Shown: positions 1-64,000 of the stretch, in pieces | Layout of the letters: each line of letters opens with the position of its first letter | Numbering within the stretch: the stretch's first letter is position 1 | The notes under the pieces: generated by a model | What the model saw: only the letters and a program-made list of their open reading frames with translations | What the model was told of the DNA's origin: nothing | Databases searched by the model: none | Assembly: GCA_026707325.1 (NCBI GenBank) | Contig: JAPOXA010000082.1 | Coordinates: 14,026-78,025 of the forward strand | Length of the DNA stretch: 64,000 nucleotides | Source: Acidobacteriota bacterium | GTDB lineage: Bacteria; Acidobacteriota; Thermoanaerobaculia; Multivoradales; Multivoraceae | Direction: 5' to 3' | Translations under genes and position numbers: made by a program

Positions 1-80
1 CCGGGGCCACGGAGTTGCCCCTGCCGTCCACCGGTTGACGGCCCTGGAAATTCAACTTCTTGGAGCGGATTCCGCACACT

Positions 81-109
81 TTGACGGGCGGCGAAGCGGC
101 CCTTATAGT
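81..109 (+). promoter_or_regulatory. sigma70-like promoter candidate (TTGACG-N17-TATAGT) upstream of the TonB-dependent receptor
   Basis: TTGACG at 81-86, a 17-nt spacer, then TATAGT at 104-109. It lies about 145 nt upstream of the ATG at 253. Near-consensus hexamers are uncommon in this GC-rich DNA. Confidence 0.4.
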
Positions 110-252
110 CCTCTTCGTTCGTGGCCTTGAGCCGCCGCGCCCCACCACCGTCACAACCAGTTCCGACAGGCCTTCAAGGCGTGAACCGCGCGCCGGTGGG
201 CTCGCAATTGAGTTCGGCGGCACTCATTCAGAAAACAGAGGAGAAACCAACC

Positions 253-3168
253 ATGCAGTGGACCCGCCCCCGGGCACGTCTTCTTGCGATCCTCCTGGCA
301 ACGACCTGCGCCTTCCTGATCGGCGGCGCCGGCTCTGCCCAGATGATCACCGGCACGATCGAGGGCTACATCTCGGATGTCGCCGGCGACCCGATCCCGG
401 GCGCCACGGTCACCGCGACCAACCAGGACACCGGCATCGACCGGGCCGTCATCACCGACGCGAACGGCTTCTACAGCGCGAAGGCCCTGCAGGTCGGCAC
501 CTACACGGTGACCGCCGAGTTGGCCGGCATGCAGACGACGCAGCAGACCGACATCTCAGTCCTCGTCGGCCAGATCAAGGACGTCAACCTGGCCCTTGAG
601 GTCGAGTCGTCGTCCGAGGTGATCACCGTCACCTCCGAGGCGCCGATCATCGAGGTCAGCCGCTCCGGCGCCGCAAACTACATCGACGAGGTGGCGATCG
701 AGAGCCTGCCGATCGTCGGCCGGGACTTCACCGACTTCGCCATCCTGACTCCCGGCGTCCAGGCCGATCGGTCGCGCGGCTTCCTGACCGTCGCCGGCCA
801 GCGCGGCATGTACACCGGGCTTTCGGTCGACGGCGCGGACAACAAGAGCACGTTCTTCGGCTACGGCCGCGGCGGCGAGGCGACGGAGAACGACGGCCTG
901 ATCATCGCTCAGGACACAGTACGCCAGTTCCAGGTCGTGACCAACGGCTTCTCGGCCGAGTACGGCCGGCACGGCGGCGCCTTCATCAACGTCGTCACGA
1001 AGTCCGGCACGAACGAGGTCAGGGGGTCGGCCTTCTACCAGTTCCGCGACGACAGCATGGCGGAGGATCTGCCCTCCTCGCCGCTTGACGACTTCAACGA
1101 TCGCGATGGTTCGCGGCCGGTCGATACGTTCGACACCCAGAACTACGGCTTCTCGATCGGCGGTCCCTTCAAGCGCGACCGCACCCACTACTACTTCGGC
1201 ATCGACCAGCGCGACCAGGACATTCCGTTCACCCGCTCGCTGCGTTCGACGGGCGCGAACAGTACCTACGACCTGATCATGCAGCGGGCCCAGAACGAGC
1301 CGGCCTTTGCGGCCCTGGTCGACGGTTTCGACCGGAACGCCGATGGCTCCGCCACCGGCCTGTTCCTGCGTTCGGTGAGCAACCAGATCCTGTTCGGCAA
1401 GCTGGACCACCAGATCAGCGACGCGAACCTGATCACCCTGCGGGCCAACTTCACCGACTTCGAGCGCGAGAGCAGCTACCTCGACGAGGAATCGCTGAAG
1501 ACGGAGGACACGCTCACGGTCATCGCGTCGATGACTTCCGTGATCGGGAGTCGCGGCGTGAACGAGTTCCGTATCCAGTCCGCGGATGACAACCTGGACC
1601 GCTTGTCCAAGCGGGTCGGCACGCCGATCGAAGCGCAGGTACGCTTCCGGTTCGCCGGCTTTGACAGCGTGGGCAAGTTCGACTTCCTGCCCATCTTCGT
1701 GGAGGAGTCGCAGCTCCAGATCAAGAACGATTTCTCCTACCTGTTCGGCGCCCACGACATGAAGTTCGGCGTCGACTACTCGAAGGACGACCTGGCGCAG
1801 CTCTTCGCCGGCAGCCGCGACGGCCGCTACGACTTCAACTCGCCGGAGGACTTCCTGAGCAACAACGCGAACCGGGCCCGGATCTGGTTCGGCGACTCGA
1901 CCTACCCGAACTACGACGAAACGCAGGCCGCGCTCGCGTTCTATGGTCAGGACAGTCTGAAGCGGGACAATCTGACGCTCAGCTACGGTCTCCGCTACAC
2001 GTCCACGGACAACCCCGACGGCCTGGAGCACATGGAGACCGACGGTCGCCAGATCCCGGATACCGAGAACCTGGCGCCTCGCTTCGGCTTCGCGCTGGCT
2101 CAGGATGAGGGCCGGTCGGTCATCCGCGGCGGCATCGGGTTCTTCTTCGGCCGAACGCCGACGCTGCTGTTCGCGAACCAAGTCCAGGCCAACGGCGTAC
2201 CGCCCAACTACGGCCGCATCACGGTGAGACCCGGCCAGAACGGTTACGTTGACCTCGGGACGCCGATCGACAATGAGAACCCGCCGCCGGGCATCATTCC
2301 GGCGATCTCCTATGTCGACCCCGCGTTCGACGACGCGCAGACGCTGCGCGCGAGCGTCGGCTGGGAGCGGGAACTTGGCAACGGCTGGAGCGCTGGCGTG
2401 GACGCTGTGTACGCCGAGGCAAGCGGCCTCCAGCGGAACACGGACTGGAACCGCCAGTTCGGCGGCTACGACGAGTACGGTCGCCCGATGTGGGGTGGTC
2501 GCATCCGGGATGACGTCGCCGAGATTCTCGTCCGGCAATCCCGCGGCGAGTCCGAGTACCAGGCGGTCACCCTGAAGGTGAACCGGCGCTTTACCGGCCG
2601 CTACCAGTTCGGCGCGCACTACACCTGGGGCAAGGATCGGGACACCGACTCGAACGAGCGTTCGGCCACCGGTGTCACGATCTCCGATACGGGCAACCTG
2701 GACTACGACTGGGGCCTGTCGGACCGCGACATCAAGCACCGCCTGGTGGTCACCGGCATGATCCAACTGCCGGCCGACTTCCAGATCTCGGGCATCCTGA
2801 ACTATCAGTCGGGCTACCCGTACACGCTGGTGGACTCCGGCTTTGACCGCGTCGCGTGCGGCTTCCCCATCTTCAACTGTCCCGACCCGTACGCGATCAT
2901 GGACGGTGTGTTGGTGGGCCGCAACTCGGAGCGCAACGAGTCGATCCAGACAGTCGACGTCCGGGTCGGCAAGTTCTTCCGCTTTGGTGACGGCCTGCGG
3001 CTCGACGTCTTCGTCGAAGCCTTCAACCTGTTCGACCAGAACAGCTTCGGCGTCGGCTTCAGCCAGAGGAACATCAACAACGGAAACGTTCCCGACACCC
3101 TCGGGATCCCGTCGTTCCTGACAACGAGCCCGCGCCAGTTGCAGATCGGCGGCCGGTTCAGCTTCTAG
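253..3168 (+). CDS. TonB-dependent outer-membrane receptor with N-terminal carboxypeptidase-regulatory-like domain
   Basis: ATG at 253 is preceded by AGGAG. The signal peptide is MQWTRPRARLLAILLATTCAFLIGGAGSAQ. The CarboxypepD_reg-like stretch is ITGTIEGYISDVAGDPIPGATVTATN...ANGFY. Plug and barrel regions follow, and the protein ends in the aromatic terminus GGRFSF. The 121 start in the track adds an unlikely Pro/Ser-rich leader. Confidence 0.85.
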   Translation: MQWTRPRARLLAILLATTCAFLIGGAGSAQMITGTIEGYISDVAGDPIPGATVTATNQDTGIDRAVITDANGFYSAKALQVGTYTVTAELAGMQTTQQTDISVLVGQIKDVNLALEVESSSEVITVTSEAPIIEVSRSGAANYIDEVAIESLPIVGRDFTDFAILTPGVQADRSRGFLTVAGQRGMYTGLSVDGADNKSTFFGYGRGGEATENDGLIIAQDTVRQFQVVTNGFSAEYGRHGGAFINVVTKSGTNEVRGSAFYQFRDDSMAEDLPSSPLDDFNDRDGSRPVDTFDTQNYGFSIGGPFKRDRTHYYFGIDQRDQDIPFTRSLRSTGANSTYDLIMQRAQNEPAFAALVDGFDRNADGSATGLFLRSVSNQILFGKLDHQISDANLITLRANFTDFERESSYLDEESLKTEDTLTVIASMTSVIGSRGVNEFRIQSADDNLDRLSKRVGTPIEAQVRFRFAGFDSVGKFDFLPIFVEESQLQIKNDFSYLFGAHDMKFGVDYSKDDLAQLFAGSRDGRYDFNSPEDFLSNNANRARIWFGDSTYPNYDETQAALAFYGQDSLKRDNLTLSYGLRYTSTDNPDGLEHMETDGRQIPDTENLAPRFGFALAQDEGRSVIRGGIGFFFGRTPTLLFANQVQANGVPPNYGRITVRPGQNGYVDLGTPIDNENPPPGIIPAISYVDPAFDDAQTLRASVGWERELGNGWSAGVDAVYAEASGLQRNTDWNRQFGGYDEYGRPMWGGRIRDDVAEILVRQSRGESEYQAVTLKVNRRFTGRYQFGAHYTWGKDRDTDSNERSATGVTISDTGNLDYDWGLSDRDIKHRLVVTGMIQLPADFQISGILNYQSGYPYTLVDSGFDRVACGFPIFNCPDPYAIMDGVLVGRNSERNESIQTVDVRVGKFFRFGDGLRLDVFVEAFNLFDQNSFGVGFSQRNINNGNVPDTLGIPSFLTTSPRQLQIGGRFSF

Positions 3169-3222
3169 ACTGACGGCCTCCACCTGAAGCCGCAGCGTGT
3201 GACGCCGCGGCACCGAGAATCA

Positions 3223-3256
3223 AGGGCCTCTCCGGCAACGGAGAGGCCCTTTCTTC
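3223..3256. terminator. Rho-independent terminator hairpin between convergent genes
   Basis: Perfect 12-bp stem AGGGCCTCTCCG / CGGAGAGGCCCT with a GCAA tetraloop, followed by TTCTT. It lies 55 nt after the receptor stop and upstream of the convergent ATPase stop at 3335. Confidence 0.6.
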
Positions 3257-3334
3257 GTCCACCGACTGCGGACCTGCGGGCGTTGAGCGAAGCATCGCTA
3301 CTTGCCGGGGCGCTGATGCCCTGCGGGTCCACCG

Positions 3335-4543
3335 TCAGCGTTCGGCACCTGTCCGGCGAAACGGCAGCCGCTTCTCGTCCGTGAGGCTCGGAACATCTCC
3401 CACCGGAAGAACCGATATCCGCTCGTCCAGTTCGTAGGTCTCTTCTCCAGGGTAGATCACCCAGAGATGATCGAGCCGGAGATCGGCGAGCGCCACGCGC
3501 ATCGACTTCGTCGTCCCCGGGGCGTCGCTGTACTTGAACTCGAAGCCGAACCGCCGGCCGCCGGACACGATCATCAAGTCCAGCTCGGCGCCGCCGTGGG
3601 TACCCCAGAAGTGTGCGTTCGAGGGTTGCAGACAGGACAACACCTGCTCGACGGCAAGACCCTCGAACGAGGCGCCGACTTTCGGATGCCCAGCCAACCT
3701 GTCCGTCGACGGAAGATCGAGAAGCGTGTGAAGAAGACCGCTGTCGCGAACGTAGACCTTCGGCGCGCGGACCTGCCGCTTCTTGAGGTTCTCGTGCCAT
3801 GGCGGAAGAACCCGCACGACTTGCGCTGCGACAAGAATGTCGAGATAGCGACGGGCGGCGGTCTGACCCGAACCGATCGCCCGGGCGAACTCCGCCGCGT
3901 TCCACACCTGGCCGTGGTAATGCGCGACCATCATCCAGAAGCGACGAAGCGCCTCCCCCGGCAGCGAGAAACCGAACCGCGGAATGTCGCGATCGAGGAA
4001 CGTCTCCACGAAACTCTGACGCCACAGGGCGGAAAGGTCGTCGTCGTCAGCCAGAAAGCTGCGCGGGAACCCGCCCCGCAACCAGAGCCTCCGCCAACCG
4101 CCCGGCGTGGCGCCGCCCACCTCGGTCAGATCGAAGCCCGAGAGCCGGATCTGCCCGGCGCGGCCCGCCAGAGTCTCCGCGGCGCCGCGAGCAAGAGCCG
4201 GGGATGCGCTGCCGAGGACGAGGAAGCGGGCCGGCTCCTCCCGCCGGTCGCACAGAACCCGCAGAATCTCGAACAGCTCGGGCTGCCGCTGAATCTCGTC
4301 GATGACGACCAGGCCCCGCAGCGGCTTCAGGGTCTGCATCGGCAGCGCGAGGCGCCTCCGATCAACCGGATCCTCCAGATCGAAGTAGCGCCCCTTCTCC
4401 GGTGCTTCGTCGAACAGCGCTCGGGCAAGAGTCGTCTTCCCGCATTGTCGCGGACCGACCACCGCGACCGCCGGATGCACCAGGAAGGAGCGTCTGATCC
4501 GCCGGGCGGCGAGTTCGCGGTCAACGTTCACGGCCGCCAGCAT
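3335..4543 (-). CDS. AAA+ ATPase with C-terminal DUF4143-type domain (COG1373-like)
   Basis: Walker A is VGPRQCGKTT and Walker B-like is VVIDEIQ. The C-terminal half resembles DUF4143 family proteins. AAGGAAG sits just upstream of the ATG at 4543. Confidence 0.8.
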   Translation of the reverse strand: MLAAVNVDRELAARRIRRSFLVHPAVAVVGPRQCGKTTLARALFDEAPEKGRYFDLEDPVDRRRLALPMQTLKPLRGLVVIDEIQRQPELFEILRVLCDRREEPARFLVLGSASPALARGAAETLAGRAGQIRLSGFDLTEVGGATPGGWRRLWLRGGFPRSFLADDDDLSALWRQSFVETFLDRDIPRFGFSLPGEALRRFWMMVAHYHGQVWNAAEFARAIGSGQTAARRYLDILVAAQVVRVLPPWHENLKKRQVRAPKVYVRDSGLLHTLLDLPSTDRLAGHPKVGASFEGLAVEQVLSCLQPSNAHFWGTHGGAELDLMIVSGGRRFGFEFKYSDAPGTTKSMRVALADLRLDHLWVIYPGEETYELDERISVLPVGDVPSLTDEKRLPFRRTGAER

Positions 4544-4609
4544 ACTTCCTTGAAAATCCTCTCGTCAAGAGAGTATTTTCCCGAAACTATCCGCCCCGGC
4601 GACGGCTTC

Positions 4610-4650
4610 TTCCTTGCAGAGACGCCAGCGAGAGAACGATCTGCAAGGAA
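4610..4650 (-). other. Perfect 11-bp inverted repeat (hairpin) between the FN3 gene stop and the ATPase start
   Basis: TTCCTTGCAGA at 4610-4620 pairs with TCTGCAAGGAA at 4640-4650, with a 19-nt loop. No U-tract follows. It could be a terminator, an attenuator or an operator. Confidence 0.3.
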
Positions 4651-4687
4651 TCGATGAGCCGCGCTCCGACCGTGGCCGTCAAGCTTG

Positions 4688-5902
4688 CTAACGTCTCACG
4701 ACGCACGGGAACGCCGTCACGTCGAACCTCGTCGCGAAGAGCCCACCCTCGGAGTTCAAGTACATCTTCACCGCGGCATCCGACGCCGTGTCCCGCACCG
4801 TGACCTCGACGCCGACATCTGTCAAGCCACCCATCACGACCCACCGGTGGCCATTCAGGCCGCAACCGTCGAGAACCTTGACCACGAGCTCGATACTGTC
4901 GGGCGAGAAGAACCAGAACATCCCTGTGTCCGAAGTGCGCGGGATGCCACGGGCAACCCCACTCTCCTCGCCGGCCCGCCAGTGGGCGTCTACCTGGTAG
5001 CGCCCGTCCTGGAGGCAGAGCGATGTGTCATCCGCACCGCAGGTCGCGCCCATCGAGCCCGACAGGCTGCTCTGCGGGCCGTTTGAGCGGGTTTCCCCGA
5101 ACCTGCCGAGGGGGGCGCCGCTCAAGACGTTCAGACGTCCGCCGGCTGCGCCGACACCGGCATCGCAGGCCGCGAATGCGGCCACATCAGCGATGGGACC
5201 GAAGGCAGCGCCGCCGGCACTCGTCCAGCTCTTCTCGAACATCGAGGTCGGCACGCCGGCAAACGGGCTGCCGGTACGGAGGTCGCGAACCGTCATGGTC
5301 ACCGCAACATCGGTCAGGCCGACGGCGAAGACCCAGTAGTGGCCGTTGATGGAACAGCCATCAAGCACCTTCACGACGAGTTCGATGTTTGAAGGCTCGA
5401 AGAACCAGAAGTCACCGCTCCGGGCGGTCAGCCGCTCGGACCTGCCTCGGCCGGTTCGTCCGTCGCCGTCCTCCCAGTCCACTTCGACCTGGAATCTGCC
5501 CAGACACAGAAAGCCTTCCTCGCCGCAGCGGGCCGTCTCCGCCGTCCAGGTCGTCGCCGTGACCTTCGGAGTACGCTCCGAGGACAGGGGCCCGTTGCGA
5601 GCTTCCACCGCGAAGCGGTAGGTCACATTCGGCACCAACTCGGTCACGATCGTCGAGGTGCTGTTCGCGGGCGCCGTCCCGATGAGGCGCAGCTTCGAAT
5701 CTCCCGGCCCTTGCTGAAACACAGCGAATTCCGTCTCCGTGAGCGAGTTGTCGCGCCAGCGCAGTTCGATCTCGGTCTCGTTCAGTGCGGTGGCGACGAG
5801 CGCGGTTGGGGCCGGCGGGGCGCCGAGCGGCGTTGTCGTCTCGGCTGAATCGTCATCCGGGTCCGGGTCCAACACATCGCTGTCGACGGAGCCGCGGTAC
5901 AC
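4688..5902 (-). CDS. Fibronectin type III domain protein with two tandem uncharacterised four-cysteine domains (start uncertain, possibly 5'-truncated)
   Basis: The FN3-like segment is PTALVATALNETEIELRWRDN...VTYRFAVEARN. Two ~115-aa repeats follow (C..LCL..GR[FY]QV...FWFF.P..IELVVKVLDGC..NGH.WV...GLTDV...V.D...AF..C). The frame is open to 6295 but overlaps larA. The first plausible in-frame start after the larA stop is GTG at 5902. No signal peptide is visible. Confidence 0.55.
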   Translation of the reverse strand: MYRGSVDSDVLDPDPDDDSAETTTPLGAPPAPTALVATALNETEIELRWRDNSLTETEFAVFQQGPGDSKLRLIGTAPANSTSTIVTELVPNVTYRFAVEARNGPLSSERTPKVTATTWTAETARCGEEGFLCLGRFQVEVDWEDGDGRTGRGRSERLTARSGDFWFFEPSNIELVVKVLDGCSINGHYWVFAVGLTDVAVTMTVRDLRTGSPFAGVPTSMFEKSWTSAGGAAFGPIADVAAFAACDAGVGAAGGRLNVLSGAPLGRFGETRSNGPQSSLSGSMGATCGADDTSLCLQDGRYQVDAHWRAGEESGVARGIPRTSDTGMFWFFSPDSIELVVKVLDGCGLNGHRWVVMGGLTDVGVEVTVRDTASDAAVKMYLNSEGGLFATRFDVTAFPCVVRR

Positions 5903-5964
5903 CAGGAGGTTCTCGCTCCGCCCATCGAGAACGACCTCGATCGTGAAGGACTTGGGCGCTTCGC

Positions 5965-7245
5965 CTATGCGGCGGCCGCGACGTACGGAATCGTCTGCGG
6001 ACCTTCCGGCAGCACGCAGACGCGCGCCTCGGGCCGGCCCGCCACGCACTCGGCGAGCGCGGCATCGAGGTCCGCCGCCGGCTCGAAGTGGGCGGCGGCA
6101 AGCTGCTCGACGCTCAGTCCGTCCGCCTTGACCAGCACACGGGCGCGGCGCTGGATCAGCGCCTGGACCTGGACCTGCCACTGGTCCGGCTCGGTCACGG
6201 GACGGGCCTCGATCTGCGCCAGCAGTTCCTCCGGAGAATCGCCGCGTCCGAGCAGTTCCGCGTAGCGGCCGTGGTCCGGGATGCCGTCGCTGCACTCGGC
6301 CGCGCAGAGAATCGTGCCGCCGTCTTTGACCACCTGAGCGGCCGCCGACATCCCCTTGACCGCCTGGTACAGGTTCTGGTCGAGCGGATAGCCGGAGTTC
6401 GTGGTCACCACGACCTCGAACGGGTGGTCAGTCGCCGCCATGGCGATGGGCCTCGCGGCCGCACAGGCCCGAGCGTGCATCTCGAAGAGTTCGCCCGCGA
6501 AGACGTGCGTGATCCGCTGCTGGCGGTCCAGAAGAACGTCCATGCTGAAGTGCGGCTTCGCTTCCGACCGCGCCGCGATGGCCCGGATGTCGCTGTGCAT
6601 CGGGTTCTCGTCGATGATCCCCCAGGTCGAACGCGAGTCGCCGACGCGGGCGGCGTCGTGCAGGGTGAGCACGGTGTCGAGCCCGGCGAGCCCCGGTGCG
6701 ACCATCTTCGGGCCGCCCGAGAACCCGGCGAAGAAGTGCGGCTCGACGAAGCCGGTCGTGATCCGAAGGTCGGCCTCCAGCCAGTGGCGGCAAAGCCGGG
6801 TCGGAACAGCTTTGCCGCTCTGCCCCAGGTCGACCAGGGAGGAGTCGTCGCGGGCATCGTGGTTGATCACACGGCAGGCGCCGAGGATCCCGCCGCCCAG
6901 CATCGCCCGCAATTCCGGCTCCGTGTTCGCCCGGTGGGTGCCGGTGGCGACCAGGATGGTCACGTCCTCCGGACGGACCACGCCGTCGAGTTCCCGCAGC
7001 ACCGCCCCGATCATCTCCCGGCGGGGCTGCGCCCGGGTGACGTCGCAGACCGAGATCGCCGCCGTCTGGCCGGGTCTCGCCAGTTGCCGCAGCGGCGGGC
7101 CGGCCACCGGAGCGCGAAGCGCCGCGGTCAGAGCGGCGTCGGGGTCCGCGAGCGGCGGCGCCTGGATCGGCTCGATGACCGTCGTCCGATCGCGCGGAAC
7201 CTCGATCTCGAGGCCGCTGCGGCCGTAGGCGAGGCGCACACGCAT
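5965..7245 (-). CDS. larA: LarA-family nickel-pincer-dependent 2-hydroxyacid racemase/epimerase homologue (DUF2088)
   Basis: Starting at MRVRLAYGRSGLEIEVP (ATG 7245) gives 426 aa, the typical LarA length. Family-typical blocks are ILVATGTHR, GFVEPHFFAGFSGGPK and NLYQAVKG. Confidence 0.8.
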   Translation of the reverse strand: MRVRLAYGRSGLEIEVPRDRTTVIEPIQAPPLADPDAALTAALRAPVAGPPLRQLARPGQTAAISVCDVTRAQPRREMIGAVLRELDGVVRPEDVTILVATGTHRANTEPELRAMLGGGILGACRVINHDARDDSSLVDLGQSGKAVPTRLCRHWLEADLRITTGFVEPHFFAGFSGGPKMVAPGLAGLDTVLTLHDAARVGDSRSTWGIIDENPMHSDIRAIAARSEAKPHFSMDVLLDRQQRITHVFAGELFEMHARACAAARPIAMAATDHPFEVVVTTNSGYPLDQNLYQAVKGMSAAAQVVKDGGTILCAAECSDGIPDHGRYAELLGRGDSPEELLAQIEARPVTEPDQWQVQVQALIQRRARVLVKADGLSVEQLAAAHFEPAADLDAALAECVAGRPEARVCVLPEGPQTIPYVAAAA

Positions 7246-7344
7246 GGCGGAGATCCTACGCCCGCGCCAGAGACGTTTGGGGCGTCGGCGCCGATGCACA
7301 AGGGACCCGATCGCGAGACCGGCGCCGCTTGGGCGGCCGCGTCC

Positions 7345-8736
7345 TCAATCCGTCTCGTCGAGACGGCGCACCTTGATGCTCCGGAAGGCGACCTCGTCGC
7401 CGTGGTCCTGGAGCAGGATGCGGCCCTCCGGCCACCTGCCGAACCCGTCCCGGCCGGCGAACTTGCTCAGCGCGATCGCTTCGTCGAGTTCCGCCGAGTT
7501 CCGGTCGAACGCGAGCACCAACTGGTGGTTCAGCCAGTGCTCCACGGTGCCGTCGGCGCGAACGACGATCCGGGCGTGGTTGTAGCGGCCCGGCCCCTTG
7601 ACGAAACGGCCGACCTTGGTCGCGGGCAGCAGATCGTAGAGCGACGCCAGCGTCCGGTTGCCGTCGCGCCCGGCCTCGGCGTCGGGGTGGCGCATGTCGT
7701 CCAGGATCTGGTACTCGAACGCGACCGCCGTGCCCGGAGCCGAGCCGTAGCCCTCGGTGACCAGGTACTTGATGCCGCTGTTCGCGCCCTCGGTCACCCG
7801 GAACTCCATCTGCAGTTCGAACGCGGAGAAGGTCTCGCGGGTCACGACGCCGCCGCCTCGCTCCGCGCCTGGCTCCGACGCAAGGACCGTCAACTCGCCG
7901 TCGCGGATCTCCCAGCCCGTCTCGGGAAAATCCTCGCGGTGGGCGCCCCGCCAGGCATCCGTGTTCTCGCCGTCGAAGAGCAGTTTCCAGCCCATTGCCG
8001 ACTCCGCTTCCGACAGGCGGTTCGGCCGCGTATCGACGACGTAAGGGAACGAACGTCCGCTCGGCACAAGGTCTTCGGTTCGCAGCAGGACGTTCCGGTA
8101 GCGGACCTGCAGGCCGCCCTGCTCCGGTCCGACCGAGTGGACCTGCAACGCGATGAAGCCGCGCGGCGTCATCTCGTCGATCAGGAACGTCGCCGGCACG
8201 TTGTTCAGCCAGGTCCGGATCTCGGGGCCGATCGCCTCGATGTAGAGGTGGTTCCAGTCTCCCTGCCGGAATGCCCGGCTCGCCTCGGCGTTCACGGACA
8301 GCGGGAACAGCCAGCCGCGCCGGGCCTCGTCGTAGATGCCGGCGCTCCACCCCCGCCCGCTCGGGTCGATCTCGACCTGGTAGCCGTGCACCGTGCCGTT
8401 GCGGTACTCGGGGTCGCTGTGACTGCGGATCTGGACTCCCGCGTTCAGCCCCTCGTCGATCTTGAACTCCAACTGCAGCGCGAAGTCGCCGTACTCCTCG
8501 GTCGTGGTGAGAAAGGAGTTCGGCGTCTCGATCACGGCCGTGCCGACAACGACGCCGTCTTCCAGCGAGTACTCGGCGGCGCCGCCGAGTTGGCGCCATC
8601 CCTGCTCCAGGCCGCCGGCGGTCAGGTCCATCCAGCCCGAATCGGGATCGGGTTGAGCGAGCCCGGGCGCGGCTACGCCGAGCAGAACCAGCAGCAAGAC
8701 GGCCGGTGGAAACGACAAGGCTGCGGAGGGGCGCAT
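7345..8736 (-). CDS. Secreted protein with two tandem DUF1080 (3-keto-disaccharide hydrolase-like) domains
   Basis: A signal peptide ends at GLAQ. The blocks GDFALQLEFKI..GLNAGVQIRS and FELQMEFRVTEGANSGIKY recur, and the C-terminal motif FRSIKVRRL is typical of DUF1080. Confidence 0.8.
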   Translation of the reverse strand: MRPSAALSFPPAVLLLVLLGVAAPGLAQPDPDSGWMDLTAGGLEQGWRQLGGAAEYSLEDGVVVGTAVIETPNSFLTTTEEYGDFALQLEFKIDEGLNAGVQIRSHSDPEYRNGTVHGYQVEIDPSGRGWSAGIYDEARRGWLFPLSVNAEASRAFRQGDWNHLYIEAIGPEIRTWLNNVPATFLIDEMTPRGFIALQVHSVGPEQGGLQVRYRNVLLRTEDLVPSGRSFPYVVDTRPNRLSEAESAMGWKLLFDGENTDAWRGAHREDFPETGWEIRDGELTVLASEPGAERGGGVVTRETFSAFELQMEFRVTEGANSGIKYLVTEGYGSAPGTAVAFEYQILDDMRHPDAEAGRDGNRTLASLYDLLPATKVGRFVKGPGRYNHARIVVRADGTVEHWLNHQLVLAFDRNSAELDEAIALSKFAGRDGFGRWPEGRILLQDHGDEVAFRSIKVRRLDETD

Positions 8737-8792
8737 CGAAGCGTCAGCTTACCGTCCCTCCAGCTAGGATCGCCGCTTCCGGCCGTTCGGCC

Positions 8793-9884
8793 ATGGCGAG
8801 GAGGCGGACCTTGGAATCGATCGACATCCATCCCCGGGCGCTGCGCGAGGCAGCCACGATGATCCTCGAAGCCGGCGGCAGCGGGCCCGCCGAGGCCCGC
8901 ATCGTCGCCGACCACCTGGTGCTGGCGAATCTATCGGGGCACGACAGCCACGGCGTCGGCATGCTTCCCGCCTATGAACGGAGCCTCGGCAACGGGACGC
9001 TGAAGCCCAATCAGAACGTCGAGTTGGTCCAGGACGATGGAACGATCATGATGTTCGATGGCGGCATGGGCTACGGCCAGGTGGTCGGCCGCCAGGCAAC
9101 GGCGGCGGCGATCGAGCGCTGCCGGAACATCGGCGTGGTCCTGGCGCCGGTCCGTTTCTGCCACCACCTGGGCCGGATCGGCACCTACGGCGAGCAGGCG
9201 GCGAACGCCGGCCTCGCTTCGCTCCACTTCGTCAACGTGGTCGGCCACCAGGCCCTGGTCGCGCCCTACCGGGGCACCGATGCCCGCTACTCGACGAACC
9301 CGATCTGCCTGTCGCTGCCCGGCAGCGAGGCACAGCCGCCGATCCTCCTCGACATGGCGACCAGCCGGATCGCCCACGGCAAGGCGCGGGTGGCGCACAA
9401 CAAGGGCGAGCAGACGCCCGAAGGCTCCCTGATCGATCACCGCGGCCGCAAGACCCGCGACCCGGGCGTCCTGTTCAAGCAGCCTGTCGGCGCACTCACT
9501 TCCTTCGGCGACCACAAGGGCTACGGCCTGGCCGTGTTCTGCGAGCTTCTCGGCGGCATGATGAGCGGCGGCCGCACCGCCCAGCCCCAGCACGAGGTGG
9601 AGGGCACGATCTGCAACAACATGTTCATGATCGTGTTCGACCCCGAGCGGCTGATCGCCAAGTCGGCGATGGAGCATGAGCTCGCTGCCCTGGTCGCCCA
9701 CGTCAAGGCGTCGCCCGCGGCCGATCCGGCCGAACCGGTGCTGGTGCCTGGCGACCCGGAGCGGGCCAGCCGGATCGAACGTGCCGAAGCGATTCCGGTG
9801 GACGTCGAATCCTGGCGCCAGATCGTCGCCGCCGGCGAACGGCTGGGCGTGAACGCCGCCGAGCTGGAGGCGCTAGCTGCCTAG
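8793..9884 (+). CDS. Ldh_2 family (malate/L-lactate/ureidoglycolate-type) NAD(P)H-dependent oxidoreductase
   Basis: The ATG at 8793 gives 363 aa. Family-typical blocks are SGHDSHGVGMLP and GDHKGYGLAV. It is divergent from the DUF1080 gene, so the track start at 8706 would overlap that gene's 5' end. Confidence 0.8.
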   Translation: MARRRTLESIDIHPRALREAATMILEAGGSGPAEARIVADHLVLANLSGHDSHGVGMLPAYERSLGNGTLKPNQNVELVQDDGTIMMFDGGMGYGQVVGRQATAAAIERCRNIGVVLAPVRFCHHLGRIGTYGEQAANAGLASLHFVNVVGHQALVAPYRGTDARYSTNPICLSLPGSEAQPPILLDMATSRIAHGKARVAHNKGEQTPEGSLIDHRGRKTRDPGVLFKQPVGALTSFGDHKGYGLAVFCELLGGMMSGGRTAQPQHEVEGTICNNMFMIVFDPERLIAKSAMEHELAALVAHVKASPAADPAEPVLVPGDPERASRIERAEAIPVDVESWRQIVAAGERLGVNAAELEALAA

Positions 9885-10924
9885 CGCTCCGCCTCGCCGA
9901 AGAAGCCCCACAGCAGCTCGCCGCCGAAGTTGCCGGCGTCGTCCCGCGGCCAGACGTGTCCGCCGTTCCAGGAGCAACTGCGGACGGCACGCTCGCCGGC
10001 GCAGCCGGGGTGCTCGACGCAGCTCAACTCCCGCCGACCGTCCCAGGGAGTCTCGACCGCGACCGGTTCGGCTGAGCAGGACTGCGCCTGAGCCCACTCC
10101 TCCGCTACCCCTTCCTGCGACGTGTAGATGTAGCCGTCGCTGGCGTGCGAACCGTCGATGGGGACGGTGCGATCGCTCGTGCCGCCGACCAGCAGCATCG
10201 AGGGGCCGGGTGCTTCAGCCGCGCAGTTGAAGCCCCGCGCCAGGTAGCCGTGCATCGGAGCAACCGCGGCCAAACGGTCGCCGAGGGCGCAGCCAAGCCG
10301 GTGAACGAACATGCCGCCGTTGCTGTAGCCGGAGGCGAAGACGCGGTCCGTGTCGATGCAGAGCTCCGCCGACAGGTGGTCGATCAGGGCGGCGATGTAG
10401 CCCACGTCGTCATGGCAGGAGCACCAGTTGCACCGCCCGCAGGTTCCGCACTCGGGCGGGCAGGGGTACGGATCCGCGTCCTCACGGCAGGCGGGCGCTT
10501 CCGGCTGGAGCGGAGCGCTGCAGGCGAGATCGTTCCAGGACGTGATCGTGGCGTTCCGGCTCTGGCCCGGCGGACCCGTGGAGGCCTCGAACGACGTGCC
10601 CTGCGGAAACACGAGCACGAAGCCCTCGCGGTCGGAGAGATCCGAGAGACCGGTCCAGCCGTCGCTGTGCCGGGCACTGCCGGTGTAGCCGTGGACGTGC
10701 AGCCAGAGCGGCGCCGGCGAAGTGCCGTCGTAGCGGACGGGCAGGTGGAGGCGGTAGCTCCGGATCAGGCCGCCGTGGGCAAGCTCCAGGTCGCCGCTGG
10801 TTCCGGGCTCGACCGATACGTTGCCGGCGCCGGACGAACAGCCCGGGCTGTCCGCGGCGGCGAGCGGGCCTGCGACGGCTAGCAGCGCCGCCGCCGCGAG
10901 AAAGGACAGTCGCAGTGGGAGCAT
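9881..10924 (-). CDS. Secreted alpha/beta hydrolase, polyhydroxybutyrate-depolymerase/LpqC-like esterase with Cys-rich insert
   Basis: It has a signal peptide, a HVHGYTGS block and the nucleophile elbow GYSNGG. The insert CSAPLQPEAPACREDADPYPCPPECGTCGRCNWCSC precedes the conserved DDVGY. Confidence 0.65.
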   Translation of the reverse strand: MLPLRLSFLAAAALLAVAGPLAAADSPGCSSGAGNVSVEPGTSGDLELAHGGLIRSYRLHLPVRYDGTSPAPLWLHVHGYTGSARHSDGWTGLSDLSDREGFVLVFPQGTSFEASTGPPGQSRNATITSWNDLACSAPLQPEAPACREDADPYPCPPECGTCGRCNWCSCHDDVGYIAALIDHLSAELCIDTDRVFASGYSNGGMFVHRLGCALGDRLAAVAPMHGYLARGFNCAAEAPGPSMLLVGGTSDRTVPIDGSHASDGYIYTSQEGVAEEWAQAQSCSAEPVAVETPWDGRRELSCVEHPGCAGERAVRSCSWNGGHVWPRDDAGNFGGELLWGFFGEAER

Positions 10925-10948
10925 TCGCCGGCATCGTAGCGCGGCTGG

Positions 10949-11734
10949 CTAGCCGGGCAGCACCTGGAAGTGGCCGTCCCGCTCCACCAACTGCACGCCG
11001 ACGTCGAACAGGTCGGACAGCGTCGCGCTCGTCAGGACCTGGTCCTTCGGTCCGTCGGCGAACACTCCGCCGCCCTTCAGCAGCACGATCCGCTCGACTT
11101 CTGGCGGGATCTGATCGACATGGTGGGTGACGATGATCAGCGTCGTGCCAGCCGACACCAGGGCCCGCAGCCGCTCCATCAGCCCGAACGCGGCTCGCAG
11201 ATCCAGGCCGGTCGCCGGCTCGTCAAGCAGCAGGGTGTGCGGCTCGTGAACCAGGGCCCGAGCCAACAGCAGGCGACGCTGCTCACCCGAGGACAGTGTG
11301 TCGAAGCGACGCTCCAGCAGGTCGCCCGCGCCCTGGCTGGCCGCCGCCGCCGTAGCCCGGCGCCGCTGCGCGTCCGTCAGGCCCTGGTGCCGGTAGACGC
11401 CGACGCTGGCGAAGAAGCCCGAGCAAACCACATCCCTGCCCTTGAGCCAGCCGTGATGCGTCACCTGCAGGTCGTGCGACACGACACCGAGTTGCCGGCG
11501 GACATCGAACACGTTCCATCGATCCCGGCCCAGCAACCGCATCCGGACGCCGGGTCCCCGAACCGGAAAGAACTCGCCGTTCAGCATCCGCAGCAGGGTG
11601 GATTTGCCGGCGCCGTTCGGACCGAGGACGGCCGTGTTCTCTCCGCGCGGGATCGAAAGCGTCACGCCGTCGAGCGCCCGGCGGCCGCCGCGCAGAACAG
11701 TGACGCCGACGAGTTCAAGCAGCGGTTCGTTCAA
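10949..11734 (-). CDS. ABC transporter ATP-binding protein (orphan, ModF/YlmA-like)
   Basis: Walker A is GPNGAGKST, the signature is LSSGEQRR and Walker B is LLLDEP. There is no adjacent permease. The start codon at 11734 is TTG and has no clear SD. Confidence 0.8.
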   Translation of the reverse strand: MNEPLLELVGVTVLRGGRRALDGVTLSIPRGENTAVLGPNGAGKSTLLRMLNGEFFPVRGPGVRMRLLGRDRWNVFDVRRQLGVVSHDLQVTHHGWLKGRDVVCSGFFASVGVYRHQGLTDAQRRRATAAAASQGAGDLLERRFDTLSSGEQRRLLLARALVHEPHTLLLDEPATGLDLRAAFGLMERLRALVSAGTTLIIVTHHVDQIPPEVERIVLLKGGGVFADGPKDQVLTSATLSDLFDVGVQLVERDGHFQVLPG

Positions 11735-11774
11735 AGCGGTCGTCGTGCCCGCTGCGGCAGGACGGGAGATGCCG

Positions 11775-12614
11775 TCACCGCCCCTGGAACCGCGGCGGCC
11801 GCTTCTCGAGGAACGCCTTCCGGCCCTCGACGTAGTCCTCGGAGCGGAAGCAGGCCTCGACGAGTTGTTTCACGCGGTCCAGGTCGCGGCGTTCCGGGTC
11901 CTTCGTGGCTTCCTTGATCGCGCGCTTGGCGGCCCGGAGCGTCAACGGGGCGTTCGCAGCCATTCTTCCCGCCAGGTCGCGGACGGCGCCCTCCAGTTCA
12001 TCGACGGTCGTGACCCGGTCGATGAGCCCCATGTGGTGCGCCTCGGCGGCCGTGAACCGGCGCGCCGTAAGCAGGATCTCGCTCGTGCGGGACGGTCCGA
12101 CGAGATCGACCAGCACCTTGATCCCGGCAAAGCCGTAGCCCACGCCCAGGCGGCCGGCCGGGATCCCGAACAAGGAGTCTTCGGAGGCGATGCGCAGGTC
12201 CGCGTTGAGCGCCGTGGCCAGACCGCCGCCAAGGCAGTAGCCGCGGATCATCGCGATCAGCGGCTTCTCCAGCGCGGCGAACGCCCGGCCGGTGTCGCGG
12301 CCGGCCTGGTCGTAGCGCTTTCGCGCCTCGACGGTCGTCCGCAGCTTCTCGAACTCGGAGATGTCGGCGCCGGATACGAAGGCCCGGTCGCCCGCTCCAC
12401 GCAGCACGACGACCCGAACCGCGGCGTCCTCCTGAAACCGGCGCAGCGCCATCGCCGAGCCGATCTGCATCTCGAACGAGAGGGCGTTTCGCCGCTCCGG
12501 GTTGTTGTACGTCAGCCAGCCGACGCCGTCCTCGATCTCGGCGACTATCTTCGTCGTCGGCAGTTCGACAACCGTCGGTTCGGAGGCCGTGGTCGCTCTC
12601 GTCGCCGAAGTCAC
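11775..12614 (-). CDS. Enoyl-CoA hydratase/isomerase (crotonase) family protein
   Basis: Family blocks are VVVLRGAGDRAFVSGADI and GYCLGGGLATAL. The start is GTG at 12614, with GGAGGG 7 nt upstream. This avoids overlap with the upstream CoA-transferase stop (12652). The track ORF extends artefactually to 12944. Confidence 0.85.
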   Translation of the reverse strand: MTSATRATTASEPTVVELPTTKIVAEIEDGVGWLTYNNPERRNALSFEMQIGSAMALRRFQEDAAVRVVVLRGAGDRAFVSGADISEFEKLRTTVEARKRYDQAGRDTGRAFAALEKPLIAMIRGYCLGGGLATALNADLRIASEDSLFGIPAGRLGVGYGFAGIKVLVDLVGPSRTSEILLTARRFTAAEAHHMGLIDRVTTVDELEGAVRDLAGRMAANAPLTLRAAKRAIKEATKDPERRDLDRVKQLVEACFRSEDYVEGRKAFLEKRPPRFQGR

Positions 12615-12651
12615 GCAGGCGCCCTCCAGGGCAAGCCGTCGCCTTGCACCA

Positions 12652-13830
12652 TCACGCGACCACTCCTCCGGCCCGAAGTTCACCGATCTCCCCGGCGGTG
12701 AGTCCAGCCTCGGCGAGGATCTCGTCGCTGTGCTCGCCAGGACCGGGCGCCCGGCACCGCAGCTCGAAGGGCGTTCGGCGCAGCCGGACCGGTTGGCCGA
12801 CGAGACGCACATCTCCGAGTTCGGAGTGCTCAAGCGGCACCGCGATCCCGCAGTGCTCGACCTGCGGGTCGGCGAAGGTCTGTCCCACGTCGTAGACCGG
12901 GCCGCACGGCAGACCGGCTTCGTTGAGCAGCGCGACGATCTCATCCACCTCGAAGCGCCGCGTCAACTCCGCGACCTCCTCCTCGAGCCGGGCACGGTTG
13001 GCGACTCGTCCGGCCGAGTTCCGGTACTCCGGACGCTCAAGAAGCTCCTCGCCGCCGAGCGCCTGGCACATCGCCCGAAAGTGCTTGCCGCTGGTGGCCG
13101 CGATGTTGACCCAGCCGTCGGCGGCCGGGAACGTCCCCATCGGCGAGATCGTCGGGTGGTGGTTGCCCTGCTGGCCGGGAACCTCACCCTCGACGAGGTA
13201 GCGGGCGGCCTGGAAGTCGAGCATGCCGATCATCGCCTTGAGCAGTGACGTGCTCACCCACTGCCCTTCGCCCGACCGTTCGCGCTCGCGGAGGGCCGCC
13301 ATGATGCCGAAGGCGAGGTAGAGCCCGGCCGCCAGGTCGGAGATCGCCGTGCCGACCCGGACAGGACCCTGGCCCGGCAGGCCGGTCACCGACATCAACC
13401 CGCCCAGGCCCTGGGCGATCTGGTCGACGCCGCCCCGTTCCCGGTATGGCCCGGTCTGGCCGAAGCCGGACACGCTGGCGTAGACGATGCGCGGGTTGAC
13501 CGCCCGCACCGTCTCGTAGTCGAAACCGAGGCGGTGCTTCACGTCGGAGCGGTAGTTCTCGACCAGTACGTCCGCGTCCCGGGCCAGACGCAGCAGCACC
13601 TCGCGGCCTTCGTCCTTCTTCAGGTCCAGCGTCAGGCAGCGCTTGTTGCGGTGGAGGTTCTGGTAGTCGTGGCCGAGCCGCCGGGAGATGCCGATCTCCT
13701 TGCCGGGCGCCGGCGGACGCTCGATCCGCACGACGTCGGCGCCCCAGTCCGCGAGCTGCCGCACCGCGGTCGGCCCGGCGCGGGCGATCGTCAGGTCGAG
13801 GACCCGGAGGTCCGCCAGGGGAAGTGACAT
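12652..13830 (-). CDS. Family III CoA-transferase (CaiB/BaiF-like)
   Basis: The N-terminus LRVLDLTIARAGPTAVRQLADWGADVVRIE and the 392-aa length are typical of the family. Confidence 0.85.
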   Translation of the reverse strand: MSLPLADLRVLDLTIARAGPTAVRQLADWGADVVRIERPPAPGKEIGISRRLGHDYQNLHRNKRCLTLDLKKDEGREVLLRLARDADVLVENYRSDVKHRLGFDYETVRAVNPRIVYASVSGFGQTGPYRERGGVDQIAQGLGGLMSVTGLPGQGPVRVGTAISDLAAGLYLAFGIMAALRERERSGEGQWVSTSLLKAMIGMLDFQAARYLVEGEVPGQQGNHHPTISPMGTFPAADGWVNIAATSGKHFRAMCQALGGEELLERPEYRNSAGRVANRARLEEEVAELTRRFEVDEIVALLNEAGLPCGPVYDVGQTFADPQVEHCGIAVPLEHSELGDVRLVGQPVRLRRTPFELRCRAPGPGEHSDEILAEAGLTAGEIGELRAGGVVA

Positions 13831-13839
13831 CGCGAGGGC

Positions 13840-14571
13840 TCAGACTTCGGGCACCGCCCCGGCCGGCGTCGGCTCGGGAGGCGTCTCGAGTTCCTTGAAG
13901 ATCCAACCAAGCGCCGCCTCGACCTGAGGCTTCGCCCCTTCCTCCACCACATCGCCGTGGCACGGAATCAGACGGTCGAACGGGCACTGCAACAGGCGCA
14001 GACAGCTCGCCGCACAGGCCGCGCGGTCGCGGATGGAGAGCCGGATGATTCGGCTCATCGCGACCCGACGGCTGACTCCGGTGAGACGAAAGTAGAGGGA
14101 CGCAAGCCAGCCCAGGTCCTGCTGCAGGTTGAACAGCAGGTCGGCCACGAGCAACGTCCCGCTCGGGCGGTGGCAGAAGGCGACCTCGTTGAAGGAGGGC
14201 ATCCCGTCGATGGGAATCGGCTGCAATTCCGCGCCCCACGCGGAGGCAACGCCCAACGTTCCCGTAAACGCAATGTCTTTGCGCTTCTCCGCCAAACCGG
14301 GAGCGCCAAGAACATCAGCCTCCGGAAAGCGCGCCGTGGCCGCGGGCAGATGAAGGTGGTGGAAGCGGTTCGGCGCAACCAGGTATCGGACCGGGCCGAG
14401 GCTCTGAATCTCCTCCGCCATCCGGTCGTCGATCGGCCCCGGCGAGTACAACCACAGCTCCCCGTCGCCCAGGCGAACAACCGTCATGCGGGCGGGCACC
14501 GTGAAGCCCATGGGGATCTTCTGGTCGTGGTCGGCGATCCAGAGATCCCGGCATATCTCCCTGAGCGCCAT
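13840..14571 (-). CDS. DUF4336 domain-containing protein
   Basis: Starting from MALREICRDLWIADHDQKIP (ATG 14571) gives 243 aa. The remainder of the 595-aa track ORF is antisense to hemB. Confidence 0.65.
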   Translation of the reverse strand: MALREICRDLWIADHDQKIPMGFTVPARMTVVRLGDGELWLYSPGPIDDRMAEEIQSLGPVRYLVAPNRFHHLHLPAATARFPEADVLGAPGLAEKRKDIAFTGTLGVASAWGAELQPIPIDGMPSFNEVAFCHRPSGTLLVADLLFNLQQDLGWLASLYFRLTGVSRRVAMSRIIRLSIRDRAACAASCLRLLQCPFDRLIPCHGDVVEEGAKPQVEAALGWIFKELETPPEPTPAGAVPEV

Positions 14572-14670
14572 GGCGGCAAGTATAGGTCCGGTCCCATGGA
14601 ACCGGCGGCGTCGAAGGGCGCGCCGGCGCACGCGGTCGCGGCCGGCTCCATGCGCGTAGAATCCCCGGCC

Positions 14671-15651
14671 ATGCGCCAGTTGCCCATCCGTCCCCGCCGC
14701 AACCGGCGCTCCGCGGCGATCCGCTCCCTGGTCCGCGAGACGGACCTCGGGCCGGACCGGCTGATCTATCCGCTCTTCGTCATGGAGGGCCGGGACGCGG
14801 CAGTCCCGATCGACTCGATGCCCGGGCAGGCACGGCTGACGATCGACCGCCTGGTCGCCGAGAGCCGAGCCGCGCACGGGCTCGGCGTGCCGGCCGTGGC
14901 GCTGTTCCCGGCAGTCGAGGACGACCTGAAGGACCGCACCGCCAGCGGCGCCCTCGACCCCGACGGTCTGGTCCAGCGCGCCGTGGGTGAACTCAAGTCG
15001 GCGTTGCCGGAGCTGCTCGTCATCACCGACGTGGCGATGGACCCGTACTCCAGCGACGGCCACGACGGACTGGTCGAGGACGGCGAGATCCTGAACGACC
15101 CGACGCTCGAGATCCTCGCCGCTACCGCGGTCTCCCAGGCGGACGCCGGCGCCGACGTCATCGCCCCCTCGGACATGATGGACGGCCGCGTGGGAGCGAT
15201 CCGCACCGCCCTCGACGCCGCCGGCCACGCCCAGGTCGGGATCCTGAGCTACACCTCGAAGTACGCCTCGAACTTCTACGGCCCGTTCCGCGACGCCCTG
15301 GACTCGGCGCCCCGCGCCGGCGACAAGAAGACGTACCAGATGGACCCGGCGAACGTCCGCGAGGCCGTGCGCGAAGCCCTCCTCGACGTCGAGGAGGGCG
15401 CCGACGTGGTCATGGTCAAGCCCGCCCTCGCCTACCTCGACGTGATCCGTGCCGTTCGGGAGGCGGTCGACCTGCCAGTCGCGGCCTACCAGGTGAGCGG
15501 CGAGTACGCGATGATCCAGGCGGTCGCCGCGAACGGCTGGATGGACGGCGACGCCCTGATGCTGGAGACGCTGACCTCGATTCGCCGCGCCGGAGCCGAC
15601 ATGATCCTGACCTACTTCGCACGCCACTGCGCGGAAGTCCTGAACCGGTGA
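14671..15651 (+). CDS. hemB: Porphobilinogen synthase (delta-aminolevulinate dehydratase), Asp-rich non-zinc type
   Basis: The N-terminus is MRQLPIRPRRNRRSAAIRSLVRET. The metal-site block is DVAMDPYSSDGHDG (Asp in place of Cys). Active-site Lys regions are VMVKPA and YQVSGEY. Length is 326 aa. Confidence 0.92.
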   Translation: MRQLPIRPRRNRRSAAIRSLVRETDLGPDRLIYPLFVMEGRDAAVPIDSMPGQARLTIDRLVAESRAAHGLGVPAVALFPAVEDDLKDRTASGALDPDGLVQRAVGELKSALPELLVITDVAMDPYSSDGHDGLVEDGEILNDPTLEILAATAVSQADAGADVIAPSDMMDGRVGAIRTALDAAGHAQVGILSYTSKYASNFYGPFRDALDSAPRAGDKKTYQMDPANVREAVREALLDVEEGADVVMVKPALAYLDVIRAVREAVDLPVAAYQVSGEYAMIQAVAANGWMDGDALMLETLTSIRRAGADMILTYFARHCAEVLNR

Positions 15652-17252
15652 AACGCGGCCTGTTCCCAGCGTGCCTCACCGCGCTCGGCGTGCCTCTCGT
15701 CCTGGGAGCCTGCGCCGCGGAACCGGATGCGCCGGCATCCTCGCCGGCTGCCGCGGCCGCGACGGAGCGACCGCCGAACATCGTCTTCTTCCTGGTCGAC
15801 GACATGGGATGGCGTGACGTCGGCGTCTTCGGCAGCACGTTCTACGAGACGCCCCACATCGACGCCCTCGCCGAGCAGGGCGTGCGCTTCACCAACGCGT
15901 ACGCGGCGACGCACGTCTGTTCGCCCACGCGGGCCTCGCTCCTGACGGGCAAGTACCCGGCAAGGCTCCGCCTGACGGACTGGTTGCCGGGCCGAAGGGA
16001 GCATGCCTTCGAACGGCTGTTGAGCGCCGAGAAGCTGGCGGCCCTGCCGCTGGAGGAAGTGACGCTCGCCGAAGCGCTCCAGGAACACGGCTACAGCACG
16101 GCGATCCTCGGCAAGTGGCACCTCGGCGGCGCCGAAGCAGGACCGCTCCACCAGGGCTTCGACGTGCAGGCGCCCGACTTCCCCGGCTCGACCCCGCGCG
16201 GCGGCTACTTCCCGCCGTACCTGATGGCGGGACTGGTCGTCGAAGGCGAGGAAGACGAGTACCTCACCGACCGCCTGACCGACTTCGCCGTCGAGTTCAT
16301 CGAACAGAGCCAGGACGGTCCCTTCTTCCTCTACCTGTCGCACTTCGCCGTGCACGACCCGATCGAGGGACGCCCGGACCTCGTCCTGAAGTACCGCGAG
16401 AAGGCGGCGCGAATGGAACCCCCCGCCGGGCCGGCCTTTCTCCTGGAAGGCAACCCCGACGATCCCGAACCGCTTTCGCGCGCGCAACTGAACGCTCTCC
16501 TGGAGCAGCCGTCGCATCAAGAGCACGGCGTACTACCCCAGGACACCGTCAAGATCAAGCAGCACCAGGACAACGTCGAGTTCGCGGCGATGGTCACCGC
16601 CATCGACGACAGCCTGGGGCGCGTGCAGAGCGCCCTCGACCGGCTGGGGCTGACCGAGAACACGATCGTCGTCTTCTACTCGGACAACGGAGGGATGGCA
16701 GCGGCCAATCTCGGCAATCCCGCGAGGAAGATACCCCCCGATCTGCTGGACGTCGCCTACTCCACGTCGAACCTGCCGCTGCGCGGCGCCAAGGGCTGGC
16801 TGTACGAGGGCGGGATCCGGGTTCCGCTCATCGTGCGCTGGCCGGGAGCGGGCCAGACCGGCGCGGTCCGCGACGAGCCGGTCATCAGCCCCGACTTCTA
16901 TCCCACGCTGCTGGAGATGGCCGGCCTGCCCGCCAGACCCGATCAGCACGTCGACGGCACGAGCTTCGCCGCGGCGCTCCAGGGCCAGGACTTCGAGCGC
17001 GGAGCGATCTACTGGCACTTTCCCCACTACAGCAATCACGGGATGCAGAGCCCGGGCGGCGCGGTCCGCGATGGCGCCTGGAAGCTGCTGGAGTACTTCG
17101 AGAACGGCACGGTGCAGCTCTTCGACCTGGAGAACGACCCGGGCGAGCAGCGCGATCTCGCCGCCGAGCAGTCCGCGAAAGCCGCTGAACTCCGTGACCG
17201 GCTCCACGCCTGGCGCGAGTCCGTGTCGGCGGCGATGCCGCGGAGTCGGTAG
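15648..17252 (+). CDS. Sulfatase (formylglycine-dependent, arylsulfatase A-like), lipoprotein
   Basis: The GTG start overlaps the hemB stop (GTGA). The lipobox is LVLGAC. Family blocks are LVDDMGW and CSPTRASLLTG (the C-x-P-x-R formylglycine motif). Confidence 0.88.
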   Translation: MKRGLFPACLTALGVPLVLGACAAEPDAPASSPAAAAATERPPNIVFFLVDDMGWRDVGVFGSTFYETPHIDALAEQGVRFTNAYAATHVCSPTRASLLTGKYPARLRLTDWLPGRREHAFERLLSAEKLAALPLEEVTLAEALQEHGYSTAILGKWHLGGAEAGPLHQGFDVQAPDFPGSTPRGGYFPPYLMAGLVVEGEEDEYLTDRLTDFAVEFIEQSQDGPFFLYLSHFAVHDPIEGRPDLVLKYREKAARMEPPAGPAFLLEGNPDDPEPLSRAQLNALLEQPSHQEHGVLPQDTVKIKQHQDNVEFAAMVTAIDDSLGRVQSALDRLGLTENTIVVFYSDNGGMAAANLGNPARKIPPDLLDVAYSTSNLPLRGAKGWLYEGGIRVPLIVRWPGAGQTGAVRDEPVISPDFYPTLLEMAGLPARPDQHVDGTSFAAALQGQDFERGAIYWHFPHYSNHGMQSPGGAVRDGAWKLLEYFENGTVQLFDLENDPGEQRDLAAEQSAKAAELRDRLHAWRESVSAAMPRSR

Positions 17253-17272
17253 GCCCTCCGGGAGGGTCGCCG

Positions 17273-17973
17273 CTAGCGGGCGGCGCGAAACAGGAACAGG
17301 TGCTGGGTCGGCAACGAGTCGATCCGTTCGACGAGTTCGTAGCCCGCCGGGATCCACTCCTTCATCACCTGATCGATCGACATCCGGTGATCGATCTTGA
17401 TGTGAGCCGCCGTGCGGCCCTCCAGCCGAAACTCCGCCAGGGCAATCACACCGTCGGGCGAAAGCGCCTCCCGCATCGCCTCGAGCATCGCCTCGGGCTC
17501 CGAGAACTCGTGGTACACGTCGACCAGCAGCATCAGATCGACCTCGCCCTCGGGCAGCTTCGGATCGTCCTCCGTGCCCAGCACCGTCGACACGTTCGTG
17601 ACGCCCTCGCGCCGGGCGAGTTCCTCCGCGATCCGCAACATCTGCGGCTGAATGTCGTTGCACAGCACGCTGCCTTCCGGGCCGACCACCGCGGCCATGC
17701 GGCGGGCGTAGTAGCCCGAGCCGCAACCGATGTCGACGACCAGCATCCCTTCCTCGATCGGCAGAGCGGCCATCAGCGCGTCGGGGTTCTCCTCCTGGAT
17801 GCGCGAGGCGCGCTCCAGCCAGCCGGCGCCCCGGAAGGACATCACGTCGGCGATCTTCCGGCCCTTGTAGACACCCGGGTCGTCGGCGGTCTGAGCCGCC
17901 GCCGGGGCGAACCCGAACGCCAGCGCGGCCACCACCGCCGCGGCGACGGCCGCAGGCCTCCCGAAGGGTCGGT

Positions 17974-18001
<28 letters not shown>
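17273..18001 (-). CDS. Class I SAM-dependent methyltransferase with N-terminal signal/anchor sequence
   Basis: Motif I is VVDIGCGSGYY. The N-terminus MARTLVRTVNRPFGRPAAVAAAVVAALAFGFAPAAAQ is hydrophobic. An alternative start is GTG at 17977, which forms a GTGA overlap with the S9 peptidase stop. Confidence 0.75.
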
Positions 18002-20043
<2,042 letters not shown>

Positions 20044-20111
20044 GGTTGGAGCGGACGCTATCGCACGGATCCGCGGCAGGCGGGTGCTAGAGTTCCCTGC
20101 GGTAAGGCATC

Positions 20112-20897
20112 ATGAGAGTTCTCATCCTCCTCGTCTCGACGCTTCTGAGCTCCGCCGTCGCGGCCCAGCCGAACCGGCTCACGTCGGCCCGGCTGGACGG
20201 CGATGTCCTGCGGCTGGACGTCGCCCGGAATCCACAGGCCGTTCGGCACTTCCCCCTGTCAAGCCCGCCGCGCGTCGTGATCGACATCTTCGGAGTCGAC
20301 CAGTCGGCCGCCGAGATGCCGCAACCGCCACAGGGCAGCCCGGCCTTCGAAGTGCGTACCGGCGAGCATGCCGACTTCCTGCGCGTGGTCGTCGACCTGC
20401 GAGCGGCCCTGCCTTCCTACCAGGTACGGCAGTCGGAAGGACTCGTCGAGGTCGGTCTCGGCTCCGGCACGCTGCCGCCATCCGCGACCGGCGTCCTGAT
20501 CGGGGAGTCGCCGGATCCCGGATCACCGTCGGGCCCTCGCACCGCCGCCGCCCCGGTCGTCGACGTCGCCGTCGAGGCCGCGCCAGCCGGACAGCCGGCG
20601 GTGGCGATCTCTCCCGTGTCGCCGGCTCCGACCGGCAGCGAACTGCAGAACCTCGACGACCTGACGACGGACGAACTGCTGGCCCTGATCGACGCGGAAC
20701 TCGCCGCGGCGGGGCTCGATCAGCAACAATCCGCGAAAGAGCTGATCGAGCAGGTCGAAGCCGAGCTCGCCCGCCCCGTCAGCCCGACGACCCCCGAAGC
20801 GCCGGGCCAACCGGAAGAGCGGGCGCCCGTCGAGGAAGGCGACCCCGCCGATCGACCGCCGTTTCGCTTCATCGACGAAGACGACCCGCCCCGCTAA
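20112..20897 (+). CDS. AMIN domain-containing protein with acidic low-complexity C-terminus
   Basis: It has a signal peptide. AMIN-like blocks are VLRLDVARNP..PPRVVIDIFGV and ADFLRVVVDLRAALPSYQV. Confidence 0.5.
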   Translation: MRVLILLVSTLLSSAVAAQPNRLTSARLDGDVLRLDVARNPQAVRHFPLSSPPRVVIDIFGVDQSAAEMPQPPQGSPAFEVRTGEHADFLRVVVDLRAALPSYQVRQSEGLVEVGLGSGTLPPSATGVLIGESPDPGSPSGPRTAAAPVVDVAVEAAPAGQPAVAISPVSPAPTGSELQNLDDLTTDELLALIDAELAAAGLDQQQSAKELIEQVEAELARPVSPTTPEAPGQPEERAPVEEGDPADRPPFRFIDEDDPPR

Positions 20898-20900
20898 GGT

Positions 20901-20918
20901 CGCCGGCTAAAGCCGGCG
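20901..20918 (+). terminator. Short GC hairpin after the AMIN gene
   Basis: CGCCGGC-TAAA-GCCGGCG lies 4 nt after the stop. There is no clear U-tract. Confidence 0.3.
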
Positions 20919-20949
20919 GCTGATTCCATGGGGCTTCGCCGCGCCCTGT

Positions 20950-20971
20950 CCGGGGGTCAGAAGACCCCCGG
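20950..20971 (-). terminator. GC hairpin downstream of the convergent membrane-protein gene
   Basis: CCGGGGG-N8-CCCCCGG lies about 25 nt beyond the stop at 20996 on the minus strand. Confidence 0.3.
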
Positions 20972-20995
20972 CAACTGACCCGCGCACCCAGTTCT

Positions 20996-21502
20996 TCAAC
21001 ACCAGAAGCACCAGTGGTAGGGCGGCCGGAAGTAGGTGATCAGCCGGCCGCAGACGATGACGCCGATCCAGCAGGCCAGGGAGATCGCCGCCGCGGCCCG
21101 GGCGCCCGGCGGTGCAGCCGCCTCCGCCGCGGCCACACGCACCGGCCGGAACGCGAAGCGGTAGAACACGAGGATGTTCAGGCCGGCGATCGCCATCAGC
21201 CACAGCTTGATCTGGAACGCCGGGTTGTAGAGATACTGATTCGGAGCGCTGACCAGGAACAGGAAGCCGGTGCAGAGGTTGAGGGCGTAGCCGCCGACGC
21301 CCCAAGGCACGAGCCGGTGCAGCGCGTCCATCGGTACGCCCCGGGCGACCCCGAGCAGGCGGAGGTCCCAGAGGCCGATGCAGCCGATCAGCAGGGACAG
21401 GCCCAGGAAGTGGAGAGATTCCACCGTCGGCCAGCCCCAGGACGTGTGCATGAAGCTGTAGATGCCGCTCTTCTGGCCGATCGAGTACAGCAGGTCTTCC
21501 AT
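20996..21502 (-). CDS. Hypothetical polytopic membrane protein (paralogue 2 of tandem pair)
   Basis: It has about four hydrophobic segments. It shares the blocks DLRLLGVARGVP, NPAFQIKL and GRLITY with the upstream gene. It ends in HWCFWC. Confidence 0.65.
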   Translation of the reverse strand: MEDLLYSIGQKSGIYSFMHTSWGWPTVESLHFLGLSLLIGCIGLWDLRLLGVARGVPMDALHRLVPWGVGGYALNLCTGFLFLVSAPNQYLYNPAFQIKLWLMAIAGLNILVFYRFAFRPVRVAAAEAAAPPGARAAAAISLACWIGVIVCGRLITYFRPPYHWCFWC

Positions 21503-21523
21503 CGCTCTCGCCCGTTTCCCGTC

Positions 21524-22027
21524 TCAGTACAGGAGGTGCGAGGCCAGCATGACCTTCGCCGTGTAGGCGAGAAAGCGGCCCGAAGTGATCACGGCGACCC
21601 AGAGCACGAGGGACACCGCCGCCAGCACTTTCTCCCTCCTGGGCGCCGGGACGGGGTCGCGACGTGAGTCCCCCAACACGCCGCGCATCAACGCTCTCAT
21701 GATCCAGAGCGCAGCGACGATCGCCGCCAGCTTGAAGTAGAAGACGGGGTTGGTCAGAGCCTTGGCGGGATACGCCAGGAGCAACGCGAGTCCCGACAGC
21801 GTGACCACCACGAGGCTCGCCCACAGCACCGGGAGGTAGCGCCGCATGAGCGACCGGGGCACGCCCGGGGCGACACCGAGGACGCGAAGGTCCGTCACCA
21901 CGTGGATGCCGGCCACGAAGGCCATCCCGATCGAATGGAAGACGAGGCTCGAGAAGAAAGCCCCACCCGACTCCCGCATCCAGGTAGACGAGCGTGTCTC
22001 CTCGAGCCAGATCAGAAAGTCGATCAC
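21524..22027 (-). CDS. Hypothetical polytopic membrane protein (paralogue 1 of tandem pair)
   Basis: The start is GTG at 22027. The blocks DLRVLGVAPGVP, NPVFYFKL and GRFLAY parallel those of the downstream gene. Confidence 0.65.
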   Translation of the reverse strand: MIDFLIWLEETRSSTWMRESGGAFFSSLVFHSIGMAFVAGIHVVTDLRVLGVAPGVPRSLMRRYLPVLWASLVVVTLSGLALLLAYPAKALTNPVFYFKLAAIVAALWIMRALMRGVLGDSRRDPVPAPRREKVLAAVSLVLWVAVITSGRFLAYTAKVMLASHLLY

Positions 22028-22048
22028 TCTCGCTGTCCGCCCGATCCG

Positions 22049-23809
22049 CTACCGACGTTGCTCTTCGATCCAGGCGTCGATCAGCTCTTCCAGGATGTCG
22101 AGTGGCACGGAACCGTTGGCGAGCACCGCATCGTGGAAACGGCGGACATCGAAGTCCTCGCCGAGCGCCTCTTCGGCCCTTGCCCGTAGCTCGCGGATCT
22201 TCAGTTCGCCCATCTTGTAGGCAAGGGCCTGGCCCGGCCAACTGATGTAGCGGTCGGTTTCGGTCGTGACCTCGTGGAGGGAGAGCGCCGTGTTCTCGGC
22301 CAGGTAGTCGAGCACCTGCTGGCGCGTCCAGCCCAGAGCGTGCACTCCGGTGTCGACGACAAGCCGGCAGGCCCGCCAGATCTCGTAGGTCAGGCGGCCG
22401 AAGTTGCTGTACGGATCCTCGTAGATGCCCGCCTCGAGCCCGAGGTACTCGGCATAAAGCCCCCACCCCTCACCGAAAGCTGAGAGATAGTCGTGGCGCC
22501 GGAACTCGGGGACGGCGGCCATCTCGGCCGCGAGCGCGGTCTGGAGGTGATGACCCGGTACCGCCTCATGCAGGGTGAGCGCCGCAAGCGCGTAGAGGGG
22601 CCGGCTCGGGAGGTTGTAGGTGTTGACCCAGTAGATGCCGGGCTGGGTGCTGTTGTACGGGGCGGACACGTAGCGGCCGGCGGTGTACTTCGGCGCCATG
22701 TGGTCCGGGACCGGCTCGACCGTGTAGGGAACCCGCGGCAGGGTGGCGAAGAGCGACGGCAGCTTGCCGTCCATCGTCTTGGCGATCCAGGCGGCGCGCT
22801 CCAGCAGCTCCTGCGCGGTCTTCGGGTAGAAGCGCGGATCGGTGCGCAGGAAGTCGAGGAACTCGGCGTACGAGCCCTCGAAGCCGGTCTCGCGGATCAC
22901 GTCGGCCATCTCGGCCCGGATCCGCGCGACTTCGCTCAGGCCGATCTCGTGCACCTCCTGCGGCGTCACGTCGAGAGTGGTGAACCAGCGCACCTGATCC
23001 GCGTAGTACGCCTGGCCGTCCGGCAGGTCGGAGGCCCCGATGGTGTCCCTGGCGCCCGGCAGGTACTCGCCGACGAAGAAGTCGTGGAAGCCCTGGTAGG
23101 CCGGCACGACCGCGTCGGTGATCGCGGCCTCGGCGTCCGTCAGGATCCGCTCGCGGTCCATCTCTCCCACCGACGCCGGCACCTCCTCGAACGGCGCCCA
23201 GAAGGCGCTGTCCTGCGGATCGTCGACGATGTGGGCGGAAATCGTGTCCTCGTAACCCTCGAGCGTCACCCGCGGCAGGGTGAAGCCGCGCTCGATCCCC
23301 GCGCGCATGTGGCTCTGCTGCTGCTCGAAGTAGGCAGGGATCGCCCGCATCCTGGCGATGTAGTCGTCGTAGTGGTCGGGGGTCCGGAACGGCATCGGGC
23401 GGTGCATGCGGGCGAACCCCATGTGGAAGCCGGAGTCCGCGTTGAGCGGCATCTGGTAGCCGCCGAACTCGAAGCCCTGCACGCTGCTCCGAAGCTGGCG
23501 CTCGAACATCCGCGCATTGATCCGGTCCGCATCCGTGAGGCCGGAGACATCGATTCTCTCGAGGCGCCCCAGCAGATCGCGGCGGCGCTCGACTCGGCGC
23601 TCGATCGCCTCCAGACTCATGTCCGCCAGTTCGTCGTTCCGGCTGTGATCGCCGACGCTGGTCGCGAACTGCGGGCTCTCGAGGAGCCTCGCCGCCCAGT
23701 CCTCCTCGAACAGCGCGTAGAGCTGATCGCGGGCGTCCGGAGCCGGCGCGCAGGCGGCCAGCGCGACCAGCGCGACCAGCGCGACCGGCATGAGCAACGC
23801 GGAGGTCAT
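22049..23809 (-). CDS. DUF885 family (metallopeptidase-like) lipoprotein
   Basis: The signature HEAVPGHHLQ is present. The lipobox-like N-terminus is MTSALLMPVALVALVALAACA. An alternative start is ATG at 23833. The track N-terminal extension to 24076 is Arg-rich and overlaps the divergent gene. Confidence 0.82.
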   Translation of the reverse strand: MTSALLMPVALVALVALAACAPAPDARDQLYALFEEDWAARLLESPQFATSVGDHSRNDELADMSLEAIERRVERRRDLLGRLERIDVSGLTDADRINARMFERQLRSSVQGFEFGGYQMPLNADSGFHMGFARMHRPMPFRTPDHYDDYIARMRAIPAYFEQQQSHMRAGIERGFTLPRVTLEGYEDTISAHIVDDPQDSAFWAPFEEVPASVGEMDRERILTDAEAAITDAVVPAYQGFHDFFVGEYLPGARDTIGASDLPDGQAYYADQVRWFTTLDVTPQEVHEIGLSEVARIRAEMADVIRETGFEGSYAEFLDFLRTDPRFYPKTAQELLERAAWIAKTMDGKLPSLFATLPRVPYTVEPVPDHMAPKYTAGRYVSAPYNSTQPGIYWVNTYNLPSRPLYALAALTLHEAVPGHHLQTALAAEMAAVPEFRRHDYLSAFGEGWGLYAEYLGLEAGIYEDPYSNFGRLTYEIWRACRLVVDTGVHALGWTRQQVLDYLAENTALSLHEVTTETDRYISWPGQALAYKMGELKIRELRARAEEALGEDFDVRRFHDAVLANGSVPLDILEELIDAWIEEQRR

Positions 23810-23907
23810 CCGTTCCAGTCGCACTCTGCTCATCGGAAACGGCAACCCTATCGAAGCGCCGCGGACCGAGTACCGCCCGTGCCGGCTGTTACGATCCCTG
23901 GTCGCGC

Positions 23908-25071
23908 GTGAAGAAACTGTCCGTCCTTCTGCTCGCAATCGTCGCGGCCGGCGCCTCCGCGACGGACGCCTCCACGCTTGAGCTTCGCCGCGGCGACCGG
24001 CTCTGCCTGGTGGGCAACACGTTCGCCGAGCGATTCCAGCTCTTCGGCTACTTCGAGAGCGGGCTGCTGGCGGCATTCCCCGACCTGGAGCTGTCTGTCC
24101 GCAACCTCGCCTGGTCGGCCGACGAAGCGGCGCTGCGGCCGCGACCGCTGGACTTCGGCGCGGTCGACCGTCATCTCGCGGCGCAGGGCGCTGACGTCGT
24201 CCTGCTGTTCTACGGCGCCAACGAGTCGTTCGCCGGCAGCGAGGGCCTGCCGGCGTTCAGGAACGACCTCGGGCGGCTGCTCCGCCATGTCTCGAAGCAG
24301 CTCTACAACGGTTCCGAACCGGCGCGCATCGCCCTCGTCTCGCCGATACCACAGCAGGCGCTGCCTTCCGGCCGCGGGCTGGACCCGGAGGCGGTCGAAC
24401 GCCGCAATGCCGACCTCCGGGCCTACACCGGGGCGGCCGAGGTCGTCGCGGCCGAGAACGGCGTGCCCTTCCTCGACATGTTCGACGGCGTCGCGGCCGC
24501 CTTCGCCGGCGCGCCCGCTCCGTTGACGGTCAACGGCCTGCATCTGAACGAGGCCGGCTACTGGCACGCCTCCCGGGCGCTGCTCGAGGCGCTCGGCGCT
24601 TCGGCGCCGGCTACCGTCGCAGCCTCGGCGGAGGGCGGCACGCGACTGGAGATCCGGCCGCCGGTCCTGCCACCGGGACCTCACGGCAATGCGGACCGCC
24701 TCCGCATCAGCGTCAGCGACCTGGCGCCCGGCTACTACGCCCTGCGACGCGGCGACCGGACCCTGGTCTCCGCCAGCGACGGAGACTGGGCGAAGGGCAT
24801 CGACATTCAGGCGACGCCGGCCATCACCGCACTGGTGGAGGCCGGCGACGGCTTGCGCCGCGTGGTGCTGCGCAAGAGCCGGCTGTTCTTCGACCGCTAC
24901 CGCGCCGTGAACGGTTACTACATCTACGGCGGGCGCAAGGAGCCCTTCGGCGTTCACTCCTTTCCGCCCGAGATGGTCCGCTTCGACGAACTCGTCGGCG
25001 AACTCGACGCCGAGGCCCGCGACCTGGCTCGCTCGGGCGAAACCTGGCGACTGGAGCGCGTCGACCGATGA
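23908..25071 (+). CDS. SGNH/GDSL-type hydrolase family protein
   Basis: It has a GTG start and a signal peptide. Family blocks are LCLVGNTFAE, LLFYGANES and HLNEAGY. Its stop overlaps the next start (ATGA). Confidence 0.7.
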   Translation: MKKLSVLLLAIVAAGASATDASTLELRRGDRLCLVGNTFAERFQLFGYFESGLLAAFPDLELSVRNLAWSADEAALRPRPLDFGAVDRHLAAQGADVVLLFYGANESFAGSEGLPAFRNDLGRLLRHVSKQLYNGSEPARIALVSPIPQQALPSGRGLDPEAVERRNADLRAYTGAAEVVAAENGVPFLDMFDGVAAAFAGAPAPLTVNGLHLNEAGYWHASRALLEALGASAPATVAASAEGGTRLEIRPPVLPPGPHGNADRLRISVSDLAPGYYALRRGDRTLVSASDGDWAKGIDIQATPAITALVEAGDGLRRVVLRKSRLFFDRYRAVNGYYIYGGRKEPFGVHSFPPEMVRFDELVGELDAEARDLARSGETWRLERVDR

Positions 25072-28000
25072 GTCGACCGATCAACCTTGTCCCGCTCGTT
25101 GCACTTCTGGCCGGGGCTCATGTTTCCGGCCTGGCGATCGGCCAGAACGTCGCCGACGAAGAGCCGAACCGAGGCGGCGAGCCGCGGTACGAAGCACGCG
25201 ACCCCGCCTTCGCACTGCAGCACCTTCATCCGGCCGAGGGGTACGAGGTCTCGCTGTTCGCCTCCGAGCAGGACTTTCCCATCGGCAACCCGGTGGCGAT
25301 GACGTTCGACTCCCGGGGCCGGCTGTGGGTGGCGACGATGCCCTCCTATCCCCAGCGGCTACCGGACGAGGAACCCGACGACAAGATCGTGATTCTCGAG
25401 GATCGCGACGGTGACGGCCGCGCCGATCACCACACCGTGTTCGCCCGCGGCCTCCACGTGCCGACCGGTTTCGAACTCGGGGACGGCGGCGTCTACGTGG
25501 CGCAGCAGCCGAACCTCATGTTCATCGAGGACACGGACGGCGACGACGTGGCCGACCGTTACGAGGTCATCCTGCACGGCTTCGGCACCGAGGACAGCCA
25601 CCACTCGATCTCCGCCTTTACCTGGGGACCCGGCGGCGCGCTCTACTTCCAGGAGGGTACGTTCCATCACAGCCAGGTCGAGACGCCCCACGGCCCGGTG
25701 CGGCTGGTCGATGCCGGCGTCTTCCGCTACAAGCCGAACCGCTTCCACCTCGAGGTCTTCGTCTCCTACCCCTTCGCCAACCCCTGGGGCCACGTCTTCG
25801 ACCGCTGGGGGCAGAACTTCATCGCCGACGCCTCCGGCGGCGCGAACTACTTCGGCGCTCCGATCACCGGCAACGCGCCCTACCCGACGAAGCGCCGGCG
25901 GATGAAGGTGTTCACGTCGATCGTCCGGCCCACCTCCGGCTGCGAGATCGTGAGTTCCCGCCACTTCCCGGACGAGGCGCAGGGCAACTTCCTGGTCAAC
26001 AACACGATCGGTTTCCAGGGCATCAAGCAGCACCGCGTGATGGAGGAGGACTCGGGCTTCACCTCCGAGGAGGTCGAGCCGCTTCTCTACTCGACCGACA
26101 TCAACTTCCGGCCCGTCGACCTGCAGTTCGCCCCGGACGGGTCGCTCTACATCGTCGACTGGTTCAACCCGCTGATCGGCCACATGCAGTACTCGCTCCG
26201 GGACGATCGCCGCGACCACGACCACGGCCGGATCTGGCGGCTGCGGCACGGCTCGCGGCCGCTCCTCGATGCGCCCGAGATCGCCGCCGCCTCGACACCG
26301 GCGCTCGTCCCCCTGCTCGAGAGCTACGAAGACCGCACCCGCTACCGTGTCCGCCGCGAACTCCGCGAGCGACCGCGCGACGAGGTGCTGGCCGCGGTCG
26401 AGGCGTGGCTGGACGATGTCGACGCCCGCGAACGCGGCGACGGCGCCAACCTCTCCAATCTGGAGCACCACCGCCTGGAGGCTCTCTGGCTCTACCAGAA
26501 CCTGAACGTCGTCGAGCCCGAGCTGCTCGGCCGCATGCTCGACTCGCCCGAACCGCGGGCGCGAGCGGCCGCGACCCGGGTCGCCCGCTTCTGGCGGCGC
26601 GAACTGGACGATCCCCTGTCGATCCTGGTCGCCCGCGCCGAAGACTCCTTCCCGCGGACCCGCCTGGAAGCCCTGCTCGGTCTGAGCTACCTGGAATCGG
26701 AGCCGGCCGCGCTGGCGGCCCTCAAGGCGCTGGACCAGCAGACCGACTACTACCTCGACTACGTCCTCGGCGAGACGATCGACACCCTGGAGGACTTCTG
26801 GCTCCCGGCGCTCGAGTCGGACCGCGAGCCGCCGCTGCTGGAATCCCTGGCGCCGCCTTTGGCCGGCTACCTGCTGAGCCGCCTCTCGACCCGGAAGCTC
26901 GAGCGCCTGCCCGCCCACTCCCTCGTCGACCGCGCGGTGCTCCGCCGTGCCGACGCCGGCGTCGAGCGCCAGCGTCAGGCGCTGGCGAGCCTGACCGGCG
27001 GCGAACGCGGTAGCCGTTTCATCCACGAGACGCCGGCCTTGCTCCTGGCCGGAGAACTGGCGGAGCTGGACCAGGATCGGCCGGCCGATCCGGAGCGCTT
27101 CGACCGGATCGTCCTGCACCTGATGGAACAGGACGCTTCCTCCCTGCTCGCCGCCCGCAGCGAGTTCGAAGCGCTTGCCGGGAACGGCGCCCGGCAGCGC
27201 ACGCGAAGCGCCGCCATTGCCGCCCTGATCGCCGCCACCGGCGACCCGTCGCCGGACAGCGTGCTGCCCCGCCGCCGGACCGAGGACCAGTTGATCGACT
27301 GGCTGCGCGCCGTGGACCACCTGCCGCCGGCGCTCCGGGCAGAGGCCTACACTGACGTCTCATCCCTGTTCGACGACCGCCAGAGGCGCGACCGGAGCGT
27401 GCTCGACGCGGCGGTCCGGACGCTCGCCGGCATTACCCGGGACGCCGGCCGCAGTTTCCGGAGACTGGCCGATCTCGTCTCCGATCCAGCGATGGGGCTG
27501 GCGGCACTCGAAGGCCTCGGCCAGCTGACCGCCGAGGCCTCCGACGCCTGGCCCGCGGCCGGCGGTGAGGACGCGCTCGCCGGTCCGATCCTGGCCGCCC
27601 TCCGCGACGCGCCGCCCCGCGAACTGACCTCGCCGCGTTACCGGCGCATCCACGACCTGGGCCTGCGCCTCGCCGATCGGCAGATCGATCGCAGCGACGG
27701 CGAGGGCGGCGGCGACCTCCGCGAAGAGATCGTCAACCTCGGCGCCGCGATCGTCACGCTCCGACCCGTCCCTCACCAGATGCTGTTCGACCTCGAGGAG
27801 TTCACGGTGCGCGCCGGCGGGCCGGTCGAGATCACCTTCGAGAACATCGACGTGATGCCCCACAACGTCGTCGTCACGAGGCCCGGGGCGCTCGAAGAGG
27901 TCGGCCGCGCCGCCGACGCGGAAGCGGAGCGCAATCCCGCCGGAGCCGAGGCGTCGGGCTACGTCCCGAAGACGCCCCTGGTCCTCTTCCGCACCGGCCT

Positions 28001-28688
28001 GGTCCAGCCGGGCGAGACGGAGGTCCTGCGCTTCAACGCCCCGAAGGAACCTGGCCTCTATCCCTTCGTCTGCACCTTCCCCGGACACTGGATCCTGATG
28101 AAGGGCACGATGCGGGTGGTCGAGCGGCTCGACGGCGCGGCGGTCACGCGCTACGCCGCCCCCCGGCTCGCCCCGGACATTCCACAGCGCGCCTTCGTCG
28201 CCGACTGGAAGTACGAGATGCTGGAGACCGACGTCGCTCCCCTGGATGCCGCGCCGCCGGCAAGCGACGAGGAAATCGAGCGCGGCCGTCTGCTCTTCCT
28301 CGAGGCCGGCTGCGCCACCTGCCACCAGTTCGCCGGCGGCGGCGGCGAGATCGGCCCGGCCCTCGACGACGTGCGCGAGCGTCTCGGAGCGCTGGACACC
28401 CTGCGGCACATCCTGGAGCCCTCCGACGAGGTGGCCGAGGACTACCGCACGAGCCTGGTCGAGACCCGCGACGGCCGCTTCTACTCCGGTCTGCTGGTCG
28501 AGGCCGGCGAGGACGCCGTGCGCATCCGCTCGAACCCGCTCGACCCGAACCACATCGAGTCGATTCCACGCGAGGAGATCGAGAGCCTCGACGAGTCGTC
28601 TCTCTCGCCCATGCCGAGCGGCCTGCTCAGCACGCTCCAGCCGTCGGAGGTCCAGGACCTGATCCGCTACGTCCTCCACTCGCCGTGA
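25068..28688 (+). CDS. PVC-type heme-binding CxxCH protein: sorbosone-dehydrogenase-like beta-propeller + HEAT repeats + cupredoxin + cytochrome c
   Basis: The N-terminal membrane-bound-dehydrogenase-type region reads FASEQDFPIGNPVAMTFDSRGRLWV. The type-1 copper ligand pattern is MPHNVV...FVCTFPGHWILM. The heme motif is CATCH at nt 28311-28325. Confidence 0.85.
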   Translation: MSRPINLVPLVALLAGAHVSGLAIGQNVADEEPNRGGEPRYEARDPAFALQHLHPAEGYEVSLFASEQDFPIGNPVAMTFDSRGRLWVATMPSYPQRLPDEEPDDKIVILEDRDGDGRADHHTVFARGLHVPTGFELGDGGVYVAQQPNLMFIEDTDGDDVADRYEVILHGFGTEDSHHSISAFTWGPGGALYFQEGTFHHSQVETPHGPVRLVDAGVFRYKPNRFHLEVFVSYPFANPWGHVFDRWGQNFIADASGGANYFGAPITGNAPYPTKRRRMKVFTSIVRPTSGCEIVSSRHFPDEAQGNFLVNNTIGFQGIKQHRVMEEDSGFTSEEVEPLLYSTDINFRPVDLQFAPDGSLYIVDWFNPLIGHMQYSLRDDRRDHDHGRIWRLRHGSRPLLDAPEIAAASTPALVPLLESYEDRTRYRVRRELRERPRDEVLAAVEAWLDDVDARERGDGANLSNLEHHRLEALWLYQNLNVVEPELLGRMLDSPEPRARAAATRVARFWRRELDDPLSILVARAEDSFPRTRLEALLGLSYLESEPAALAALKALDQQTDYYLDYVLGETIDTLEDFWLPALESDREPPLLESLAPPLAGYLLSRLSTRKLERLPAHSLVDRAVLRRADAGVERQRQALASLTGGERGSRFIHETPALLLAGELAELDQDRPADPERFDRIVLHLMEQDASSLLAARSEFEALAGNGARQRTRSAAIAALIAATGDPSPDSVLPRRRTEDQLIDWLRAVDHLPPALRAEAYTDVSSLFDDRQRRDRSVLDAAVRTLAGITRDAGRSFRRLADLVSDPAMGLAALEGLGQLTAEASDAWPAAGGEDALAGPILAALRDAPPRELTSPRYRRIHDLGLRLADRQIDRSDGEGGGDLREEIVNLGAAIVTLRPVPHQMLFDLEEFTVRAGGPVEITFENIDVMPHNVVVTRPGALEEVGRAADAEAERNPAGAEASGYVPKTPLVLFRTGLVQPGETEVLRFNAPKEPGLYPFVCTFPGHWILMKGTMRVVERLDGAAVTRYAAPRLAPDIPQRAFVADWKYEMLETDVAPLDAAPPASDEEIERGRLLFLEAGCATCHQFAGGGGEIGPALDDVRERLGALDTLRHILEPSDEVAEDYRTSLVETRDGRFYSGLLVEAGEDAVRIRSNPLDPNHIESIPREEIESLDESSLSPMPSGLLSTLQPSEVQDLIRYVLHSP

Positions 28689-31231
28689 CCCGCACGCCGG
28701 CTGCCGCCATCCTGCTCGCCGCCGCCGCGACCGTGGCGCCGGCGGCCGGACAGCACGGCGCGATCGGCGGCGAGTGGCACGAGTACGGCGGCGACGCGGG
28801 CGGTACGAAGTACGCACCGCTCGGCCAGATCCACCGCGGCAACGTCGACGATCTGGCGATCCGCTGGCGCTGGGAGTCGCCCGACAACGCGATCGCGGAC
28901 CCCGACGCCGGTCTCGACAACGTCGCCTTCGAGGCGACCCCGCTGATGAGAGACGGCGTCCTCTACACCAGTACCTCGTTCAGCCAGGCGGCCGCCATCG
29001 ACGCCGCGACCGGCAGGCAGCTCTGGCTCCACGACCCGAGGAGCTACGAGTCGGGGCGCCCTCCGAACAACGGCTTCCTCCACCGCGGACTCGCCTGGTG
29101 GACGGACGGCGAGACGGAAACCGTGTATCTGGCAACCGGCGACGCGCGCCTGATCGCGCTCGATCCGGCGACCGGCACGCCCCGGCGGGAGTTCGGAAAC
29201 AGCGGCACCGTGGACCTCACAGGCGGCATCCGCTCCCTGAGCGGCAGGTCCGACCAGTACGGACACACCTCGCCGCCCACCGTGGTCGGCGACGTGGTGG
29301 TCGTCGGCTCGTCGGTCATGGACTGGGCGCCGCAGCCGGAATGGCCGCCGGGCGACGTCCGCGGCTACCACGCCCGCACCGGCAGGCTGCTGTGGACCTT
29401 CCACACCGTGCCGCGCCCCGGCCAGTTCGGCTACTCGACCTGGGAAGACGGCTCCGCCGAACGGGTCGGCGGCGCCAACGTCTGGGCGCCGATGACCGCC
29501 GACCTGGAACTCGGCTACGTCTACCTGCCGGTGAGCGCCCCGTCGAACCACTTCTACGGCGGCCACCGCAAGGGCGACAACCTGTTCGCGAACAGCATCG
29601 TCTGCCTCGACGCCAGGACCGGCCGCCGTGTCTGGCACTACCAGATCGTCCATCACGATATCTGGGACTTCGACTTGCCTTCGCCGCCCAACCTGGTCGT
29701 CATCACCGTCGGCGGTCGCGAGATCCCCGCGGTCGCGCAGGTCACGAAGCAGGGCTGGGTGTTCGTGTTCGACCGGCGGAACGGCAGGCCGGTGTGGCCG
29801 ATTCACGAGGTTCCGGTGCCCCAGTCGAGCGTGCCCGGCGAGCGAACCGCGCTGACCCAGCCGCGGCCGACGAAACCGCCGCCGTTCGACCGGCTGGGGA
29901 TCACGCGCGAGGATCTCGGCGACGGCGCCGAGGAAGTTCTCGCCGACCTGGACTGGGGGCCGATCTACACGCCCCTGTCCACCCGCGGCGCCGTCATCTA
30001 CCCGGGGCTCGGCGGCGGCGCGAACTGGGGCGGCGCCGCCTTCGATCCGACCCGCTCGAGGCTCTACGTCCCGGTCCAGGGGGTCGTTCCCTTCTGGATC
30101 CGCCTGTACCAGACCGCCATCTCCGGCTACTACCTGTACGACTCGGGCATCCTGTGGGCGTCCGGCAACCGCTATCTGCTGAAGCCTCCCTGGGGGCACG
30201 TCGCCGCCTACGACCTCGACCGCGGCGAGATCCTCTGGCAGCGGACCAACGACGGTGCGAACGGCTACGCCGGCACGCCGTCGCTGCTCGCGACCCAGGA
30301 CCTGCTCTTCTACGCCAACCGGACCCGGTCCTCGCTGACCGTCCTCGATCCCGCGAACGGCGACGTGCTCCGCACGATCGCGCTGCCGGCGGCAGCCTCG
30401 GGCGCCCCGATGAGCTACACAGTGAACGGCCGCCAGTACGTCGTCGTCGCGGTCGGCGCCGGGTCCTTCGACGCCGAACTCGTCGCGCTTTCCCTGACCT
30501 CGGACCTGCCGGAGCAGCGTCCAGGCACCCTGGGCTTCTCGCCGCCGTCCGTGACGGCGCAGAAAACAGACGGCGAGATCACGCTGAGCGTCGTCCGCGC
30601 CGGCGGCAGCGACGGGGCGGTCGCAGCCTCCGTGCGGACCGCTGGAGGCACCGCCACGGCGGGAACCGACTACAAGCCGGTCGCCCGCACGCTCGCCTGG
30701 GCTCACGGCGATTCGGCCAGCCGGACGTTCACGCTCCGGCTGCTCGAGGACGGTGCCGCGGAGGGAACGGAGACGATCGAACTCGAGCTCCACGATCCCC
30801 TGGGCGACGCGGCCCTCGGCGAGCGCCGCATGGTCGTCACGGTCGAGGACGAGTCGGACGCTCCGATCGGGCCGATCGCGGAATGCGTCCCGGACGCGAC
30901 GACCCTCTGCCTCAACGACGGCCGCTTCCGGGTCCGGGCCCGCTTCGCCACAGCCGCCGGCGAGGAATACGCTTCAGCCGCCGGCACCCATCTGACCAGG
31001 GACACCGGCTACTTCACCTTCTTCGACCCGGAGAACATCGAGATCGTGCTGAAGGTCCTCGACGGCTGCGCGCTGAACGACAGGTACTGGCTCTACGCCA
31101 CGGGCCTCACCGACGTCGAGGTCGAGCTGGAAGTCGCCGACCCGGTGACCCAGCAGCGACGCGTCATCACGAATCCCCTGGGCGAGCTGTTTCAGCCGGT
31201 CGCCAACAACCAGGCGTTCGCCTGCGAGTAG
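28685..31231 (+). CDS. PQQ-dependent dehydrogenase fused to Calx-beta and a C-terminal four-cysteine domain
   Basis: The GTG start overlaps the previous stop (GTGA). It has a signal peptide. The quinoprotein N-terminus is GEWHEYGGDAGGTKYAPL, followed by propeller repeats. The Calx-beta segment is GTATAGTDYKPV...TIELEL. The terminal 115 aa are homologous to the repeats in the 4688-5902 gene. Confidence 0.85.
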   Translation: MTRTPAAAILLAAAATVAPAAGQHGAIGGEWHEYGGDAGGTKYAPLGQIHRGNVDDLAIRWRWESPDNAIADPDAGLDNVAFEATPLMRDGVLYTSTSFSQAAAIDAATGRQLWLHDPRSYESGRPPNNGFLHRGLAWWTDGETETVYLATGDARLIALDPATGTPRREFGNSGTVDLTGGIRSLSGRSDQYGHTSPPTVVGDVVVVGSSVMDWAPQPEWPPGDVRGYHARTGRLLWTFHTVPRPGQFGYSTWEDGSAERVGGANVWAPMTADLELGYVYLPVSAPSNHFYGGHRKGDNLFANSIVCLDARTGRRVWHYQIVHHDIWDFDLPSPPNLVVITVGGREIPAVAQVTKQGWVFVFDRRNGRPVWPIHEVPVPQSSVPGERTALTQPRPTKPPPFDRLGITREDLGDGAEEVLADLDWGPIYTPLSTRGAVIYPGLGGGANWGGAAFDPTRSRLYVPVQGVVPFWIRLYQTAISGYYLYDSGILWASGNRYLLKPPWGHVAAYDLDRGEILWQRTNDGANGYAGTPSLLATQDLLFYANRTRSSLTVLDPANGDVLRTIALPAAASGAPMSYTVNGRQYVVVAVGAGSFDAELVALSLTSDLPEQRPGTLGFSPPSVTAQKTDGEITLSVVRAGGSDGAVAASVRTAGGTATAGTDYKPVARTLAWAHGDSASRTFTLRLLEDGAAEGTETIELELHDPLGDAALGERRMVVTVEDESDAPIGPIAECVPDATTLCLNDGRFRVRARFATAAGEEYASAAGTHLTRDTGYFTFFDPENIEIVLKVLDGCALNDRYWLYATGLTDVEVELEVADPVTQQRRVITNPLGELFQPVANNQAFACE

Positions 31232-31243
31232 AGCAGCGAACCG

Positions 31244-32680
31244 CTACGGCGGCCCGGCTGCTCGCAAGCGCTCGTACGCCTCCATCTGCGCATTCGCTTC
31301 TTCGCTGCGCCCCAGAGCCTCGAGCACCCGGGCGTAGTTGAAACGCAGCGGCGGGTTGCCGTCCAGCCCGAGTTCGAGCGCCCGTTCCATCCGCTCGGCG
31401 GCCTCGGCGTGACGGCCGACCTCCGCCGCGATCATCCCGAGGAGGGCGTGGGCCTCGCCGAGGTCGGGATCAAGCGCCACGGCCCCTTCGAGCGCGGGCG
31501 CGGCGGCCTCGGCGCGTCCACTCGCGTGCAGGAACATCCCCTCCAGATAGTGGTGTTCGACCCGGTTCGGCTCGAGCCGCCGCGCCTCGGCAGCGCTCGC
31601 CGCGGCATCGGCGGCCCGACCCATCGAGAACAGGACCTTGGCCCGCAGGGAGTGAACGTCCGCGGCCCGCGATTCGTCCCGGCGTCCGGGCAAGCCGGCC
31701 AGGCGTTCGAGTGCGGCTTCGAGGTCGCCCGCCGCTGCCAACCGCTGCGCCTCCGACAGGGCCGACACCGTCCCCGCGGAGGCCAGGCGCTCGCTCTCCG
31801 CCGCACGCCCCCGGGCCGCCTCGAGCGACCGGTAGCGGTCGAGCGCCGCCCGGGCGGCTTGCCGGTCTCCGGCGGCGGCAAGCGTTCGCCCCAGCCGGTA
31901 GACCACTTCCGGTTCCTCCGGCGCCAGTTCCGCGGCGACGCGCAGGTGTTCGAGAGCTTCCGGGTAGCGCGCTTCGGCCACGAGAAGGTCCGCCGCTTCC
32001 AGACGCACGACGACCCCGTCGCCCACACCAACGTCGAGAGCGCGTTGCAGGTAGCCCAGGGCTTCCACGCGGCGGCTCGGATCGCGCGCCAGCGCCAGCC
32101 CGCGGGCGAGGTCGAGGCCGGGACTCGCAACGTTCTCGGCCGCGGCCGCCGAAGCGGCCGCCAGCGCCTCCCCCGCCTGACCGTCGGCCAGCCGCAGGAG
32201 GGCCAGTTGCTCGTAGATGTCCGCGCTGCCAAGCGGCCGGGCCGCGCCCTCCTCCAGCAGCCGGATCGCTTCGCCGGTGCGGTCCAGGTCGCGAAGCAGC
32301 AGCGCCGGCGCCAGGTAGACCGACGCGATGTCGCGAGCCGCCCCGCTACCGGCGACTGCCGGACCATCCGGCTCAAGCTCTCGCGCCCGGGAGAACGCCG
32401 CCAGAGCATCGTCCGCGCGGCCAAGCGTCAGCAAAGCCCGGGCCAGCGCCAGGGCCGGCCCGAACTCCGAGGGCGCGCGTTCGACCGCCGCACGGGCCTG
32501 CGCCAGGGACTCGACCGGATCGCGCGTTGCCGATTCACCCTCACCGGGAATGGCCCATCCAGGTACGACCGGCATCGCGGCGCCCACCAGGAGGGCGGCC
32601 ACGAGGCTGCACCGCAGGATCGACGTGCGGCCGAGGCCGGGCACGGAGCCTGCGACGGGTTTGGCGGCTGGCCCGGACAC
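31244..32680 (-). CDS. Tetratricopeptide (TPR) repeat protein, secreted
   Basis: It has a GTG start and a hydrophobic N-terminus. Multiple Ala/Leu-rich 34-aa repeats are present (ALE..RRA.ELDP..). Confidence 0.75.
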   Translation of the reverse strand: MSGPAAKPVAGSVPGLGRTSILRCSLVAALLVGAAMPVVPGWAIPGEGESATRDPVESLAQARAAVERAPSEFGPALALARALLTLGRADDALAAFSRARELEPDGPAVAGSGAARDIASVYLAPALLLRDLDRTGEAIRLLEEGAARPLGSADIYEQLALLRLADGQAGEALAAASAAAAENVASPGLDLARGLALARDPSRRVEALGYLQRALDVGVGDGVVVRLEAADLLVAEARYPEALEHLRVAAELAPEEPEVVYRLGRTLAAAGDRQAARAALDRYRSLEAARGRAAESERLASAGTVSALSEAQRLAAAGDLEAALERLAGLPGRRDESRAADVHSLRAKVLFSMGRAADAAASAAEARRLEPNRVEHHYLEGMFLHASGRAEAAAPALEGAVALDPDLGEAHALLGMIAAEVGRHAEAAERMERALELGLDGNPPLRFNYARVLEALGRSEEANAQMEAYERLRAAGPP

Positions 32681-32698
32681 GGGCAGTCAGCGTAGCAG

Positions 32699-33262
32699 TC
32701 ACTCCGCGGCGAAAAGGACCCTCAGCGCCGCGTCGAGCATCTCTCCACGAGGATCGAGAGCCACCAGCCGGCCCTCGCGGTCGAACAGCAGGGAGCGCGG
32801 CGGATACTCCACCTGGAAGCGCCCGGCTACGGCGCCGGCGGTGCCGAGCCCGTCGAAGAGGACAGGCCAGGTGATGCCCTGCCGCCGGCCGAAGCTGCGC
32901 AGATCGCGGCGCGAGCAACGGTCGAGCGAGACGGACAGGATGATGAGTCCCCGGTCCTCGTAGGCCGTCCGAGCCCGCTCGAGATGCGGGAAGTCGGCGA
33001 GGCAGGGAGCACACCAAGTGGCCCAGAAATCGAGCAGGACGACGCGGTCCCCGAGGTCGGCGGCGGTCCAGGTCCGACCCTCGAGGTCCTGTACCTCAAG
33101 GTCGCCCCAGAGCCCTGCCAGGCGGGTGCCGGGCGCTTCCGGCGGTGCCGGCGCCTCCCCGCTCGCCGGTCCCGTGCCCCCGTCCAGCGCCCAGGCGGAA
33201 GGCGCTGCCGGGGCGTACACCAGCGTCACCGACAGGATCAGGAGACCGGCCCGCGTCATCAC
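32699..33262 (-). CDS. TlpA/redoxin-family thiol:disulfide oxidoreductase
   Basis: It has a signal peptide and the motif FWATWCAPC. The start is GTG at 33262 or ATG at 33259, and either overlaps the receptor stop. Confidence 0.85.
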   Translation of the reverse strand: MMTRAGLLILSVTLVYAPAAPSAWALDGGTGPASGEAPAPPEAPGTRLAGLWGDLEVQDLEGRTWTAADLGDRVVLLDFWATWCAPCLADFPHLERARTAYEDRGLIILSVSLDRCSRRDLRSFGRRQGITWPVLFDGLGTAGAVAGRFQVEYPPRSLLFDREGRLVALDPRGEMLDAALRVLFAAE

Positions 33263-35538
33263 AGATCCAACTTCAAACCGACGACCAAACTACGCGGAAA
33301 CCGCGGCCCGTAAACGTAACTCGGATCCCTGAACGGTCCGCGGTCGAGGTCCTGCTGATAACCGTCCGTCAGGTTCCTCACCGCGACGCTGGCCGTGATC
33401 CGGCGGTCGCCGCCGAACGCGAAACGCCGCAACAGGCCTACGTCCCAGGTCAGGAAGCCCCGCGTGACTTCCAGCCGGTTCTCGGGGATGTAGCCCGCGT
33501 AGTGAGGCGCCAGCATCGAACCGGTGTACCGGAGCCCGGTAAAGACCGTGAGTTCGCGCGGCAGCGGCCACTGGACGCTCGCGGTGCCGTACTCCTCGGG
33601 AGTCCGGAACATCGTCGTACTGCCGAAGTCCGGCTCCGCCTCGCCCAACTCCGCCCGCTGCCAGGCGTAGCCCGCGTCCAACGTCAGGCCGCCGCGGCGA
33701 AGCCCCCAACCGACTTCTACGCCGCGCACCCGCGCGCGGCCGAAGTTCGTGCGCAGGAACTCGAGTTCCGGGGTCGCTGGATCGGCGGCCTCCAGGCGGT
33801 GAAACAGGTCGTCGATTCGGGTGTCGAAGACGGTCGCGTCGAACGCCATCGACATACGCCGGCCCACGGTCGGCCGCCACTCGAGGCTCGCCATGCGCGA
33901 AGCCGACGTCTCTTCGCGCAGGCCGGTGGCGTCGCGCACGACCATCGGTTTGCCGCCCAGGAGAGCGATGTGCAAGGCCTCGTCGAACACCGCCGGCGGC
34001 AGGAAGCCCGCGCTGTGGGAAACGCGAAAGGTCAGGTCGCTTCGGGGCGTCCACATCAGGGCGGCGCGAGGCGAAACGATGGCGCCGTCGACCGCGCTGT
34101 GCCGGTCGGCCCGCACACCGTAGAGCAGCGTCACGTGGTCGCCGATCCGGCGGTCGTCCTGCACGAAGCCGGAGACGCTCCGGTAGGTCTCCCGGATCAC
34201 GCGCCCATAGGCAGGTTGCCGGTCGTCGATCAGGTCGCGCCCGGCCTGGACGCCGAAGCTCACGGTCCCCCGGTCGCCGCCGCGGTTGACGTGGGAGTCG
34301 AACACCCAGAGCGGGTTGCGGGTCGCACCGAAGGCGCCAGGATCACCGCCCGCGCCGTAGTAGCTGGCCCGCCCGGTGGCGGCATGCGACACCGTGGCGC
34401 GCCAGTCCCAGAGCGGCGACACGGTGTGCAGCCAGGAGACGGCCCCGCCACGCCGGTTCGAGTCCAACTGCTCGGCGACCTCTGCCTGCTCCGGCGGCAG
34501 GTGAAGCCGGTCGCCGCCGCGCCGGAACTCGGACATGTAGCTGACCTCGGCCGAGAACCGCGCCGAGCCTTCCAGGAAGAACTCGTGGTAGCGCGCGCCG
34601 GCGGCGTCGAGATCGCGGATCGACACCTCGCTGAAGCCGTCGCCGTCCACGTCGACCGGCGCCACGCGGTCCACCTGACCGTGAACCGTGACAGCCCGTT
34701 CCGAGCCCGAGGCCCAATCCGCTACCAGGCTCCAGGACGGTGTCTCGGCGGTACCGGCGGCGCCGCCCATCCTCTCCGAGCGGGCGTCGGCCTCGATGTG
34801 GGTGTGGTCGGGATGATGAGGAATCAGGTTGATCACGCCCGCGACCGCGCCGGCTCCATAGGCCGGAGAGCCCCCTCCCTTGACCACCTCGACACTGTCG
34901 ATCAGGCGCGCCGGTAACTGCTCGATGCCGTAGACCATCGCCAGAGACGAAAGCGCCGGCCGGCCGTCGACCAGGAGCTGCGAGTACGGTCCCTCGAGCC
35001 CCAGCAGCCGGATCTGCGAGGCGTTGCAGGTCTGGCAGGTCGACTCCACGCGCACGCCGCGCGTCCACTCGACGGCGTCGGCCAGGGTCCGGGCGGCCGC
35101 GCTCTCGATCCGGGAGCGCGGCACCGTCTGCACGTGGAGCGGCACGTCCGCCAACCGCTTCTCCGTCCGCGTCGCGCTGATCACGACCTCCGCGCCGAAG
35201 GAAGGGCGAAGTTGCACGTCGAGCTGAACCGGTTCCCGGTCCTCGATCAGGAACCCCTGCTCTGCGAGTCCGTAACCCTCCGCGTAGACCACCAGGCGGT
35301 GTTCGCCCGCGGTCACCGGGTGGAGGCAGAACCGACCGTCCACCGACGTCACCACCGTAGCGGACGACGAGGTCAAGGTCACCGCGGCGCCGGCTACCGG
35401 CTGGCCCTGGAGCGACTCCACCGTGCCGTGAACTCCGCCGTCGGTCGGACACACCGTCGCCATCGCCTGCCCGGTTGCCAGAAGCGCCAGCGCTCCGGCC
35501 GCAACGACGGCAGCGCCGCTCGGCACAAGCTCGGACAT
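33259..35538 (-). CDS. TonB-dependent receptor with CarboxypepD_reg-like N-terminal domain
   Basis: The ATG at 35538 is preceded by GGAAAGG; an alternative ATG is at 35553. The N-terminal domain reads GVHGTVESLQGQPVAGAAVTL. The plug contains VEVVKGGGSPAYGAGAVAGVINLI. The protein ends VVGLKLDL. Confidence 0.85.
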   Translation of the reverse strand: MSELVPSGAAVVAAGALALLATGQAMATVCPTDGGVHGTVESLQGQPVAGAAVTLTSSSATVVTSVDGRFCLHPVTAGEHRLVVYAEGYGLAEQGFLIEDREPVQLDVQLRPSFGAEVVISATRTEKRLADVPLHVQTVPRSRIESAAARTLADAVEWTRGVRVESTCQTCNASQIRLLGLEGPYSQLLVDGRPALSSLAMVYGIEQLPARLIDSVEVVKGGGSPAYGAGAVAGVINLIPHHPDHTHIEADARSERMGGAAGTAETPSWSLVADWASGSERAVTVHGQVDRVAPVDVDGDGFSEVSIRDLDAAGARYHEFFLEGSARFSAEVSYMSEFRRGGDRLHLPPEQAEVAEQLDSNRRGGAVSWLHTVSPLWDWRATVSHAATGRASYYGAGGDPGAFGATRNPLWVFDSHVNRGGDRGTVSFGVQAGRDLIDDRQPAYGRVIRETYRSVSGFVQDDRRIGDHVTLLYGVRADRHSAVDGAIVSPRAALMWTPRSDLTFRVSHSAGFLPPAVFDEALHIALLGGKPMVVRDATGLREETSASRMASLEWRPTVGRRMSMAFDATVFDTRIDDLFHRLEAADPATPELEFLRTNFGRARVRGVEVGWGLRRGGLTLDAGYAWQRAELGEAEPDFGSTTMFRTPEEYGTASVQWPLPRELTVFTGLRYTGSMLAPHYAGYIPENRLEVTRGFLTWDVGLLRRFAFGGDRRITASVAVRNLTDGYQQDLDRGPFRDPSYVYGPRFPRSLVVGLKLDL

Positions 35539-35561
35539 CCGCGGCCTTTCCATGGCCGCAA

Positions 35562-35591
35562 ATCTTATTTTTAGTTCCTACGAAAAAGCAA
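35562..35591 (-). promoter_or_regulatory. Candidate sigma70-like promoter in an AT-rich patch upstream of the receptor operon
   Basis: On the minus strand, TTGCTT-N18-TAAGAT sits within the unusually AT-rich stretch 35559-35592. It is very close to the start codons, so the leader would be short. Confidence 0.25.
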
Positions 35592-35660
35592 CTGCGCGAC
35601 ATCGAACAACCCCCGGGGGCGACGCGCTGCCAGCCGAATCGCCCGACGGCCGTCCGAGCT

Positions 35661-36029
35661 TCAGCCCATCTTGAAGAAGCAGAGCTTGTTGCCGTCCAGG
35701 TCCCGGACGTAGCCGCCGTAGAACGTGGGCACCCGCGTTCCAGGCGCGCCCTCGTCGGTACCGCCCAGCTCTAGCGCCCTGGCGTGGAGCTGGTTGACCT
35801 GCTCCTCCGAGGCCGCGGCGATCGCCACCATGTTCCCGTTCCCGGGTACCTGCGGCTCCTCGTTGTAGGGAATGCAGATGGCGAGCATCGGCTGTCCCGG
35901 GGCGACGCCGTAACCCTTGATCCGACCCATGTCGAACATCGTCTTCGCGCCCAGCTCGCCGAGCAGGGCATCGTAGAACGCCGTCGCCCGGTCCATGTCG
36001 TTCACGCCGATCGTGCAGTATCCCAGCAT
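35661..36029 (-). CDS. VOC (glyoxalase/bleomycin-resistance/dioxygenase) family protein
   Basis: It is 122 aa. The N-terminus LGYCTIGVNDMDRATAFYDALLG and the C-terminus GYVRDLDGNKLCFF are typical of the fold. Confidence 0.8.
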   Translation of the reverse strand: MLGYCTIGVNDMDRATAFYDALLGELGAKTMFDMGRIKGYGVAPGQPMLAICIPYNEEPQVPGNGNMVAIAAASEEQVNQLHARALELGGTDEGAPGTRVPTFYGGYVRDLDGNKLCFFKMG

Positions 36030-36107
36030 CGAGAGTGCTCCCTTGAGATCGCAACCGCCGCAACCAGCCGCGGCGGGCGGAGCCGGAAGATAGCAGCCCG
36101 GTCGGCC

Positions 36108-37169
36108 TCAGCTCTCGTCGTCAGTCCCAACGTCCTCGATCAGGTCGGCGCGGCGCAGGTCGAGCTTCTCGCCCGTGAAACTGTCGAGCTTGTAGATCCA
36201 GGAGCCGTGGTAGTCATTGAACTCCTGCATCTCCTCCGCCCGGTTCAGGATGTCCGCCTTCTCCTGGAGCTCCTCCTCCGGCGTGTCGCGCTCGATCTCC
36301 ACCTGTTGCACCGTGTGGTAGCCGCCGATCCTGATGTAGCGGTCGTCCTCGCGCGTGGCGACCGCGACGACGTAGCCGGAACCGTCTTCCAACTCGTACC
36401 GGAACTCGCCGTCGAAGGTGAGATCGGCCACTTCCTCGTCGTCGGCGAGGTGGACCTCGGAGAACCGCAGGCGGGACAGGAAGTTCTTGACCCGGCCGAC
36501 CTCGCTCGTCTTCTCGCGCCGCCCGGACGGCACCCGCTCGAGCACGAGGTCCGCGCCCTCTTCGCCGTCCTTGCTGAACGTGAAGTCGGGACCCTCGATG
36601 CGCACCACGTCCCCTGAGGCGGCGTCGACGATCTCCTTCTGCAGAAACTGGTCGGCGGTGCTGTCGATCAGCACGGTCGCTTCGGTCAGGTAGATCGGGG
36701 CGTCCTCGCCGTCGAGGCGCCGCACGTAGTTGCCGCTGCCGTCGGCGAACCGGTCGCCGACCCGCAGCCGCACCATGTCGCTGCCGGCCGCGTTCCTGAG
36801 GGCCACCTCGACGGTGTCCTCTCCGGGCGGTTCGATCCCGAGTTCCGCGGCCAGGCTCTCGCCGGAGCCGACCTCCTTGGCCAACTCGATGTCGAGCAGG
36901 TTGCGCACCAGCCGGTTCACTCCCTCGTTCCTGGCCTGGTAGTCGTGGACCTCCTCGACGACGTAGCGGTCGCCGTCCCGGGACAGCGTCACCTGCTCAC
37001 CGCCCTGGATCACCTCTACCTGCGCGATCTCGTCCGGGTTCAGGTTGGGCAGGAACTTCTGCCCGCTCTCGAAGCGCTCCGCGCGCGACACGCTGTTCCA
37101 GTAGCTGAAGACGGAAAGGGCGAGCAGCACCGCGGCGGCCGCCGCCAGTCGCTGGTTCATCTGGTTCAT
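36108..37169 (-). CDS. DUF4340 domain-containing protein (accessory to GldG-type ABC system)
   Basis: The ATG at 37169 has AAGGAG 8 nt upstream. It has an N-terminal anchor and the block LPNLNPDEIAQVEV. It sits downstream of a GldG-like gene, as is typical. Confidence 0.75.
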   Translation of the reverse strand: MNQMNQRLAAAAAVLLALSVFSYWNSVSRAERFESGQKFLPNLNPDEIAQVEVIQGGEQVTLSRDGDRYVVEEVHDYQARNEGVNRLVRNLLDIELAKEVGSGESLAAELGIEPPGEDTVEVALRNAAGSDMVRLRVGDRFADGSGNYVRRLDGEDAPIYLTEATVLIDSTADQFLQKEIVDAASGDVVRIEGPDFTFSKDGEEGADLVLERVPSGRREKTSEVGRVKNFLSRLRFSEVHLADDEEVADLTFDGEFRYELEDGSGYVVAVATREDDRYIRIGGYHTVQQVEIERDTPEEELQEKADILNRAEEMQEFNDYHGSWIYKLDSFTGEKLDLRRADLIEDVGTDDES

Positions 37170-37183
37170 GCCGGTTGACTCCT

Positions 37184-37347
37184 TAGCAGCCCGTGGTGGA
37201 AGTGCGTGTCGCACCGAGAGCGGTCAGGCGCCCGTCCGGCAAGGCGCGACGAGGGAGCATACCGGGCCGTATTCGACCGAGGAGCAACAAAGCCGGGCGG
37301 GATGCATGGCCGCTCGAATGCAACGCGACTTCCTCCACGGGCTGCTA
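37184..37347 (-). other. Structured intergenic element closed by a 20-bp inverted repeat (19/20 match)
   Basis: TAGCAGCCCGTGGTGGAAGT at 37184-37203 pairs with ACTTCCTCCACGGGCTGCTA at 37328-37347. The element fills the 185-nt gap between the GldG stop and the DUF4340 RBS. Confidence 0.5.
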
Positions 37348-37354
37348 CCGATCC

Positions 37355-39553
37355 TCAGCGGCGGCGGGCGCGGTAGAGGCCGACCAGCAGCACGATGATC
37401 GGCATCCAGCCGATGACGGCGAAGCGCACCGCCGACTCTTCGCGCTCCAGGGCCTCGCGGCGGCCCTTGCGAATGTCCCGCAGTTCCCGGTTCGCCTCCA
37501 GGATCCGCTCGTTCAGTTCGTCGACCTCGTCCTGCAGCTTCCGCTCGAACAGAGCCGCGTTCCGTTGCGTGATTTCGCCCTGCTTCTCGCGAAGCTCCTC
37601 CTGGAAGCTCTCGATCTCCTCGCGGATCTGCCGTTCGCGGTCGAGCGTGTCGAGTTCCGCCTGGGCCTCGATCTCGTCGAACCGGAGGAAGGGCCGGCTC
37701 ATGCCGCTCTTGGCCCGAACCGTCATCAGGTCCTGGGAGCCAAGCAGGTAGTCGATGCTGTTCAGGACGACCTTGTGGTTGTCGTTCTGGGCCTGGACGA
37801 TGCCGAACGGGTTCTGCAGGAAGGCGATCTGGTCGTGCACGAAGTCGACGTCCGCGAACACGACCACCGCCGCCTCTGCACGCTCCTCATCCGGCAGCGG
37901 ATCGCGGTGGATGATCTGGGCGTCATCGGGCGGCGGGACCTCGATCTCCGGCGGCAGGTTCGGCGGCCGCACCGCCTCCTTGTCGGGATAGTCCACGCCA
38001 TCCGGAAAGGCGGTCGGCAGCTTGCCGCGAACCACGTACGCGAGGACCAGGGGCTCCTCACCCGGCGTGAAGGCGTCGCGGAGCTTGGCGCCGTCGTTCA
38101 GGTCCGTGTAGGCCAGAGCATCGCCGCCGCCGAAGCCCGGCAGCACTTCGAGTGTATTGCCGGCCGAAGTCGTCGAGATCAGCGGCCGCAGTTCGACTCC
38201 CTCCGCCAATCCGGTTCCGCCGGAGTCGCTTCCGCCAGGATCTGCCTCGGCGTCGCCTTCGCCGGCTCCGGCCTCCAACCCGTCGTCGTCTACCTCGCGC
38301 AGCACTCCGGAAAGGAAGAAACGCAGCTCGGACAGGCCCCTCAGCATCGGGCTCTCCCCATCCAGCACATCGTCGTGCCGGCTCGAGTCGACCACCAGGT
38401 CGATGACCACCGACTCCGACGCGCCGAACTGGCTCATCGGCCGCCGCGCCGCCAGTTCGAAGTCGGCCGCGAACTCGTTGTCCAGAAGCTCCAGGCCCCA
38501 GGCATCGAGCAACGGCGCCAGGTTCGAGGCCGGCTGGTACTGGAGCGCCGCCCAGGGTTGCTGCGGGTTCTGCGGCGGCGTGTCGCCCAACGCATAGGGA
38601 TCGACGAAGACCAGCGTGTTGCCGCCCCCGGCCACCCACTGGTCGATCGCGAAGACGGTCTTGTCCGGCAGCGCCTTCGGATGAAGCACGACCAGGAGGT
38701 CGTAGTCCTCGCGCGGGATCTCGTCGACGTCGGCAGGGACCTGCGAGACGTCGTAGAGATCCTCGAGGACCTGGACGAGAATCCACTTCTGGGAAGGCGT
38801 CCGTCCCTGGGCGGCCAGCATCTGCGCCATCATCGGATCCTGGGCGCCGCCGAACACCTCGAGACTCGACAGGACCCCCACACGCTGGCGTGTCGGCCAG
38901 AGCAGGCCGTGGATCTTCTTCGAAATCTCGTACTCGATGTTCCCCTGCTCCTGAGGCCACAGGAACTCGATGGTCTCCCGGCTGCCGGTCTGGGTCTCGA
39001 AGGCGAGGCCGAAGTAGAAGAGGTCGCCGTTCTGGTTGATCAACTTGCCGTCGAGACCGTCCTCGGCGGCCTGGTCGGCGGCGTCGCTGTCCGGAATCGG
39101 GTCGATCCACTCGACCTGGATCTTCCCCGCCGCCGCCCTCTCGTACTCGCCGAGCAGGCTGCGGAGGTAGCGCTCGTATCCGATGAAGTCCTTGACGAAC
39201 TTCGGCAGCGTCTTGCCCGTCGTCTCGGAGAAGTAGAGCCGGATGTCGAGCGGCTTGACTCCTTCCTCCTGCATCCGGTCGAGGATGGCGTGGCTGCCGT
39301 CCGTCAGGGAGTAGAGGTCGTCGCCGGTCAGGTCGACGCGGAGGCCCTCGAACCACTCGTTCGCGACGTGAATCGAGAGCACGGTCATCAGCCCGATCAG
39401 GGCCAGGGTCAGCACGCGGCTCTGCGCCACGGTCATTCCACGCTGGCCACTGGAGGCGCCGGCTCCCGTCCCACTGGGTGCGCCGGCTTCCCCCTCACTG
39501 GCTGCGCCGGCGTCCCCGCCGACATCCGGATTCTGCTTCGGTTCGTCAATCAT
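37355..39553 (-). CDS. GldG-like ABC-transport-system auxiliary component (Gldg family)
   Basis: The ATG at 39553 has GGAGAG upstream. It has an N-terminal TM segment, typical blocks DLTGDDLYSLTDGS and FYFGLAFE, and a C-terminal coiled coil plus TM segment. The track N-terminal extension to 40138 overlaps the permease gene. Confidence 0.8.
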   Translation of the reverse strand: MIDEPKQNPDVGGDAGAASEGEAGAPSGTGAGASSGQRGMTVAQSRVLTLALIGLMTVLSIHVANEWFEGLRVDLTGDDLYSLTDGSHAILDRMQEEGVKPLDIRLYFSETTGKTLPKFVKDFIGYERYLRSLLGEYERAAAGKIQVEWIDPIPDSDAADQAAEDGLDGKLINQNGDLFYFGLAFETQTGSRETIEFLWPQEQGNIEYEISKKIHGLLWPTRQRVGVLSSLEVFGGAQDPMMAQMLAAQGRTPSQKWILVQVLEDLYDVSQVPADVDEIPREDYDLLVVLHPKALPDKTVFAIDQWVAGGGNTLVFVDPYALGDTPPQNPQQPWAALQYQPASNLAPLLDAWGLELLDNEFAADFELAARRPMSQFGASESVVIDLVVDSSRHDDVLDGESPMLRGLSELRFFLSGVLREVDDDGLEAGAGEGDAEADPGGSDSGGTGLAEGVELRPLISTTSAGNTLEVLPGFGGGDALAYTDLNDGAKLRDAFTPGEEPLVLAYVVRGKLPTAFPDGVDYPDKEAVRPPNLPPEIEVPPPDDAQIIHRDPLPDEERAEAAVVVFADVDFVHDQIAFLQNPFGIVQAQNDNHKVVLNSIDYLLGSQDLMTVRAKSGMSRPFLRFDEIEAQAELDTLDRERQIREEIESFQEELREKQGEITQRNAALFERKLQDEVDELNERILEANRELRDIRKGRREALEREESAVRFAVIGWMPIIVLLVGLYRARRR

Positions 39554-39576
39554 CTGCCCAAACTCTCCATCTCGCC

Positions 39577-40338
39577 TCAGTTCGTCTTCGTCTGGCCGAG
39601 CACCAGCATGCCGCAGACCAGCCAGCCGACGGTAAACAACACGAAGAACAGCAACGAGTTCAACTGCAACAGACCCCGGGTCAGCGTCTCGAAGTGATCG
39701 AGCAGGCTCAGCGACGAGACGACCCGCTCGACGTAGCCGCCGAACCACTTGCCCACGAACTCCTGTGTCTGCGGCACGCCGATCAACAGGAAGCCGACCG
39801 ACGCCGCCACGGCCAGGATGAATGCCACCACCTGGTTCTTCGACAGCGCCGAGAACAGAAGGCCGATCGCCAGCAGCACCGCCGCCGCCAGCAGCGTCGC
39901 GACGTAGCTCGCGAAGATCGCGCCCCAGTCCGGATCGCCGAGCCGGGCCACCTGGAACACCGCCGGCCAGGTCAGGAACACGGAGACGGCGAGGAAGGCC
40001 CAGCCGGCCAGGAACTTGCCGAGATAGGAACCCTCGAGGGTGATCGGCAGGGTGAGCAGCAGCTCGACCGTGCCGGACCGGCGCTCCTCCGCCCAGAGCC
40101 GCATCGCCACCGCCGGCACCAGCACGACGAAGATCCACGGCAAGTAGCTGAACAGCGCGTCCAGATTCGCCTCGCGCAGCTCCAGGAAGCGGCCGAAGTC
40201 GCGCGACACCATGAGATAGCCGCTGGCGATCAGGAAGATGACGATGAAGATGTAGCCCAGCGGCGAGGCGAAGTAACCGTGGAACTCCCGGCGCAGCACC
40301 GCCCTCATGCCGGTGAACCGGCGCGCCAGCCCGCTCAT
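39577..40338 (-). CDS. ABC-2 type transporter permease (GldF-like)
   Basis: The ATG at 40338 overlaps the ATPase stop (ATGA). It is 253 aa with about six hydrophobic segments and the block REFHGYFASPLGYIF. Confidence 0.82.
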   Translation of the reverse strand: MSGLARRFTGMRAVLRREFHGYFASPLGYIFIVIFLIASGYLMVSRDFGRFLELREANLDALFSYLPWIFVVLVPAVAMRLWAEERRSGTVELLLTLPITLEGSYLGKFLAGWAFLAVSVFLTWPAVFQVARLGDPDWGAIFASYVATLLAAAVLLAIGLLFSALSKNQVVAFILAVAASVGFLLIGVPQTQEFVGKWFGGYVERVVSSLSLLDHFETLTRGLLQLNSLLFFVLFTVGWLVCGMLVLGQTKTN

Positions 40339-41345
40339 GCCGCCACTCCCCTGGTCACGTCGCGGAAGAGTTCGTCGAGCCGGCCTTCCCTCACCCTGAC
40401 ATCGGCGACCCGGTGCTCGCCGACCGCCGCCAGCACGTCGTTCAGCCGGTTCTCGCCGTCCCTGGGCTCCGCCTCGACCTCGCCACCCGGCAACACGCGG
40501 GCGCCGGCGCACCAGTCGGCGGCGGACAGGGTCGCCGCCACCTCGGCGGCGTCGCCCTCGGTGACCCGGAAGCGGACGGCGTTGTGGCCCGGCGCCTGGG
40601 CCACCAGGGCGTCCGGCGTCGAATCGACCAGAATGCGACCTTCGGAGAGGATGACCGCGCGGTTGCACACCCGCTCGGCCTCGTCGAGGATGTGGGTCGA
40701 GAGGACGATGCAGCGATTGGCGGAAAGGCTGGAGATCAGGTCCTGGACCACCGCCTTCTGGTTCGGGTCGAGGCCGTCCGTCGGCTCGTCCAGGATCAGC
40801 ACGTCCGGATCGTGGATCAGCGCTTGCGCGAGGCCGACGCGGCGCTTGTAGCCCTTCGACAGGGTCTCGATCGTCTGACCGCGCACGCTCCGCAGGTGCG
40901 CCGTCTCGAGCACGCTGTCGATCGCCTCGTCCGCCGCCTCGAGCTCCCGGGCCTCGGCGATGAACCGCAGGAAAGCCTCGACGGTCATCTCGCCGTAGGC
41001 GGGGGCGTCCTCCGGCAGGTAGCCGATCCGCCGGCTGACGGCCAGGCGGTCGGCGGCGACATCGATGCCGGCGACCTCGATGGAACCCCGGTCCGGTTCC
41101 AGAAAGCCGGTGATCATCTTCATCGCCGTCGTCTTGCCGGCGCCGTTCGGCCCCAGGAAGCCGAGCACGTCGCCGCGGCGCACCTGAAAGCTGATGCCGT
41201 CGACGGCGCGGATCGCACCGTAGTGCTTGGTCAGGTCGGCGACGGAGATCAGAACCTCGCCAAGCGCGTCGGCCTCGGGCAATGCGGCCTCGGTCTCCGC
41301 CGCTACCGCGGACGGGACGGAGTCGGGGTGGTCGGTTTCGGTCAC
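40335..41345 (-). CDS. ABC transporter ATP-binding protein (GldA-like)
   Basis: The GTG start has GGAGAA 8 nt upstream. Walker A is GPNGAGKTT, the signature is LSKGYKRR and Walker B is LILDEPT. Confidence 0.88.
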   Translation of the reverse strand: MTETDHPDSVPSAVAAETEAALPEADALGEVLISVADLTKHYGAIRAVDGISFQVRRGDVLGFLGPNGAGKTTAMKMITGFLEPDRGSIEVAGIDVAADRLAVSRRIGYLPEDAPAYGEMTVEAFLRFIAEARELEAADEAIDSVLETAHLRSVRGQTIETLSKGYKRRVGLAQALIHDPDVLILDEPTDGLDPNQKAVVQDLISSLSANRCIVLSTHILDEAERVCNRAVILSEGRILVDSTPDALVAQAPGHNAVRFRVTEGDAAEVAATLSAADWCAGARVLPGGEVEAEPRDGENRLNDVLAAVGEHRVADVRVREGRLDELFRDVTRGVAA

Positions 41346-41460
41346 TCTCGACGTTCTCCGTGAACAGTGGACACCAGTTTTCGACGCAGGATCTCAGCAC
41401 AACCCTGCGAGGGAGCGCAAGATTCCCGGCAAAGTCGGGAGCTGACCTCGGACCGCCGGC

Positions 41461-44115
41461 CTACCAGGTATCCGGCGCCGACGTTGGGTCGATCAGGCCG
41501 GAGAGGAAGATCGAGTTCAGGAACAGCCGGTTGGCACCGTAGAAGTAGGCGCGGAAGTTTGGATTGTCGAGAAGCTGAATCACGACGCCGCGGCCCATCC
41601 GACTGGCGATGACGGCCGGTTTGCCGGCCAGCCGACGCTGGTTCTCGGGTGAAATCCAACCGGAGAGCCGCGGCGGGTCCTGGTACAGGGCGACGTTCTC
41701 GAAGGGATCGGAGCTGGGCGGGAGGATCCACTCGCCGGTGCGGATCACGGCGAGGGCCGACCGCTTGTAGCCGTAAGCCAGCGGATGCGTCAGATCGAGT
41801 TCGGTGCCGACGATCGTGCCGGCCATGAGCTGCTCGGCTCGCTGGTCCCGGTAGTCGGCGTAGCGGTGGCGCTCCGACGCTTCGGACGCGCCCGCGTCCT
41901 CACCCTCGTCGGCCGCCTCGTCGACCTCCGCTTCGCGGCCCAGGAGTTCGACGCCTGCCCAGCGGCTCGCCGCACCGATGGCCACCACCGCGCCGCCGCT
42001 CCGCACCCAGTTCCGGAGGCGATCCCGAACGTCGTCCCGGGGCGCCCCGCCGCTGAAGCCGCCAAGGGTCAGCACGACATGCGTGTAGCGGTCAAGGTCC
42101 ACGCTGCCGAGCGCTCCGAGGTCGACCAGGGAGGCCTCGACGCCGAAGCGTTCGTCGAGCACATGCCAGGCCTCGCCGGCCCGGTACGCCGGAACGCCGC
42201 GGCCGGTCACGAGCAGAGGGCGCGGCGCGACCAGAGGCCGCAGACTCGGACTGCCGATGTCGATCCCTGCCGCGGCCTGGCCGCTGATCAGACGATGGAC
42301 GTCGACGCCGTCCGCGGCCGCCGCCTCCGCGAACAGCGCCTCCAGCGCGACCCGGGCATTGGCGCCCGGCTCGGCGTCCCGGCCGACTGGCACCACGATC
42401 GCTCCCGGTTCGAAAGCCTGAGGGCCGTCGGGTGTCTCGGCGATGAACGAAGCCGTAGCGGCCCGGGCCCGCGCCCCCGCCCGCTGCAGGCGGTTGAGGG
42501 TGCGGGCCGAGAAGTAGCCGTCCCAGGAGAAGGCGTAGGCGTAGGTCGACGTACCTCGGGGAGGGGCACTGAACGCGCCCGGTTCGATCGCGGCGTCGAT
42601 CACCGCCGTCCCCAGCAACTCGGGCCGGTAGACGCCGCCTTCGAGCAAGTCGTACTCGGCGCCGAAGGCGAGCGGCAGCGTCCACGCCGAGACGTCGTAG
42701 AACACGGAGTCGTTGAACTCGGTGACCTTCTCGAAGAGGGAGCGCACGAGCGTCGACTGGGGTTGCGCCAGCGGCACCAGCCATGACGTGCCCGGCGTGT
42801 AGGCCCGGCCGGAAACCGCGATCTCCTCTGCCGTCCCGTAGACCTCGATCTCGTGCCTCAGCAGCAGGTCGAGCATCCGGTGGGCGCGGCCGCGGTCGCC
42901 GTCCACGTGGAACACCCAGGCGGCCGGACCGACCGCCTCCGCCGCGGCCAGAGCGCCGCGGAAGAAGTCGCGCTGGTGCTCCAGCAGTTCCAGGCGCTTC
43001 GCCACGCCGCCCTCGACCATCGACAGCGACGCCAGGAGCTGGTTCTTGATCCCGTACACGAACGCCAGTTCGCCGTTCGCCGTCTCCAGCCGGTGCCCCG
43101 CCGCCCTCGCCTGCTCGAACAGGAATCCGACCGCGCCGTGAGCGTCCGGGTAGGTCGAGCCCTTTCCGAGGTAGAAGTCGTCGAAACCCTCCCGGGTGTA
43201 GTAGAGCCGGCCCGCGCCGTCGAACACGGCGGCGTGGTGGGCCGCGAGCGCCTCCGTCAGCTCCACGTTGCGCTCGGGAATCAGCGGATTCCGCCGGCTC
43301 GGGACGCCCGGCTGGAAGAAGAACGTGGCGTCGGAGCCCATCTCGTGGAAATCGCCGACCAGGTTCGGCTGCCAGGCCTTCCAGGTCGCCATGCGGTTCC
43401 GCGACTCGGGGTGCTGCAGCAGCAGCCAGTCCCGGTTCAGGTCGAACCAGTAGTGATTCGTGCGGCCCCCCGGCCACGGTTCGCGGTGCTCCCGGTGGGC
43501 AGGATCGGCATTCAGCACCATGCCGCGGTTCGTGTTCGCCCAATGGGCAAAGCGGCCGATCCCGTCCGGATTCAGGCTCGGATCCAGGAGGATGACCGCC
43601 TGCTCCAGTTGCTCCGCGACGACGTCGGAGAGCGACGCGGCCAGGTGGTAGGCAACCAGCATCGAGGCACTCGCGCCGCTCGGCTCGTTGCCGTGGATGC
43701 TGTAGCCGAGCCAGATGACGACCGGCAGGTCCTCGAGTTCCGGCGCCGGTTGCCGCGGGTCGACGACGCCGCGCCGCTGTTCGCGGATCTCGTCGAGCCG
43801 GGCATGGTTGCGCGGCGACGTGATCGTCAGCAGGGGCTGGGGACGCTGCTCGTGGCTGTGCCCCTGCACGGAGATGGTCACCCGTGGCGAGGACGCGGCC
43901 ACGGCCCGCATGTAGGCGTTGAGCTGATCGGGACGAACGTGCCACTCGCCCACCTCGTAGCCAAGCACGGCGGACGGACGGGGCACGCCCGGGTCGTAGG
44001 CCGCCGGGTCGCGGGCGTCCGGTAGGTAGTAGGAGAGATCTTCGGCGGCCGCGGGCGAAGCGAGGAGGATGGCGAGAACGGCGAGAGAGACGATGCGCGA
44101 GCGTCGATCAGGCAT
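41461..44115 (-). CDS. M14 family zinc carboxypeptidase-like protein, secreted, large multidomain
   Basis: The start is ATG at 44115, followed by a signal peptide. The M14 block is VIWLGYSIHGNEPSGASAS, with DLNRD further downstream. Confidence 0.8.
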   Translation of the reverse strand: MPDRRSRIVSLAVLAILLASPAAAEDLSYYLPDARDPAAYDPGVPRPSAVLGYEVGEWHVRPDQLNAYMRAVAASSPRVTISVQGHSHEQRPQPLLTITSPRNHARLDEIREQRRGVVDPRQPAPELEDLPVVIWLGYSIHGNEPSGASASMLVAYHLAASLSDVVAEQLEQAVILLDPSLNPDGIGRFAHWANTNRGMVLNADPAHREHREPWPGGRTNHYWFDLNRDWLLLQHPESRNRMATWKAWQPNLVGDFHEMGSDATFFFQPGVPSRRNPLIPERNVELTEALAAHHAAVFDGAGRLYYTREGFDDFYLGKGSTYPDAHGAVGFLFEQARAAGHRLETANGELAFVYGIKNQLLASLSMVEGGVAKRLELLEHQRDFFRGALAAAEAVGPAAWVFHVDGDRGRAHRMLDLLLRHEIEVYGTAEEIAVSGRAYTPGTSWLVPLAQPQSTLVRSLFEKVTEFNDSVFYDVSAWTLPLAFGAEYDLLEGGVYRPELLGTAVIDAAIEPGAFSAPPRGTSTYAYAFSWDGYFSARTLNRLQRAGARARAATASFIAETPDGPQAFEPGAIVVPVGRDAEPGANARVALEALFAEAAAADGVDVHRLISGQAAAGIDIGSPSLRPLVAPRPLLVTGRGVPAYRAGEAWHVLDERFGVEASLVDLGALGSVDLDRYTHVVLTLGGFSGGAPRDDVRDRLRNWVRSGGAVVAIGAASRWAGVELLGREAEVDEAADEGEDAGASEASERHRYADYRDQRAEQLMAGTIVGTELDLTHPLAYGYKRSALAVIRTGEWILPPSSDPFENVALYQDPPRLSGWISPENQRRLAGKPAVIASRMGRGVVIQLLDNPNFRAYFYGANRLFLNSIFLSGLIDPTSAPDTW

Positions 44116-44159
44116 CGCGCGAGTGTAGCTGCCGCGCCGCTCAGCCAAGGGCGTACAAT

Positions 44160-47100
44160 GTGCCGCTTCCAATGAACCCGCCCCTGCCGCCCGAAGAAGG
44201 CCAGGTCCTGACCGGGCCTCAGTTCAGCGAACCCATGCGCGTGGTGACCGCGGCGGGCAACGGCCTCGGAGGCTGGAAACTCGGTCTGGTCGGCACTCGG
44301 ACCCAGCTCTTTCGGCAGGTGTCGCTCGACGACGCGCAACTCTCCGAACTGACTGCGACCGACGGCGCCTTCCGCTACGACGGCGACGGCGGGCTCCTCC
44401 GGCTCGGCCTCGATGCCCACGCGCTCGGCATCGCCTGGGAGTTCGACCCGTACTTCGGACTGTCGGTGTCCCGGGTCGACCCGCTACCGCACCAGCTTGA
44501 AGCCGTCTACGACCACCTCCTCAAACCGGCGCGAGTGCGGTTCCTGCTGGCCGACGACGCGGGCGCCGGCAAGACGATCATGTCCGGCCTGCTCCTTCGC
44601 GAGCTCCAGTTGCGCGGCCTTGCCGAACGCACTCTGATCGTGGCCCCGTCCAACCTGACGTTCCAGTGGCAGCGGGAGTTGCGCGAGAAGTTCGAGCAGA
44701 GCTTCGTCGTGCTGAAGGGCGCCGAGCTGCGCGCCCAGTATGGCGTCAACCAGTGGATGGACCGCAACCGGATCATCACCTCGCTCGACTTGGCGAAGCG
44801 CGACGAGATCCTCCCCGGCCTGAAGCAGGCGCGCTGGGACCTGGTCATTGTCGACGAGGCGCACCGAATGTCGGCACGCGACGAGTCCCACAAGAGCCTG
44901 CGCTACAAGCTCGGCGAACTGCTTCGCGACACCTGCGACCACCTGTTGCTGCTGACAGCGACGCCGCACAAGGGCGACCCGGAGAACTTCTCCCTCTTCC
45001 TCCAGCTTCTCGACCGCGACGCCTACGCGAACGTGACCTCCATCCGCCACGCACTGCACCATGGCTACGCGCCGTTCTACCTCCGCCGCACGAAGGAGGC
45101 GATGGTCCACTTCCCGCAGCGCGACGCGAACGGCGAGTGGGTCGTGCGGCCGATCTTCACGCGGCGCATCCCCAGCACCGCGGGTTTCTCCATCGAGGGC
45201 GCCGAGCACGATCTGTACCGGGAAGTCACCGAGTTCGTGAAGCGGCAGAGCAGGCTGGCGGCCGAACGCGACGATCCACGGGGCCGCGCCATGGGCTTCC
45301 TGATGGCCCTCTACCAGCGCCGCCTGGCGTCCAGCACCCGTGCCCTCTTCCGCAGTCTGTGCAACCGGGCGGAGCGGCTCGAACAGGCGCTTGCGAAGGC
45401 GCACGATCTGGCCAGCGGCGCGCCGTCCGATCTGCCGAGCATCGACGACCTCGAAGACCTTGAGGAGATGGAAGAACAGGAACGCGAGCGCGTACTGGAA
45501 CTCATCGAGGCCATCTCCCTGACGGACAACGCGGACGCGATCCGCGAGGAGGTCGCGGAGCTGCGCGCGCTCGCCCTCCGCGCCGAGGCGGTCGAAGGGC
45601 AGGGGGTCGAGGCGAAGCTCACCAGACTCGAGCGGCTCCTGCGAAGAGACGGCTTCTTCGATCGCCCGGACCAGCGCCTGGTGCTGTTCACCGAGTTCAA
45701 GGACACGCTGGACTACCTGGTCGAGAAGCTGCGCGGCTGGGGCTTCCGGGTCGCCACCATTCACGGCGGCATGAAGCCAGGCAGCCGCGACGAGCCGGGC
45801 ACCAGGCTGCACGCAGAGCAGCAGTTCCGTGAAGGCGCGGTGCAGGTGCTCGCAGCCACGGAAGCGGCCGGCGAGGGGATCAACCTGCAGGTCTGCAACG
45901 TGCTCTTCAACTACGACATCCCGTGGAACCCGAACCGACTTGAACAGCGGATGGGGCGCATCCACCGCTACGGGCAGGAGAAGGACTGCCTGATCTTCAA
46001 CTTCGTCGCCACCAACACCGTCGAGGGGCACGTCCTGGAGCGCCTGCTCGAAAAGCTGAAGGAGATTCGCAACGCGCTCGACGACGACGCCGTGTTCAAC
46101 GTGGTCGGCCAAGTGCTTCCGGCGTCCCGGATGGAGCGGCTCCTCCGCGACTACTACGCGGGACGTCTCGGCCAAGAAGACCTGGAAGAGCGCATGCTGC
46201 GGCCCGTGGAAGAGTCGCGCTTCCGCGACATCTGCCGGAACGCCCTGGAGGGCCTTGCCTCTAAGAAGCTGAACCTGGAGATGCTCGTCGAACGCCGCGC
46301 CCGGGCCCGCGAACGTCGCGTGGTCCCGGAGACCATCGCCCGCTTCCTTCGTGAAGCCGCGCCGCGGACAGGTCTCGACCTTCGCTTCCTTCGCGGCGTG
46401 AAACTGCGGCATGCGTTCGAGCCCGGTCGGACACCCGCTGGCCTGCGCCGGTACCAGCGCGACGAGGACTGGCGGTTGGCCGACCTCGCCACGCGCTATC
46501 CCCGCTGCAGTACCGACCGCGACACTGCCCGAAACCACAACCTCGAGTGGGTCACGCCCGGCCATCCGCTGTTCGAAGCAGTGCGCAGGCATACCCGCGA
46601 CGAGGCGGCTGACCCGCTACGAAGCGGCGCCACGTTCCACTCCCTGGATCACGTGGAACCCTCGCGCATCGACTTCTACCGGGCCCAAGTCATCGACGGG
46701 ATGGGCTCCGTGGTCCAGGAGAAGCTGCTCGCCGTGGAGCTCGGCGCAGGCGGCGGCGAGCACCTGGAGCGCCGCGAACCCGGCGTTCTCGGCAACCTGA
46801 CGCCAGCCCCGGCGCCCGAGGAGCTTCCGGCCGTCACCTTCGCGCCCGCTCCCGAAACCTGGCTACACGAACAGGTGCTACGCCCTTGGCTCGAGAAGAC
46901 CCGTGCCGAACGCGACGCCGAGGTGGAGCGTGTCGTCGACCACGTGCAGCGGTCCCTCACAGAGCTCCTGAACCGGGCGGATGACGAGATTGGCCGCGCC
47001 GCGCTCGAGGTGGAGGCCGGGCGCCGTGGCGCGGAGGGCCGGTTGAAGAGAGCCGAACTCCGGCACGACGAACTGTCCGCCCGCCGCACGCGCCGACTCG

Positions 47101-47603
47101 AGGAACTGGAACGCCAGCGCTCCCTCACCCTCCAGGGCGTCGAGCGGATCACCAGCGTTCTCGTTCTACCGCACCCGGAACGCGGCGCTGCTGACGTCAA
47201 GCGTCATCGGCCGGATCCGGCGACCGAGATGACCGCCATGCGCGTGGTGATAGAGCACGAAGAGGCCGAAGGGCGGCGCACGGAGGATGTGAGCGCGAAG
47301 AACCTCGGCTACGACGTCACCAGCCTCGACCCGAACTCCGGCGATCTACGCCTCATCGAGGTCAAGGGCCTGGCCGCCAGGAGCGGCACCATCCTGCTGA
47401 CGCCGAACGAGCGCCGCGTAGCCGAGGACCGTCCGGATTGCTACTGGCTGTACGTCGTCACCGACTGCGCTACCACGCCGGTTCTCCGGGACCCGGTCCG
47501 GAACCCGGCGCGGAAACCGTGGGTCGAGGTAAAGAAGGTGCAGCACTACTATCTCGACGTTGAGAAGCTGAGCGCCGCGCCCGACCAACGGAGCGACCGG
47601 TGA
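44160..47603 (+). CDS. SNF2-family helicase with C-terminal DUF3883-like PD-(D/E)xK nuclease-fold domain
   Basis: Motif I is LLADDAGAGKT, motif II is VIVDEAHRMS and motif VI is QRMGRIHRYGQ. The C-terminus reads GYDVTSLDPNSGDLRLIEVKG...YWLYVV. The start is GTG at 44160 or ATG at 44172. TACAAT at 44154-44159 abuts the start. Confidence 0.88.
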   Translation: MPLPMNPPLPPEEGQVLTGPQFSEPMRVVTAAGNGLGGWKLGLVGTRTQLFRQVSLDDAQLSELTATDGAFRYDGDGGLLRLGLDAHALGIAWEFDPYFGLSVSRVDPLPHQLEAVYDHLLKPARVRFLLADDAGAGKTIMSGLLLRELQLRGLAERTLIVAPSNLTFQWQRELREKFEQSFVVLKGAELRAQYGVNQWMDRNRIITSLDLAKRDEILPGLKQARWDLVIVDEAHRMSARDESHKSLRYKLGELLRDTCDHLLLLTATPHKGDPENFSLFLQLLDRDAYANVTSIRHALHHGYAPFYLRRTKEAMVHFPQRDANGEWVVRPIFTRRIPSTAGFSIEGAEHDLYREVTEFVKRQSRLAAERDDPRGRAMGFLMALYQRRLASSTRALFRSLCNRAERLEQALAKAHDLASGAPSDLPSIDDLEDLEEMEEQERERVLELIEAISLTDNADAIREEVAELRALALRAEAVEGQGVEAKLTRLERLLRRDGFFDRPDQRLVLFTEFKDTLDYLVEKLRGWGFRVATIHGGMKPGSRDEPGTRLHAEQQFREGAVQVLAATEAAGEGINLQVCNVLFNYDIPWNPNRLEQRMGRIHRYGQEKDCLIFNFVATNTVEGHVLERLLEKLKEIRNALDDDAVFNVVGQVLPASRMERLLRDYYAGRLGQEDLEERMLRPVEESRFRDICRNALEGLASKKLNLEMLVERRARARERRVVPETIARFLREAAPRTGLDLRFLRGVKLRHAFEPGRTPAGLRRYQRDEDWRLADLATRYPRCSTDRDTARNHNLEWVTPGHPLFEAVRRHTRDEAADPLRSGATFHSLDHVEPSRIDFYRAQVIDGMGSVVQEKLLAVELGAGGGEHLERREPGVLGNLTPAPAPEELPAVTFAPAPETWLHEQVLRPWLEKTRAERDAEVERVVDHVQRSLTELLNRADDEIGRAALEVEAGRRGAEGRLKRAELRHDELSARRTRRLEELERQRSLTLQGVERITSVLVLPHPERGAADVKRHRPDPATEMTAMRVVIEHEEAEGRRTEDVSAKNLGYDVTSLDPNSGDLRLIEVKGLAARSGTILLTPNERRVAEDRPDCYWLYVVTDCATTPVLRDPVRNPARKPWVEVKKVQHYYLDVEKLSAAPDQRSDR

Positions 47604-47666
47604 GTCGATCCCCGGGCGCGAGATTCGTCACACCGAAGCCCATGCCACCGGTGGATGGAGATCCGA

Positions 47667-48263
47667 ATGCCTGACACGAGACAAGTCCACGAGCTGCTGG
47701 CACAGATCGACCGCGGCGAGATCCTCCTGCCCGAGTTCCAGCGCGGCTACGTCTGGCGACGCGACCAGGTTCGCGGGCTGGTGCAGTCCATGTACCGGCG
47801 GCACCCGACCGGGCATCTGTTGATCTGGAAGACCTACAAGCCGTCCAAGGTGCGCGGCGCCAAGGCGTCAGAGGAAGGAAGTTCCCTTCTACTGCTCGAC
47901 GGCCAGCAACGGCTGACCTCGCTCTACACCCTCTTCGAAGGCAAGCCACCGCCGTTCTACGAGGGCGAGTCCCTCTTCTTCGACCTCCACTTCAACGTGC
48001 AGACCCAAGAGTTTCGCTTCTACCAGAAGTCGCAGATGCTCAACAATCCGGCTTGGGTCAGCGTTCACGACTTTCTGGGACAGGGCCTTGGGACCTTCGT
48101 CAGCGGCCTTCACACCATGGCGAAGGAGCGCCGGGAAACGCTGGAACCGAACCTGGCACGGCTCGCCGACCTCGATGGCATCCGCAACTACACCTACGCC
48201 GTCGACCATGTCTCCGACGAGGACTACACCGTCGAGGAATCGTCGGCATCTTCAACCGCGTGA
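47667..48263 (+). pseudogene. DUF262 (GmrSD N-terminal, ParB-like) domain, 5' fragment of a frameshifted gene
   Basis: The ATG at 47667 has GGAGA 5 nt upstream; an alternative ATG is at 47655. Family blocks are LLPEFQRGYVW and LLDGQQRLTSL. This frame ends at 48263, but the homology continues in the -1 frame from about 48236. Confidence 0.8.
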
Positions 48264-49780
48264 ACAGCGCCGGAACGCCGCTGACCAAGGCGGACCTGGC
48301 GATCGCGCATATCTGCAGCCTGTGGCCCGAGGCGCGTGGCGAGTTCCGCGCTTTCAGCGCGAAACTGGGAGACAACGGCTTCCCGTTCGACCTCGACTTT
48401 CTCGTCCGCTGCCTGGCCGGAGTTGCGACCGGGTCCGTTCTGCTCGAAGGGTCCTTTCTGCGAACCCCAGCCGAAACGCTCCAGAAGGGCTGGGCACGGC
48501 TTCAGCCAGCGCTCGAGCACCTGGTGGGCGTGCTGCGCCACGAAGCGCTGGTCTCCAGCCCGCGCGACCTGCCGACGACGACCATGCTCATACCAGCGAC
48601 CGTGTACCTCGCGCGGCAGGGCGGTCGGTTTCCCAGCGAGGCCATCCGCCGCCGGTTCATCCGCTGGATGTTCCTCGCCGCCTTGTGGGCCCGCTACTCC
48701 GGCTCCGCCGAGACCAAGCTCCAGCAGGACGTGGCCCTGGTCGCAAACGGTGACCCGGATCCGGTCCCCGAACTGGAAGCGGCCATCCTTCGCGAGCGCG
48801 GCCGCGTCGTCCTGGAAGAGGGCGACCTCGACCGGGCGACTGTCATTTCCGCCGTCGCCTATCTGGTGCGCATAGTCGCACGGCACCGAAACGCCCGCGA
48901 CTGGTTCACCGGTGTCCACGTCTACGACCGCGCTACAGGTCGAAGCGCCGGCGGGGAACGACACCACGTCTTCCCGAAGAAGATCCTGGAGCAGGCCGGC
49001 ATGACGGACACCCGGCGCATCAACGCTGTGGCGAACCGCGTTCTCCTGACCCGGAAGCCCCCCCTGGAGATCCGCAAGTCCTCTCCCGCGGACTATCTGC
49101 CCCACGTGCATGAGACCCAGCCCGACGCCCTGCGAGCCCAGTCCGTCCCGTTAGACCCGGAACTGTGGGAACCGGAGAACTTCCTCGACTTCCTGGCCGC
49201 GCGGCGCGGGTTGCTGGCCGAAGCAGCCAACGAGTTCATCGCCTCCTGGCTGCCGCCCAAGGGCGCCGACCCGCACAGCGAGCAGTACGTCCGGGAGCTC
49301 ATCGCAAGCGGCGAGAGCGACGCACTGGAGTTCAAGTCCAGCCTGCGCTGGGACCTAACCGAACAGCGAGTGAACAAGACGGTCGAACTCATGACGATCA
49401 AGAGCGTGGCCGGCTTCCTGAACAACGACGGCGGCACCCTGCTGATCGGCGTCGGCGACGACGGAGAGCCTCTCGGCCTTCAGCGCGACTTCGAGACCCT
49501 GAGCAAGAAGCCCGATCGCGACGGTTTCGAACTCCACCTACAGCAGCTCTTCATCCGGACCTTCGGCGAGGCGACCGCCTCGTCCTTCCTCACCGTGAAC
49601 TTCCACCAGATCGACGGCCGAAACATCTGCCAGGTGACGGTGGAGCCAAGCGATCATCCGGTCTATGTAGAGCAGAAGGGCCAGCAGGCAGCGTTCTGGC
49701 TGCGCGTGGGCAACGCGACGCGGTCCCTGCCGATCAACGAGGCGGTGCGCCACATCCAGACCCGCTGGAGCGGCAGGTGA
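48236..49780 (+). pseudogene. 3' fragment: remainder of DUF262, DUF1524/HNH-like region and C-terminal AlbA_2 (Schlafen-type) domain
   Basis: GIVGIFNRVNSAGTPLTKADL completes DUF262. The HNH-like block is ERHHVFPKKIL...NAVANRVLL. The AlbA_2-like block is ESDALEFKSSL...VAGFLNNDGGTLLIGVGDDGEPLG. Confidence 0.8.
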
Positions 49781-49799
49781 GCCGGCCGGAAGCGGGCTG

Positions 49800-50444
49800 A
49801 TGGCGCCCCCAGATCGCCTTACCCGCCACGCCCAGGAGAGAATCGGCGACCGGCTGTCAACGGCGCCCGACGAGGTGGCCGCGATCCTCGATCACGATCT
49901 TGCAGTTCTCCTGGGCACGGACTCCGGACGCCTTCACCGCTTGTTCTTCAGCCCTGCCGATGAGCAGTGCTTCGTAGCGGTTCAGGACCAAGAGAAGGGA
50001 GATGTCGTCACGATTCTCCCGCTTGACTACCACTCGTCGCTGGCATGGGAGGTCCCCCTTGAAGCGCAGGAAAGGGCCGAGCTCTTGCTGCTGGGCTCGA
50101 AGCGCTCTGCCGCGCAGGCGGCTGAGAGAGAGGAGCCGCCATCTGACCCGGAGCCTCCCAACGCCACCACGACCGGTGGTGAGTCGGCTGGCTCGGGCAC
50201 GTTTCGTATTCGCTGCTACGTCCTCACACCAGACGGTCAGATACGTGGTCGGGGTCTGGGCTCGATGCCTCTTGCCAGGGTGGGTGGCGATCTTTCCGTC
50301 GTCCCCAAGTTCGACGACGTACTGGCGGAGATTCGTCAACGCGTCGAAGAGACTCTTCAGCAGGATGAGATGCTTGAACTTGTGTTTGTCACCCGGCGCG
50401 ACGAGACGGTAACCATCGACGACTCCAGGCGATGGGGTCGATGA
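49800..50444 (+). CDS. Hypothetical protein (two small globular halves joined by a Pro/Glu/Thr linker)
   Basis: The ATG is 20 nt after the preceding stop, on the same strand, with good GC3 bias. The N-terminus RLTRHAQERIGDRLS...DVVTILPL weakly recalls DUF4258-type small toxins. No confident family assignment is possible. Confidence 0.55.
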   Translation: MAPPDRLTRHAQERIGDRLSTAPDEVAAILDHDLAVLLGTDSGRLHRLFFSPADEQCFVAVQDQEKGDVVTILPLDYHSSLAWEVPLEAQERAELLLLGSKRSAAQAAEREEPPSDPEPPNATTTGGESAGSGTFRIRCYVLTPDGQIRGRGLGSMPLARVGGDLSVVPKFDDVLAEIRQRVEETLQQDEMLELVFVTRRDETVTIDDSRRWGR

Positions 50445-50508
50445 GGCGGTCTCGGGCCGAAGCGCTTTCGAGGGCCGAGGCGGTCGTTCGCTGTGCGGAG
50501 GACAACCT

Positions 50509-51423
50509 GTGACGGCCTCTGGAATCCCCCGCGAGTGCAGGCGCCTAGCGGAGGTCGACTTCCCCATCGCCGAGGTGTCGAGGCACGCGGCCCGCGAGAA
50601 GTCGATCCGGCATGGCCACCCCTCCACTCTCCACCTGTGGTGGGCTCGGCGGCCTCTGGCATCGAGCCGGGCGGTACTCCTCGCCCTACTCCTGCCTGAC
50701 CCGTGCGACGAGCACTGCCCAGAGGAGTTCAAGCGCCGGGCGCGCGAGTTCCTGAGCCCGGTTCGGCAACCGCCAAAGACTGACGTCGAACTCAGAAAGG
50801 CGCTGCTCTGGTTCATCGGCTCGTTCGCCAACTGGGACATGGCCGCCCACAAGACCTACTTGCAGGTGGGCCGGAATCTGGTGCGAGCGGCCCACGGCGG
50901 AGACGATCCGCCCCTGGTGGTCGACCCGTTCGCCGGCGGCGGCTCCATCCCCCTGGAGGCCCTCCGCCTCGGCTGCGACGCCTTCGCCTCGGACCTGAAC
51001 CCGGTCGCCTGCCTGATTCTCAAGGTGATGCTGGAGGACATTCCGCGCCACGGCCCGGGTCTGGCCGACGAACTCCGTCGCGTCGGCGGCGAGATCAAGG
51101 CGGCGGCCCAGCAGGAACTGGCCGACCTCTACCCGCCCGACCCGGACGGCGCCACGCCCATCGCCTACCTCTGGGCGCGCACGGTGCGCTGCGAGGCGCC
51201 GAACTGCGGCGCGGAGATCCCGCTGATGCGCTCGTTCTGGCTGTGCAGGAAGCCGAAGCGCAAGTGGGCCCTCCGGCCGACGGTCGTGCGTCGGACCGCG
51301 TCGACCGGGCACTCGACTGGCGGCCCCGGATCTGCTAAGGCTACCCAGAGCCCAGAGCCCAGAGCCCAGAGCCCAGAGCCCAGAGCCCAGAGCCGAGTTC
51401 GAGATCTACGAGCCGCGTGCTGA
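50509..51423 (+). CDS. DUF1156 adenine-specific DNA methyltransferase, N-terminal part (frame broken at heptanucleotide repeat)
   Basis: The GTG start has GGAGGA 7 nt upstream. The DUF1156 block is EVDFPIAEVSRHAAREKSIRHGHPSTLHLWWARRP. SAM motif I is VVDPFAGGGSIPLEA. The first Zn-knuckle is CEAPNC. The frame runs through the repeat and stops at 51423. Confidence 0.88.
   Translation: MTASGIPRECRRLAEVDFPIAEVSRHAAREKSIRHGHPSTLHLWWARRPLASSRAVLLALLLPDPCDEHCPEEFKRRAREFLSPVRQPPKTDVELRKALLWFIGSFANWDMAAHKTYLQVGRNLVRAAHGGDDPPLVVDPFAGGGSIPLEALRLGCDAFASDLNPVACLILKVMLEDIPRHGPGLADELRRVGGEIKAAAQQELADLYPPDPDGATPIAYLWARTVRCEAPNCGAEIPLMRSFWLCRKPKRKWALRPTVVRRTASTGHSTGGPGSAKATQSPEPRAQSPEPRAQSRVRDLRAAC
51344..51392 (+). 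repeat. Perfect tandem heptanucleotide repeat (CCCAGAG)x7 inside the methyltransferase gene
   Basis: Seven uninterrupted 7-nt units were read directly from the sequence. Three units make 21 nt and encode PEPRAQS in every phase. The two halves of the methyltransferase lie in different frames on either side. Confidence 0.97.
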
Positions 51424-53575
51424 CGAAGACGTAGCCGCCGGAACCGTCTCCCGCGCCCGGGCCACCTGCCTCTGCTGCGGCTCGGTGTTGCCGCCGGAGC
51501 GCGTCCGGGCGCAACTCTCGGCACAGCGTGGCGGCGCCGACGCCGTGTTCGACGAGGCCGGGAACCGCGTGGGCGGCGCGCGGCTGACCGCTGTGGTCAC
51601 CGTGCGGCCCGACGAGAAAGGGCGACACTACCGTCTGCCTACCGAAGAAGACTATGCGGCAGTGTACCGGGCACAAGAACTGGTGGCGGGTTCGTTGAGC
51701 GAGTGGGAGCGCGACGGCAAGCAGAATCTGTGCCCGGTGCCGGATGAGCCGCTACCGCCGGTCGGGACACTGGGCTTCCGCGTGCAGCGCTACGGCATGG
51801 CGCGGTGGGGCGACTTGTTCACGGCGAGGCAGAAGGCCACGTCGAACGGACTCGTCGACTTGCTGCTAAGGGCTAAGTGCCGAGTGCCCGATCAGGAACG
51901 ACTACTGGCCTGCTCCTTCAGTCGTATTGCGATGAGCAACATGTCCTGCACTCGATGGAACGCGGTCGCGGAGAAGATGCAGCACACCTTCGGGCGGCAA
52001 GCGCTGCCTATCGTCTGGGACTTCGCCGAAGTGGTCGTCACGGCCCCGGGGCCCGGAAACTGGGAGAGCGCCTACCGGCTGCCCAGTGACATTGTAGAGG
52101 CCGCATGTAGTCCAGAGCCTGGCCAAGTCCAACCCGCCGACGCCACCAACCACCCACTCCCAGACGAGACCGTCGGTGTCTGGTTCACCGACCCGCCCTA
52201 CTACGACGCCATCCCCTACTCGGACCTCTCCGACTTCTTTCTGGTCTGGCTGAAGCGCACTCTCCCGGGCCACCCGCTGCTTCGCGACCCGTTCGACTCG
52301 ACCAACCCGCTGTCGCCGAAGGCGGCCGAGGCGGTGCAGGACGAGACCAAGGAGGTCGACGGGCGCCCCAAGGACCGGGCGTGGTTCGAGGAGACGATGG
52401 CCCGCGCGTTCGCGGAGGGCCGGCGACTCCTGCGCCAGGACGGCGTCGGCGCCCTCGTCTTCGCCCACAAGACGACGGAGGGCTGGGAGGCGCTGCTCTC
52501 CGGGATGATCCGCGGCGGCTGGACCGTCACCGCGTCCTGGCCGCTCGCGACCGAGATGGGCTCCCGTCTGCGCGCTCGGGATTCCGCCGCTCTCGCGACC
52601 TCCATCCACCTGGTCTGCCGCCCCCGGCCCGAGGACGCGCCGGTCGGCGACTGGGCCGAGGTGCTCCGCAAGTTGCCCGTCCGCGTCGGCGACTGGATGG
52701 AGCGGCTGCAGGGCGAGGGCATTCGCGGCGCGGACCTGGTCTTTGCCTGCATCGGACCTGCCCTGGAGATCTTCAGCCGCTACTCGCGGGTCGAGATGGC
52801 GGACGGCAGTGAGGTGGGCCTGCCCGCATACCTGGAGAAGGTCTGGGAGGTGGTGGGCCGCACGGCGCTCGAGAACGTGCTGGGCGCGGCCGAGGCGAAG
52901 GCGCGAAACGGACTCGCCGGGGCGCTGGAAGAAGACGCTCGGCTGACCGCCCTGTTCCTGTGGACGCTGCAAACGACCTCCGCAGCCGACGACGGGGAGG
53001 GCACGAAAAAGGGCGGAAGTCCGCCAGAAACGGACCAACAACCGAGCGGTGTCGGCGCGAAGGGCTACTCACTGGCCTTCGACGTCGCGCGACGCTTCGC
53101 CCAGCCGCTCGGCATTGACCTGCCGAAGTGGGAGAAACGCATCGTCGAGACCAAGAAGGGCGTAGTCCGCCTGCTGCCCGTGTCCGAACGGGCGAAGCGC
53201 CTGTTCGGGGAAGGCGGCTCGGCGGCAGTGGCCAAGGCGCTGGAGCAACCGGGTGGGGCTCAACGCGACCTGTTCGCAGGAACCGCGGTGCAAGCAAGCG
53301 AACTCGCCGCGACACGAGGCGGCTTCCGCTCGTCGGCCGACGACCCGGACGCCGGCGCCGCCCCGGAGGAAGGCGCCACCACGCTCGATCGCGTCCACAC
53401 CGCGATGCTGCTACAGGCTGGCGGCCTCACCCATGCTTTGCGCAACCTTGTCGCCGCCGAACGGGAACGCAGCCCCGACTTCGAGCGCCTGGCGAACGCC
53501 CTCTCCGCGCTCTACCCGCGCGGCAGCGAAGAGAAACGACTGTTGGACGCCATGTTGCTCGTATCTCCCAGATAG
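51395..53575 (+). CDS. DUF1156 adenine-specific DNA methyltransferase, C-terminal part
   Basis: This frame is open from 51227. Homology resumes right after the repeat (EFEIYEPRADEDVAAGTVSRARATCLCCGSV, the second Zn-knuckle). Catalytic motif IV is FTDPPYYD. The first in-frame start codon is only GTG at 51485, so independent translation is unlikely. Confidence 0.85.
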   Translation, partial: EFEIYEPRADEDVAAGTVSRARATCLCCGSVLPPERVRAQLSAQRGGADAVFDEAGNRVGGARLTAVVTVRPDEKGRHYRLPTEEDYAAVYRAQELVAGSLSEWERDGKQNLCPVPDEPLPPVGTLGFRVQRYGMARWGDLFTARQKATSNGLVDLLLRAKCRVPDQERLLACSFSRIAMSNMSCTRWNAVAEKMQHTFGRQALPIVWDFAEVVVTAPGPGNWESAYRLPSDIVEAACSPEPGQVQPADATNHPLPDETVGVWFTDPPYYDAIPYSDLSDFFLVWLKRTLPGHPLLRDPFDSTNPLSPKAAEAVQDETKEVDGRPKDRAWFEETMARAFAEGRRLLRQDGVGALVFAHKTTEGWEALLSGMIRGGWTVTASWPLATEMGSRLRARDSAALATSIHLVCRPRPEDAPVGDWAEVLRKLPVRVGDWMERLQGEGIRGADLVFACIGPALEIFSRYSRVEMADGSEVGLPAYLEKVWEVVGRTALENVLGAAEAKARNGLAGALEEDARLTALFLWTLQTTSAADDGEGTKKGGSPPETDQQPSGVGAKGYSLAFDVARRFAQPLGIDLPKWEKRIVETKKGVVRLLPVSERAKRLFGEGGSAAVAKALEQPGGAQRDLFAGTAVQASELAATRGGFRSSADDPDAGAAPEEGATTLDRVHTAMLLQAGGLTHALRNLVAAERERSPDFERLANALSALYPRGSEEKRLLDAMLLVSPR

Positions 53576-53618
53576 CAAACAAGGCGAGAATCTGCCCGCT
53601 GAACATCCTGGAGAACCC

Positions 53619-56432
53619 ATGGCATCAGAACCCTGGTACAAGGTCGTCCAACCGCGGCGCGAGGTCCGGCAGGGCCGCTCGTTCAACCCGGACGAGTTCG
53701 CGATCGCGCTGGAGCAGGTCGTAGCAGGCACCGCGCCCGAGGACTACCGCGATGCCGAGGCGTTCTTCGCCCGTACGTGCTTCACGCGGGCACTGCGGGA
53801 ACACACAGCGATGGTCCTCCGGCGGCTCAGCGGAGAGACAGTGAACGCTGCGCCGGTGACGACCCTGGTAACCCAGTTCGGCGGCGGCAAGACTCACGCC
53901 CTGGCGTCGCTCTACCACCTGGTGCGGTCACCGGAGAAAGCGGAGAGCGTCGCCGAAGTAGGCAGCCTGTTGCAGGAGATCGGGCTGACCGAGATCCCAC
54001 ATGCTCGGGCGGGAGTGTTCGTCGGCAACGCCTGGGACCCGGGAGAGGGGCGCGAGACGCCGTGGATCGACCTGGCCCGGCAGCTTTCGGGCAGCGACGG
54101 TGTCGCCTGCCTCGGGCCTGCCGCCCGGACCACGCCGCCCGGTACCGAGGCGCTCGGCCGGGTGTTCCAGGCCGCCGGCAGGCCGGTCCTCCTGCTGTTC
54201 GACGAAGTACTCAACTTCGTCAACCGCCATCGCAGTATGGCCGACGCGTTTCACGCGTTCCTTCAGAACCTCACCGTTGCAATGACCGGCGCCACCCACG
54301 GTGCCGCGGTGATCAGCCTGCCGCGAAGCCAGGTCGAGATGACCGACTTCGACCTCATCTGGCAGGACCGGATCACCAAGGTCGTTCGCCGCGTGGCAAA
54401 GGACCTGATTGCCAACGACGAAGCGGAAGTCAGCGAGGTCGTTCGCCGTCGCCTGTTTGAATCGGATGGCGCTGAGCGTGTGCAAAGAAGGGTCTCGAAG
54501 GCTTACGCCGACTGGTGCTTCGAGCGCCGCGAGCGGCTGCCGCCCGAGTGGACGCTGGTGGACAGCACCACGGAGAAGAAAGCCCGCGAACACCTGCGGT
54601 CCCGCTTCGAAGCGTGTTACCCGTTTCACCCCGCCACCCTCTCCGTCTTCCAGCGCAAGTGGAACGCCCTGCCGCAGTTCCAGCAGACTCGCGGCACGCT
54701 CGCCATGCTGGCTCAGTGGGTTTCCTGGGCGCAGCGCGACGGCTACAGGGAAGCCCGGACCGAACCGCTGATTACCCTCGGGTCGGCGCCGCTGCACGAT
54801 CCGCACTTCGTGGCCGTCGTGCTCGGGCAACTCGGCGAGCCCAGGCTCGCCGGTGCCATCGACGTGGACATCGCCGGCGAACGGGCCCACGCCCGGGGAC
54901 TCGACCGGGATACGAAGGGACCGCTCCGCTCGATTCACCGACGCGTGGGCGCCGCGATCCTGTTCGAGTCGTCCGGCGGCCAGGTCGACAAGACGGCGCA
55001 CCTGCCGGAACTCCGGTTCGCGCTCGGCGAGCCGAACGTGGACACGACGTCGGTCGACTCAGCGGCTCTGGATCTCGAGCGGCGCGGCTACTTCGTTCGC
55101 CGGGTGGGAGGCGGCTTCCGCGTTCACCACCAGCCGACGATCCGCAAGGTGGTGAGCGACCGCCGAGCCGCACTGGACGAGCAGGACGAGATCCGACCGG
55201 CTGTACGCAACCTGGTGAAGGAGGAGTTCGACCGCCGCGCCGCGATTCCCCGGGTGTTCTTTCCTGAAGACGGCGCCGCGGTGCCGGATTCACAGAAGCT
55301 GACCCTCGTTGTCATCGACCCGGAAGCTGCGTGGACGGGCGAAGACGCAAGCGATCTGCGTGGGCGGATCGTCCGGTGGACCCGCGAGCGCGGCAGTGCG
55401 CCCCGCCTGTATCCCGGCGCTCTGATCTGGGCCGTCAAGAAGCCCGGCCGCGAACTCCGCGACCGGGTGGAGCAGTGGCTGGCCTGGAAGCGCGTCGACG
55501 AAGAGGTCCGGGGCGGCACGCTGGGCGCGGAGATCGACGGCTCCGAAAGAGCCGCCCTCGCCAAGAACCTGCGCGACGCCGAGCACGCGGCAAAAGAGGA
55601 GGTGGGGGGCGCCTACCGCTTCCTCCTCTATGCGGACGGCGCCGAGCCGGACCGCATCGCGGTCATCGACCTGGGCGCGGGCCACTCCGGCAGTGCCGAC
55701 AGCCTTTGCGGACGCGCACTGGCGGCGCTCCGGTCGCGCGGCCTGCTGAACGACTCGGTGGGTGCCAGCTACGTCGAGCGCAACTGGCCGCCAGCCAACA
55801 GCGAGACTGGCGCATGGCCTCTGTCGATGCTGCGAAAGTGCTTCCTCGACGGGTCGCTCACCCGGTTGATCGACCCGGAGGCGGTCCTGCGAAGCAGCAT
55901 CGTCGAGTGGGTCGCGGATGGCGAGTTCGGGCTCAGCTCGGGCGGCGACGGTGAAGGCTTGCTGTATGTGCCGGAGCGTGTCTGGTACCGGGAGCCCGTT
56001 CCTCCCGAGGAGGTCATGTTCGATCCAGATATCTGCCTGCTGAAGAGGAAGGTCGCCGAACGGCTGCAAGCGGCTGAAGGCGAACCGCAGAGCGACCGGG
56101 AGATGGAACAGCACAAGGGCCAGGGCTTCGAGCTTGCCGTCGGCGGACCGTCCGAAGCGGTCGGTAGCTCGACACCGGTCGAACCGGAGGGCGCGACGAG
56201 CACTGTGCGGCTACGCCTGGAAGGCGAGATCCCGTCGGGCGCCTGGAACCGCGTTGGCCTCAAGCTGCTGCCAAGGCTGCGGGCCACCGCCAACCGCGAC
56301 CTGACCGCATACGTCCGGCTGGAGGCGGCAACCGACGGCGCCGCCGCCGACGCCCTCGTCAGGGACCTCCGGCGCGCGTTGGACGACCTGAATCTCGCCG
56401 ACCACGTCCGCATTGAGAGCGAGCCGGACTAG
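53619..56432 (+). CDS. DUF499 domain ATPase (COG1483-like)
   Basis: The ATG at 53619 has GGAGA upstream. The N-terminus MASEPWYKVVQPRREV...FARTCFTRAL is typical. The P-loop is TQFGGGKTHALASLYHL. The track N-terminal extension to 53253 overlaps the methyltransferase 3' end. Confidence 0.85.
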   Translation: MASEPWYKVVQPRREVRQGRSFNPDEFAIALEQVVAGTAPEDYRDAEAFFARTCFTRALREHTAMVLRRLSGETVNAAPVTTLVTQFGGGKTHALASLYHLVRSPEKAESVAEVGSLLQEIGLTEIPHARAGVFVGNAWDPGEGRETPWIDLARQLSGSDGVACLGPAARTTPPGTEALGRVFQAAGRPVLLLFDEVLNFVNRHRSMADAFHAFLQNLTVAMTGATHGAAVISLPRSQVEMTDFDLIWQDRITKVVRRVAKDLIANDEAEVSEVVRRRLFESDGAERVQRRVSKAYADWCFERRERLPPEWTLVDSTTEKKAREHLRSRFEACYPFHPATLSVFQRKWNALPQFQQTRGTLAMLAQWVSWAQRDGYREARTEPLITLGSAPLHDPHFVAVVLGQLGEPRLAGAIDVDIAGERAHARGLDRDTKGPLRSIHRRVGAAILFESSGGQVDKTAHLPELRFALGEPNVDTTSVDSAALDLERRGYFVRRVGGGFRVHHQPTIRKVVSDRRAALDEQDEIRPAVRNLVKEEFDRRAAIPRVFFPEDGAAVPDSQKLTLVVIDPEAAWTGEDASDLRGRIVRWTRERGSAPRLYPGALIWAVKKPGRELRDRVEQWLAWKRVDEEVRGGTLGAEIDGSERAALAKNLRDAEHAAKEEVGGAYRFLLYADGAEPDRIAVIDLGAGHSGSADSLCGRALAALRSRGLLNDSVGASYVERNWPPANSETGAWPLSMLRKCFLDGSLTRLIDPEAVLRSSIVEWVADGEFGLSSGGDGEGLLYVPERVWYREPVPPEEVMFDPDICLLKRKVAERLQAAEGEPQSDREMEQHKGQGFELAVGGPSEAVGSSTPVEPEGATSTVRLRLEGEIPSGAWNRVGLKLLPRLRATANRDLTAYVRLEAATDGAAADALVRDLRRALDDLNLADHVRIESEPD

Positions 56433-56607
56433 GGGCCGCCGCTCGGGTGTCCATCTCTAGAGCGAGACGGTCACGCGACTTCGAGCGGACGAATGGCACG
56501 CAAGGCGTCGGCGTTCTCCCGCGCTACAACTTCGAACTCGTAGCAGAACCTCACCAAGTGGACTGGATCAGGGCGTTGCACCGAACCGGCCACTTGGGCC
56601 TCCTCAG

Positions 56608-56811
56608 CTACGGAAGCAGCCGGTCCAACACCGTCACGATCGTGGCGAAGCCGCCCATGGCGAGCAGGATGCGCCACGTGAGGGCCTCCCTCAGGTTGGC
56701 CAGGTCCTCCTTCGTCGCAACGTGGCGGAGCGTCTCGTCGACGCGAGCCCGCCAGGCAATCCAGTCTTCATTGAGTGCCGGGAAGTCGGTTTTCGATTCT
56801 GTGGCAGGCAT
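56608..56811 (-). CDS. Small hypothetical protein with C-terminal transmembrane anchor
   Basis: The ATG at 56811 has GGAGAA 8 nt upstream. The 67-aa protein has a helical segment (TKEDLANLREAL) followed by WRILLAMGGFATIVTVL. Local GC is lower than the surroundings (32/60 in the first 60 nt by hand count). Confidence 0.45.
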   Translation of the reverse strand: MPATESKTDFPALNEDWIAWRARVDETLRHVATKEDLANLREALTWRILLAMGGFATIVTVLDRLLP

Positions 56812-56885
56812 GGGCCTGTTCTCCAGAGACGGTCGGGGCGGCACGTCGTTGTCAGAGCCTCACTGTACAACAAGGCCGGACGAGG

Positions 56886-58367
56886 TCACGCGCCGCGCTG
56901 CACGGTGGCATGAACGTCCTCGAACTCCGCCGCCGCCCCTTCGGGCGGTTTCGTCCACAAGCTGACGATCACCGTCGCCGCCAGGCCGGCGATGAGCCCC
57001 GGGATCAGCTCGTACAGGTCGTAGTACGACGCCTTGAACCACACGACCCAGGCCACCGTCACCGCGAATCCTGCCGCTATCCCGGCCAGCGCCCCCGGCA
57101 GCGTCGTCCGCTTCCAGAACAGCGAACACAGGACGACGGGAACGAAGGCGCCGCCCAGGCCGGACCAGGCAAACAGCATGAACCAGAACAGCAAGGGCGG
57201 TTCGGACAGGGCGAAGGGGATGGCCACCAGGCCCACGAGCGCGGTGACGAACTTCCCGTAGCGCGACAGGCGCCCCCCGCCACGCGCCGCACCGAGGATC
57301 TTCTGTCCGAAATCCCGCACCACCGAAGACGAGGCGAGGATCAACAGGGAATCGACCGTCGACATGATCGCGCCCAGAACGATGACCAGGAAGATGCCGG
57401 TGAAAAGGGCCGGGAACAGTTCCGCGCTCATCGTCGGCATCACGGTCTCCGGATCGTCCAGCAACGGGAACAGGGCCCGTCCAGCGATCCCGGTGAACAC
57501 GGCACCGACGTCGAACAGGACCATGCACACGACCGCGACCCGGCCGCCCCGCACGAGTTCGCGGCCCGAGGCCGCGGACATGAACCGGGTCAGGAGCTGC
57601 GGAACGCCCAGAAAGGCGAGGCCGATGCCGGCGAAGCTCGCCGCCGAAAGCACGCCGGCCCAGGTCGCGCCGTGGCTGCCCATCGCGCGCAACAGGTCGG
57701 GATCGGCCGCCTGGAGCGCGCCGATCACCTCGTGCCAACCGCCCGCGGCCGCGACGCCAACGATCGGGAGCATGACGAGCCCGCCCACCATGAGCAGTCC
57801 CTGCACCAGATCCGAGTAGGCCACCGCCTTGAAGCCGCCGACCGCCGTGTAGACGATCGTGACGCCCGCGCCCAGGAACACGCCGTGGACGTAGCTGAAC
57901 CCCAGGAAGGACGAGAAGGCCTTGCCCGTCGCCACCAGTTGGGCGCAGCAGTAGACCGCGACCATCGACAGGATGATCGCGATGCTCAGCTTGCGCAGGA
58001 GCTGCCGGCGGTCCCGGAACCGCTCCTCCAGGTAGTCGGGAACGGTGATCGCCCGGTACCGGTCGGTGTACTCCTTGAACGGCCGGGAGACCAGGGTCCA
58101 GGCGATCGCAACGCCCATCACTTCGCCGAACACGACCCAGAGCGCGTGGAAGCCGACCGCGTAGCCCATCCCTGTCAGGCCGAGCAGCAGCCAGCCGCTC
58201 TCGCCGGTGGCGTTCGAACTGAAGGCGATGACCCAGGAGGGCAGCTTCTTGCCGGCCACGTAGTAGCCCTCCAGGCTCCCTCCCTCGCGCCGGCCCCACA
58301 GGCCGAGCCCGATGAGGACCAGCATGTAGAGCCCCAGGGGGACGAGAACCAGCGCGCTAGCCGTCAC
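56886..58367 (-). CDS. Sodium:solute symporter family (SSF, PutP-like) transporter
   Basis: It has a GTG start and about 12-13 TM segments. N-terminal family blocks are YYVAGKKLPSWVIAFSSNATGESGWLLLGLTG. Confidence 0.85.
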   Translation of the reverse strand: MTASALVLVPLGLYMLVLIGLGLWGRREGGSLEGYYVAGKKLPSWVIAFSSNATGESGWLLLGLTGMGYAVGFHALWVVFGEVMGVAIAWTLVSRPFKEYTDRYRAITVPDYLEERFRDRRQLLRKLSIAIILSMVAVYCCAQLVATGKAFSSFLGFSYVHGVFLGAGVTIVYTAVGGFKAVAYSDLVQGLLMVGGLVMLPIVGVAAAGGWHEVIGALQAADPDLLRAMGSHGATWAGVLSAASFAGIGLAFLGVPQLLTRFMSAASGRELVRGGRVAVVCMVLFDVGAVFTGIAGRALFPLLDDPETVMPTMSAELFPALFTGIFLVIVLGAIMSTVDSLLILASSSVVRDFGQKILGAARGGGRLSRYGKFVTALVGLVAIPFALSEPPLLFWFMLFAWSGLGGAFVPVVLCSLFWKRTTLPGALAGIAAGFAVTVAWVVWFKASYYDLYELIPGLIAGLAATVIVSLWTKPPEGAAAEFEDVHATVQRGA

Positions 58368-58606
58368 GCCGCACCGCTCCGCGCGGACCCGCTACCACGA
58401 CGGCGCCGTCCCTCAGACCACCACCGCAGCACGACCAGAGCGGGTCCGGCGCCGACCGACCCCGCGAGCAGCACCCAGGTCGAGATCGGCAGGCCCAACC
58501 ACATGGGCTGGCAGGCTAGCAGCCGGCAGATACACTCACCCGACTTCGCGTCCAGCGCACATCCGTCCGCCTCCGGGCCCGTCGAGAACTGTCGAGAAAG
58601 ATCATC

Positions 58607-61486
58607 GTGCCGAAACTCCACCCTGGAACCGCCGCACTGGCAGCCGCGGCCCTCGCCACGCTCCCGACTCCCGCCGCCGCGAACGACGCACTTGACGAGA
58701 GCACGTTCCTGGATCGAACCCGGCGCCTGATCTACGAGGGCAAACGCTCCGGCGAGGGCTACTTCTCGGCCGACGGCGGCCAACTCGTGTTCCAGAGCGA
58801 ACGGCGGCCGGAGAATCCGTTCTACCAGATCTACCTGCTCGATCTGGCCACCGGAGACACCCGCGAGGTGTCGACCGGAATCGGCAAGACGACCTGCGCC
58901 TTCATTCGCCCGGACGGCTCGGAGATCCTGTACGCGTCGACGCACCACGACCCGCGCTCGGCCGAGCTGCAGCAGCAGGAACTCGACTTCCGTGCTTCGG
59001 GCCGGGAACGCCGCTACGCCTGGGACTACGACCCGGAAATGGAGATCTACGCGGTGGCGATGGCCGGAGGAGAACCGCGCCGGCTGACGAACGTCCGCGG
59101 CTACGACGCCGAAGGCGCCTACTCCCCGGATGGTGAGTGGATCGTCTTCGCCTCCACCCGCGACGCCTACAACCGGGAACTCTCCGAGCGCGAAGCGAAC
59201 CTGCTGGAAGTCGATCCCGCGTACTTCGGCGAGATCTACATCATGCGCGCCGACGGCAGCGAACAGACCCGGCTCACGAACGTGCCCGGATACGACGGCG
59301 GCCCCTTCTTCTTCGCCGACGGTTCCCGCATCGTATGGCGGCGCTTCGGCGAGGACGGCCTGATCGCCGACGTCTGGTCGATGAACCCCGACGGCTCCGA
59401 CCAGCGGCAACTGACCGACTTCGGCGCGATGAGCTGGGCGCCGTACCAGCACCCCTCGGGCGAGTACATCCTCTTCGCCTCGAACAAGCTCGGCTTCGAG
59501 AACTTCGAGGTCTTCATCGTCGACACGGACGGCACGAAGGAACCTGTCCGGGTCACCTACACCGACCGCTTCGACGGCCTCCCCGTTCCGTCGCCGGACG
59601 GCCGCAAACTGGTCTGGACGTCCAGCCGGCACGGCGGCGACGGCGGCCAGCTCTACATGGCCGACTGGAACCACGAGGCGGCGCTCGCGGCCCTTGAAGC
59701 CTCGCCGGACCGTGTACCGGGCGGCCGCACCGAACGACCGGTCGATCCGCGATCCGCGATCGAGAGCCATGTCACCACCCTCGCGTCGCCCGAGTTCGGG
59801 GGCCGGCTGACGGGCACGGAAGGCGAGCAGAAAGCCGCCGCGTACCTCGTCGAGCAGCTCGCGGCGCTCGGCGCCGAACCGCTGCCCGGCGAAGACGACC
59901 TGCTGCTGGACTTCGAGTTCACGTCCGGCGCCCGCGACACGGGCTCGACGATCCGCATCGAAACCGGGAGTGGCGACGCCGCGTTCAGCGACCAGACGCA
60001 GATCCAGGCCCTGGGCTTCTCCGACTCGACGGAGGTCGCGGGCGAGGCGGTCTTCGCCGGCTACGGCATCCGGGTGCCGGACTCCCAGGAGTTCGGCTAC
60101 GACAGCTACGCGACACTGGACGTCTCCGGCAAGATCGCCGTCGTTCTGCGCTACGTCCCCGAGGACCTCGAGGGCGAGGCGCGGGCCATCCTCAACCGTT
60201 ACTCGGGCCTCCGTTACAAGGCCCTGACCGCGCGCGAGGCGGGCGCGGTTGGACTCCTCGTCCTGACCGGACCGCGCTCGCCGAACGCCGGCGAGACGAT
60301 CCCGATGGCTTTCGACACCGCGGCGGCCGGCTCCGGCGTCGCCGCGGCCAGCATCGGCGGCGACGTGGCGGAGGCGCTGTTCAGCGGTACGGGCCGCGAC
60401 CTCGAGGAAATCCAGAAGAGCTTCGACGACGGCAACCCGCACAACGCGGGCTTCCCCCTGCCGGACGTTCGCGTCACCCTCGAGACAACCATCGAGCGGG
60501 AGCGCGGAACGGCGCGGAACGTGGTCGCCGTCCTGCCCGGCAGCAAGGCGGAGAGCCTCGCCAGGCCATGGGTCGTCGTCGGCGCCCACTACGACCACCT
60601 GGGCCGGGGCCGCGGCGGCAACTCGCTGGCGCGGCCGGACGAGAAGGGCGCCATTCACGTCGGCGCCGACGACAACGCCTCGGGTACGGCCGCGATCCTC
60701 GCCGCCGCGCGCCAGTTGCGTGAGCTGGGTCATGACCGGAACGTCGCGCTCGCCTTCTGGTCCGGCGAGGAACTTGGGCTCCTGGGCTCGGCGGACTTCG
60801 TCGAAACCGCCGTCATTCCAACCGAGCAGATCGCGGCCTACGTGAACCTGGACATGGTGGGCCGGGTCCGCGACAACCGCCTGACCGTTCAGGCGGTCGG
60901 CTCGAGTCCCGACTGGACGGGCCTGGTCGAAGCCGCGAACGTCCCGGTGGGTTTCGATCTTGGCGTGCAGACCGATCCGTACCTGCCGACCGACACCTTG
61001 AGCTTCAACAATGCCGGCATTCCGACCGTCAACCTGTTCAGCGGCTCCCACGAGGACTATCACCGGCCGACCGACACGCCGGACCGCATCAACTTCGACG
61101 GCCTGGAGCGCGTGGCTCGCTTCGCCGCCCTGCTGACACGCCGCGCCGCGAACCAGGCAGAGCCGCTCGAGTTCGTCAAGGTCGAGCGGACCCTCCAGCA
61201 GGGGGGCAGCCGCGACACCGTACGCGCCTACACCGGCACCATTCCCGACTACGCCAGCGAAGTGGAAGGTCTGCTGCTGGGCGGCGTGATGGAGGGCGGT
61301 CCGGCCGCCGAGGCGGGGCTTCAGGGCGGCGACGTGATCGTGGAGTTCGCCGGCCAGACGATCGCCAACATCTACGACTACACGTACGCCCTCGATGCCG
61401 TGAAGATCGACGAGCCGATCGAAGTCGTTTACCTGCGCGACGGCGAGCGGCACACGACAACGCTGACGCCCCGCGCGAGACGCTGA
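58607..61486 (+). CDS. Secreted multidomain peptidase: TolB-like beta-propeller + PA/M28 aminopeptidase + C-terminal PDZ
   Basis: It has a GTG start and a signal peptide. Propeller repeats (PDG..I.F.S) come first. M28 blocks are GAHYDHLG, GADDNASGTA and SGEELGLLGS. The PDZ-like block is GGVMEGGPAAEAGLQGGDVIV. Confidence 0.82.
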   Translation: MPKLHPGTAALAAAALATLPTPAAANDALDESTFLDRTRRLIYEGKRSGEGYFSADGGQLVFQSERRPENPFYQIYLLDLATGDTREVSTGIGKTTCAFIRPDGSEILYASTHHDPRSAELQQQELDFRASGRERRYAWDYDPEMEIYAVAMAGGEPRRLTNVRGYDAEGAYSPDGEWIVFASTRDAYNRELSEREANLLEVDPAYFGEIYIMRADGSEQTRLTNVPGYDGGPFFFADGSRIVWRRFGEDGLIADVWSMNPDGSDQRQLTDFGAMSWAPYQHPSGEYILFASNKLGFENFEVFIVDTDGTKEPVRVTYTDRFDGLPVPSPDGRKLVWTSSRHGGDGGQLYMADWNHEAALAALEASPDRVPGGRTERPVDPRSAIESHVTTLASPEFGGRLTGTEGEQKAAAYLVEQLAALGAEPLPGEDDLLLDFEFTSGARDTGSTIRIETGSGDAAFSDQTQIQALGFSDSTEVAGEAVFAGYGIRVPDSQEFGYDSYATLDVSGKIAVVLRYVPEDLEGEARAILNRYSGLRYKALTAREAGAVGLLVLTGPRSPNAGETIPMAFDTAAAGSGVAAASIGGDVAEALFSGTGRDLEEIQKSFDDGNPHNAGFPLPDVRVTLETTIERERGTARNVVAVLPGSKAESLARPWVVVGAHYDHLGRGRGGNSLARPDEKGAIHVGADDNASGTAAILAAARQLRELGHDRNVALAFWSGEELGLLGSADFVETAVIPTEQIAAYVNLDMVGRVRDNRLTVQAVGSSPDWTGLVEAANVPVGFDLGVQTDPYLPTDTLSFNNAGIPTVNLFSGSHEDYHRPTDTPDRINFDGLERVARFAALLTRRAANQAEPLEFVKVERTLQQGGSRDTVRAYTGTIPDYASEVEGLLLGGVMEGGPAAEAGLQGGDVIVEFAGQTIANIYDYTYALDAVKIDEPIEVVYLRDGERHTTTLTPRARR

Positions 61487-61529
61487 CCGGCCAGACCGAA
61501 GACACCGCCACACCCCCAGGGAGGCGCCC

Positions 61530-62861
61530 ATGAACCTCAATCAACGAAACCGTGTCCCGATGCTGTCCGCCGCCGCCTTCCTCCTCGGAGGCCTCCTCGC
61601 CGGCGTCGTGGCGGCCGCTCCGCCGACGGCAGCCGCGGACCAGCCTGGCTCCGCGCCGCTTCCCATCGCCGAGCCCGAAAGCGCCGGCATGTCGAGCGAA
61701 CGGCTCGAGCGGCTCTCCGAGGCGGTCGGCGCCTACATCGACCGCCGGCAGGTCGCCGGCACCGTGACCCTGGTCGCGCGCCGCGGCAAGGTCGTCCACT
61801 TCGAGGCCCAGGGTGAACGCTGGCCCGAGGAAGGCGCCCCGATGACCCGGGACACGATCTTCCGCATCGCCTCGATGACCAAGCCGATCGCTTCCGTGGC
61901 GCTGATGACCCTGTACGAAGAGGGCCGGTTCCAGCTCCGCGACCCGATCGCGAAGTACCTGCCCGAGTTCGCCGAGATGCAGGTCGCAACGGTTCCGGAC
62001 GCCGACGAGTACCTGGGCGCCCCGTACAAGCTGGTCCAGGCCGCGCGGCCGATCACGGTGCAGCACATCCTGACCCATACGGCCGGCTTCGCGAACAACT
62101 ACCGCGGGTTGCTCAACGCGGACTACACGAAACTGCGGACGAACCGCGATCCCGAGTGGACCGTCGGCGACTTCGTCACCGCCCTCGCCGAAATGCCGCT
62201 GGAGTTCCACCCCGGCGACGCCTGGCAGTACGGCCCGTCCGTGGACGTCGTCGGGCGGATGGTCGAAGTGCTGTCCGGTCAGACCCTGGACGAGTACCTG
62301 AAGGAGCGCATCTTCGCGCCCCTGGGCATGGTCGACACCTACTTCTACCTGCCCGAATCGAAGGTCGGCCGCTTCGCCGCGCTGTACCGCCCGGGCGAGG
62401 ACGGCAGGATCGTCCTCACCGAGGCGCCGAACGTGAGCGCCCGGCACGTCCGCGAGCCGCACAAGTACTTCAGCGGTTCCGGCGGCCTCGTCTCCACCGC
62501 CGCCGACTACTACCGTTTCCACCAGATGATGCTGAACGGCGGCGAGCTGGACGGCAACCGCATCCTGGGCCGCAAGACGGTCGAGCTGATGACGTCGAAC
62601 CACACCGGCGACCACGGCCTCTGGCTGCGCGGTCCCGGCTACGGCTTCGGCCTCGGCTACAGCGTGGTGACGGACAAGGGCGCCTCGGCGATGCCGGCAT
62701 CGGTCGGGTCCTACTCCTGGGGCGGCGCCTACTGCACGGTGTTCTGGGTCGATCCCGAAGAGGAGCTGATCGGCATCCTGATGACCCAGGTCCGCCCGTA
62801 CACACATCTGAACATCCGCCAGGATCTCCAGAGCCTGACGTATCAGGCCATCGTCGACTGA
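61530..62861 (+). CDS. Serine hydrolase, beta-lactamase/transpeptidase-like (class C-type fold)
   Basis: The RBS GGGAGG precedes the start. It has a signal peptide and the S-x-x-K motif in FRIASMTKPI. Confidence 0.82.
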   Translation: MNLNQRNRVPMLSAAAFLLGGLLAGVVAAAPPTAAADQPGSAPLPIAEPESAGMSSERLERLSEAVGAYIDRRQVAGTVTLVARRGKVVHFEAQGERWPEEGAPMTRDTIFRIASMTKPIASVALMTLYEEGRFQLRDPIAKYLPEFAEMQVATVPDADEYLGAPYKLVQAARPITVQHILTHTAGFANNYRGLLNADYTKLRTNRDPEWTVGDFVTALAEMPLEFHPGDAWQYGPSVDVVGRMVEVLSGQTLDEYLKERIFAPLGMVDTYFYLPESKVGRFAALYRPGEDGRIVLTEAPNVSARHVREPHKYFSGSGGLVSTAADYYRFHQMMLNGGELDGNRILGRKTVELMTSNHTGDHGLWLRGPGYGFGLGYSVVTDKGASAMPASVGSYSWGGAYCTVFWVDPEEELIGILMTQVRPYTHLNIRQDLQSLTYQAIVD

Positions 62862-62885
62862 CGATCGCGGAGGGCGGCGTCTCCG

Positions 62886-63683
62886 ATGGCGACCTGGGCG
62901 ATCGGCGATGTCCACGGCTGCTTCCAGACGCTTGAGGCCCTGGTCGAGCGGATCGGACTCGATCCCCGAAGGGACCGCCTCTGGATGGTGGGCGACCTCG
63001 TGAATCGGGGCCCCGGTTCGCTCGAAGTGCTTCGCTGGGCGCGCACGCTGGACGCCGAGATGGGCGATAGGTTCCAGGTCGTGCTCGGCAACCACGACCT
63101 GCACCTGATCGCGCGGCACCTTGGGGCCACCAGCAAGAGACCGCGAGACACGCTGAAGAAGGTCCTCAAGGCGGCGGACGCAGCCGAGCTGATCGACTGG
63201 TTGCGCCGGCGGCCCTTTGTCCACTTCGAACGGATAGCCGGCCGCGACTACGTCCTCGTCCACGCGGGGCTGCGGCCCGGCTGGTCCAGGGAGGACGTCA
63301 CCAGGGCGGCCAGGCGGCTCGAACGAAAGCTCCGGGGTCCGAAAGCGAAGAGCCTGCTGGGTCGCCGGAACAACAAGTCGCTGGCGACGTTCACCCGCGC
63401 TCGGATGCTCGACGGGAAAGGCCGGCCCCAAGACTACAGCGGTCCGCTCGAGGAAGCGCCCTCAGGGCTCCGTCCCTGGTTCGACGTGGCGCCGCGGAGC
63501 TGTCCGGATCATACGGCGATCGTCGGTCACTGGGCCGCCCTCGGTCTGTACCTGCGACCCGACCTGATCGCCCTCGACAGCGGCTGCGTTTGGGGTGCAG
63601 CGCTCACCGCGGTCCGCCTCGACGAGCGGCGGGTCGTGCAGACGAGTGTGCTCGATCGACTTCAGGGCGCCGCGCGCCGGTAA
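62886..63683 (+). CDS. apaH: Bis(5'-nucleosyl)-tetraphosphatase, symmetrical
   Basis: Metallophosphoesterase motifs are GDVHGC, GDLVNRGP and GNHD. The 265-aa length and overall similarity match ApaH. Confidence 0.85.
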   Translation: MATWAIGDVHGCFQTLEALVERIGLDPRRDRLWMVGDLVNRGPGSLEVLRWARTLDAEMGDRFQVVLGNHDLHLIARHLGATSKRPRDTLKKVLKAADAAELIDWLRRRPFVHFERIAGRDYVLVHAGLRPGWSREDVTRAARRLERKLRGPKAKSLLGRRNNKSLATFTRARMLDGKGRPQDYSGPLEEAPSGLRPWFDVAPRSCPDHTAIVGHWAALGLYLRPDLIALDSGCVWGAALTAVRLDERRVVQTSVLDRLQGAARR

Positions 63684-63739
63684 ACTCGCCGCAGGATCCC
63701 GGAAACCAACCGGGCCTCGCGTTCGTTGTAACCAGTGAG

Positions 63740-64000
63740 ATGAAGGACGCATACGCGATCTCGCGCATCCTGCTGGCGGACGTCTACGAGGCGACCGCCG
63801 AGCCGGAGTCCGCCCCGGTACCGCGCCAGCGTCTGCGCCGACTTGCCCTGACGCTGTCGACTCTTCTGTTCGCGGCGGCACACGCGGCGCCCGAGCGACG
63901 CGGGTCAAACGATGAAGCGCTCGACCGGCTGAACGAGATGACGTCGACGATCGAGGCCTGCGAGAACGGCGGCGTACTCTCCCCGGCCGAGGCGGAACGA
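63740..64000 (+). CDS. Hypothetical protein, partial (runs off the window end)
   Basis: The frame is open from ATG 63740 to the window edge (87 codons) with high GC3. The sequence begins MKDAYAISRILLADVYEATAEPES... It is not in the supplied track because no stop is present. Confidence 0.35.
   Translation, partial: MKDAYAISRILLADVYEATAEPESAPVPRQRLRRLALTLSTLLFAAAHAAPERRGSNDEALDRLNEMTSTIEACENGGVLSPAEAER

What the first reader, a model, noticed from the sequence alone, without database searches (positions are those of the whole stretch)
44160..56432. Defence island built on the uncharacterised DUF1156 methylase / DUF499 ATPase / SNF2-DUF3883 helicase triad, with two nested extra genes
All genes are co-directional and closely spaced. 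The order is: SNF2 helicase with a nuclease-fold tail (44160-47603), a DUF262-HNH-AlbA_2 gene (47667-49780), an orphan ORF (49800-50444), a DUF1156 Zn-ribbon adenine methyltransferase (50509-53575), and a DUF499 P-loop ATPase (53619-56432). The methylase-ATPase-helicase combination (COG1743/COG1483/COG0553-type) was flagged in comparative-genomic surveys of defence islands as a putative new RM-like system. To my knowledge it has no established mechanism, recognition rules or name. The flanks are ordinary genes: an M14 peptidase on the left and an SSF symporter on the right. No integrase or direct repeats were seen. Both the methylase and the nested nuclease gene are interrupted in this sequence.
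Basis: partly seen in the sequence, partly recalled or inferred. Interest (0 to 1): 0.8.

Follow-up and report, generated by a model that had tools for sequence, protein, structure and literature searches.

The report
Known Hma defence locus, repeat-switched methylase
This is an ordinary member of the already named Hma (BREX-related type 1) anti-phage system with nested extra genes, but its methylase gene is broken exactly at a 7-base tandem repeat whose length differs between assemblies, which looks like a reversible on/off switch.

Summary
Five co-directional genes lie at the stated coordinates, the family assignments are confirmed, the flanks are housekeeping genes, and two genes are interrupted.

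The triad is the Hma system (PADLOC, 2021), also called the Type-1 BREX-Related system (2026). HmaA has been shown to defend against phage T4. Genes nested inside Hma, including GmrSD/BrxU-like 'HEC-05', are a published phenomenon.

It sits at a perfect (CCCAGAG)x7.3 repeat at 51344-51394, and removing one unit restores a 1019-aa ORF. Contigs 100% identical elsewhere carry at least 8.9, 13.4 and 14.6 units. Sister lineages carry 8-base repeats at the same codon position, with 12.9 units (in frame) and 17.4, 19.9 and 6.4 units (out of frame). The sequence downstream of the repeat is under purifying selection (dN/dS 0.12-0.27).

I read this as repeat-driven phase variation of the Hma methyltransferase in a Thermoanaerobaculia clade. 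This is a new variant of two known things. The frame state in this particular assembly may be an assembler collapse. The GmrSD-AlbA_2 gene carries a separate, fixed 1-nt deletion. The 214-aa gene remains unassigned.

The parts
44172..47603 (+). hmaA: SNF2-family helicase with a C-terminal NOV_C/PD-(D/E)xK nuclease domain. It is intact. The ORF opens at GTG 44160, and gene callers start it at 44172.
   Evidence: PADLOC HmaA 5.7e-172 over profile positions 54-1130 of 1176. Pfam SNF2-rel_dom, Helicase_C and NOV_C. Motifs seen: GAGKT at 135, DEAH at 232, QRMGRIHRYGQ at 596, and D1052...E1067-V-K1069. Called as 1143 aa in sister contigs.
47667..49780 (+). Nested gene 1: a GmrSD_N (DUF262) - HNH-like - AlbA_2 protein related to HEC-05/BrxU. 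It is split into fragments of 198 and 506 aa by a 1-nt deletion between 48235 and 48236.
   Evidence: The repaired protein restores GmrSD_N positions 1-197 of 199. The motifs DGQQR 82-86, H437, N457 and N461 are conserved in 117-119 of 119 family members. The nearest solved structure is BrxU 7p9k at E 4.5e-13. The same split is seen in contigs L082, L085 and L086, and L087 carries the deleted sequence.
49800..50444 (+). Nested gene 2: a 214-aa protein with two domains and a disordered linker, belonging to an unannotated family.
   Evidence: No hit in Pfam, PADLOC, NCBIfam or PHROGs. 18 close homologue clusters and 843 representatives at E<=0.001 with a profile. AlphaFold2 pLDDT 71, with no fold match in PDB or BFVD. 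Two family members give sub-threshold DUF4258 hits.
50509..53575 (+). hmaB: DUF1156 N6-adenine-type DNA methyltransferase. In this assembly it is read in two frames: 50509-51423, then from the repeat to 53575.
   Evidence: Pfam DUF1156; PADLOC HmaB on both halves. Deleting one 7-nt unit gives a 1019-aa ORF with no internal stop. DPFAGGGS at 139 and TDPPYY at 558 are invariant or nearly so in 119 homologues. The Cys residues C228, C233, C318 and C321 are invariant.
51344..51394 (+). Perfect heptanucleotide simple-sequence repeat (CCCAGAG)x7.3 inside hmaB, between the two Cys pairs of the zinc ribbon. This is the point of frame change and the candidate phase-variation switch.
   Evidence: TRF score 102 with 100% matches, the best array in the 64 kb window. 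No matches in 100 shuffles. It is the only perfect repeat of 4 or more units in the window. Tract length differs in otherwise identical contigs. Sister lineages carry 8-nt repeats at the same site.
53619..56432 (+). hmaC: DUF499 AAA+ (BrxC-like) ATPase of 937 aa. It is intact and has no N-terminal HEPN fusion.
   Evidence: PADLOC HmaC 9.3e-90, with the profile match starting at position 3. Pfam DUF499. GGGKT at 88-92 and LLLFDE at 191-196.
41461..44115 (-). Left flank: M14 zinc carboxypeptidase, transcribed divergently from hmaA.
   Evidence: Pfam Peptidase_M14. It is also the neighbour upstream of the hma locus in L007, L027, L089, L091, L092, L093 and L094.
56886..58367 (-). Right flank: SSF sodium:solute symporter, followed by a PD40/M28/PDZ peptidase at 58607-61486 (+).
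   Evidence: Pfam SSF 8.8e-78 and Peptidase_M28. The same neighbours occur in L081, L089 and L091-L095.

Best explanation
The locus is a chromosomal Hma system, also called a Type-1 BREX-Related system, in a Thermoanaerobaculia-like acidobacterium. Two further genes are embedded between hmaA and hmaB.

Proposed working of the core, from the literature and domain content rather than shown here:
- HmaB methylates adenine in a host motif. The motif is probably set by a variable segment of about 100-150 aa.
- HmaC, a BrxC/ORC-like AAA+ ATPase, assembles or licenses the complex on DNA.
- HmaA translocates as an SNF2 motor and nicks unmodified invader DNA with its PD-(D/E)xK domain.

What the sequences add: hmaB carries a hypermutable simple-sequence repeat whose unit length is not a multiple of three. 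The repeat lies in a loop between the two Cys pairs of a conserved zinc ribbon. It is downstream of the AdoMet-binding motif and upstream of the catalytic DPPY motif. Slipped-strand gain or loss of units shifts the frame, so one tract length in three gives full-length HmaB (ON). The other two give a truncated product of about 300 aa that lacks the catalytic motif (OFF). The window shows an OFF length, one unit away from ON.

Inference: OFF alleles coexist with intact hmaA and hmaC in four lineages, so loss of HmaB must be tolerated. This suggests HmaB is also needed to target restriction, as PglX is in BREX and Mod is in Type III systems. On that reading the switch turns the whole system off and on.

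The embedded GmrSD-AlbA_2 gene is inactivated by an unrelated 1-nt deletion. The embedded 214-aa gene has no known function.
For: Identity as Hma: PADLOC and Pfam hits. Synteny holds across the 80 related loci: hmaB lies downstream of hmaA in 59 loci and hmaC downstream of hmaB in 34, the rest being limited by contig ends. More than 400 nt is inserted between hmaA and hmaB in 55 of those 59 loci. The literature covers the system and the embedding.

The switch:
- The frame break coincides with (CCCAGAG)x7.3, and removing one unit restores 1019 aa.
- Contigs L081-L087 are 100.0% identical to the window over every shared segment, yet show at least 8.9, 13.4 and 14.6 units, and assemblies break at the tract.
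- Orthologues carry 8-nt repeats at the same site: L088 12.9 units, in frame, 1043 aa; L093 17.4, L091 19.9 and L092 6.4 units, all out of frame. Each of these is restored by changing only the unit number.
- Non-triplet repeats occur almost nowhere else in 95 loci.
- dN/dS downstream of the repeat is 0.12-0.27, including OFF-OFF pairs.
- The inter-Cys segment is 60 aa in 101 of 119 homologues but 84-107 aa in repeat-bearing alleles.
- The repeat-encoded segment is modelled as a disordered loop between better-modelled strands (the global model is poor).

Precedents: a G tract in pglX phase-varies Pgl/BREX-2. The published criteria for repeat-driven phase-variable methyltransferase genes are met.
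Against: No read-level or single-culture data show switching.

All sequences come from metagenome assemblies, where repeats are error-prone. The window's 51-nt tract could be a collapsed version of a much longer one, so its OFF state is not secure.

The 100%-identical contigs may derive partly from the same raw data.

Five of six resolved repeat-bearing alleles are OFF, against an expectation of about four of six. One of them (L094/L095) has a second frameshift and a truncated hmaA, so some loci are simply decaying.

The same strain also carries a fixed frameshift in the nested nuclease gene, which fits general erosion.

Methyltransferase activity, the motif, and any requirement of HmaB for restriction are untested. 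In Halomonas, HmaA alone defended and HmaB had no measurable effect on T4.
Confidence: 0.7

Rival explanations
1. Assembly artefact. The organism's hmaB is intact, or its state is unknowable. The frame break in this window arises because a short-read assembler collapsed a repeat tract longer than its k-mer to 7.3 units.
For: In the same strain, MEGAHIT k141 contigs end inside the tract after at least 13.4 units and start with at least 14.6 units that include a CCCTGAG variant. If both ends describe one allele, the tract has at least 25 units. A scaffold has an N gap in the tract, and Logan contigs stop after about 4 units.
Against: This does not remove the repeat itself, which is present in every assembly. 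Fully bridged tracts on long contigs in sister lineages (L091, 374 kb contig, 19.9 units; L093, 17.4 units) are also out of frame, while L088 is in frame. This rival concerns only the state in this window and is compatible with the switch.
Confidence: 0.3
2. Plain decay. The Hma locus of this strain is eroding. The repeat is a neutral, slippage-prone insertion in a tolerant loop, and the OFF alleles are pseudogenes on their way out rather than a selected switch.
For: The nested nuclease gene has an ordinary fixed frameshift. L094/L095 have a second hmaB frameshift and a truncated hmaA. Most resolved repeat alleles are OFF. HmaA alone can defend, and 15-20% of HmaA-encoding genomes lack hmaB or hmaC.
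Against: Four OFF alleles have no other defect across 3 kb and are restored by a change of one or two units. dN/dS downstream of the break is 0.12-0.27 even between OFF alleles. Perfect, uninterrupted tracts of different unit sequence persist at the same codon position in lineages 10-14% diverged. An ON allele exists.
Confidence: 0.2
3. The nested genes are not independent passengers. They are integrated auxiliary or back-up effectors of the Hma/BR machinery, as proposed for nucleases embedded in BREX and BR loci.
For: A full-length GmrSD_N-AlbA_2 gene sits directly after hmaA in 9 of the 80 related loci and in all clade loci. Rakesh and Krishnan argue for recurrent functional integration.
Against: HEC-05/BrxU-type proteins defend on their own. 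The cargo at this position is swapped freely between close relatives, for example ORF214 versus MNT-HEPN pairs versus ABC-ATPase pairs. The gene is dead in this strain while hmaA and hmaC stay intact. Distant ORF214 relatives lie in non-defence contexts.
Confidence: 0.25
4. One reading: an unnamed, undescribed new restriction-modification-like system.
For: The methylation motif and the complete mechanism are indeed still unknown.
Against: The system is named, modelled in PADLOC, surveyed in 1,485-2,446 systems or taxa, and partly tested experimentally.
Confidence: 0.03

Closest known systems
Hma system (Payne et al. 2021, PADLOC), also called the Type-1 BREX-Related (BR) system (Rakesh and Krishnan 2026)
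   Same: Same three proteins in the same order and strand: SNF2 + NOV_C/PD-(D/E)xK helicase-nuclease, DUF1156 N6-methyltransferase, and DUF499 AAA+ ATPase. There is no DUF3780 gene and no PLD/HKD helicase. Genes are embedded between the hma genes.
   Different: hmaB is out of frame in this assembly at a simple-sequence repeat. No repeat or phase variation is mentioned in the Hma/BR papers searched. HmaC lacks the HEPN fusion found in about half of Type-1 BR systems.
Hma-embedded candidates HEC-05 / BrxU / GmrSD type IV restriction enzymes (Payne et al. 2024; Picton et al. 2021; PDB 7p9k)
   Same: An N-terminal DUF262 domain with DGQQR, a helical linker, a C-terminal H...N...N nuclease motif, and a position nested inside Hma.
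   Different: It carries an extra C-terminal AlbA_2 (Schlafen-type) domain of about 130 aa. This is a large, conserved family of about 700 aa: 3706 hits at E<=1e-20, and the listed full-length ones combine GmrSD_N with AlbA_2. Pfam DUF1524 is not detected. The gene is frameshifted here.
Phase variation of Pgl (BREX type 2) through a G tract in the methyltransferase gene pglX of Streptomyces coelicolor
   Same: A hypermutable repeat inside the methyltransferase gene of a BREX-family defence system switches it on and off.
   Different: That case is a mononucleotide tract of 7-8 G with switching shown experimentally. This case has 7- and 8-nt units in tracts of 6 to 20 or more copies, inferred only from allele comparison in uncultured Acidobacteriota.
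Repeat-driven phase-variable Type III mod and Type I hsdM/hsdS genes (phasevarions)
   Same: A non-triplet repeat lies inside the ORF. Tract length varies across conserved alleles. ON and OFF alleles both exist. An allelic variable (TRD-like) segment is present.
   Different: The enzyme family and system are different (DUF1156/Hma). The hosts are free-living environmental bacteria, and the units are unusually long. No regulon or methylome evidence exists.

Membership tests
Hma / Type-1 BR system | HmaA: SNF2 helicase core with a C-terminal NOV_C PD-(D/E)xK nuclease | tested here: met
   PADLOC HmaA 5.7e-172. Pfam SNF2-rel_dom, Helicase_C and NOV_C. Helicase motifs I, II and VI and D...ExK are present.
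Hma / Type-1 BR system | HmaB: methyltransferase with an N-terminal DUF1156 domain and N6-type motifs | tested here: met
   Pfam DUF1156 2.9e-23. PADLOC HmaB on both halves. FxGxG and DPPY are conserved.
Hma / Type-1 BR system | HmaC: DUF499 AAA+ ATPase | tested here: met
   PADLOC HmaC 9.3e-90 and Pfam DUF499 6.9e-11. Walker A and B motifs are present.
Hma / Type-1 BR system | All three genes on one strand with at most three embedded genes between neighbours (PADLOC/Payne rule) | tested here: met
   Two genes lie between hmaA and hmaB and none between hmaB and hmaC.
Hma / Type-1 BR system | No hma gene is a pseudogene (curation rule of Payne 2024) | tested here: not met
   hmaB is split at the repeat in this assembly. 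A change of one unit restores it. This affects detection by curated pipelines, not homology.
Hma / Type-1 BR system | Type-1 rather than Type-2 or Type-3 BR: no DUF3780 gene, no N-terminal HKD/PLD on the helicase, no PglZ | tested here: met
   No such domains appear in any ORF of the locus. The PADLOC PLD_Helicase and DUF1156_MTase/DUF499 (type-2) models score far below the Hma models. NCBIfam type-2 models fall below their cut-offs.
Hma / Type-1 BR system | Anti-phage activity and site-specific self-methylation | not testable with these tools
   Only literature on a Halomonas homologue is available.
GmrSD/BrxU-like (HEC-05) nucleases | DUF262 (GmrSD_N) domain with the DGQQR motif | tested here: met
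   GmrSD_N 2.8e-28 over positions 1-197 of 199 in the repaired protein. DGQQR is invariant in 119 of 119.
GmrSD/BrxU-like (HEC-05) nucleases | C-terminal DUF1524 / HNH (His-Me finger) nuclease domain | tested here: inconclusive
   Pfam PF07510 is not detected at E<=1. The PADLOC HEC-05 model aligns through its C-terminal part at 6e-19. H437, N457 and N461 are conserved.
GmrSD/BrxU-like (HEC-05) nucleases | Intact single ORF | tested here: not met
   There is a 1-nt deletion relative to L007 and L001. The split is also seen in sister contigs.
Repeat-driven phase-variable DNA methyltransferase genes | The repeat lies inside the ORF, its unit is not a multiple of three, and it has at least 3 units (Atack 2019 criteria) | tested here: met
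   7-nt unit x7.3 in the window; 8-nt units x6.4-19.9 in sister alleles.
Repeat-driven phase-variable DNA methyltransferase genes | Tract length varies among otherwise conserved alleles, and both ON and OFF lengths are observed | tested here: met
   12.9 (ON), 17.4 and 19.9 (OFF) units of the same octamer. 7.3 versus at least 8.9 and 13.4 units in contigs 100% identical elsewhere.
Repeat-driven phase-variable DNA methyltransferase genes | Reversible switching within a clonal population, with matching methylation change | not testable with these tools
   This needs reads, fragment analysis or a culture. Indirect support comes from dN/dS of 0.12-0.27 downstream of the break.

The most novel reading that the evidence does not exclude
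A whole clade of free-living Thermoanaerobaculia has kept, through 10-14% sequence divergence, a contingency locus in the Hma methyltransferase. Very long hepta- or octanucleotide tracts (6 to 20 or more units) lie at one fixed loop of a zinc ribbon, combined with swapped specificity-like segments. If this is real switching, it would be the first repeat-driven phase-variable Hma/BREX-related system. It would also give natural genetic evidence that HmaB-OFF is tolerated alongside intact HmaA and HmaC, meaning the methylase is the specificity subunit of restriction and not merely the antidote. A further possibility is a methylation-dependent regulon in an environmental bacterium.
Probability: 0.5. 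Interest if true: 0.6.

Novelty: new variant of a known kind. Interest (0 to 1): 0.42.

Why it matters
The triad itself adds nothing new: it is one more Hma locus with embedded cargo.

The repeat in hmaB matters for three reasons. First, surveys that discard loci with pseudogenes, as the Hma embedding study did, will systematically miss switched-off alleles. Second, it extends repeat-driven methyltransferase switching beyond Type I/III systems and the Pgl G tract, and beyond host-adapted pathogens, to a BREX-related system in soil or sediment-type bacteria. Third, it bears on an open question for Hma/BR systems, namely what HmaB and HmaC do when HmaA alone can defend. Naturally occurring ON and OFF alleles next to intact hmaA and hmaC allow a direct test of whether the methylase is required for restriction, and of which motif it writes.

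Tried and rejected
- Exact-pattern scans for the left junction of the window's repeat found nothing in JGI metagenome contigs or in GTDB species genomes. The junction of the sister 8-nt repeat found only the same JGI contig again. No extra tract-length alleles came from those collections.
- For ORF214 I tried Pfam, PADLOC, NCBIfam and PHROGs. I made an AlphaFold2 model (pLDDT 71) and ran Foldseek against PDB and BFVD, with no match at E<=0.001. A profile search enlarged the family but gave no name. Pfam on distant members gave only two sub-threshold DUF4258 hits. Contexts of distant members were uninformative, with an H-NOX neighbour.
- The AlphaFold2 model of the ON-allele HmaB (P0003) was poor (mean pLDDT 50.8). 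I used it only for the local observation that the repeat-encoded segment is unstructured.
- I looked for mobile-element signatures (direct repeats, tRNA, integrase), promoters or terminators, and Rfam families. Nothing was informative.
- I considered sequencing error for the nuclease-gene frameshift. I rejected it because the same deleted sequence appears in assemblies from at least two run series (SRR and ERR accessions).
- I considered programmed ribosomal frameshifting at the repeat. Nothing supports it, and tract-length differences explain the data.
- I considered that the repeat might be a general feature of hmaB. I rejected this because it is absent from 80 loci of other lineages and from 118 of the 119 close full-length homologues (P0003 is the exception).
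Full report
**Observation.** The window has about 69% G+C. It carries five co-directional, closely spaced ORFs on the + strand at the stated positions. Pfam and PADLOC confirm the assignments:

| Coordinates | Assignment | Key evidence |
|---|---|---|
| 44160/44172-47603 | SNF2 helicase with a NOV_C (former DUF3883) nuclease tail | PADLOC HmaA 5.7e-172 |
| 47667-48263 + 48260-49780 | GmrSD_N (DUF262) fragment + AlbA_2-bearing fragment | both match PADLOC HEC-05 |
| 49800-50444 | no family hit | none |
| 50509-51423 + 51485-53575 | the two halves of a DUF1156 methyltransferase | PADLOC HmaB 1e-46 and 1e-58 |
| 53619-56432 | DUF499 ATPase | PADLOC HmaC 9.3e-90 |

The flanks are an M14 peptidase and an SSF symporter. 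There is no tRNA, integrase or flanking direct repeat. The catalytic motifs are present. HmaA has GAGKT, DEAH, QRMGRIHRYGQ and D1052...E1067-x-K1069. HmaC has GGGKT and LLLFDE. HmaB has DPFAGGGS and TDPPYY, invariant or nearly so in 119 homologues. The one weak point is DUF1524: Pfam does not detect it even in the repaired protein. The HEC-05 model and a conserved H437...N457...N461 motif still support an HNH-type nuclease.

**What the locus is.**
- It is the Hma system, named in the PADLOC paper as a helicase-methylase-ATPase operon found 1,638 times in 26 phyla (PMC8565338).
- Rakesh and Krishnan (PMC12839542) re-describe it as the Type-1 'BREX-Related' system. They trace earlier sightings to 2013 and 2020 and assign it an RM-like logic.
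- This locus fits Type-1. The helicase has a C-terminal PD-(D/E)xK domain, there is no DUF3780 gene and no HKD/PLD helicase, and the type-2 models score far lower.
- Liu et al. (PMC11232893) showed that Halomonas HmaA alone protects E. coli from T4. Protection needs helicase motif VI and the nuclease glutamate. HmaA is not toxic, and HmaB had no measurable effect.
- Payne et al. (bioRxiv 10.1101/2024.01.29.577857) showed that 62.7% of 1,485 Hma systems contain embedded genes. They tested GmrSD-like embedded candidates: HEC-05 (BrxU) and HEC-06.

It remains true that the recognition motif and mechanism are unknown.

**Relatives.**
- A scan of one genome per species returned 80 loci from many phyla encoding an HmaA that is 64-95% identical. 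The best are Thermoanaerobaculia MAGs at 93-95%; the source genome itself is not in that collection.
- The order hmaA, hmaB, hmaC is general. More than 400 nt is inserted between hmaA and hmaB in 55 of 59 loci, and between hmaB and hmaC in 27 of 34.
- The nested gene of about 700 aa (GmrSD_N - HNH-like - AlbA_2) follows hmaA in nine of the 80 loci. It belongs to a large conserved family: 3706 hits at E<=1e-20, and the listed full-length ones combine GmrSD_N with AlbA_2. The closest solved structure is BrxU 7p9k at E 4.5e-13.
- Close relatives of the window's organism keep one or both of the same housekeeping flanks (L007, L089, L091-L095). Their cargo differs: MNT-HEPN pairs instead of ORF214, ABC-ATPase pairs between hmaB and hmaC in L089, and a TIR/SEFIR gene before hmaA in L093. 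This is a vertically kept locus with exchangeable nested cargo, not a recently integrated island.

**The two interruptions have different causes.** The nuclease gene lacks one base between 48235 and 48236 compared with the intact orthologues in L007 and L001. The window reads GTCGA-GGAATCGTC where the orthologues read GTSGACGAAGTYGTC. The same deleted sequence is present in contigs from other assemblies of the same strain. It is therefore a fixed inactivating mutation.

The hmaB break is different. It lies exactly at a perfect heptanucleotide tandem repeat, (CCCAGAG)x7.3, at 51344-51394. This is the best-scoring tandem repeat in the window and the only perfect repeat of four or more units. It has no matches in 100 shuffles. 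All three frames read PEPRAQS through it with no stop codon. Deleting one unit, or adding two, gives a single 1019-aa ORF.

**Evidence that the repeat is a switch.**

(i) Contigs L081-L087 come from two ENA assemblies and three Logan run assemblies. They are 100.0% identical to the window in every shared segment from the M14 gene to the downstream peptidase. Their tract differs or is unresolved:
- at least 8.9 units, then an N gap (L082);
- a k141 contig ending after at least 13.4 units (L085);
- its partner contig starting with at least 14.6 units that include one CCCTGAG variant (L081). If both ends describe one allele, the tract has at least 25 units.

(ii) The 90%-identity cluster of the window's 304-aa N-terminal fragment contains four other truncated N-fragments of different lengths, three of them ending in repeated peptides.

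(iii) Their DNA shows perfect octanucleotide repeats at the same position, between homologous flanks ...ATCTGCTA... and ...GTCGAGTTCGAG...:

| Locus | Repeat unit | Units | Frame state |
|---|---|---|---|
| L088 | GACGCTCG | 12.9 | in frame, 1043 aa |
| L093 | same octamer | 17.4 | out of frame; restored by one unit |
| L091 | same octamer | 19.9 | out of frame; restored by one unit |
| L092 | GGAAGCTC | 6.4 | out of frame; restored by two units |
| L094/L095 | AGACGATC | 4.25 | out of frame, plus a second frameshift downstream |

(iv) Non-triplet repeats occur almost nowhere else in 95 loci. Among 119 close full-length homologues, only the L088 protein has such a repeat.

(v) The repeat lies between two invariant Cys pairs (C228/C233 and C318/C321). 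The distance between these pairs is 60 aa in 101 of 119 homologues, but 84 and 107 aa in the repeat-bearing alleles.

(vi) dN/dS of the 2.2 kb downstream of the repeat is 0.12-0.27 for all pairs, including OFF versus OFF. That part has stayed under purifying selection and so has been translated over evolutionary time.

(vii) A variable segment of 100-150 aa is swapped between alleles. It is 29-43% identical where the flanks are mostly 74-100% identical, reminiscent of the allelic recognition domains of phase-variable mod genes.

**Precedents.** The tract meets the published operational criteria for repeat-driven phase-variable methyltransferase genes: a non-triplet unit, at least 3 units, and a tract-length range across conserved alleles (PMC7383803). 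The nearest precedent within the BREX family is the G tract in pglX, which phase-varies Pgl in Streptomyces coelicolor (PMC4365076). The Hma/BR papers I searched mention no repeat or phase variation. The embedding study excluded loci containing pseudogenes, so OFF alleles would have been filtered out.

**Mechanism, with status of each step.**
- Shown by sequence: the repeat unit is not a multiple of three. It sits after the AdoMet-binding motif (residue 139) and before DPPY (residue 558). Two of every three tract lengths therefore truncate the protein at about 300 aa without its catalytic motif.
- Inferred from allele comparison: tract length changes faster than point substitutions, and both ON and OFF lengths exist.
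- Inferred from literature and domains: HmaB methylates self DNA. HmaC, a BrxC-like AAA+ ATPase, assembles or licenses the complex. HmaA translocates and nicks unmodified DNA.
- Inferred: OFF hmaB coexists with intact hmaA and hmaC in four lineages, and Halomonas HmaA is non-toxic on its own. OFF is therefore tolerated, which suggests that HmaB is needed for targeted restriction, as PglX and Mod are. The repeat would then toggle the whole system.

**Caveats.**
- Everything rests on metagenome assemblies.
- The window's 51-nt tract may be a collapsed version of a longer tract, so the OFF state in this window is not secure.
- The identical contigs may share raw data.
- One allele (L094/L095, which also has a truncated hmaA) is truly decaying.
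- The HmaB structure model was too poor (pLDDT 50.8) to say more than that the repeat-encoded segment is unstructured.

**ORF214.** It is conserved at the same position in L007 (73% identity) and L089. A profile search finds 843 cluster representatives at E<=0.001, so it is not an orphan. It has no family name and no fold match. It gives only sub-threshold DUF4258 hints. Distant members lie in non-defence contexts. I leave its function open.

**Verdict.** The finding as written describes a known system, so it is one more member of a known kind. The added result, a clade-wide hypermutable repeat in hmaB, makes it a new variant of two known things: Hma/BR systems and repeat-driven phase-variable methyltransferases. 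It is of moderate interest and directly testable.

Noticed in passing
L088:4721-4823; L091:10841-10999; L093:10840-10978; L092:9568-9618; L094:10849-10882: Perfect octanucleotide repeats (GACGCTCG x12.9, x19.9, x17.4; GGAAGCTC x6.4; AGACGATC x4.25) lie at the same hmaB codon position as the window's heptanucleotide repeat. One allele is in frame and the others are out of frame.
   Followed up: yes
HmaB alignment columns ~500-600 (about residues 470-560 of the repaired window protein; window ~51900-52200): A segment of 100-150 aa is swapped between alleles. It is 29-43% identical to L088, L091 and L092, while the flanks are mostly 74-100% identical. This looks like an allelic target-recognition-type region.
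   Followed up: partly
L089:13280-16927; L093:2184-3545; L088/L091-L094 between the GmrSD gene and hmaB: The nested cargo differs between close relatives that share one or both chromosomal flanks. L089 has two ABC-ATPase (AAA_15/AAA_21) plus small-protein pairs between hmaB and hmaC. L093 has a TIR/SEFIR gene upstream of hmaA. Other loci have MNT-HEPN pairs in place of ORF214.
   Followed up: partly
L094:3883-6366 and 10001-13090: In this relative, hmaA is truncated to 827 aa and lacks the SNF2 N-lobe. hmaB has a second frameshift besides the repeat. This locus appears to be truly decaying.
   Followed up: partly
L035:10001-15010 and L070:10001-15051 (Spirochaetia MAGs): The HmaA match spans about 5 kb in two or three pieces instead of 3.4 kb. 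This suggests an insertion of about 1.6 kb inside hmaA (intein, intron or insertion sequence).
   Followed up: no
L040:16688-16720: A perfect (TGGGGCGG)x4.1 octanucleotide repeat lies downstream of hmaA in a Longimicrobiales locus where only a fragment of hmaB is detectable.
   Followed up: no
window 56608-56811 (-): A conserved 67-aa ORF with no family hit lies between hmaC and the SSF gene. It is also called in L081, L082 and L083. A 67-aa ORF with no family hit is also called near the SSF gene in L089, L092 and L094. Some relatives have an HTH_3 gene, or an HTH_3 plus HigB-like pair, at this position.
   Followed up: no
window 9078-9171 (+): ARAGORN reports an odd 'tRNA-???' with a two-base anticodon. 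Rfam finds no RNA family anywhere in the window, so this is probably a false positive.
   Followed up: no

Follow-up and report, generated by a model that had tools for sequence, protein, structure and literature searches.

A heptanucleotide repeat in hmaB, a predicted DUF1156 methyltransferase gene of an uncultured Acidobacteriota bacterium, is a candidate phase-variation switch

Results

A candidate ON/OFF switch in hmaB

Within hmaB, the methyltransferase gene of a predicted Hma-type defence locus, a perfect heptanucleotide repeat was found which sets the reading frame of the downstream part of the gene. We consider it probable that this tract serves as a reversible slipped-strand ON/OFF frame switch. 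The initial annotation of the window, i.e., the whole 64-kb stretch of DNA analyzed, had proposed such a switch. Repeats at the same loop in orthologous genes, differences between haplotypes, restorability of the frame and purifying selection now support the proposal, as far as comparative sequence evidence reaches. The features of the locus are summarized in Table 1.

Table 1. Predicted features of the hmaB locus (positions in the window; the starts of hmaA and hmaC were taken from gene calls on the identical locus L003).
Feature	Position	Strand	Basis
hmaA, SNF2-family helicase with C-terminal NOV_C (PD-(D/E)XK) nuclease, intact	44172..47603	+	Pfam, PADLOC
GmrSD-like (HEC-05-type) restriction gene, disrupted	47667..49780	+	two ORFs, 47667-48263 and 48260-49780
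Conserved gene, 214 aa, directly 5' of hmaB	49800..50444	+	67-78% aa identity, same position in L002, L011, L010, L172
hmaB N-terminal reading frame, 304 aa, 7-unit (putative OFF) state	50509..51423	+	DUF1156, motif I, first Zn knuckle
(CCCAGAG)x7 + CC, perfect heptanucleotide, frame-setting tract in hmaB	51344..51394	+	Tandem Repeats Finder
hmaB C-terminal coding part, +1 frame	51392..53575	+	CLCC knuckle, variable target-recognition insert, motif IV, C-terminal helical domains
hmaC, DUF499 AAA+ ATPase, 937 aa, intact	53619..56432	+	Pfam DUF499; PADLOC HmaC E = 9.3e-90

The host locus

All components of an Hma system were detected at the locus, namely a HmaA SNF2-nuclease, a HmaB DUF1156 methylase and an adjoining HmaC DUF499 ATPase. 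The hmaA product matched Pfam SNF2-rel_dom, Helicase_C and NOV_C as well as the PADLOC model for HmaA (E = 5.7e-172), and hmaC was preceded by its own Shine-Dalgarno-like GGAGAA. The restored HmaB protein carried DUF1156 at its N-terminus and both motif I and motif IV (DPPY). It matched PADLOC HmaB (PDLC00661) with E = 3.8e-105 and Pfam DUF1156 with E = 5e-23, and shared 60-86% identity with full-length family members. HmaB is thus predicted to be the DUF1156 N6-adenine methyltransferase of an Hma-type locus, and the locus itself to be an Hma, i.e., Type-1 DUF499-centred BREX-related, defence system of an uncultured soil-type Acidobacteriota bacterium. Two further assignments were rejected. 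PADLOC found no PglZ, PglW or BrxC match at the locus, as a Pgl or BREX system of Types 1-6 would have it, and HmaB reached only 15 bits against PglX; with PglZ and BrxC absent, the locus is related to BREX, not a member of it (PMC12839542). For Type III restriction-modification, the best PADLOC models of the two proteins were HmaB and HmaA, and no Type III model was among the matches. Concerning the genes between hmaA and hmaB, the GmrSD-like gene was broken in the window strain by an ordinary 1-nt deletion at ~48238 and was whole (701-704 aa) in L001, L002, L004 and L007; the 214-aa gene had no match in Pfam or PADLOC.

Anatomy of the tract and frame logic

Tandem Repeats Finder described the tract by period 7, 7.3 copies, 100% matches and a score of 102, the highest of all repeats in the window; the count of seven units comes from a single assembly. 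Sixty dinucleotide-preserving shuffles of the window yielded perfect tandem repeats of at most 22 nt (mean 18), compared with the 51 nt observed, and the runner-up in the real window measured 29 nt with an in-frame 9-nt unit. A search testing for a mobile-element origin of the repeat found no second copies of the tract-flanking sequence within the window.

The upstream hmaB frame begins with GTG at 50509, 3' of the Shine-Dalgarno sequence GGAGGA. SAM motif I (DPFAGGGS, 50923-50946) is encoded in it, as is the first Zn knuckle (CEAPNC, 51190-51207); the frame terminates with TGA at 51421-51423, its last part being an out-of-frame tail. The downstream frame, +1 relative to the upstream one, encodes CLCC (51467-51478), the second Zn knuckle, and TDPPYYD (52187-52207), the catalytic motif IV. 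The repeat finder together with the ORF and motif coordinates confirmed what had been read initially: seven units lie between the two knuckles, and the upstream frame ends after 304 aa, which parts motif I from motif IV. Also as initially read, the downstream frame is open after the TGA at 51224-51226 and offers GTG 51485 as its earliest ATG/GTG/TTG; it runs to the stop TAG at 53573-53575. Gene callers mark only GTG 51485-53575 (696 aa) of this part. No Shine-Dalgarno sequence was found preceding GTG 51485, and a protein begun there would have neither motif I nor the second Zn knuckle, in line with the earlier statement that the two halves were not designed as separate genes.

Rebuilding the gene in silico gave a single ORF at 3, 6 and 9 units (1012, 1019 and 1026 aa, respectively), and the initially predicted fusion at 6 or 9 units was thereby reproduced. 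All other counts between 4 and 11 left hmaB truncated at 297-317 aa. The tract is a perfect repeat inside an ORF, with a 7-nt unit that is not a multiple of three and, at 7.3, enough copies for slippage. In the proposed mechanism, slipped-strand mispairing during replication would add or remove whole 7-nt units, and each such change would move the downstream two-thirds of hmaB among the three reading frames. Unit numbers divisible by three (6, 9) would yield full-length HmaB with a harmless (PEPRAQS)n stretch of variable length at the tip of the hairpin, other numbers the 297-317-aa stub lacking the catalytic motif. On this model the window carries an OFF allele (7 units), which would switch to ON by dropping a single unit or acquiring two more. 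Inactivation of hmaB would be reversible, given a perfect tract and a unit length not divisible by three.

The Zn-ribbon loop carrying the tract, probably a surface loop, accepts insertions. Its length was 70-72 aa in 201 of 256 HmaB family members, and in certain members entire transposase domains were inserted in frame at this site. An AlphaFold2 model of the restored 1019-aa HmaB, computed from a 48-sequence alignment, showed confident strands (251-260 and 292-298) on either side of a disordered stretch (265-287); as the model was poor overall (mean pLDDT 51.8, pTM 0.35), only its local secondary structure near the loop was used. A profile search of the PDB with HmaB returned zero solved relatives at E <= 0.001. 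A loop that accepts large insertions would be useful for engineering of the methylase.

Repeats at the same loop in orthologous genes

Following the suggestion of the initial annotation, orthologous DUF1156 genes were inspected for simple sequence repeats at this loop, and units of 1, 7 and 8 nt were found. At this Zn-ribbon loop, syntenic orthologues carried perfect repeats of other non-triplet units, in the shared context peptidase M14-[hmaA]-GmrSD-NTase/HEPN-hmaB-hmaC-HTH-SSF-Tricorn. The octamer GACGCTCG was present in 12.9 copies in L001 and 15.9 copies in L009, both in frame (1043 and 1051 aa), and in 17.4, 17 and 19.9 copies in L008 (ERZ25070917), L172 (ERZ25068511) and L004 (ERZ19489058), all out of frame, with an additional lesion in hmaB of L172. 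Also out of frame were (GAAGCTCG)6.4 in L007 (SAMN17524324) and (GACGATCA)4.2 in L005/L006 (SAMN22237328/SRR16351697), the latter with additional lesions in hmaB; hmaA of L005 was truncated. Octamer tracts of 103-159 nt approach or exceed the length of short reads, therefore some of these counts may be assembler choices. In a second, unrelated lineage, a G-run occupied this position of the loop (G15 in L170, G12 in L171). Elsewhere in the 1.54 + 0.71 Mb of HmaB loci, perfect non-homopolymer repeats of at least 20 nt were absent, except for an intergenic 11-mer in 3.9 copies. From JGI metagenomes, a scan recovered a single close relative (L090); its contig is a chimera, mis-joined ~70 nt 5' of the repeat, and hence uninformative.

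A change in tract length alone made 6 of the 8 out-of-frame alleles full-length or open to the contig end. In the hepta/octamer clade, four of six (window, L004, L007 and L008) became full-length after a change in unit number; for the poly-G alleles, a different G-run length restored L171 and left L170 open to the contig end. In these six, tract length by itself shifts hmaB between full-length and truncated. The only in-frame haplotype bearing a repeat was that of L001/L009, which is without hmaA (haplotypes are too few to correlate ON/OFF with hmaA), compared to seven or eight out-of-frame haplotypes. The resulting ON:OFF ratio of ~1 in 8 did not differ significantly from the neutral 1 in 3 and gave no sign of selection for ON. 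No such ratio can be interpreted for the poly-G lineage: its members were retrieved with a truncated fragment as query, and sequencing errors are common in long G-runs.

Tract length, flanking sequence and selection

Comparing close strains, tract length was polymorphic in assembly-derived counts, and ON as well as OFF alleles occurred. The window and L003 (SAMEA7723697) showed 0 mismatches over 16,649 nt and 7.3 versus at least 8.9 units, although both may stem from the same sample or reads; a look-up with the 304-aa fragment of the window found no record. In L003, the repeat extends for at least 62 nt (8 units + 6 nt) up to a 100-N scaffold gap, the only gap in 16.7 kb. Its position inside the repeat is compatible with length heterogeneity, but no proof of it. 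L001 and L009 showed 0 mismatches over 10,312 nt and differed by a lone 24-nt gap, corresponding to 3 units. Tract length thus appears to evolve more quickly than the flanks gain substitutions.

Values for dN/dS of 0.08-0.29 were obtained for both halves of hmaB, pairs of two OFF alleles included, compared with 0.15-0.25 for hmaC and 0.09-0.20 for hmaA as intact neighbours. Lineages sharing the octamer are dS 0.5-0.75 apart, and hmaB was still constrained between them. Judged from these substitution patterns, purifying selection acts on the part of hmaB 3' of the frameshift as strongly as on the neighbouring genes.

Discussion

Alternative explanations

The same picture could have arisen by non-adaptive slippage and gene decay, in which a loop that permits insertions took up low-complexity sequence that happened to expand, and the frameshifts are ordinary losses of function in a vanishing island. 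Decay of the defence island does occur, since a plain 1-nt deletion killed the adjoining GmrSD gene in the very same strain. The extra hmaB lesions in L005/L006 and L172, the truncated hmaA of L005, the missing hmaA of L001/L009 and an ON:OFF ratio no better than neutral point in the same direction. Nevertheless, we hold decay to be a rather unlikely explanation of the tract. In four of six out-of-frame hepta/octamer alleles and in both poly-G alleles tract length is the sole lesion, and dN/dS of hmaB equals that of the intact neighbours across a divergence (dS up to 0.75) younger than the origin of the octamer. Moreover, unit classes of 1, 7 and 8 nt occur at one loop in two lineages, with essentially none elsewhere in 2.25 Mb.

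The repeat might also be real but miscounted, with a true tract of perhaps at least nine units that is in frame and leaves the gene unsplit. This was suggested by L003, where the same haplotype reaches its scaffold gap only after at least 62 nt of repeat and nine units would be in frame, and by the mis-joined contig of L090. On the other hand, ordinary reads of 100-150 nt exceed the 51 nt of the tract and should have allowed its correct assembly; the repeat is perfect, and differences come in whole units. Repeats at this site were seen in ten independent assemblies, among them the large contigs L004, L008 and L172 that are named like long-read assemblies, and several out-of-frame large-contig alleles are error-free in the rest of the gene. 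True length heterogeneity would likewise make assemblies disagree. A wrong count appears improbable to us, more so than decay. We give least credence to expression of the 7-unit allele despite its frameshift, be it through +1 ribosomal frameshifting at CCC-AGA or as two polypeptides that reassemble. In its favour, CCC is followed by AGA twice in the upstream frame of the tract, only 7 of 403 Arg codons are the rare AGA, and a +1 slip at either place would lead into the correct downstream frame. However, nothing similar, neither a slippery sequence nor a rare codon, is present in the octamer and poly-G alleles, therefore frameshifting is no general trait of this site, and a stimulatory element was not identified. 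A split enzyme is opposed by the features of GTG 51485 given above, and break points and tails are unlike in every allele. Programmed frameshifting and a split enzyme are both unlikely.

Possible function of the switch

If hmaB is switched as proposed, switching would presumably be frequent inside populations. By analogy with Type III, BREX and MANTIS systems, OFF cells would lose sequence-specific methylation, and probably also restriction guided by the methylase, and would not suffer autoimmunity. Such a switch may be adaptive as bet-hedging over the cost of defence, DNA uptake or phage counter-adaptation. It might even toggle the entire defence system together with a regulon, as the initial annotation had suggested. 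This would fit MANTIS, where restriction needs the methylase complex (bioRxiv 10.64898/2026.09.23.753747), in contrast to Hma of Halomonas, where defence against T4 came from HmaA alone and an effect of HmaB was not detected.

We see about even chances that the Zn-ribbon loop of DUF1156 methylases in Hma/BREX-related systems has evolved repeatedly into a contingency switch. The 1-, 7- and 8-nt repeats would then have arisen in independent lineages of uncultured, large-genome environmental bacteria (Acidobacteriota and at least one other), and BREX-related defence, possibly with a methylation-dependent regulon, would be phase-variable in free-living soil or sediment bacteria. If so, Acidobacteriota would have their first recognised contingency locus, found directly from metagenomes. 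A maintained switch would bring contingency loci to a soil phylum that is dominant yet poorly understood, and provide a natural ON/OFF genetic handle on the role of HmaB in Hma systems. For annotation, the lesson would be that a DUF1156 gene found in two pieces may be switchable and need not be dead.

Comparison with known systems

Phase-variable defence methylases are textbook biology of small-genome, host-adapted pathogens. For free-living high-GC bacteria we know of essentially one experimental case, Pgl in Streptomyces; phase variation of the pglX G-tract in Streptomyces coelicolor A3(2) was reportedly described by Sumby and Smith in 2003. Phase variation of defence methylases driven by repeats is thus already known from Type III mod, Type I hsd and Streptomyces pglX, and what is new here are the family and the phylum. 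The initial annotation had considered the phenomenon new for this methylase family and for high-GC environmental lineages. For the DUF1156/Hma family this stands within the literature searched, in which DUF1156 combined with phase variation, and Acidobacteria combined with simple sequence repeat and phase variation, returned nothing relevant. For high-GC environmental lineages it does not stand in view of the pglX precedent (PMC4365076). Repeat-bearing Type III mod genes occur in environmental species, too (PMC5909438).

The locus resembles the Hma family (Payne 2021; PMC11232893), classified as Type-1 DUF499-centred BREX-related (PMC12839542), in the presence of HmaA, HmaB and HmaC and in the further defence genes embedded between hmaA and hmaB. 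MANTIS/Gao_RL is the Type-2 relative of Hma (bioRxiv 10.64898/2026.09.23.753747). The papers on Hma and MANTIS (PMC11232893, PMC12839542, bioRxiv 10.64898/2026.09.23.753747) mention neither phase variation nor repeats in the methylase.

With the phasevarions of Type III mod and Type I hsdM/hsdS in Haemophilus, Neisseria, Helicobacter, Streptococcus suis and other bacteria (PMC5909438, PMC7383803), hmaB shares a perfect non-triplet repeat within a methylase ORF, a frame that cycles by unit number, strains differing in unit and copy number, and a methylase that doubles as DNA-recognition module of a restriction complex. These genes, however, belong to classical restriction-modification systems mostly of small-genome host-adapted bacteria, and their units mostly measure 1-5 nt and usually lie near the 5' end. 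The hmaB repeat lies in a Zn-ribbon loop ~280 codons into a ~1000-codon BREX-related methylase of an uncultured Acidobacteriota bacterium.

A close parallel is the G-tract of pglX in the Pgl system (Type 2 BREX) of Streptomyces coelicolor A3(2), which switches at 1e-2 to 1e-4 (PMC4365076). In both cases a simple-sequence repeat lies inside the N6-adenine methyltransferase ORF of a BREX-superfamily defence system, the host is a high-GC, free-living, soil-type bacterium, and tract length turns the system on or off, as measured by experiment for Pgl and as deduced from comparative data for hmaB; L170 and L171 even have poly-G tracts. Hma differs from Pgl in its DUF499 ATPase, its SNF2-nuclease and the DUF1156 domain at the N-terminus of its methylase, and is devoid of PglZ, PglW and PglY. 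Apart from the poly-G alleles, the units of the hmaB tracts described here measure 7 or 8 nt, unlike the homopolymer of pglX.

The split hmaB gene and its operon

The methylase gene of the window is preceded by a gene for an SNF2 helicase with C-terminal NOV_C nuclease (HmaA, PADLOC 5.7e-172) and followed by one for a DUF499 AAA+ ATPase (HmaC, PADLOC 9.3e-90). Its restored product showed an N-terminal DUF1156 domain (Pfam, 5e-23) and matched best to the PADLOC HmaB model (3.8e-105). By these profile matches the locus is an Hma system, which reportedly goes back to Payne et al. in 2021. The window has a GC content of 68.7%, and its closest named relatives were Acidobacteriota MAGs (Thermoanaerobaculia, Vicinamibacteraceae). 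A recent re-description lists Hma as the Type-1 DUF499-centred BREX-related system; its methylase is similar to Type-3 BREX methylases, with an insert for target recognition behind core strand 2 (PMC12839542). Hma operons typically harbour other embedded defence genes (PMC11232893). Two extra genes were found between hmaA and hmaB in the window, the GmrSD-like gene and a conserved 214-aa gene, which occupies the same position in four compared loci (L002, L011, L010, L172; 67-78% aa identity) and possibly represents an accessory gene that has so far escaped recognition in this Hma subtype. In L002, from a Vicinamibacteraceae relative, two pairs of an ATPase gene and a small ORF are a further case of embedded defence genes.

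Using TRF, the heptanucleotide tract was the top-scoring tandem repeat of the 64-kb window. Its 51 nt compare with a maximum of 22 nt and a mean of 18 nt for perfect tandem repeats in 60 dinucleotide-preserving shuffles of the window; the second-longest perfect repeat of the real window measured 29 nt (9-nt unit). Rebuilding hmaB with 3, 6 or 9 units gave one ORF of 1012, 1019 or 1026 aa, and any other unit count led to truncation at about 300 aa. Everything that the initial annotation had stated as fact on repeat, frames and motifs agreed with the TRF result, the ORF and motif coordinates and the rebuilt ORFs. The minus strand of the tract reads (CTCTGGG)n and matches the G3N4 G-quadruplex consensus, which could add to replication slippage; the octamer repeats described below are devoid of this property. 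Furthermore, hmaB is a mosaic: its N-terminal part shares about 91% nt identity with L001, L004 and L008, the C-terminal part shows the values listed in the table, and this pattern points to recombination or to a swap of the target-recognition region.

Features of the window and of the compared loci (L-handles); positions refer to the sequence named
Feature	Sequence	Position	Details
GmrSD-like restriction gene	window	47667-49780	embedded in hma operon; split into 198-aa and 506-aa ORFs
Conserved 214-aa ORF	window	49800-50444	directly upstream of hmaB; no Pfam or PADLOC match
hmaB upstream ORF	window	GTG 50509 to TGA 51421-51423	304 aa
Motif I DPFAGGGS	window	50923-50946	upstream part of hmaB
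First Zn knuckle CEAPNC	window	51190-51207	upstream part of hmaB
hmaB downstream frame	window	open from TGA 51224-51226, end 53575	+1 offset; first start codon GTG 51485
(CCCAGAG)x7 then CC	window	51344-51394	period 7, 7.3 copies, 100% matches, score 102
hmaB C-terminal part	window	51392-53575	nt identity 80% to L001 and L004, 89% to L008, 86% to L010
Second Zn knuckle CLCC	window	51467-51478	downstream part of hmaB
Motif IV TDPPYYD	window	52187-52207	downstream part of hmaB
(GACGCTCG)12.9	L001	loop	in frame, 1043 aa
(GACGCTCG)15.9	L009	loop	in frame, 1051 aa
GACGCTCG octamer, 17.4 units	L008	loop	out of frame
(GACGCTCG)17	L172	loop	out of frame
(GACGCTCG)19.9	L004	loop	out of frame
(GAAGCTCG)6.4	L007	loop	out of frame
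(GACGATCA)4.2	L005/L006	loop	out of frame
Complex non-repeat insertion	L002/L011	loop	in frame
Canonical short loop	L010	loop	in frame
G15	L170	8774-8788	out of frame
G12	L171	2404-2415	out of frame
Perfect 11-nt repeat (GGGACCAAGTC)x3.9	L162	5655-5697	outside genes, some 300 nt upstream of a different hmaB
hmaA absence	L001	780-971	just a 63-aa ORF between peptidase M14 gene and GmrSD
hmaA absence	L009	2879-3070	as in L001
Two pairs of AAA_15/AAA_21 ATPase gene then small ORF	L002	13280-16927	between hmaB and hmaC

Repeats in the Zn-ribbon loop of hmaB orthologues

HmaB forms a large and well conserved family (>8000 clusters, typical length 985-1010 aa), and the loop between the two knuckles measured 70-72 aa in 201 of the 256 sequences examined. 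A minority carried insertions, all at one spot between '...ALRxxVxR' and 'PRVEFEVFEP', and an insertion there is common to the window gene and its nearest relatives. Whole Y1-transposase domains (RAYT-like, PF01797) were found in frame at this position in the protein P0052 and the loci L101, L137 and L143, and shorter REP-like peptides ('HHRDTE...LCLRGEFPH') in three more HmaB (L074, L136, L154). The loop appears to be a mobile-element insertion hotspot that keeps the ORF open. AlphaFold modelled restored HmaB poorly as a whole (pLDDT 51.8); around the loop, two strands were confident (251-260 and 292-298), and between them lies the disordered repeat-encoded peptide (265-287). As insertions are tolerated there and the model shows these strands around a disordered stretch, the repeat lies at a permissive hairpin tip, and in-frame length changes should be harmless.

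A common chromosomal context (peptidase M14, hmaA where present, GmrSD, NTase/HEPN pairs, hmaB, hmaC, HTH, SSF transporter, Tricorn-like peptidase) identifies L001, L009, L008, L172, L004, L007, L005/L006, L002/L011 and L010 as orthologous. The initial annotation had proposed a search for simple repeats in the same loop of orthologous DUF1156 genes, and other non-triplet repeats were indeed present there in these syntenic orthologues. For the GACGCTCG tract, whether the gene is in frame depends on the unit number modulo 3, which is what a repeat acting as sole determinant of the frame would give. A second, unrelated HmaB lineage with other genomic context carried homopolymeric G-runs at the same loop position (L170, L171). 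Further truncated alleles of this lineage are P0191, P0252 and P0253; its close relative P0254 has no G-run and is full length. Apart from the L162 11-mer, no other perfect non-homopolymer repeat of at least 20 nt was found in 1.54 Mb from 90 sources and 0.71 Mb from 80 more HmaB loci. Because these 2.25 Mb held just one other, such repeats hardly ever occur in these genomes, yet they cluster at the HmaB loop. The repeat units are also unusually long, and repeats of several types converge on a single permissive loop.

Reversible switch versus gene decay

Two pairs of haplotypes differed at the tract alone. L003, from a separate public assembly (ENA SHAF22-1_SAMEA7723697), showed 0 mismatches to the window over 9,796 + 6,853 nt. 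The sole gap of this L003 locus, 100 Ns long, follows a tract of at least 62 nt (8 units + 6 nt); nine units would be in frame. L001 (JGI 3300002147) and L009 (GCA_002238985.1) showed 0 mismatches over 10,312 nt and a single 24-nt gap, corresponding to three units. Either tract length is truly variable while the rest of the haplotype stays constant, or the assemblers disagreed at the repeat; real length heterogeneity would by itself lead to such disagreement.

Judged from these comparisons, hmaB probably undergoes a repeat-mediated, reversible frame switch, with the window presently OFF. The frameshifts might instead reflect gene loss. Additional hmaB lesions were present in L005/L006 and L172, the only repeat haplotype that is in frame (L001/L009) has no hmaA, and the share of ON haplotypes (ON:OFF roughly 1 in 8, with biased ascertainment) did not differ significantly from a neutral 1 in 3. 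The neighbouring GmrSD gene of the window was split by an ordinary 1-nt deletion outside any repeat (about 48238; GAGGA-ATCG versus GAGGAGGTCG in relatives), which L003, an independent assembly, also has; L001, L002, L004 and L007 carry an intact copy of the gene. However, a change of tract length alone restored full-length hmaB in the window (6 or 9 units), L004 (18 or 21), L008 (16 or 19), L007 (4 or 7) and L171 (G11 or G14), and reopened L170 to the contig end (G13 or G16). Moreover, dN/dS was 0.08-0.29 for N- and C-terminal hmaB parts in all pairs, including those with both members out of frame, the same as for the intact neighbours hmaC (0.15-0.25) and hmaA (0.09-0.20). Since the lineages sharing the octamer kept this constraint while diverging to a dS of 0.5-0.75, hmaB has long been functional with the repeat in place.

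That the two halves act as separate proteins is unlikely, in line with the initial annotation, which had held that they are not designed as separate genes: GTG 51485 lacks the Shine-Dalgarno sequence that hmaB and hmaC each have, its product would be devoid of the second knuckle and motif I, and break point and tail vary from allele to allele. For the window allele only, translational +1 frameshifting is conceivable, as the tract holds two in-frame CCC-AGA pairs, Arg is encoded by AGA in 1.7% of cases, and slipping by +1 there would reach the correct downstream frame; nothing similar exists in the octamer or poly-G alleles.

Consequences and comparison with known phase-variable methylases

In MANTIS, a Type-2 relative, MtsABC are needed for methylation and MtsABCD for restriction; thus, the methylase complex does the DNA recognition for restriction, as it does in BREX and Type III systems. 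If Hma works like MANTIS, turning hmaB OFF would shut down modification together with methylase-guided restriction, and self-restriction would not follow. In Halomonas, HmaA alone protected against T4 and an effect of HmaB was undetected, which counts against a simple transfer of the MANTIS model. A methylation-dependent regulon under the hmaB switch is pure speculation.

Repeat-driven phase variation is well established for methylase genes, among them Type I hsd and Type III mod. Of the Type III mod genes, 17.4% carry repeats, environmental species included (PMC5909438), and pglX of the S. coelicolor Pgl system (BREX type 2) switches via a G-tract at 1e-2 to 1e-4 (PMC4365076). For the initial interpretation, the core, a frame switch, is backed by the comparative evidence, while two side claims need correction. 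Given pglX and the environmental mod repeats, its view that phase variation was unknown in high-GC environmental lineages is incorrect. Its other side claim, that switching toggles the whole defence system and possibly an epigenetic regulon, is an inference that agrees with MANTIS, against which stands the Halomonas result. Its novelty claim for the DUF1156 methylase family holds within the literature searched, where neither DUF1156 nor Hma was linked with phase variation and repeat-based contingency loci were not reported for Acidobacteria. Compared to Type III mod, Type I hsd and pglX, the mechanism is the same, repeat-driven phase variation of a methylase gene, but hmaB places it in a new defence family and a new phylum.
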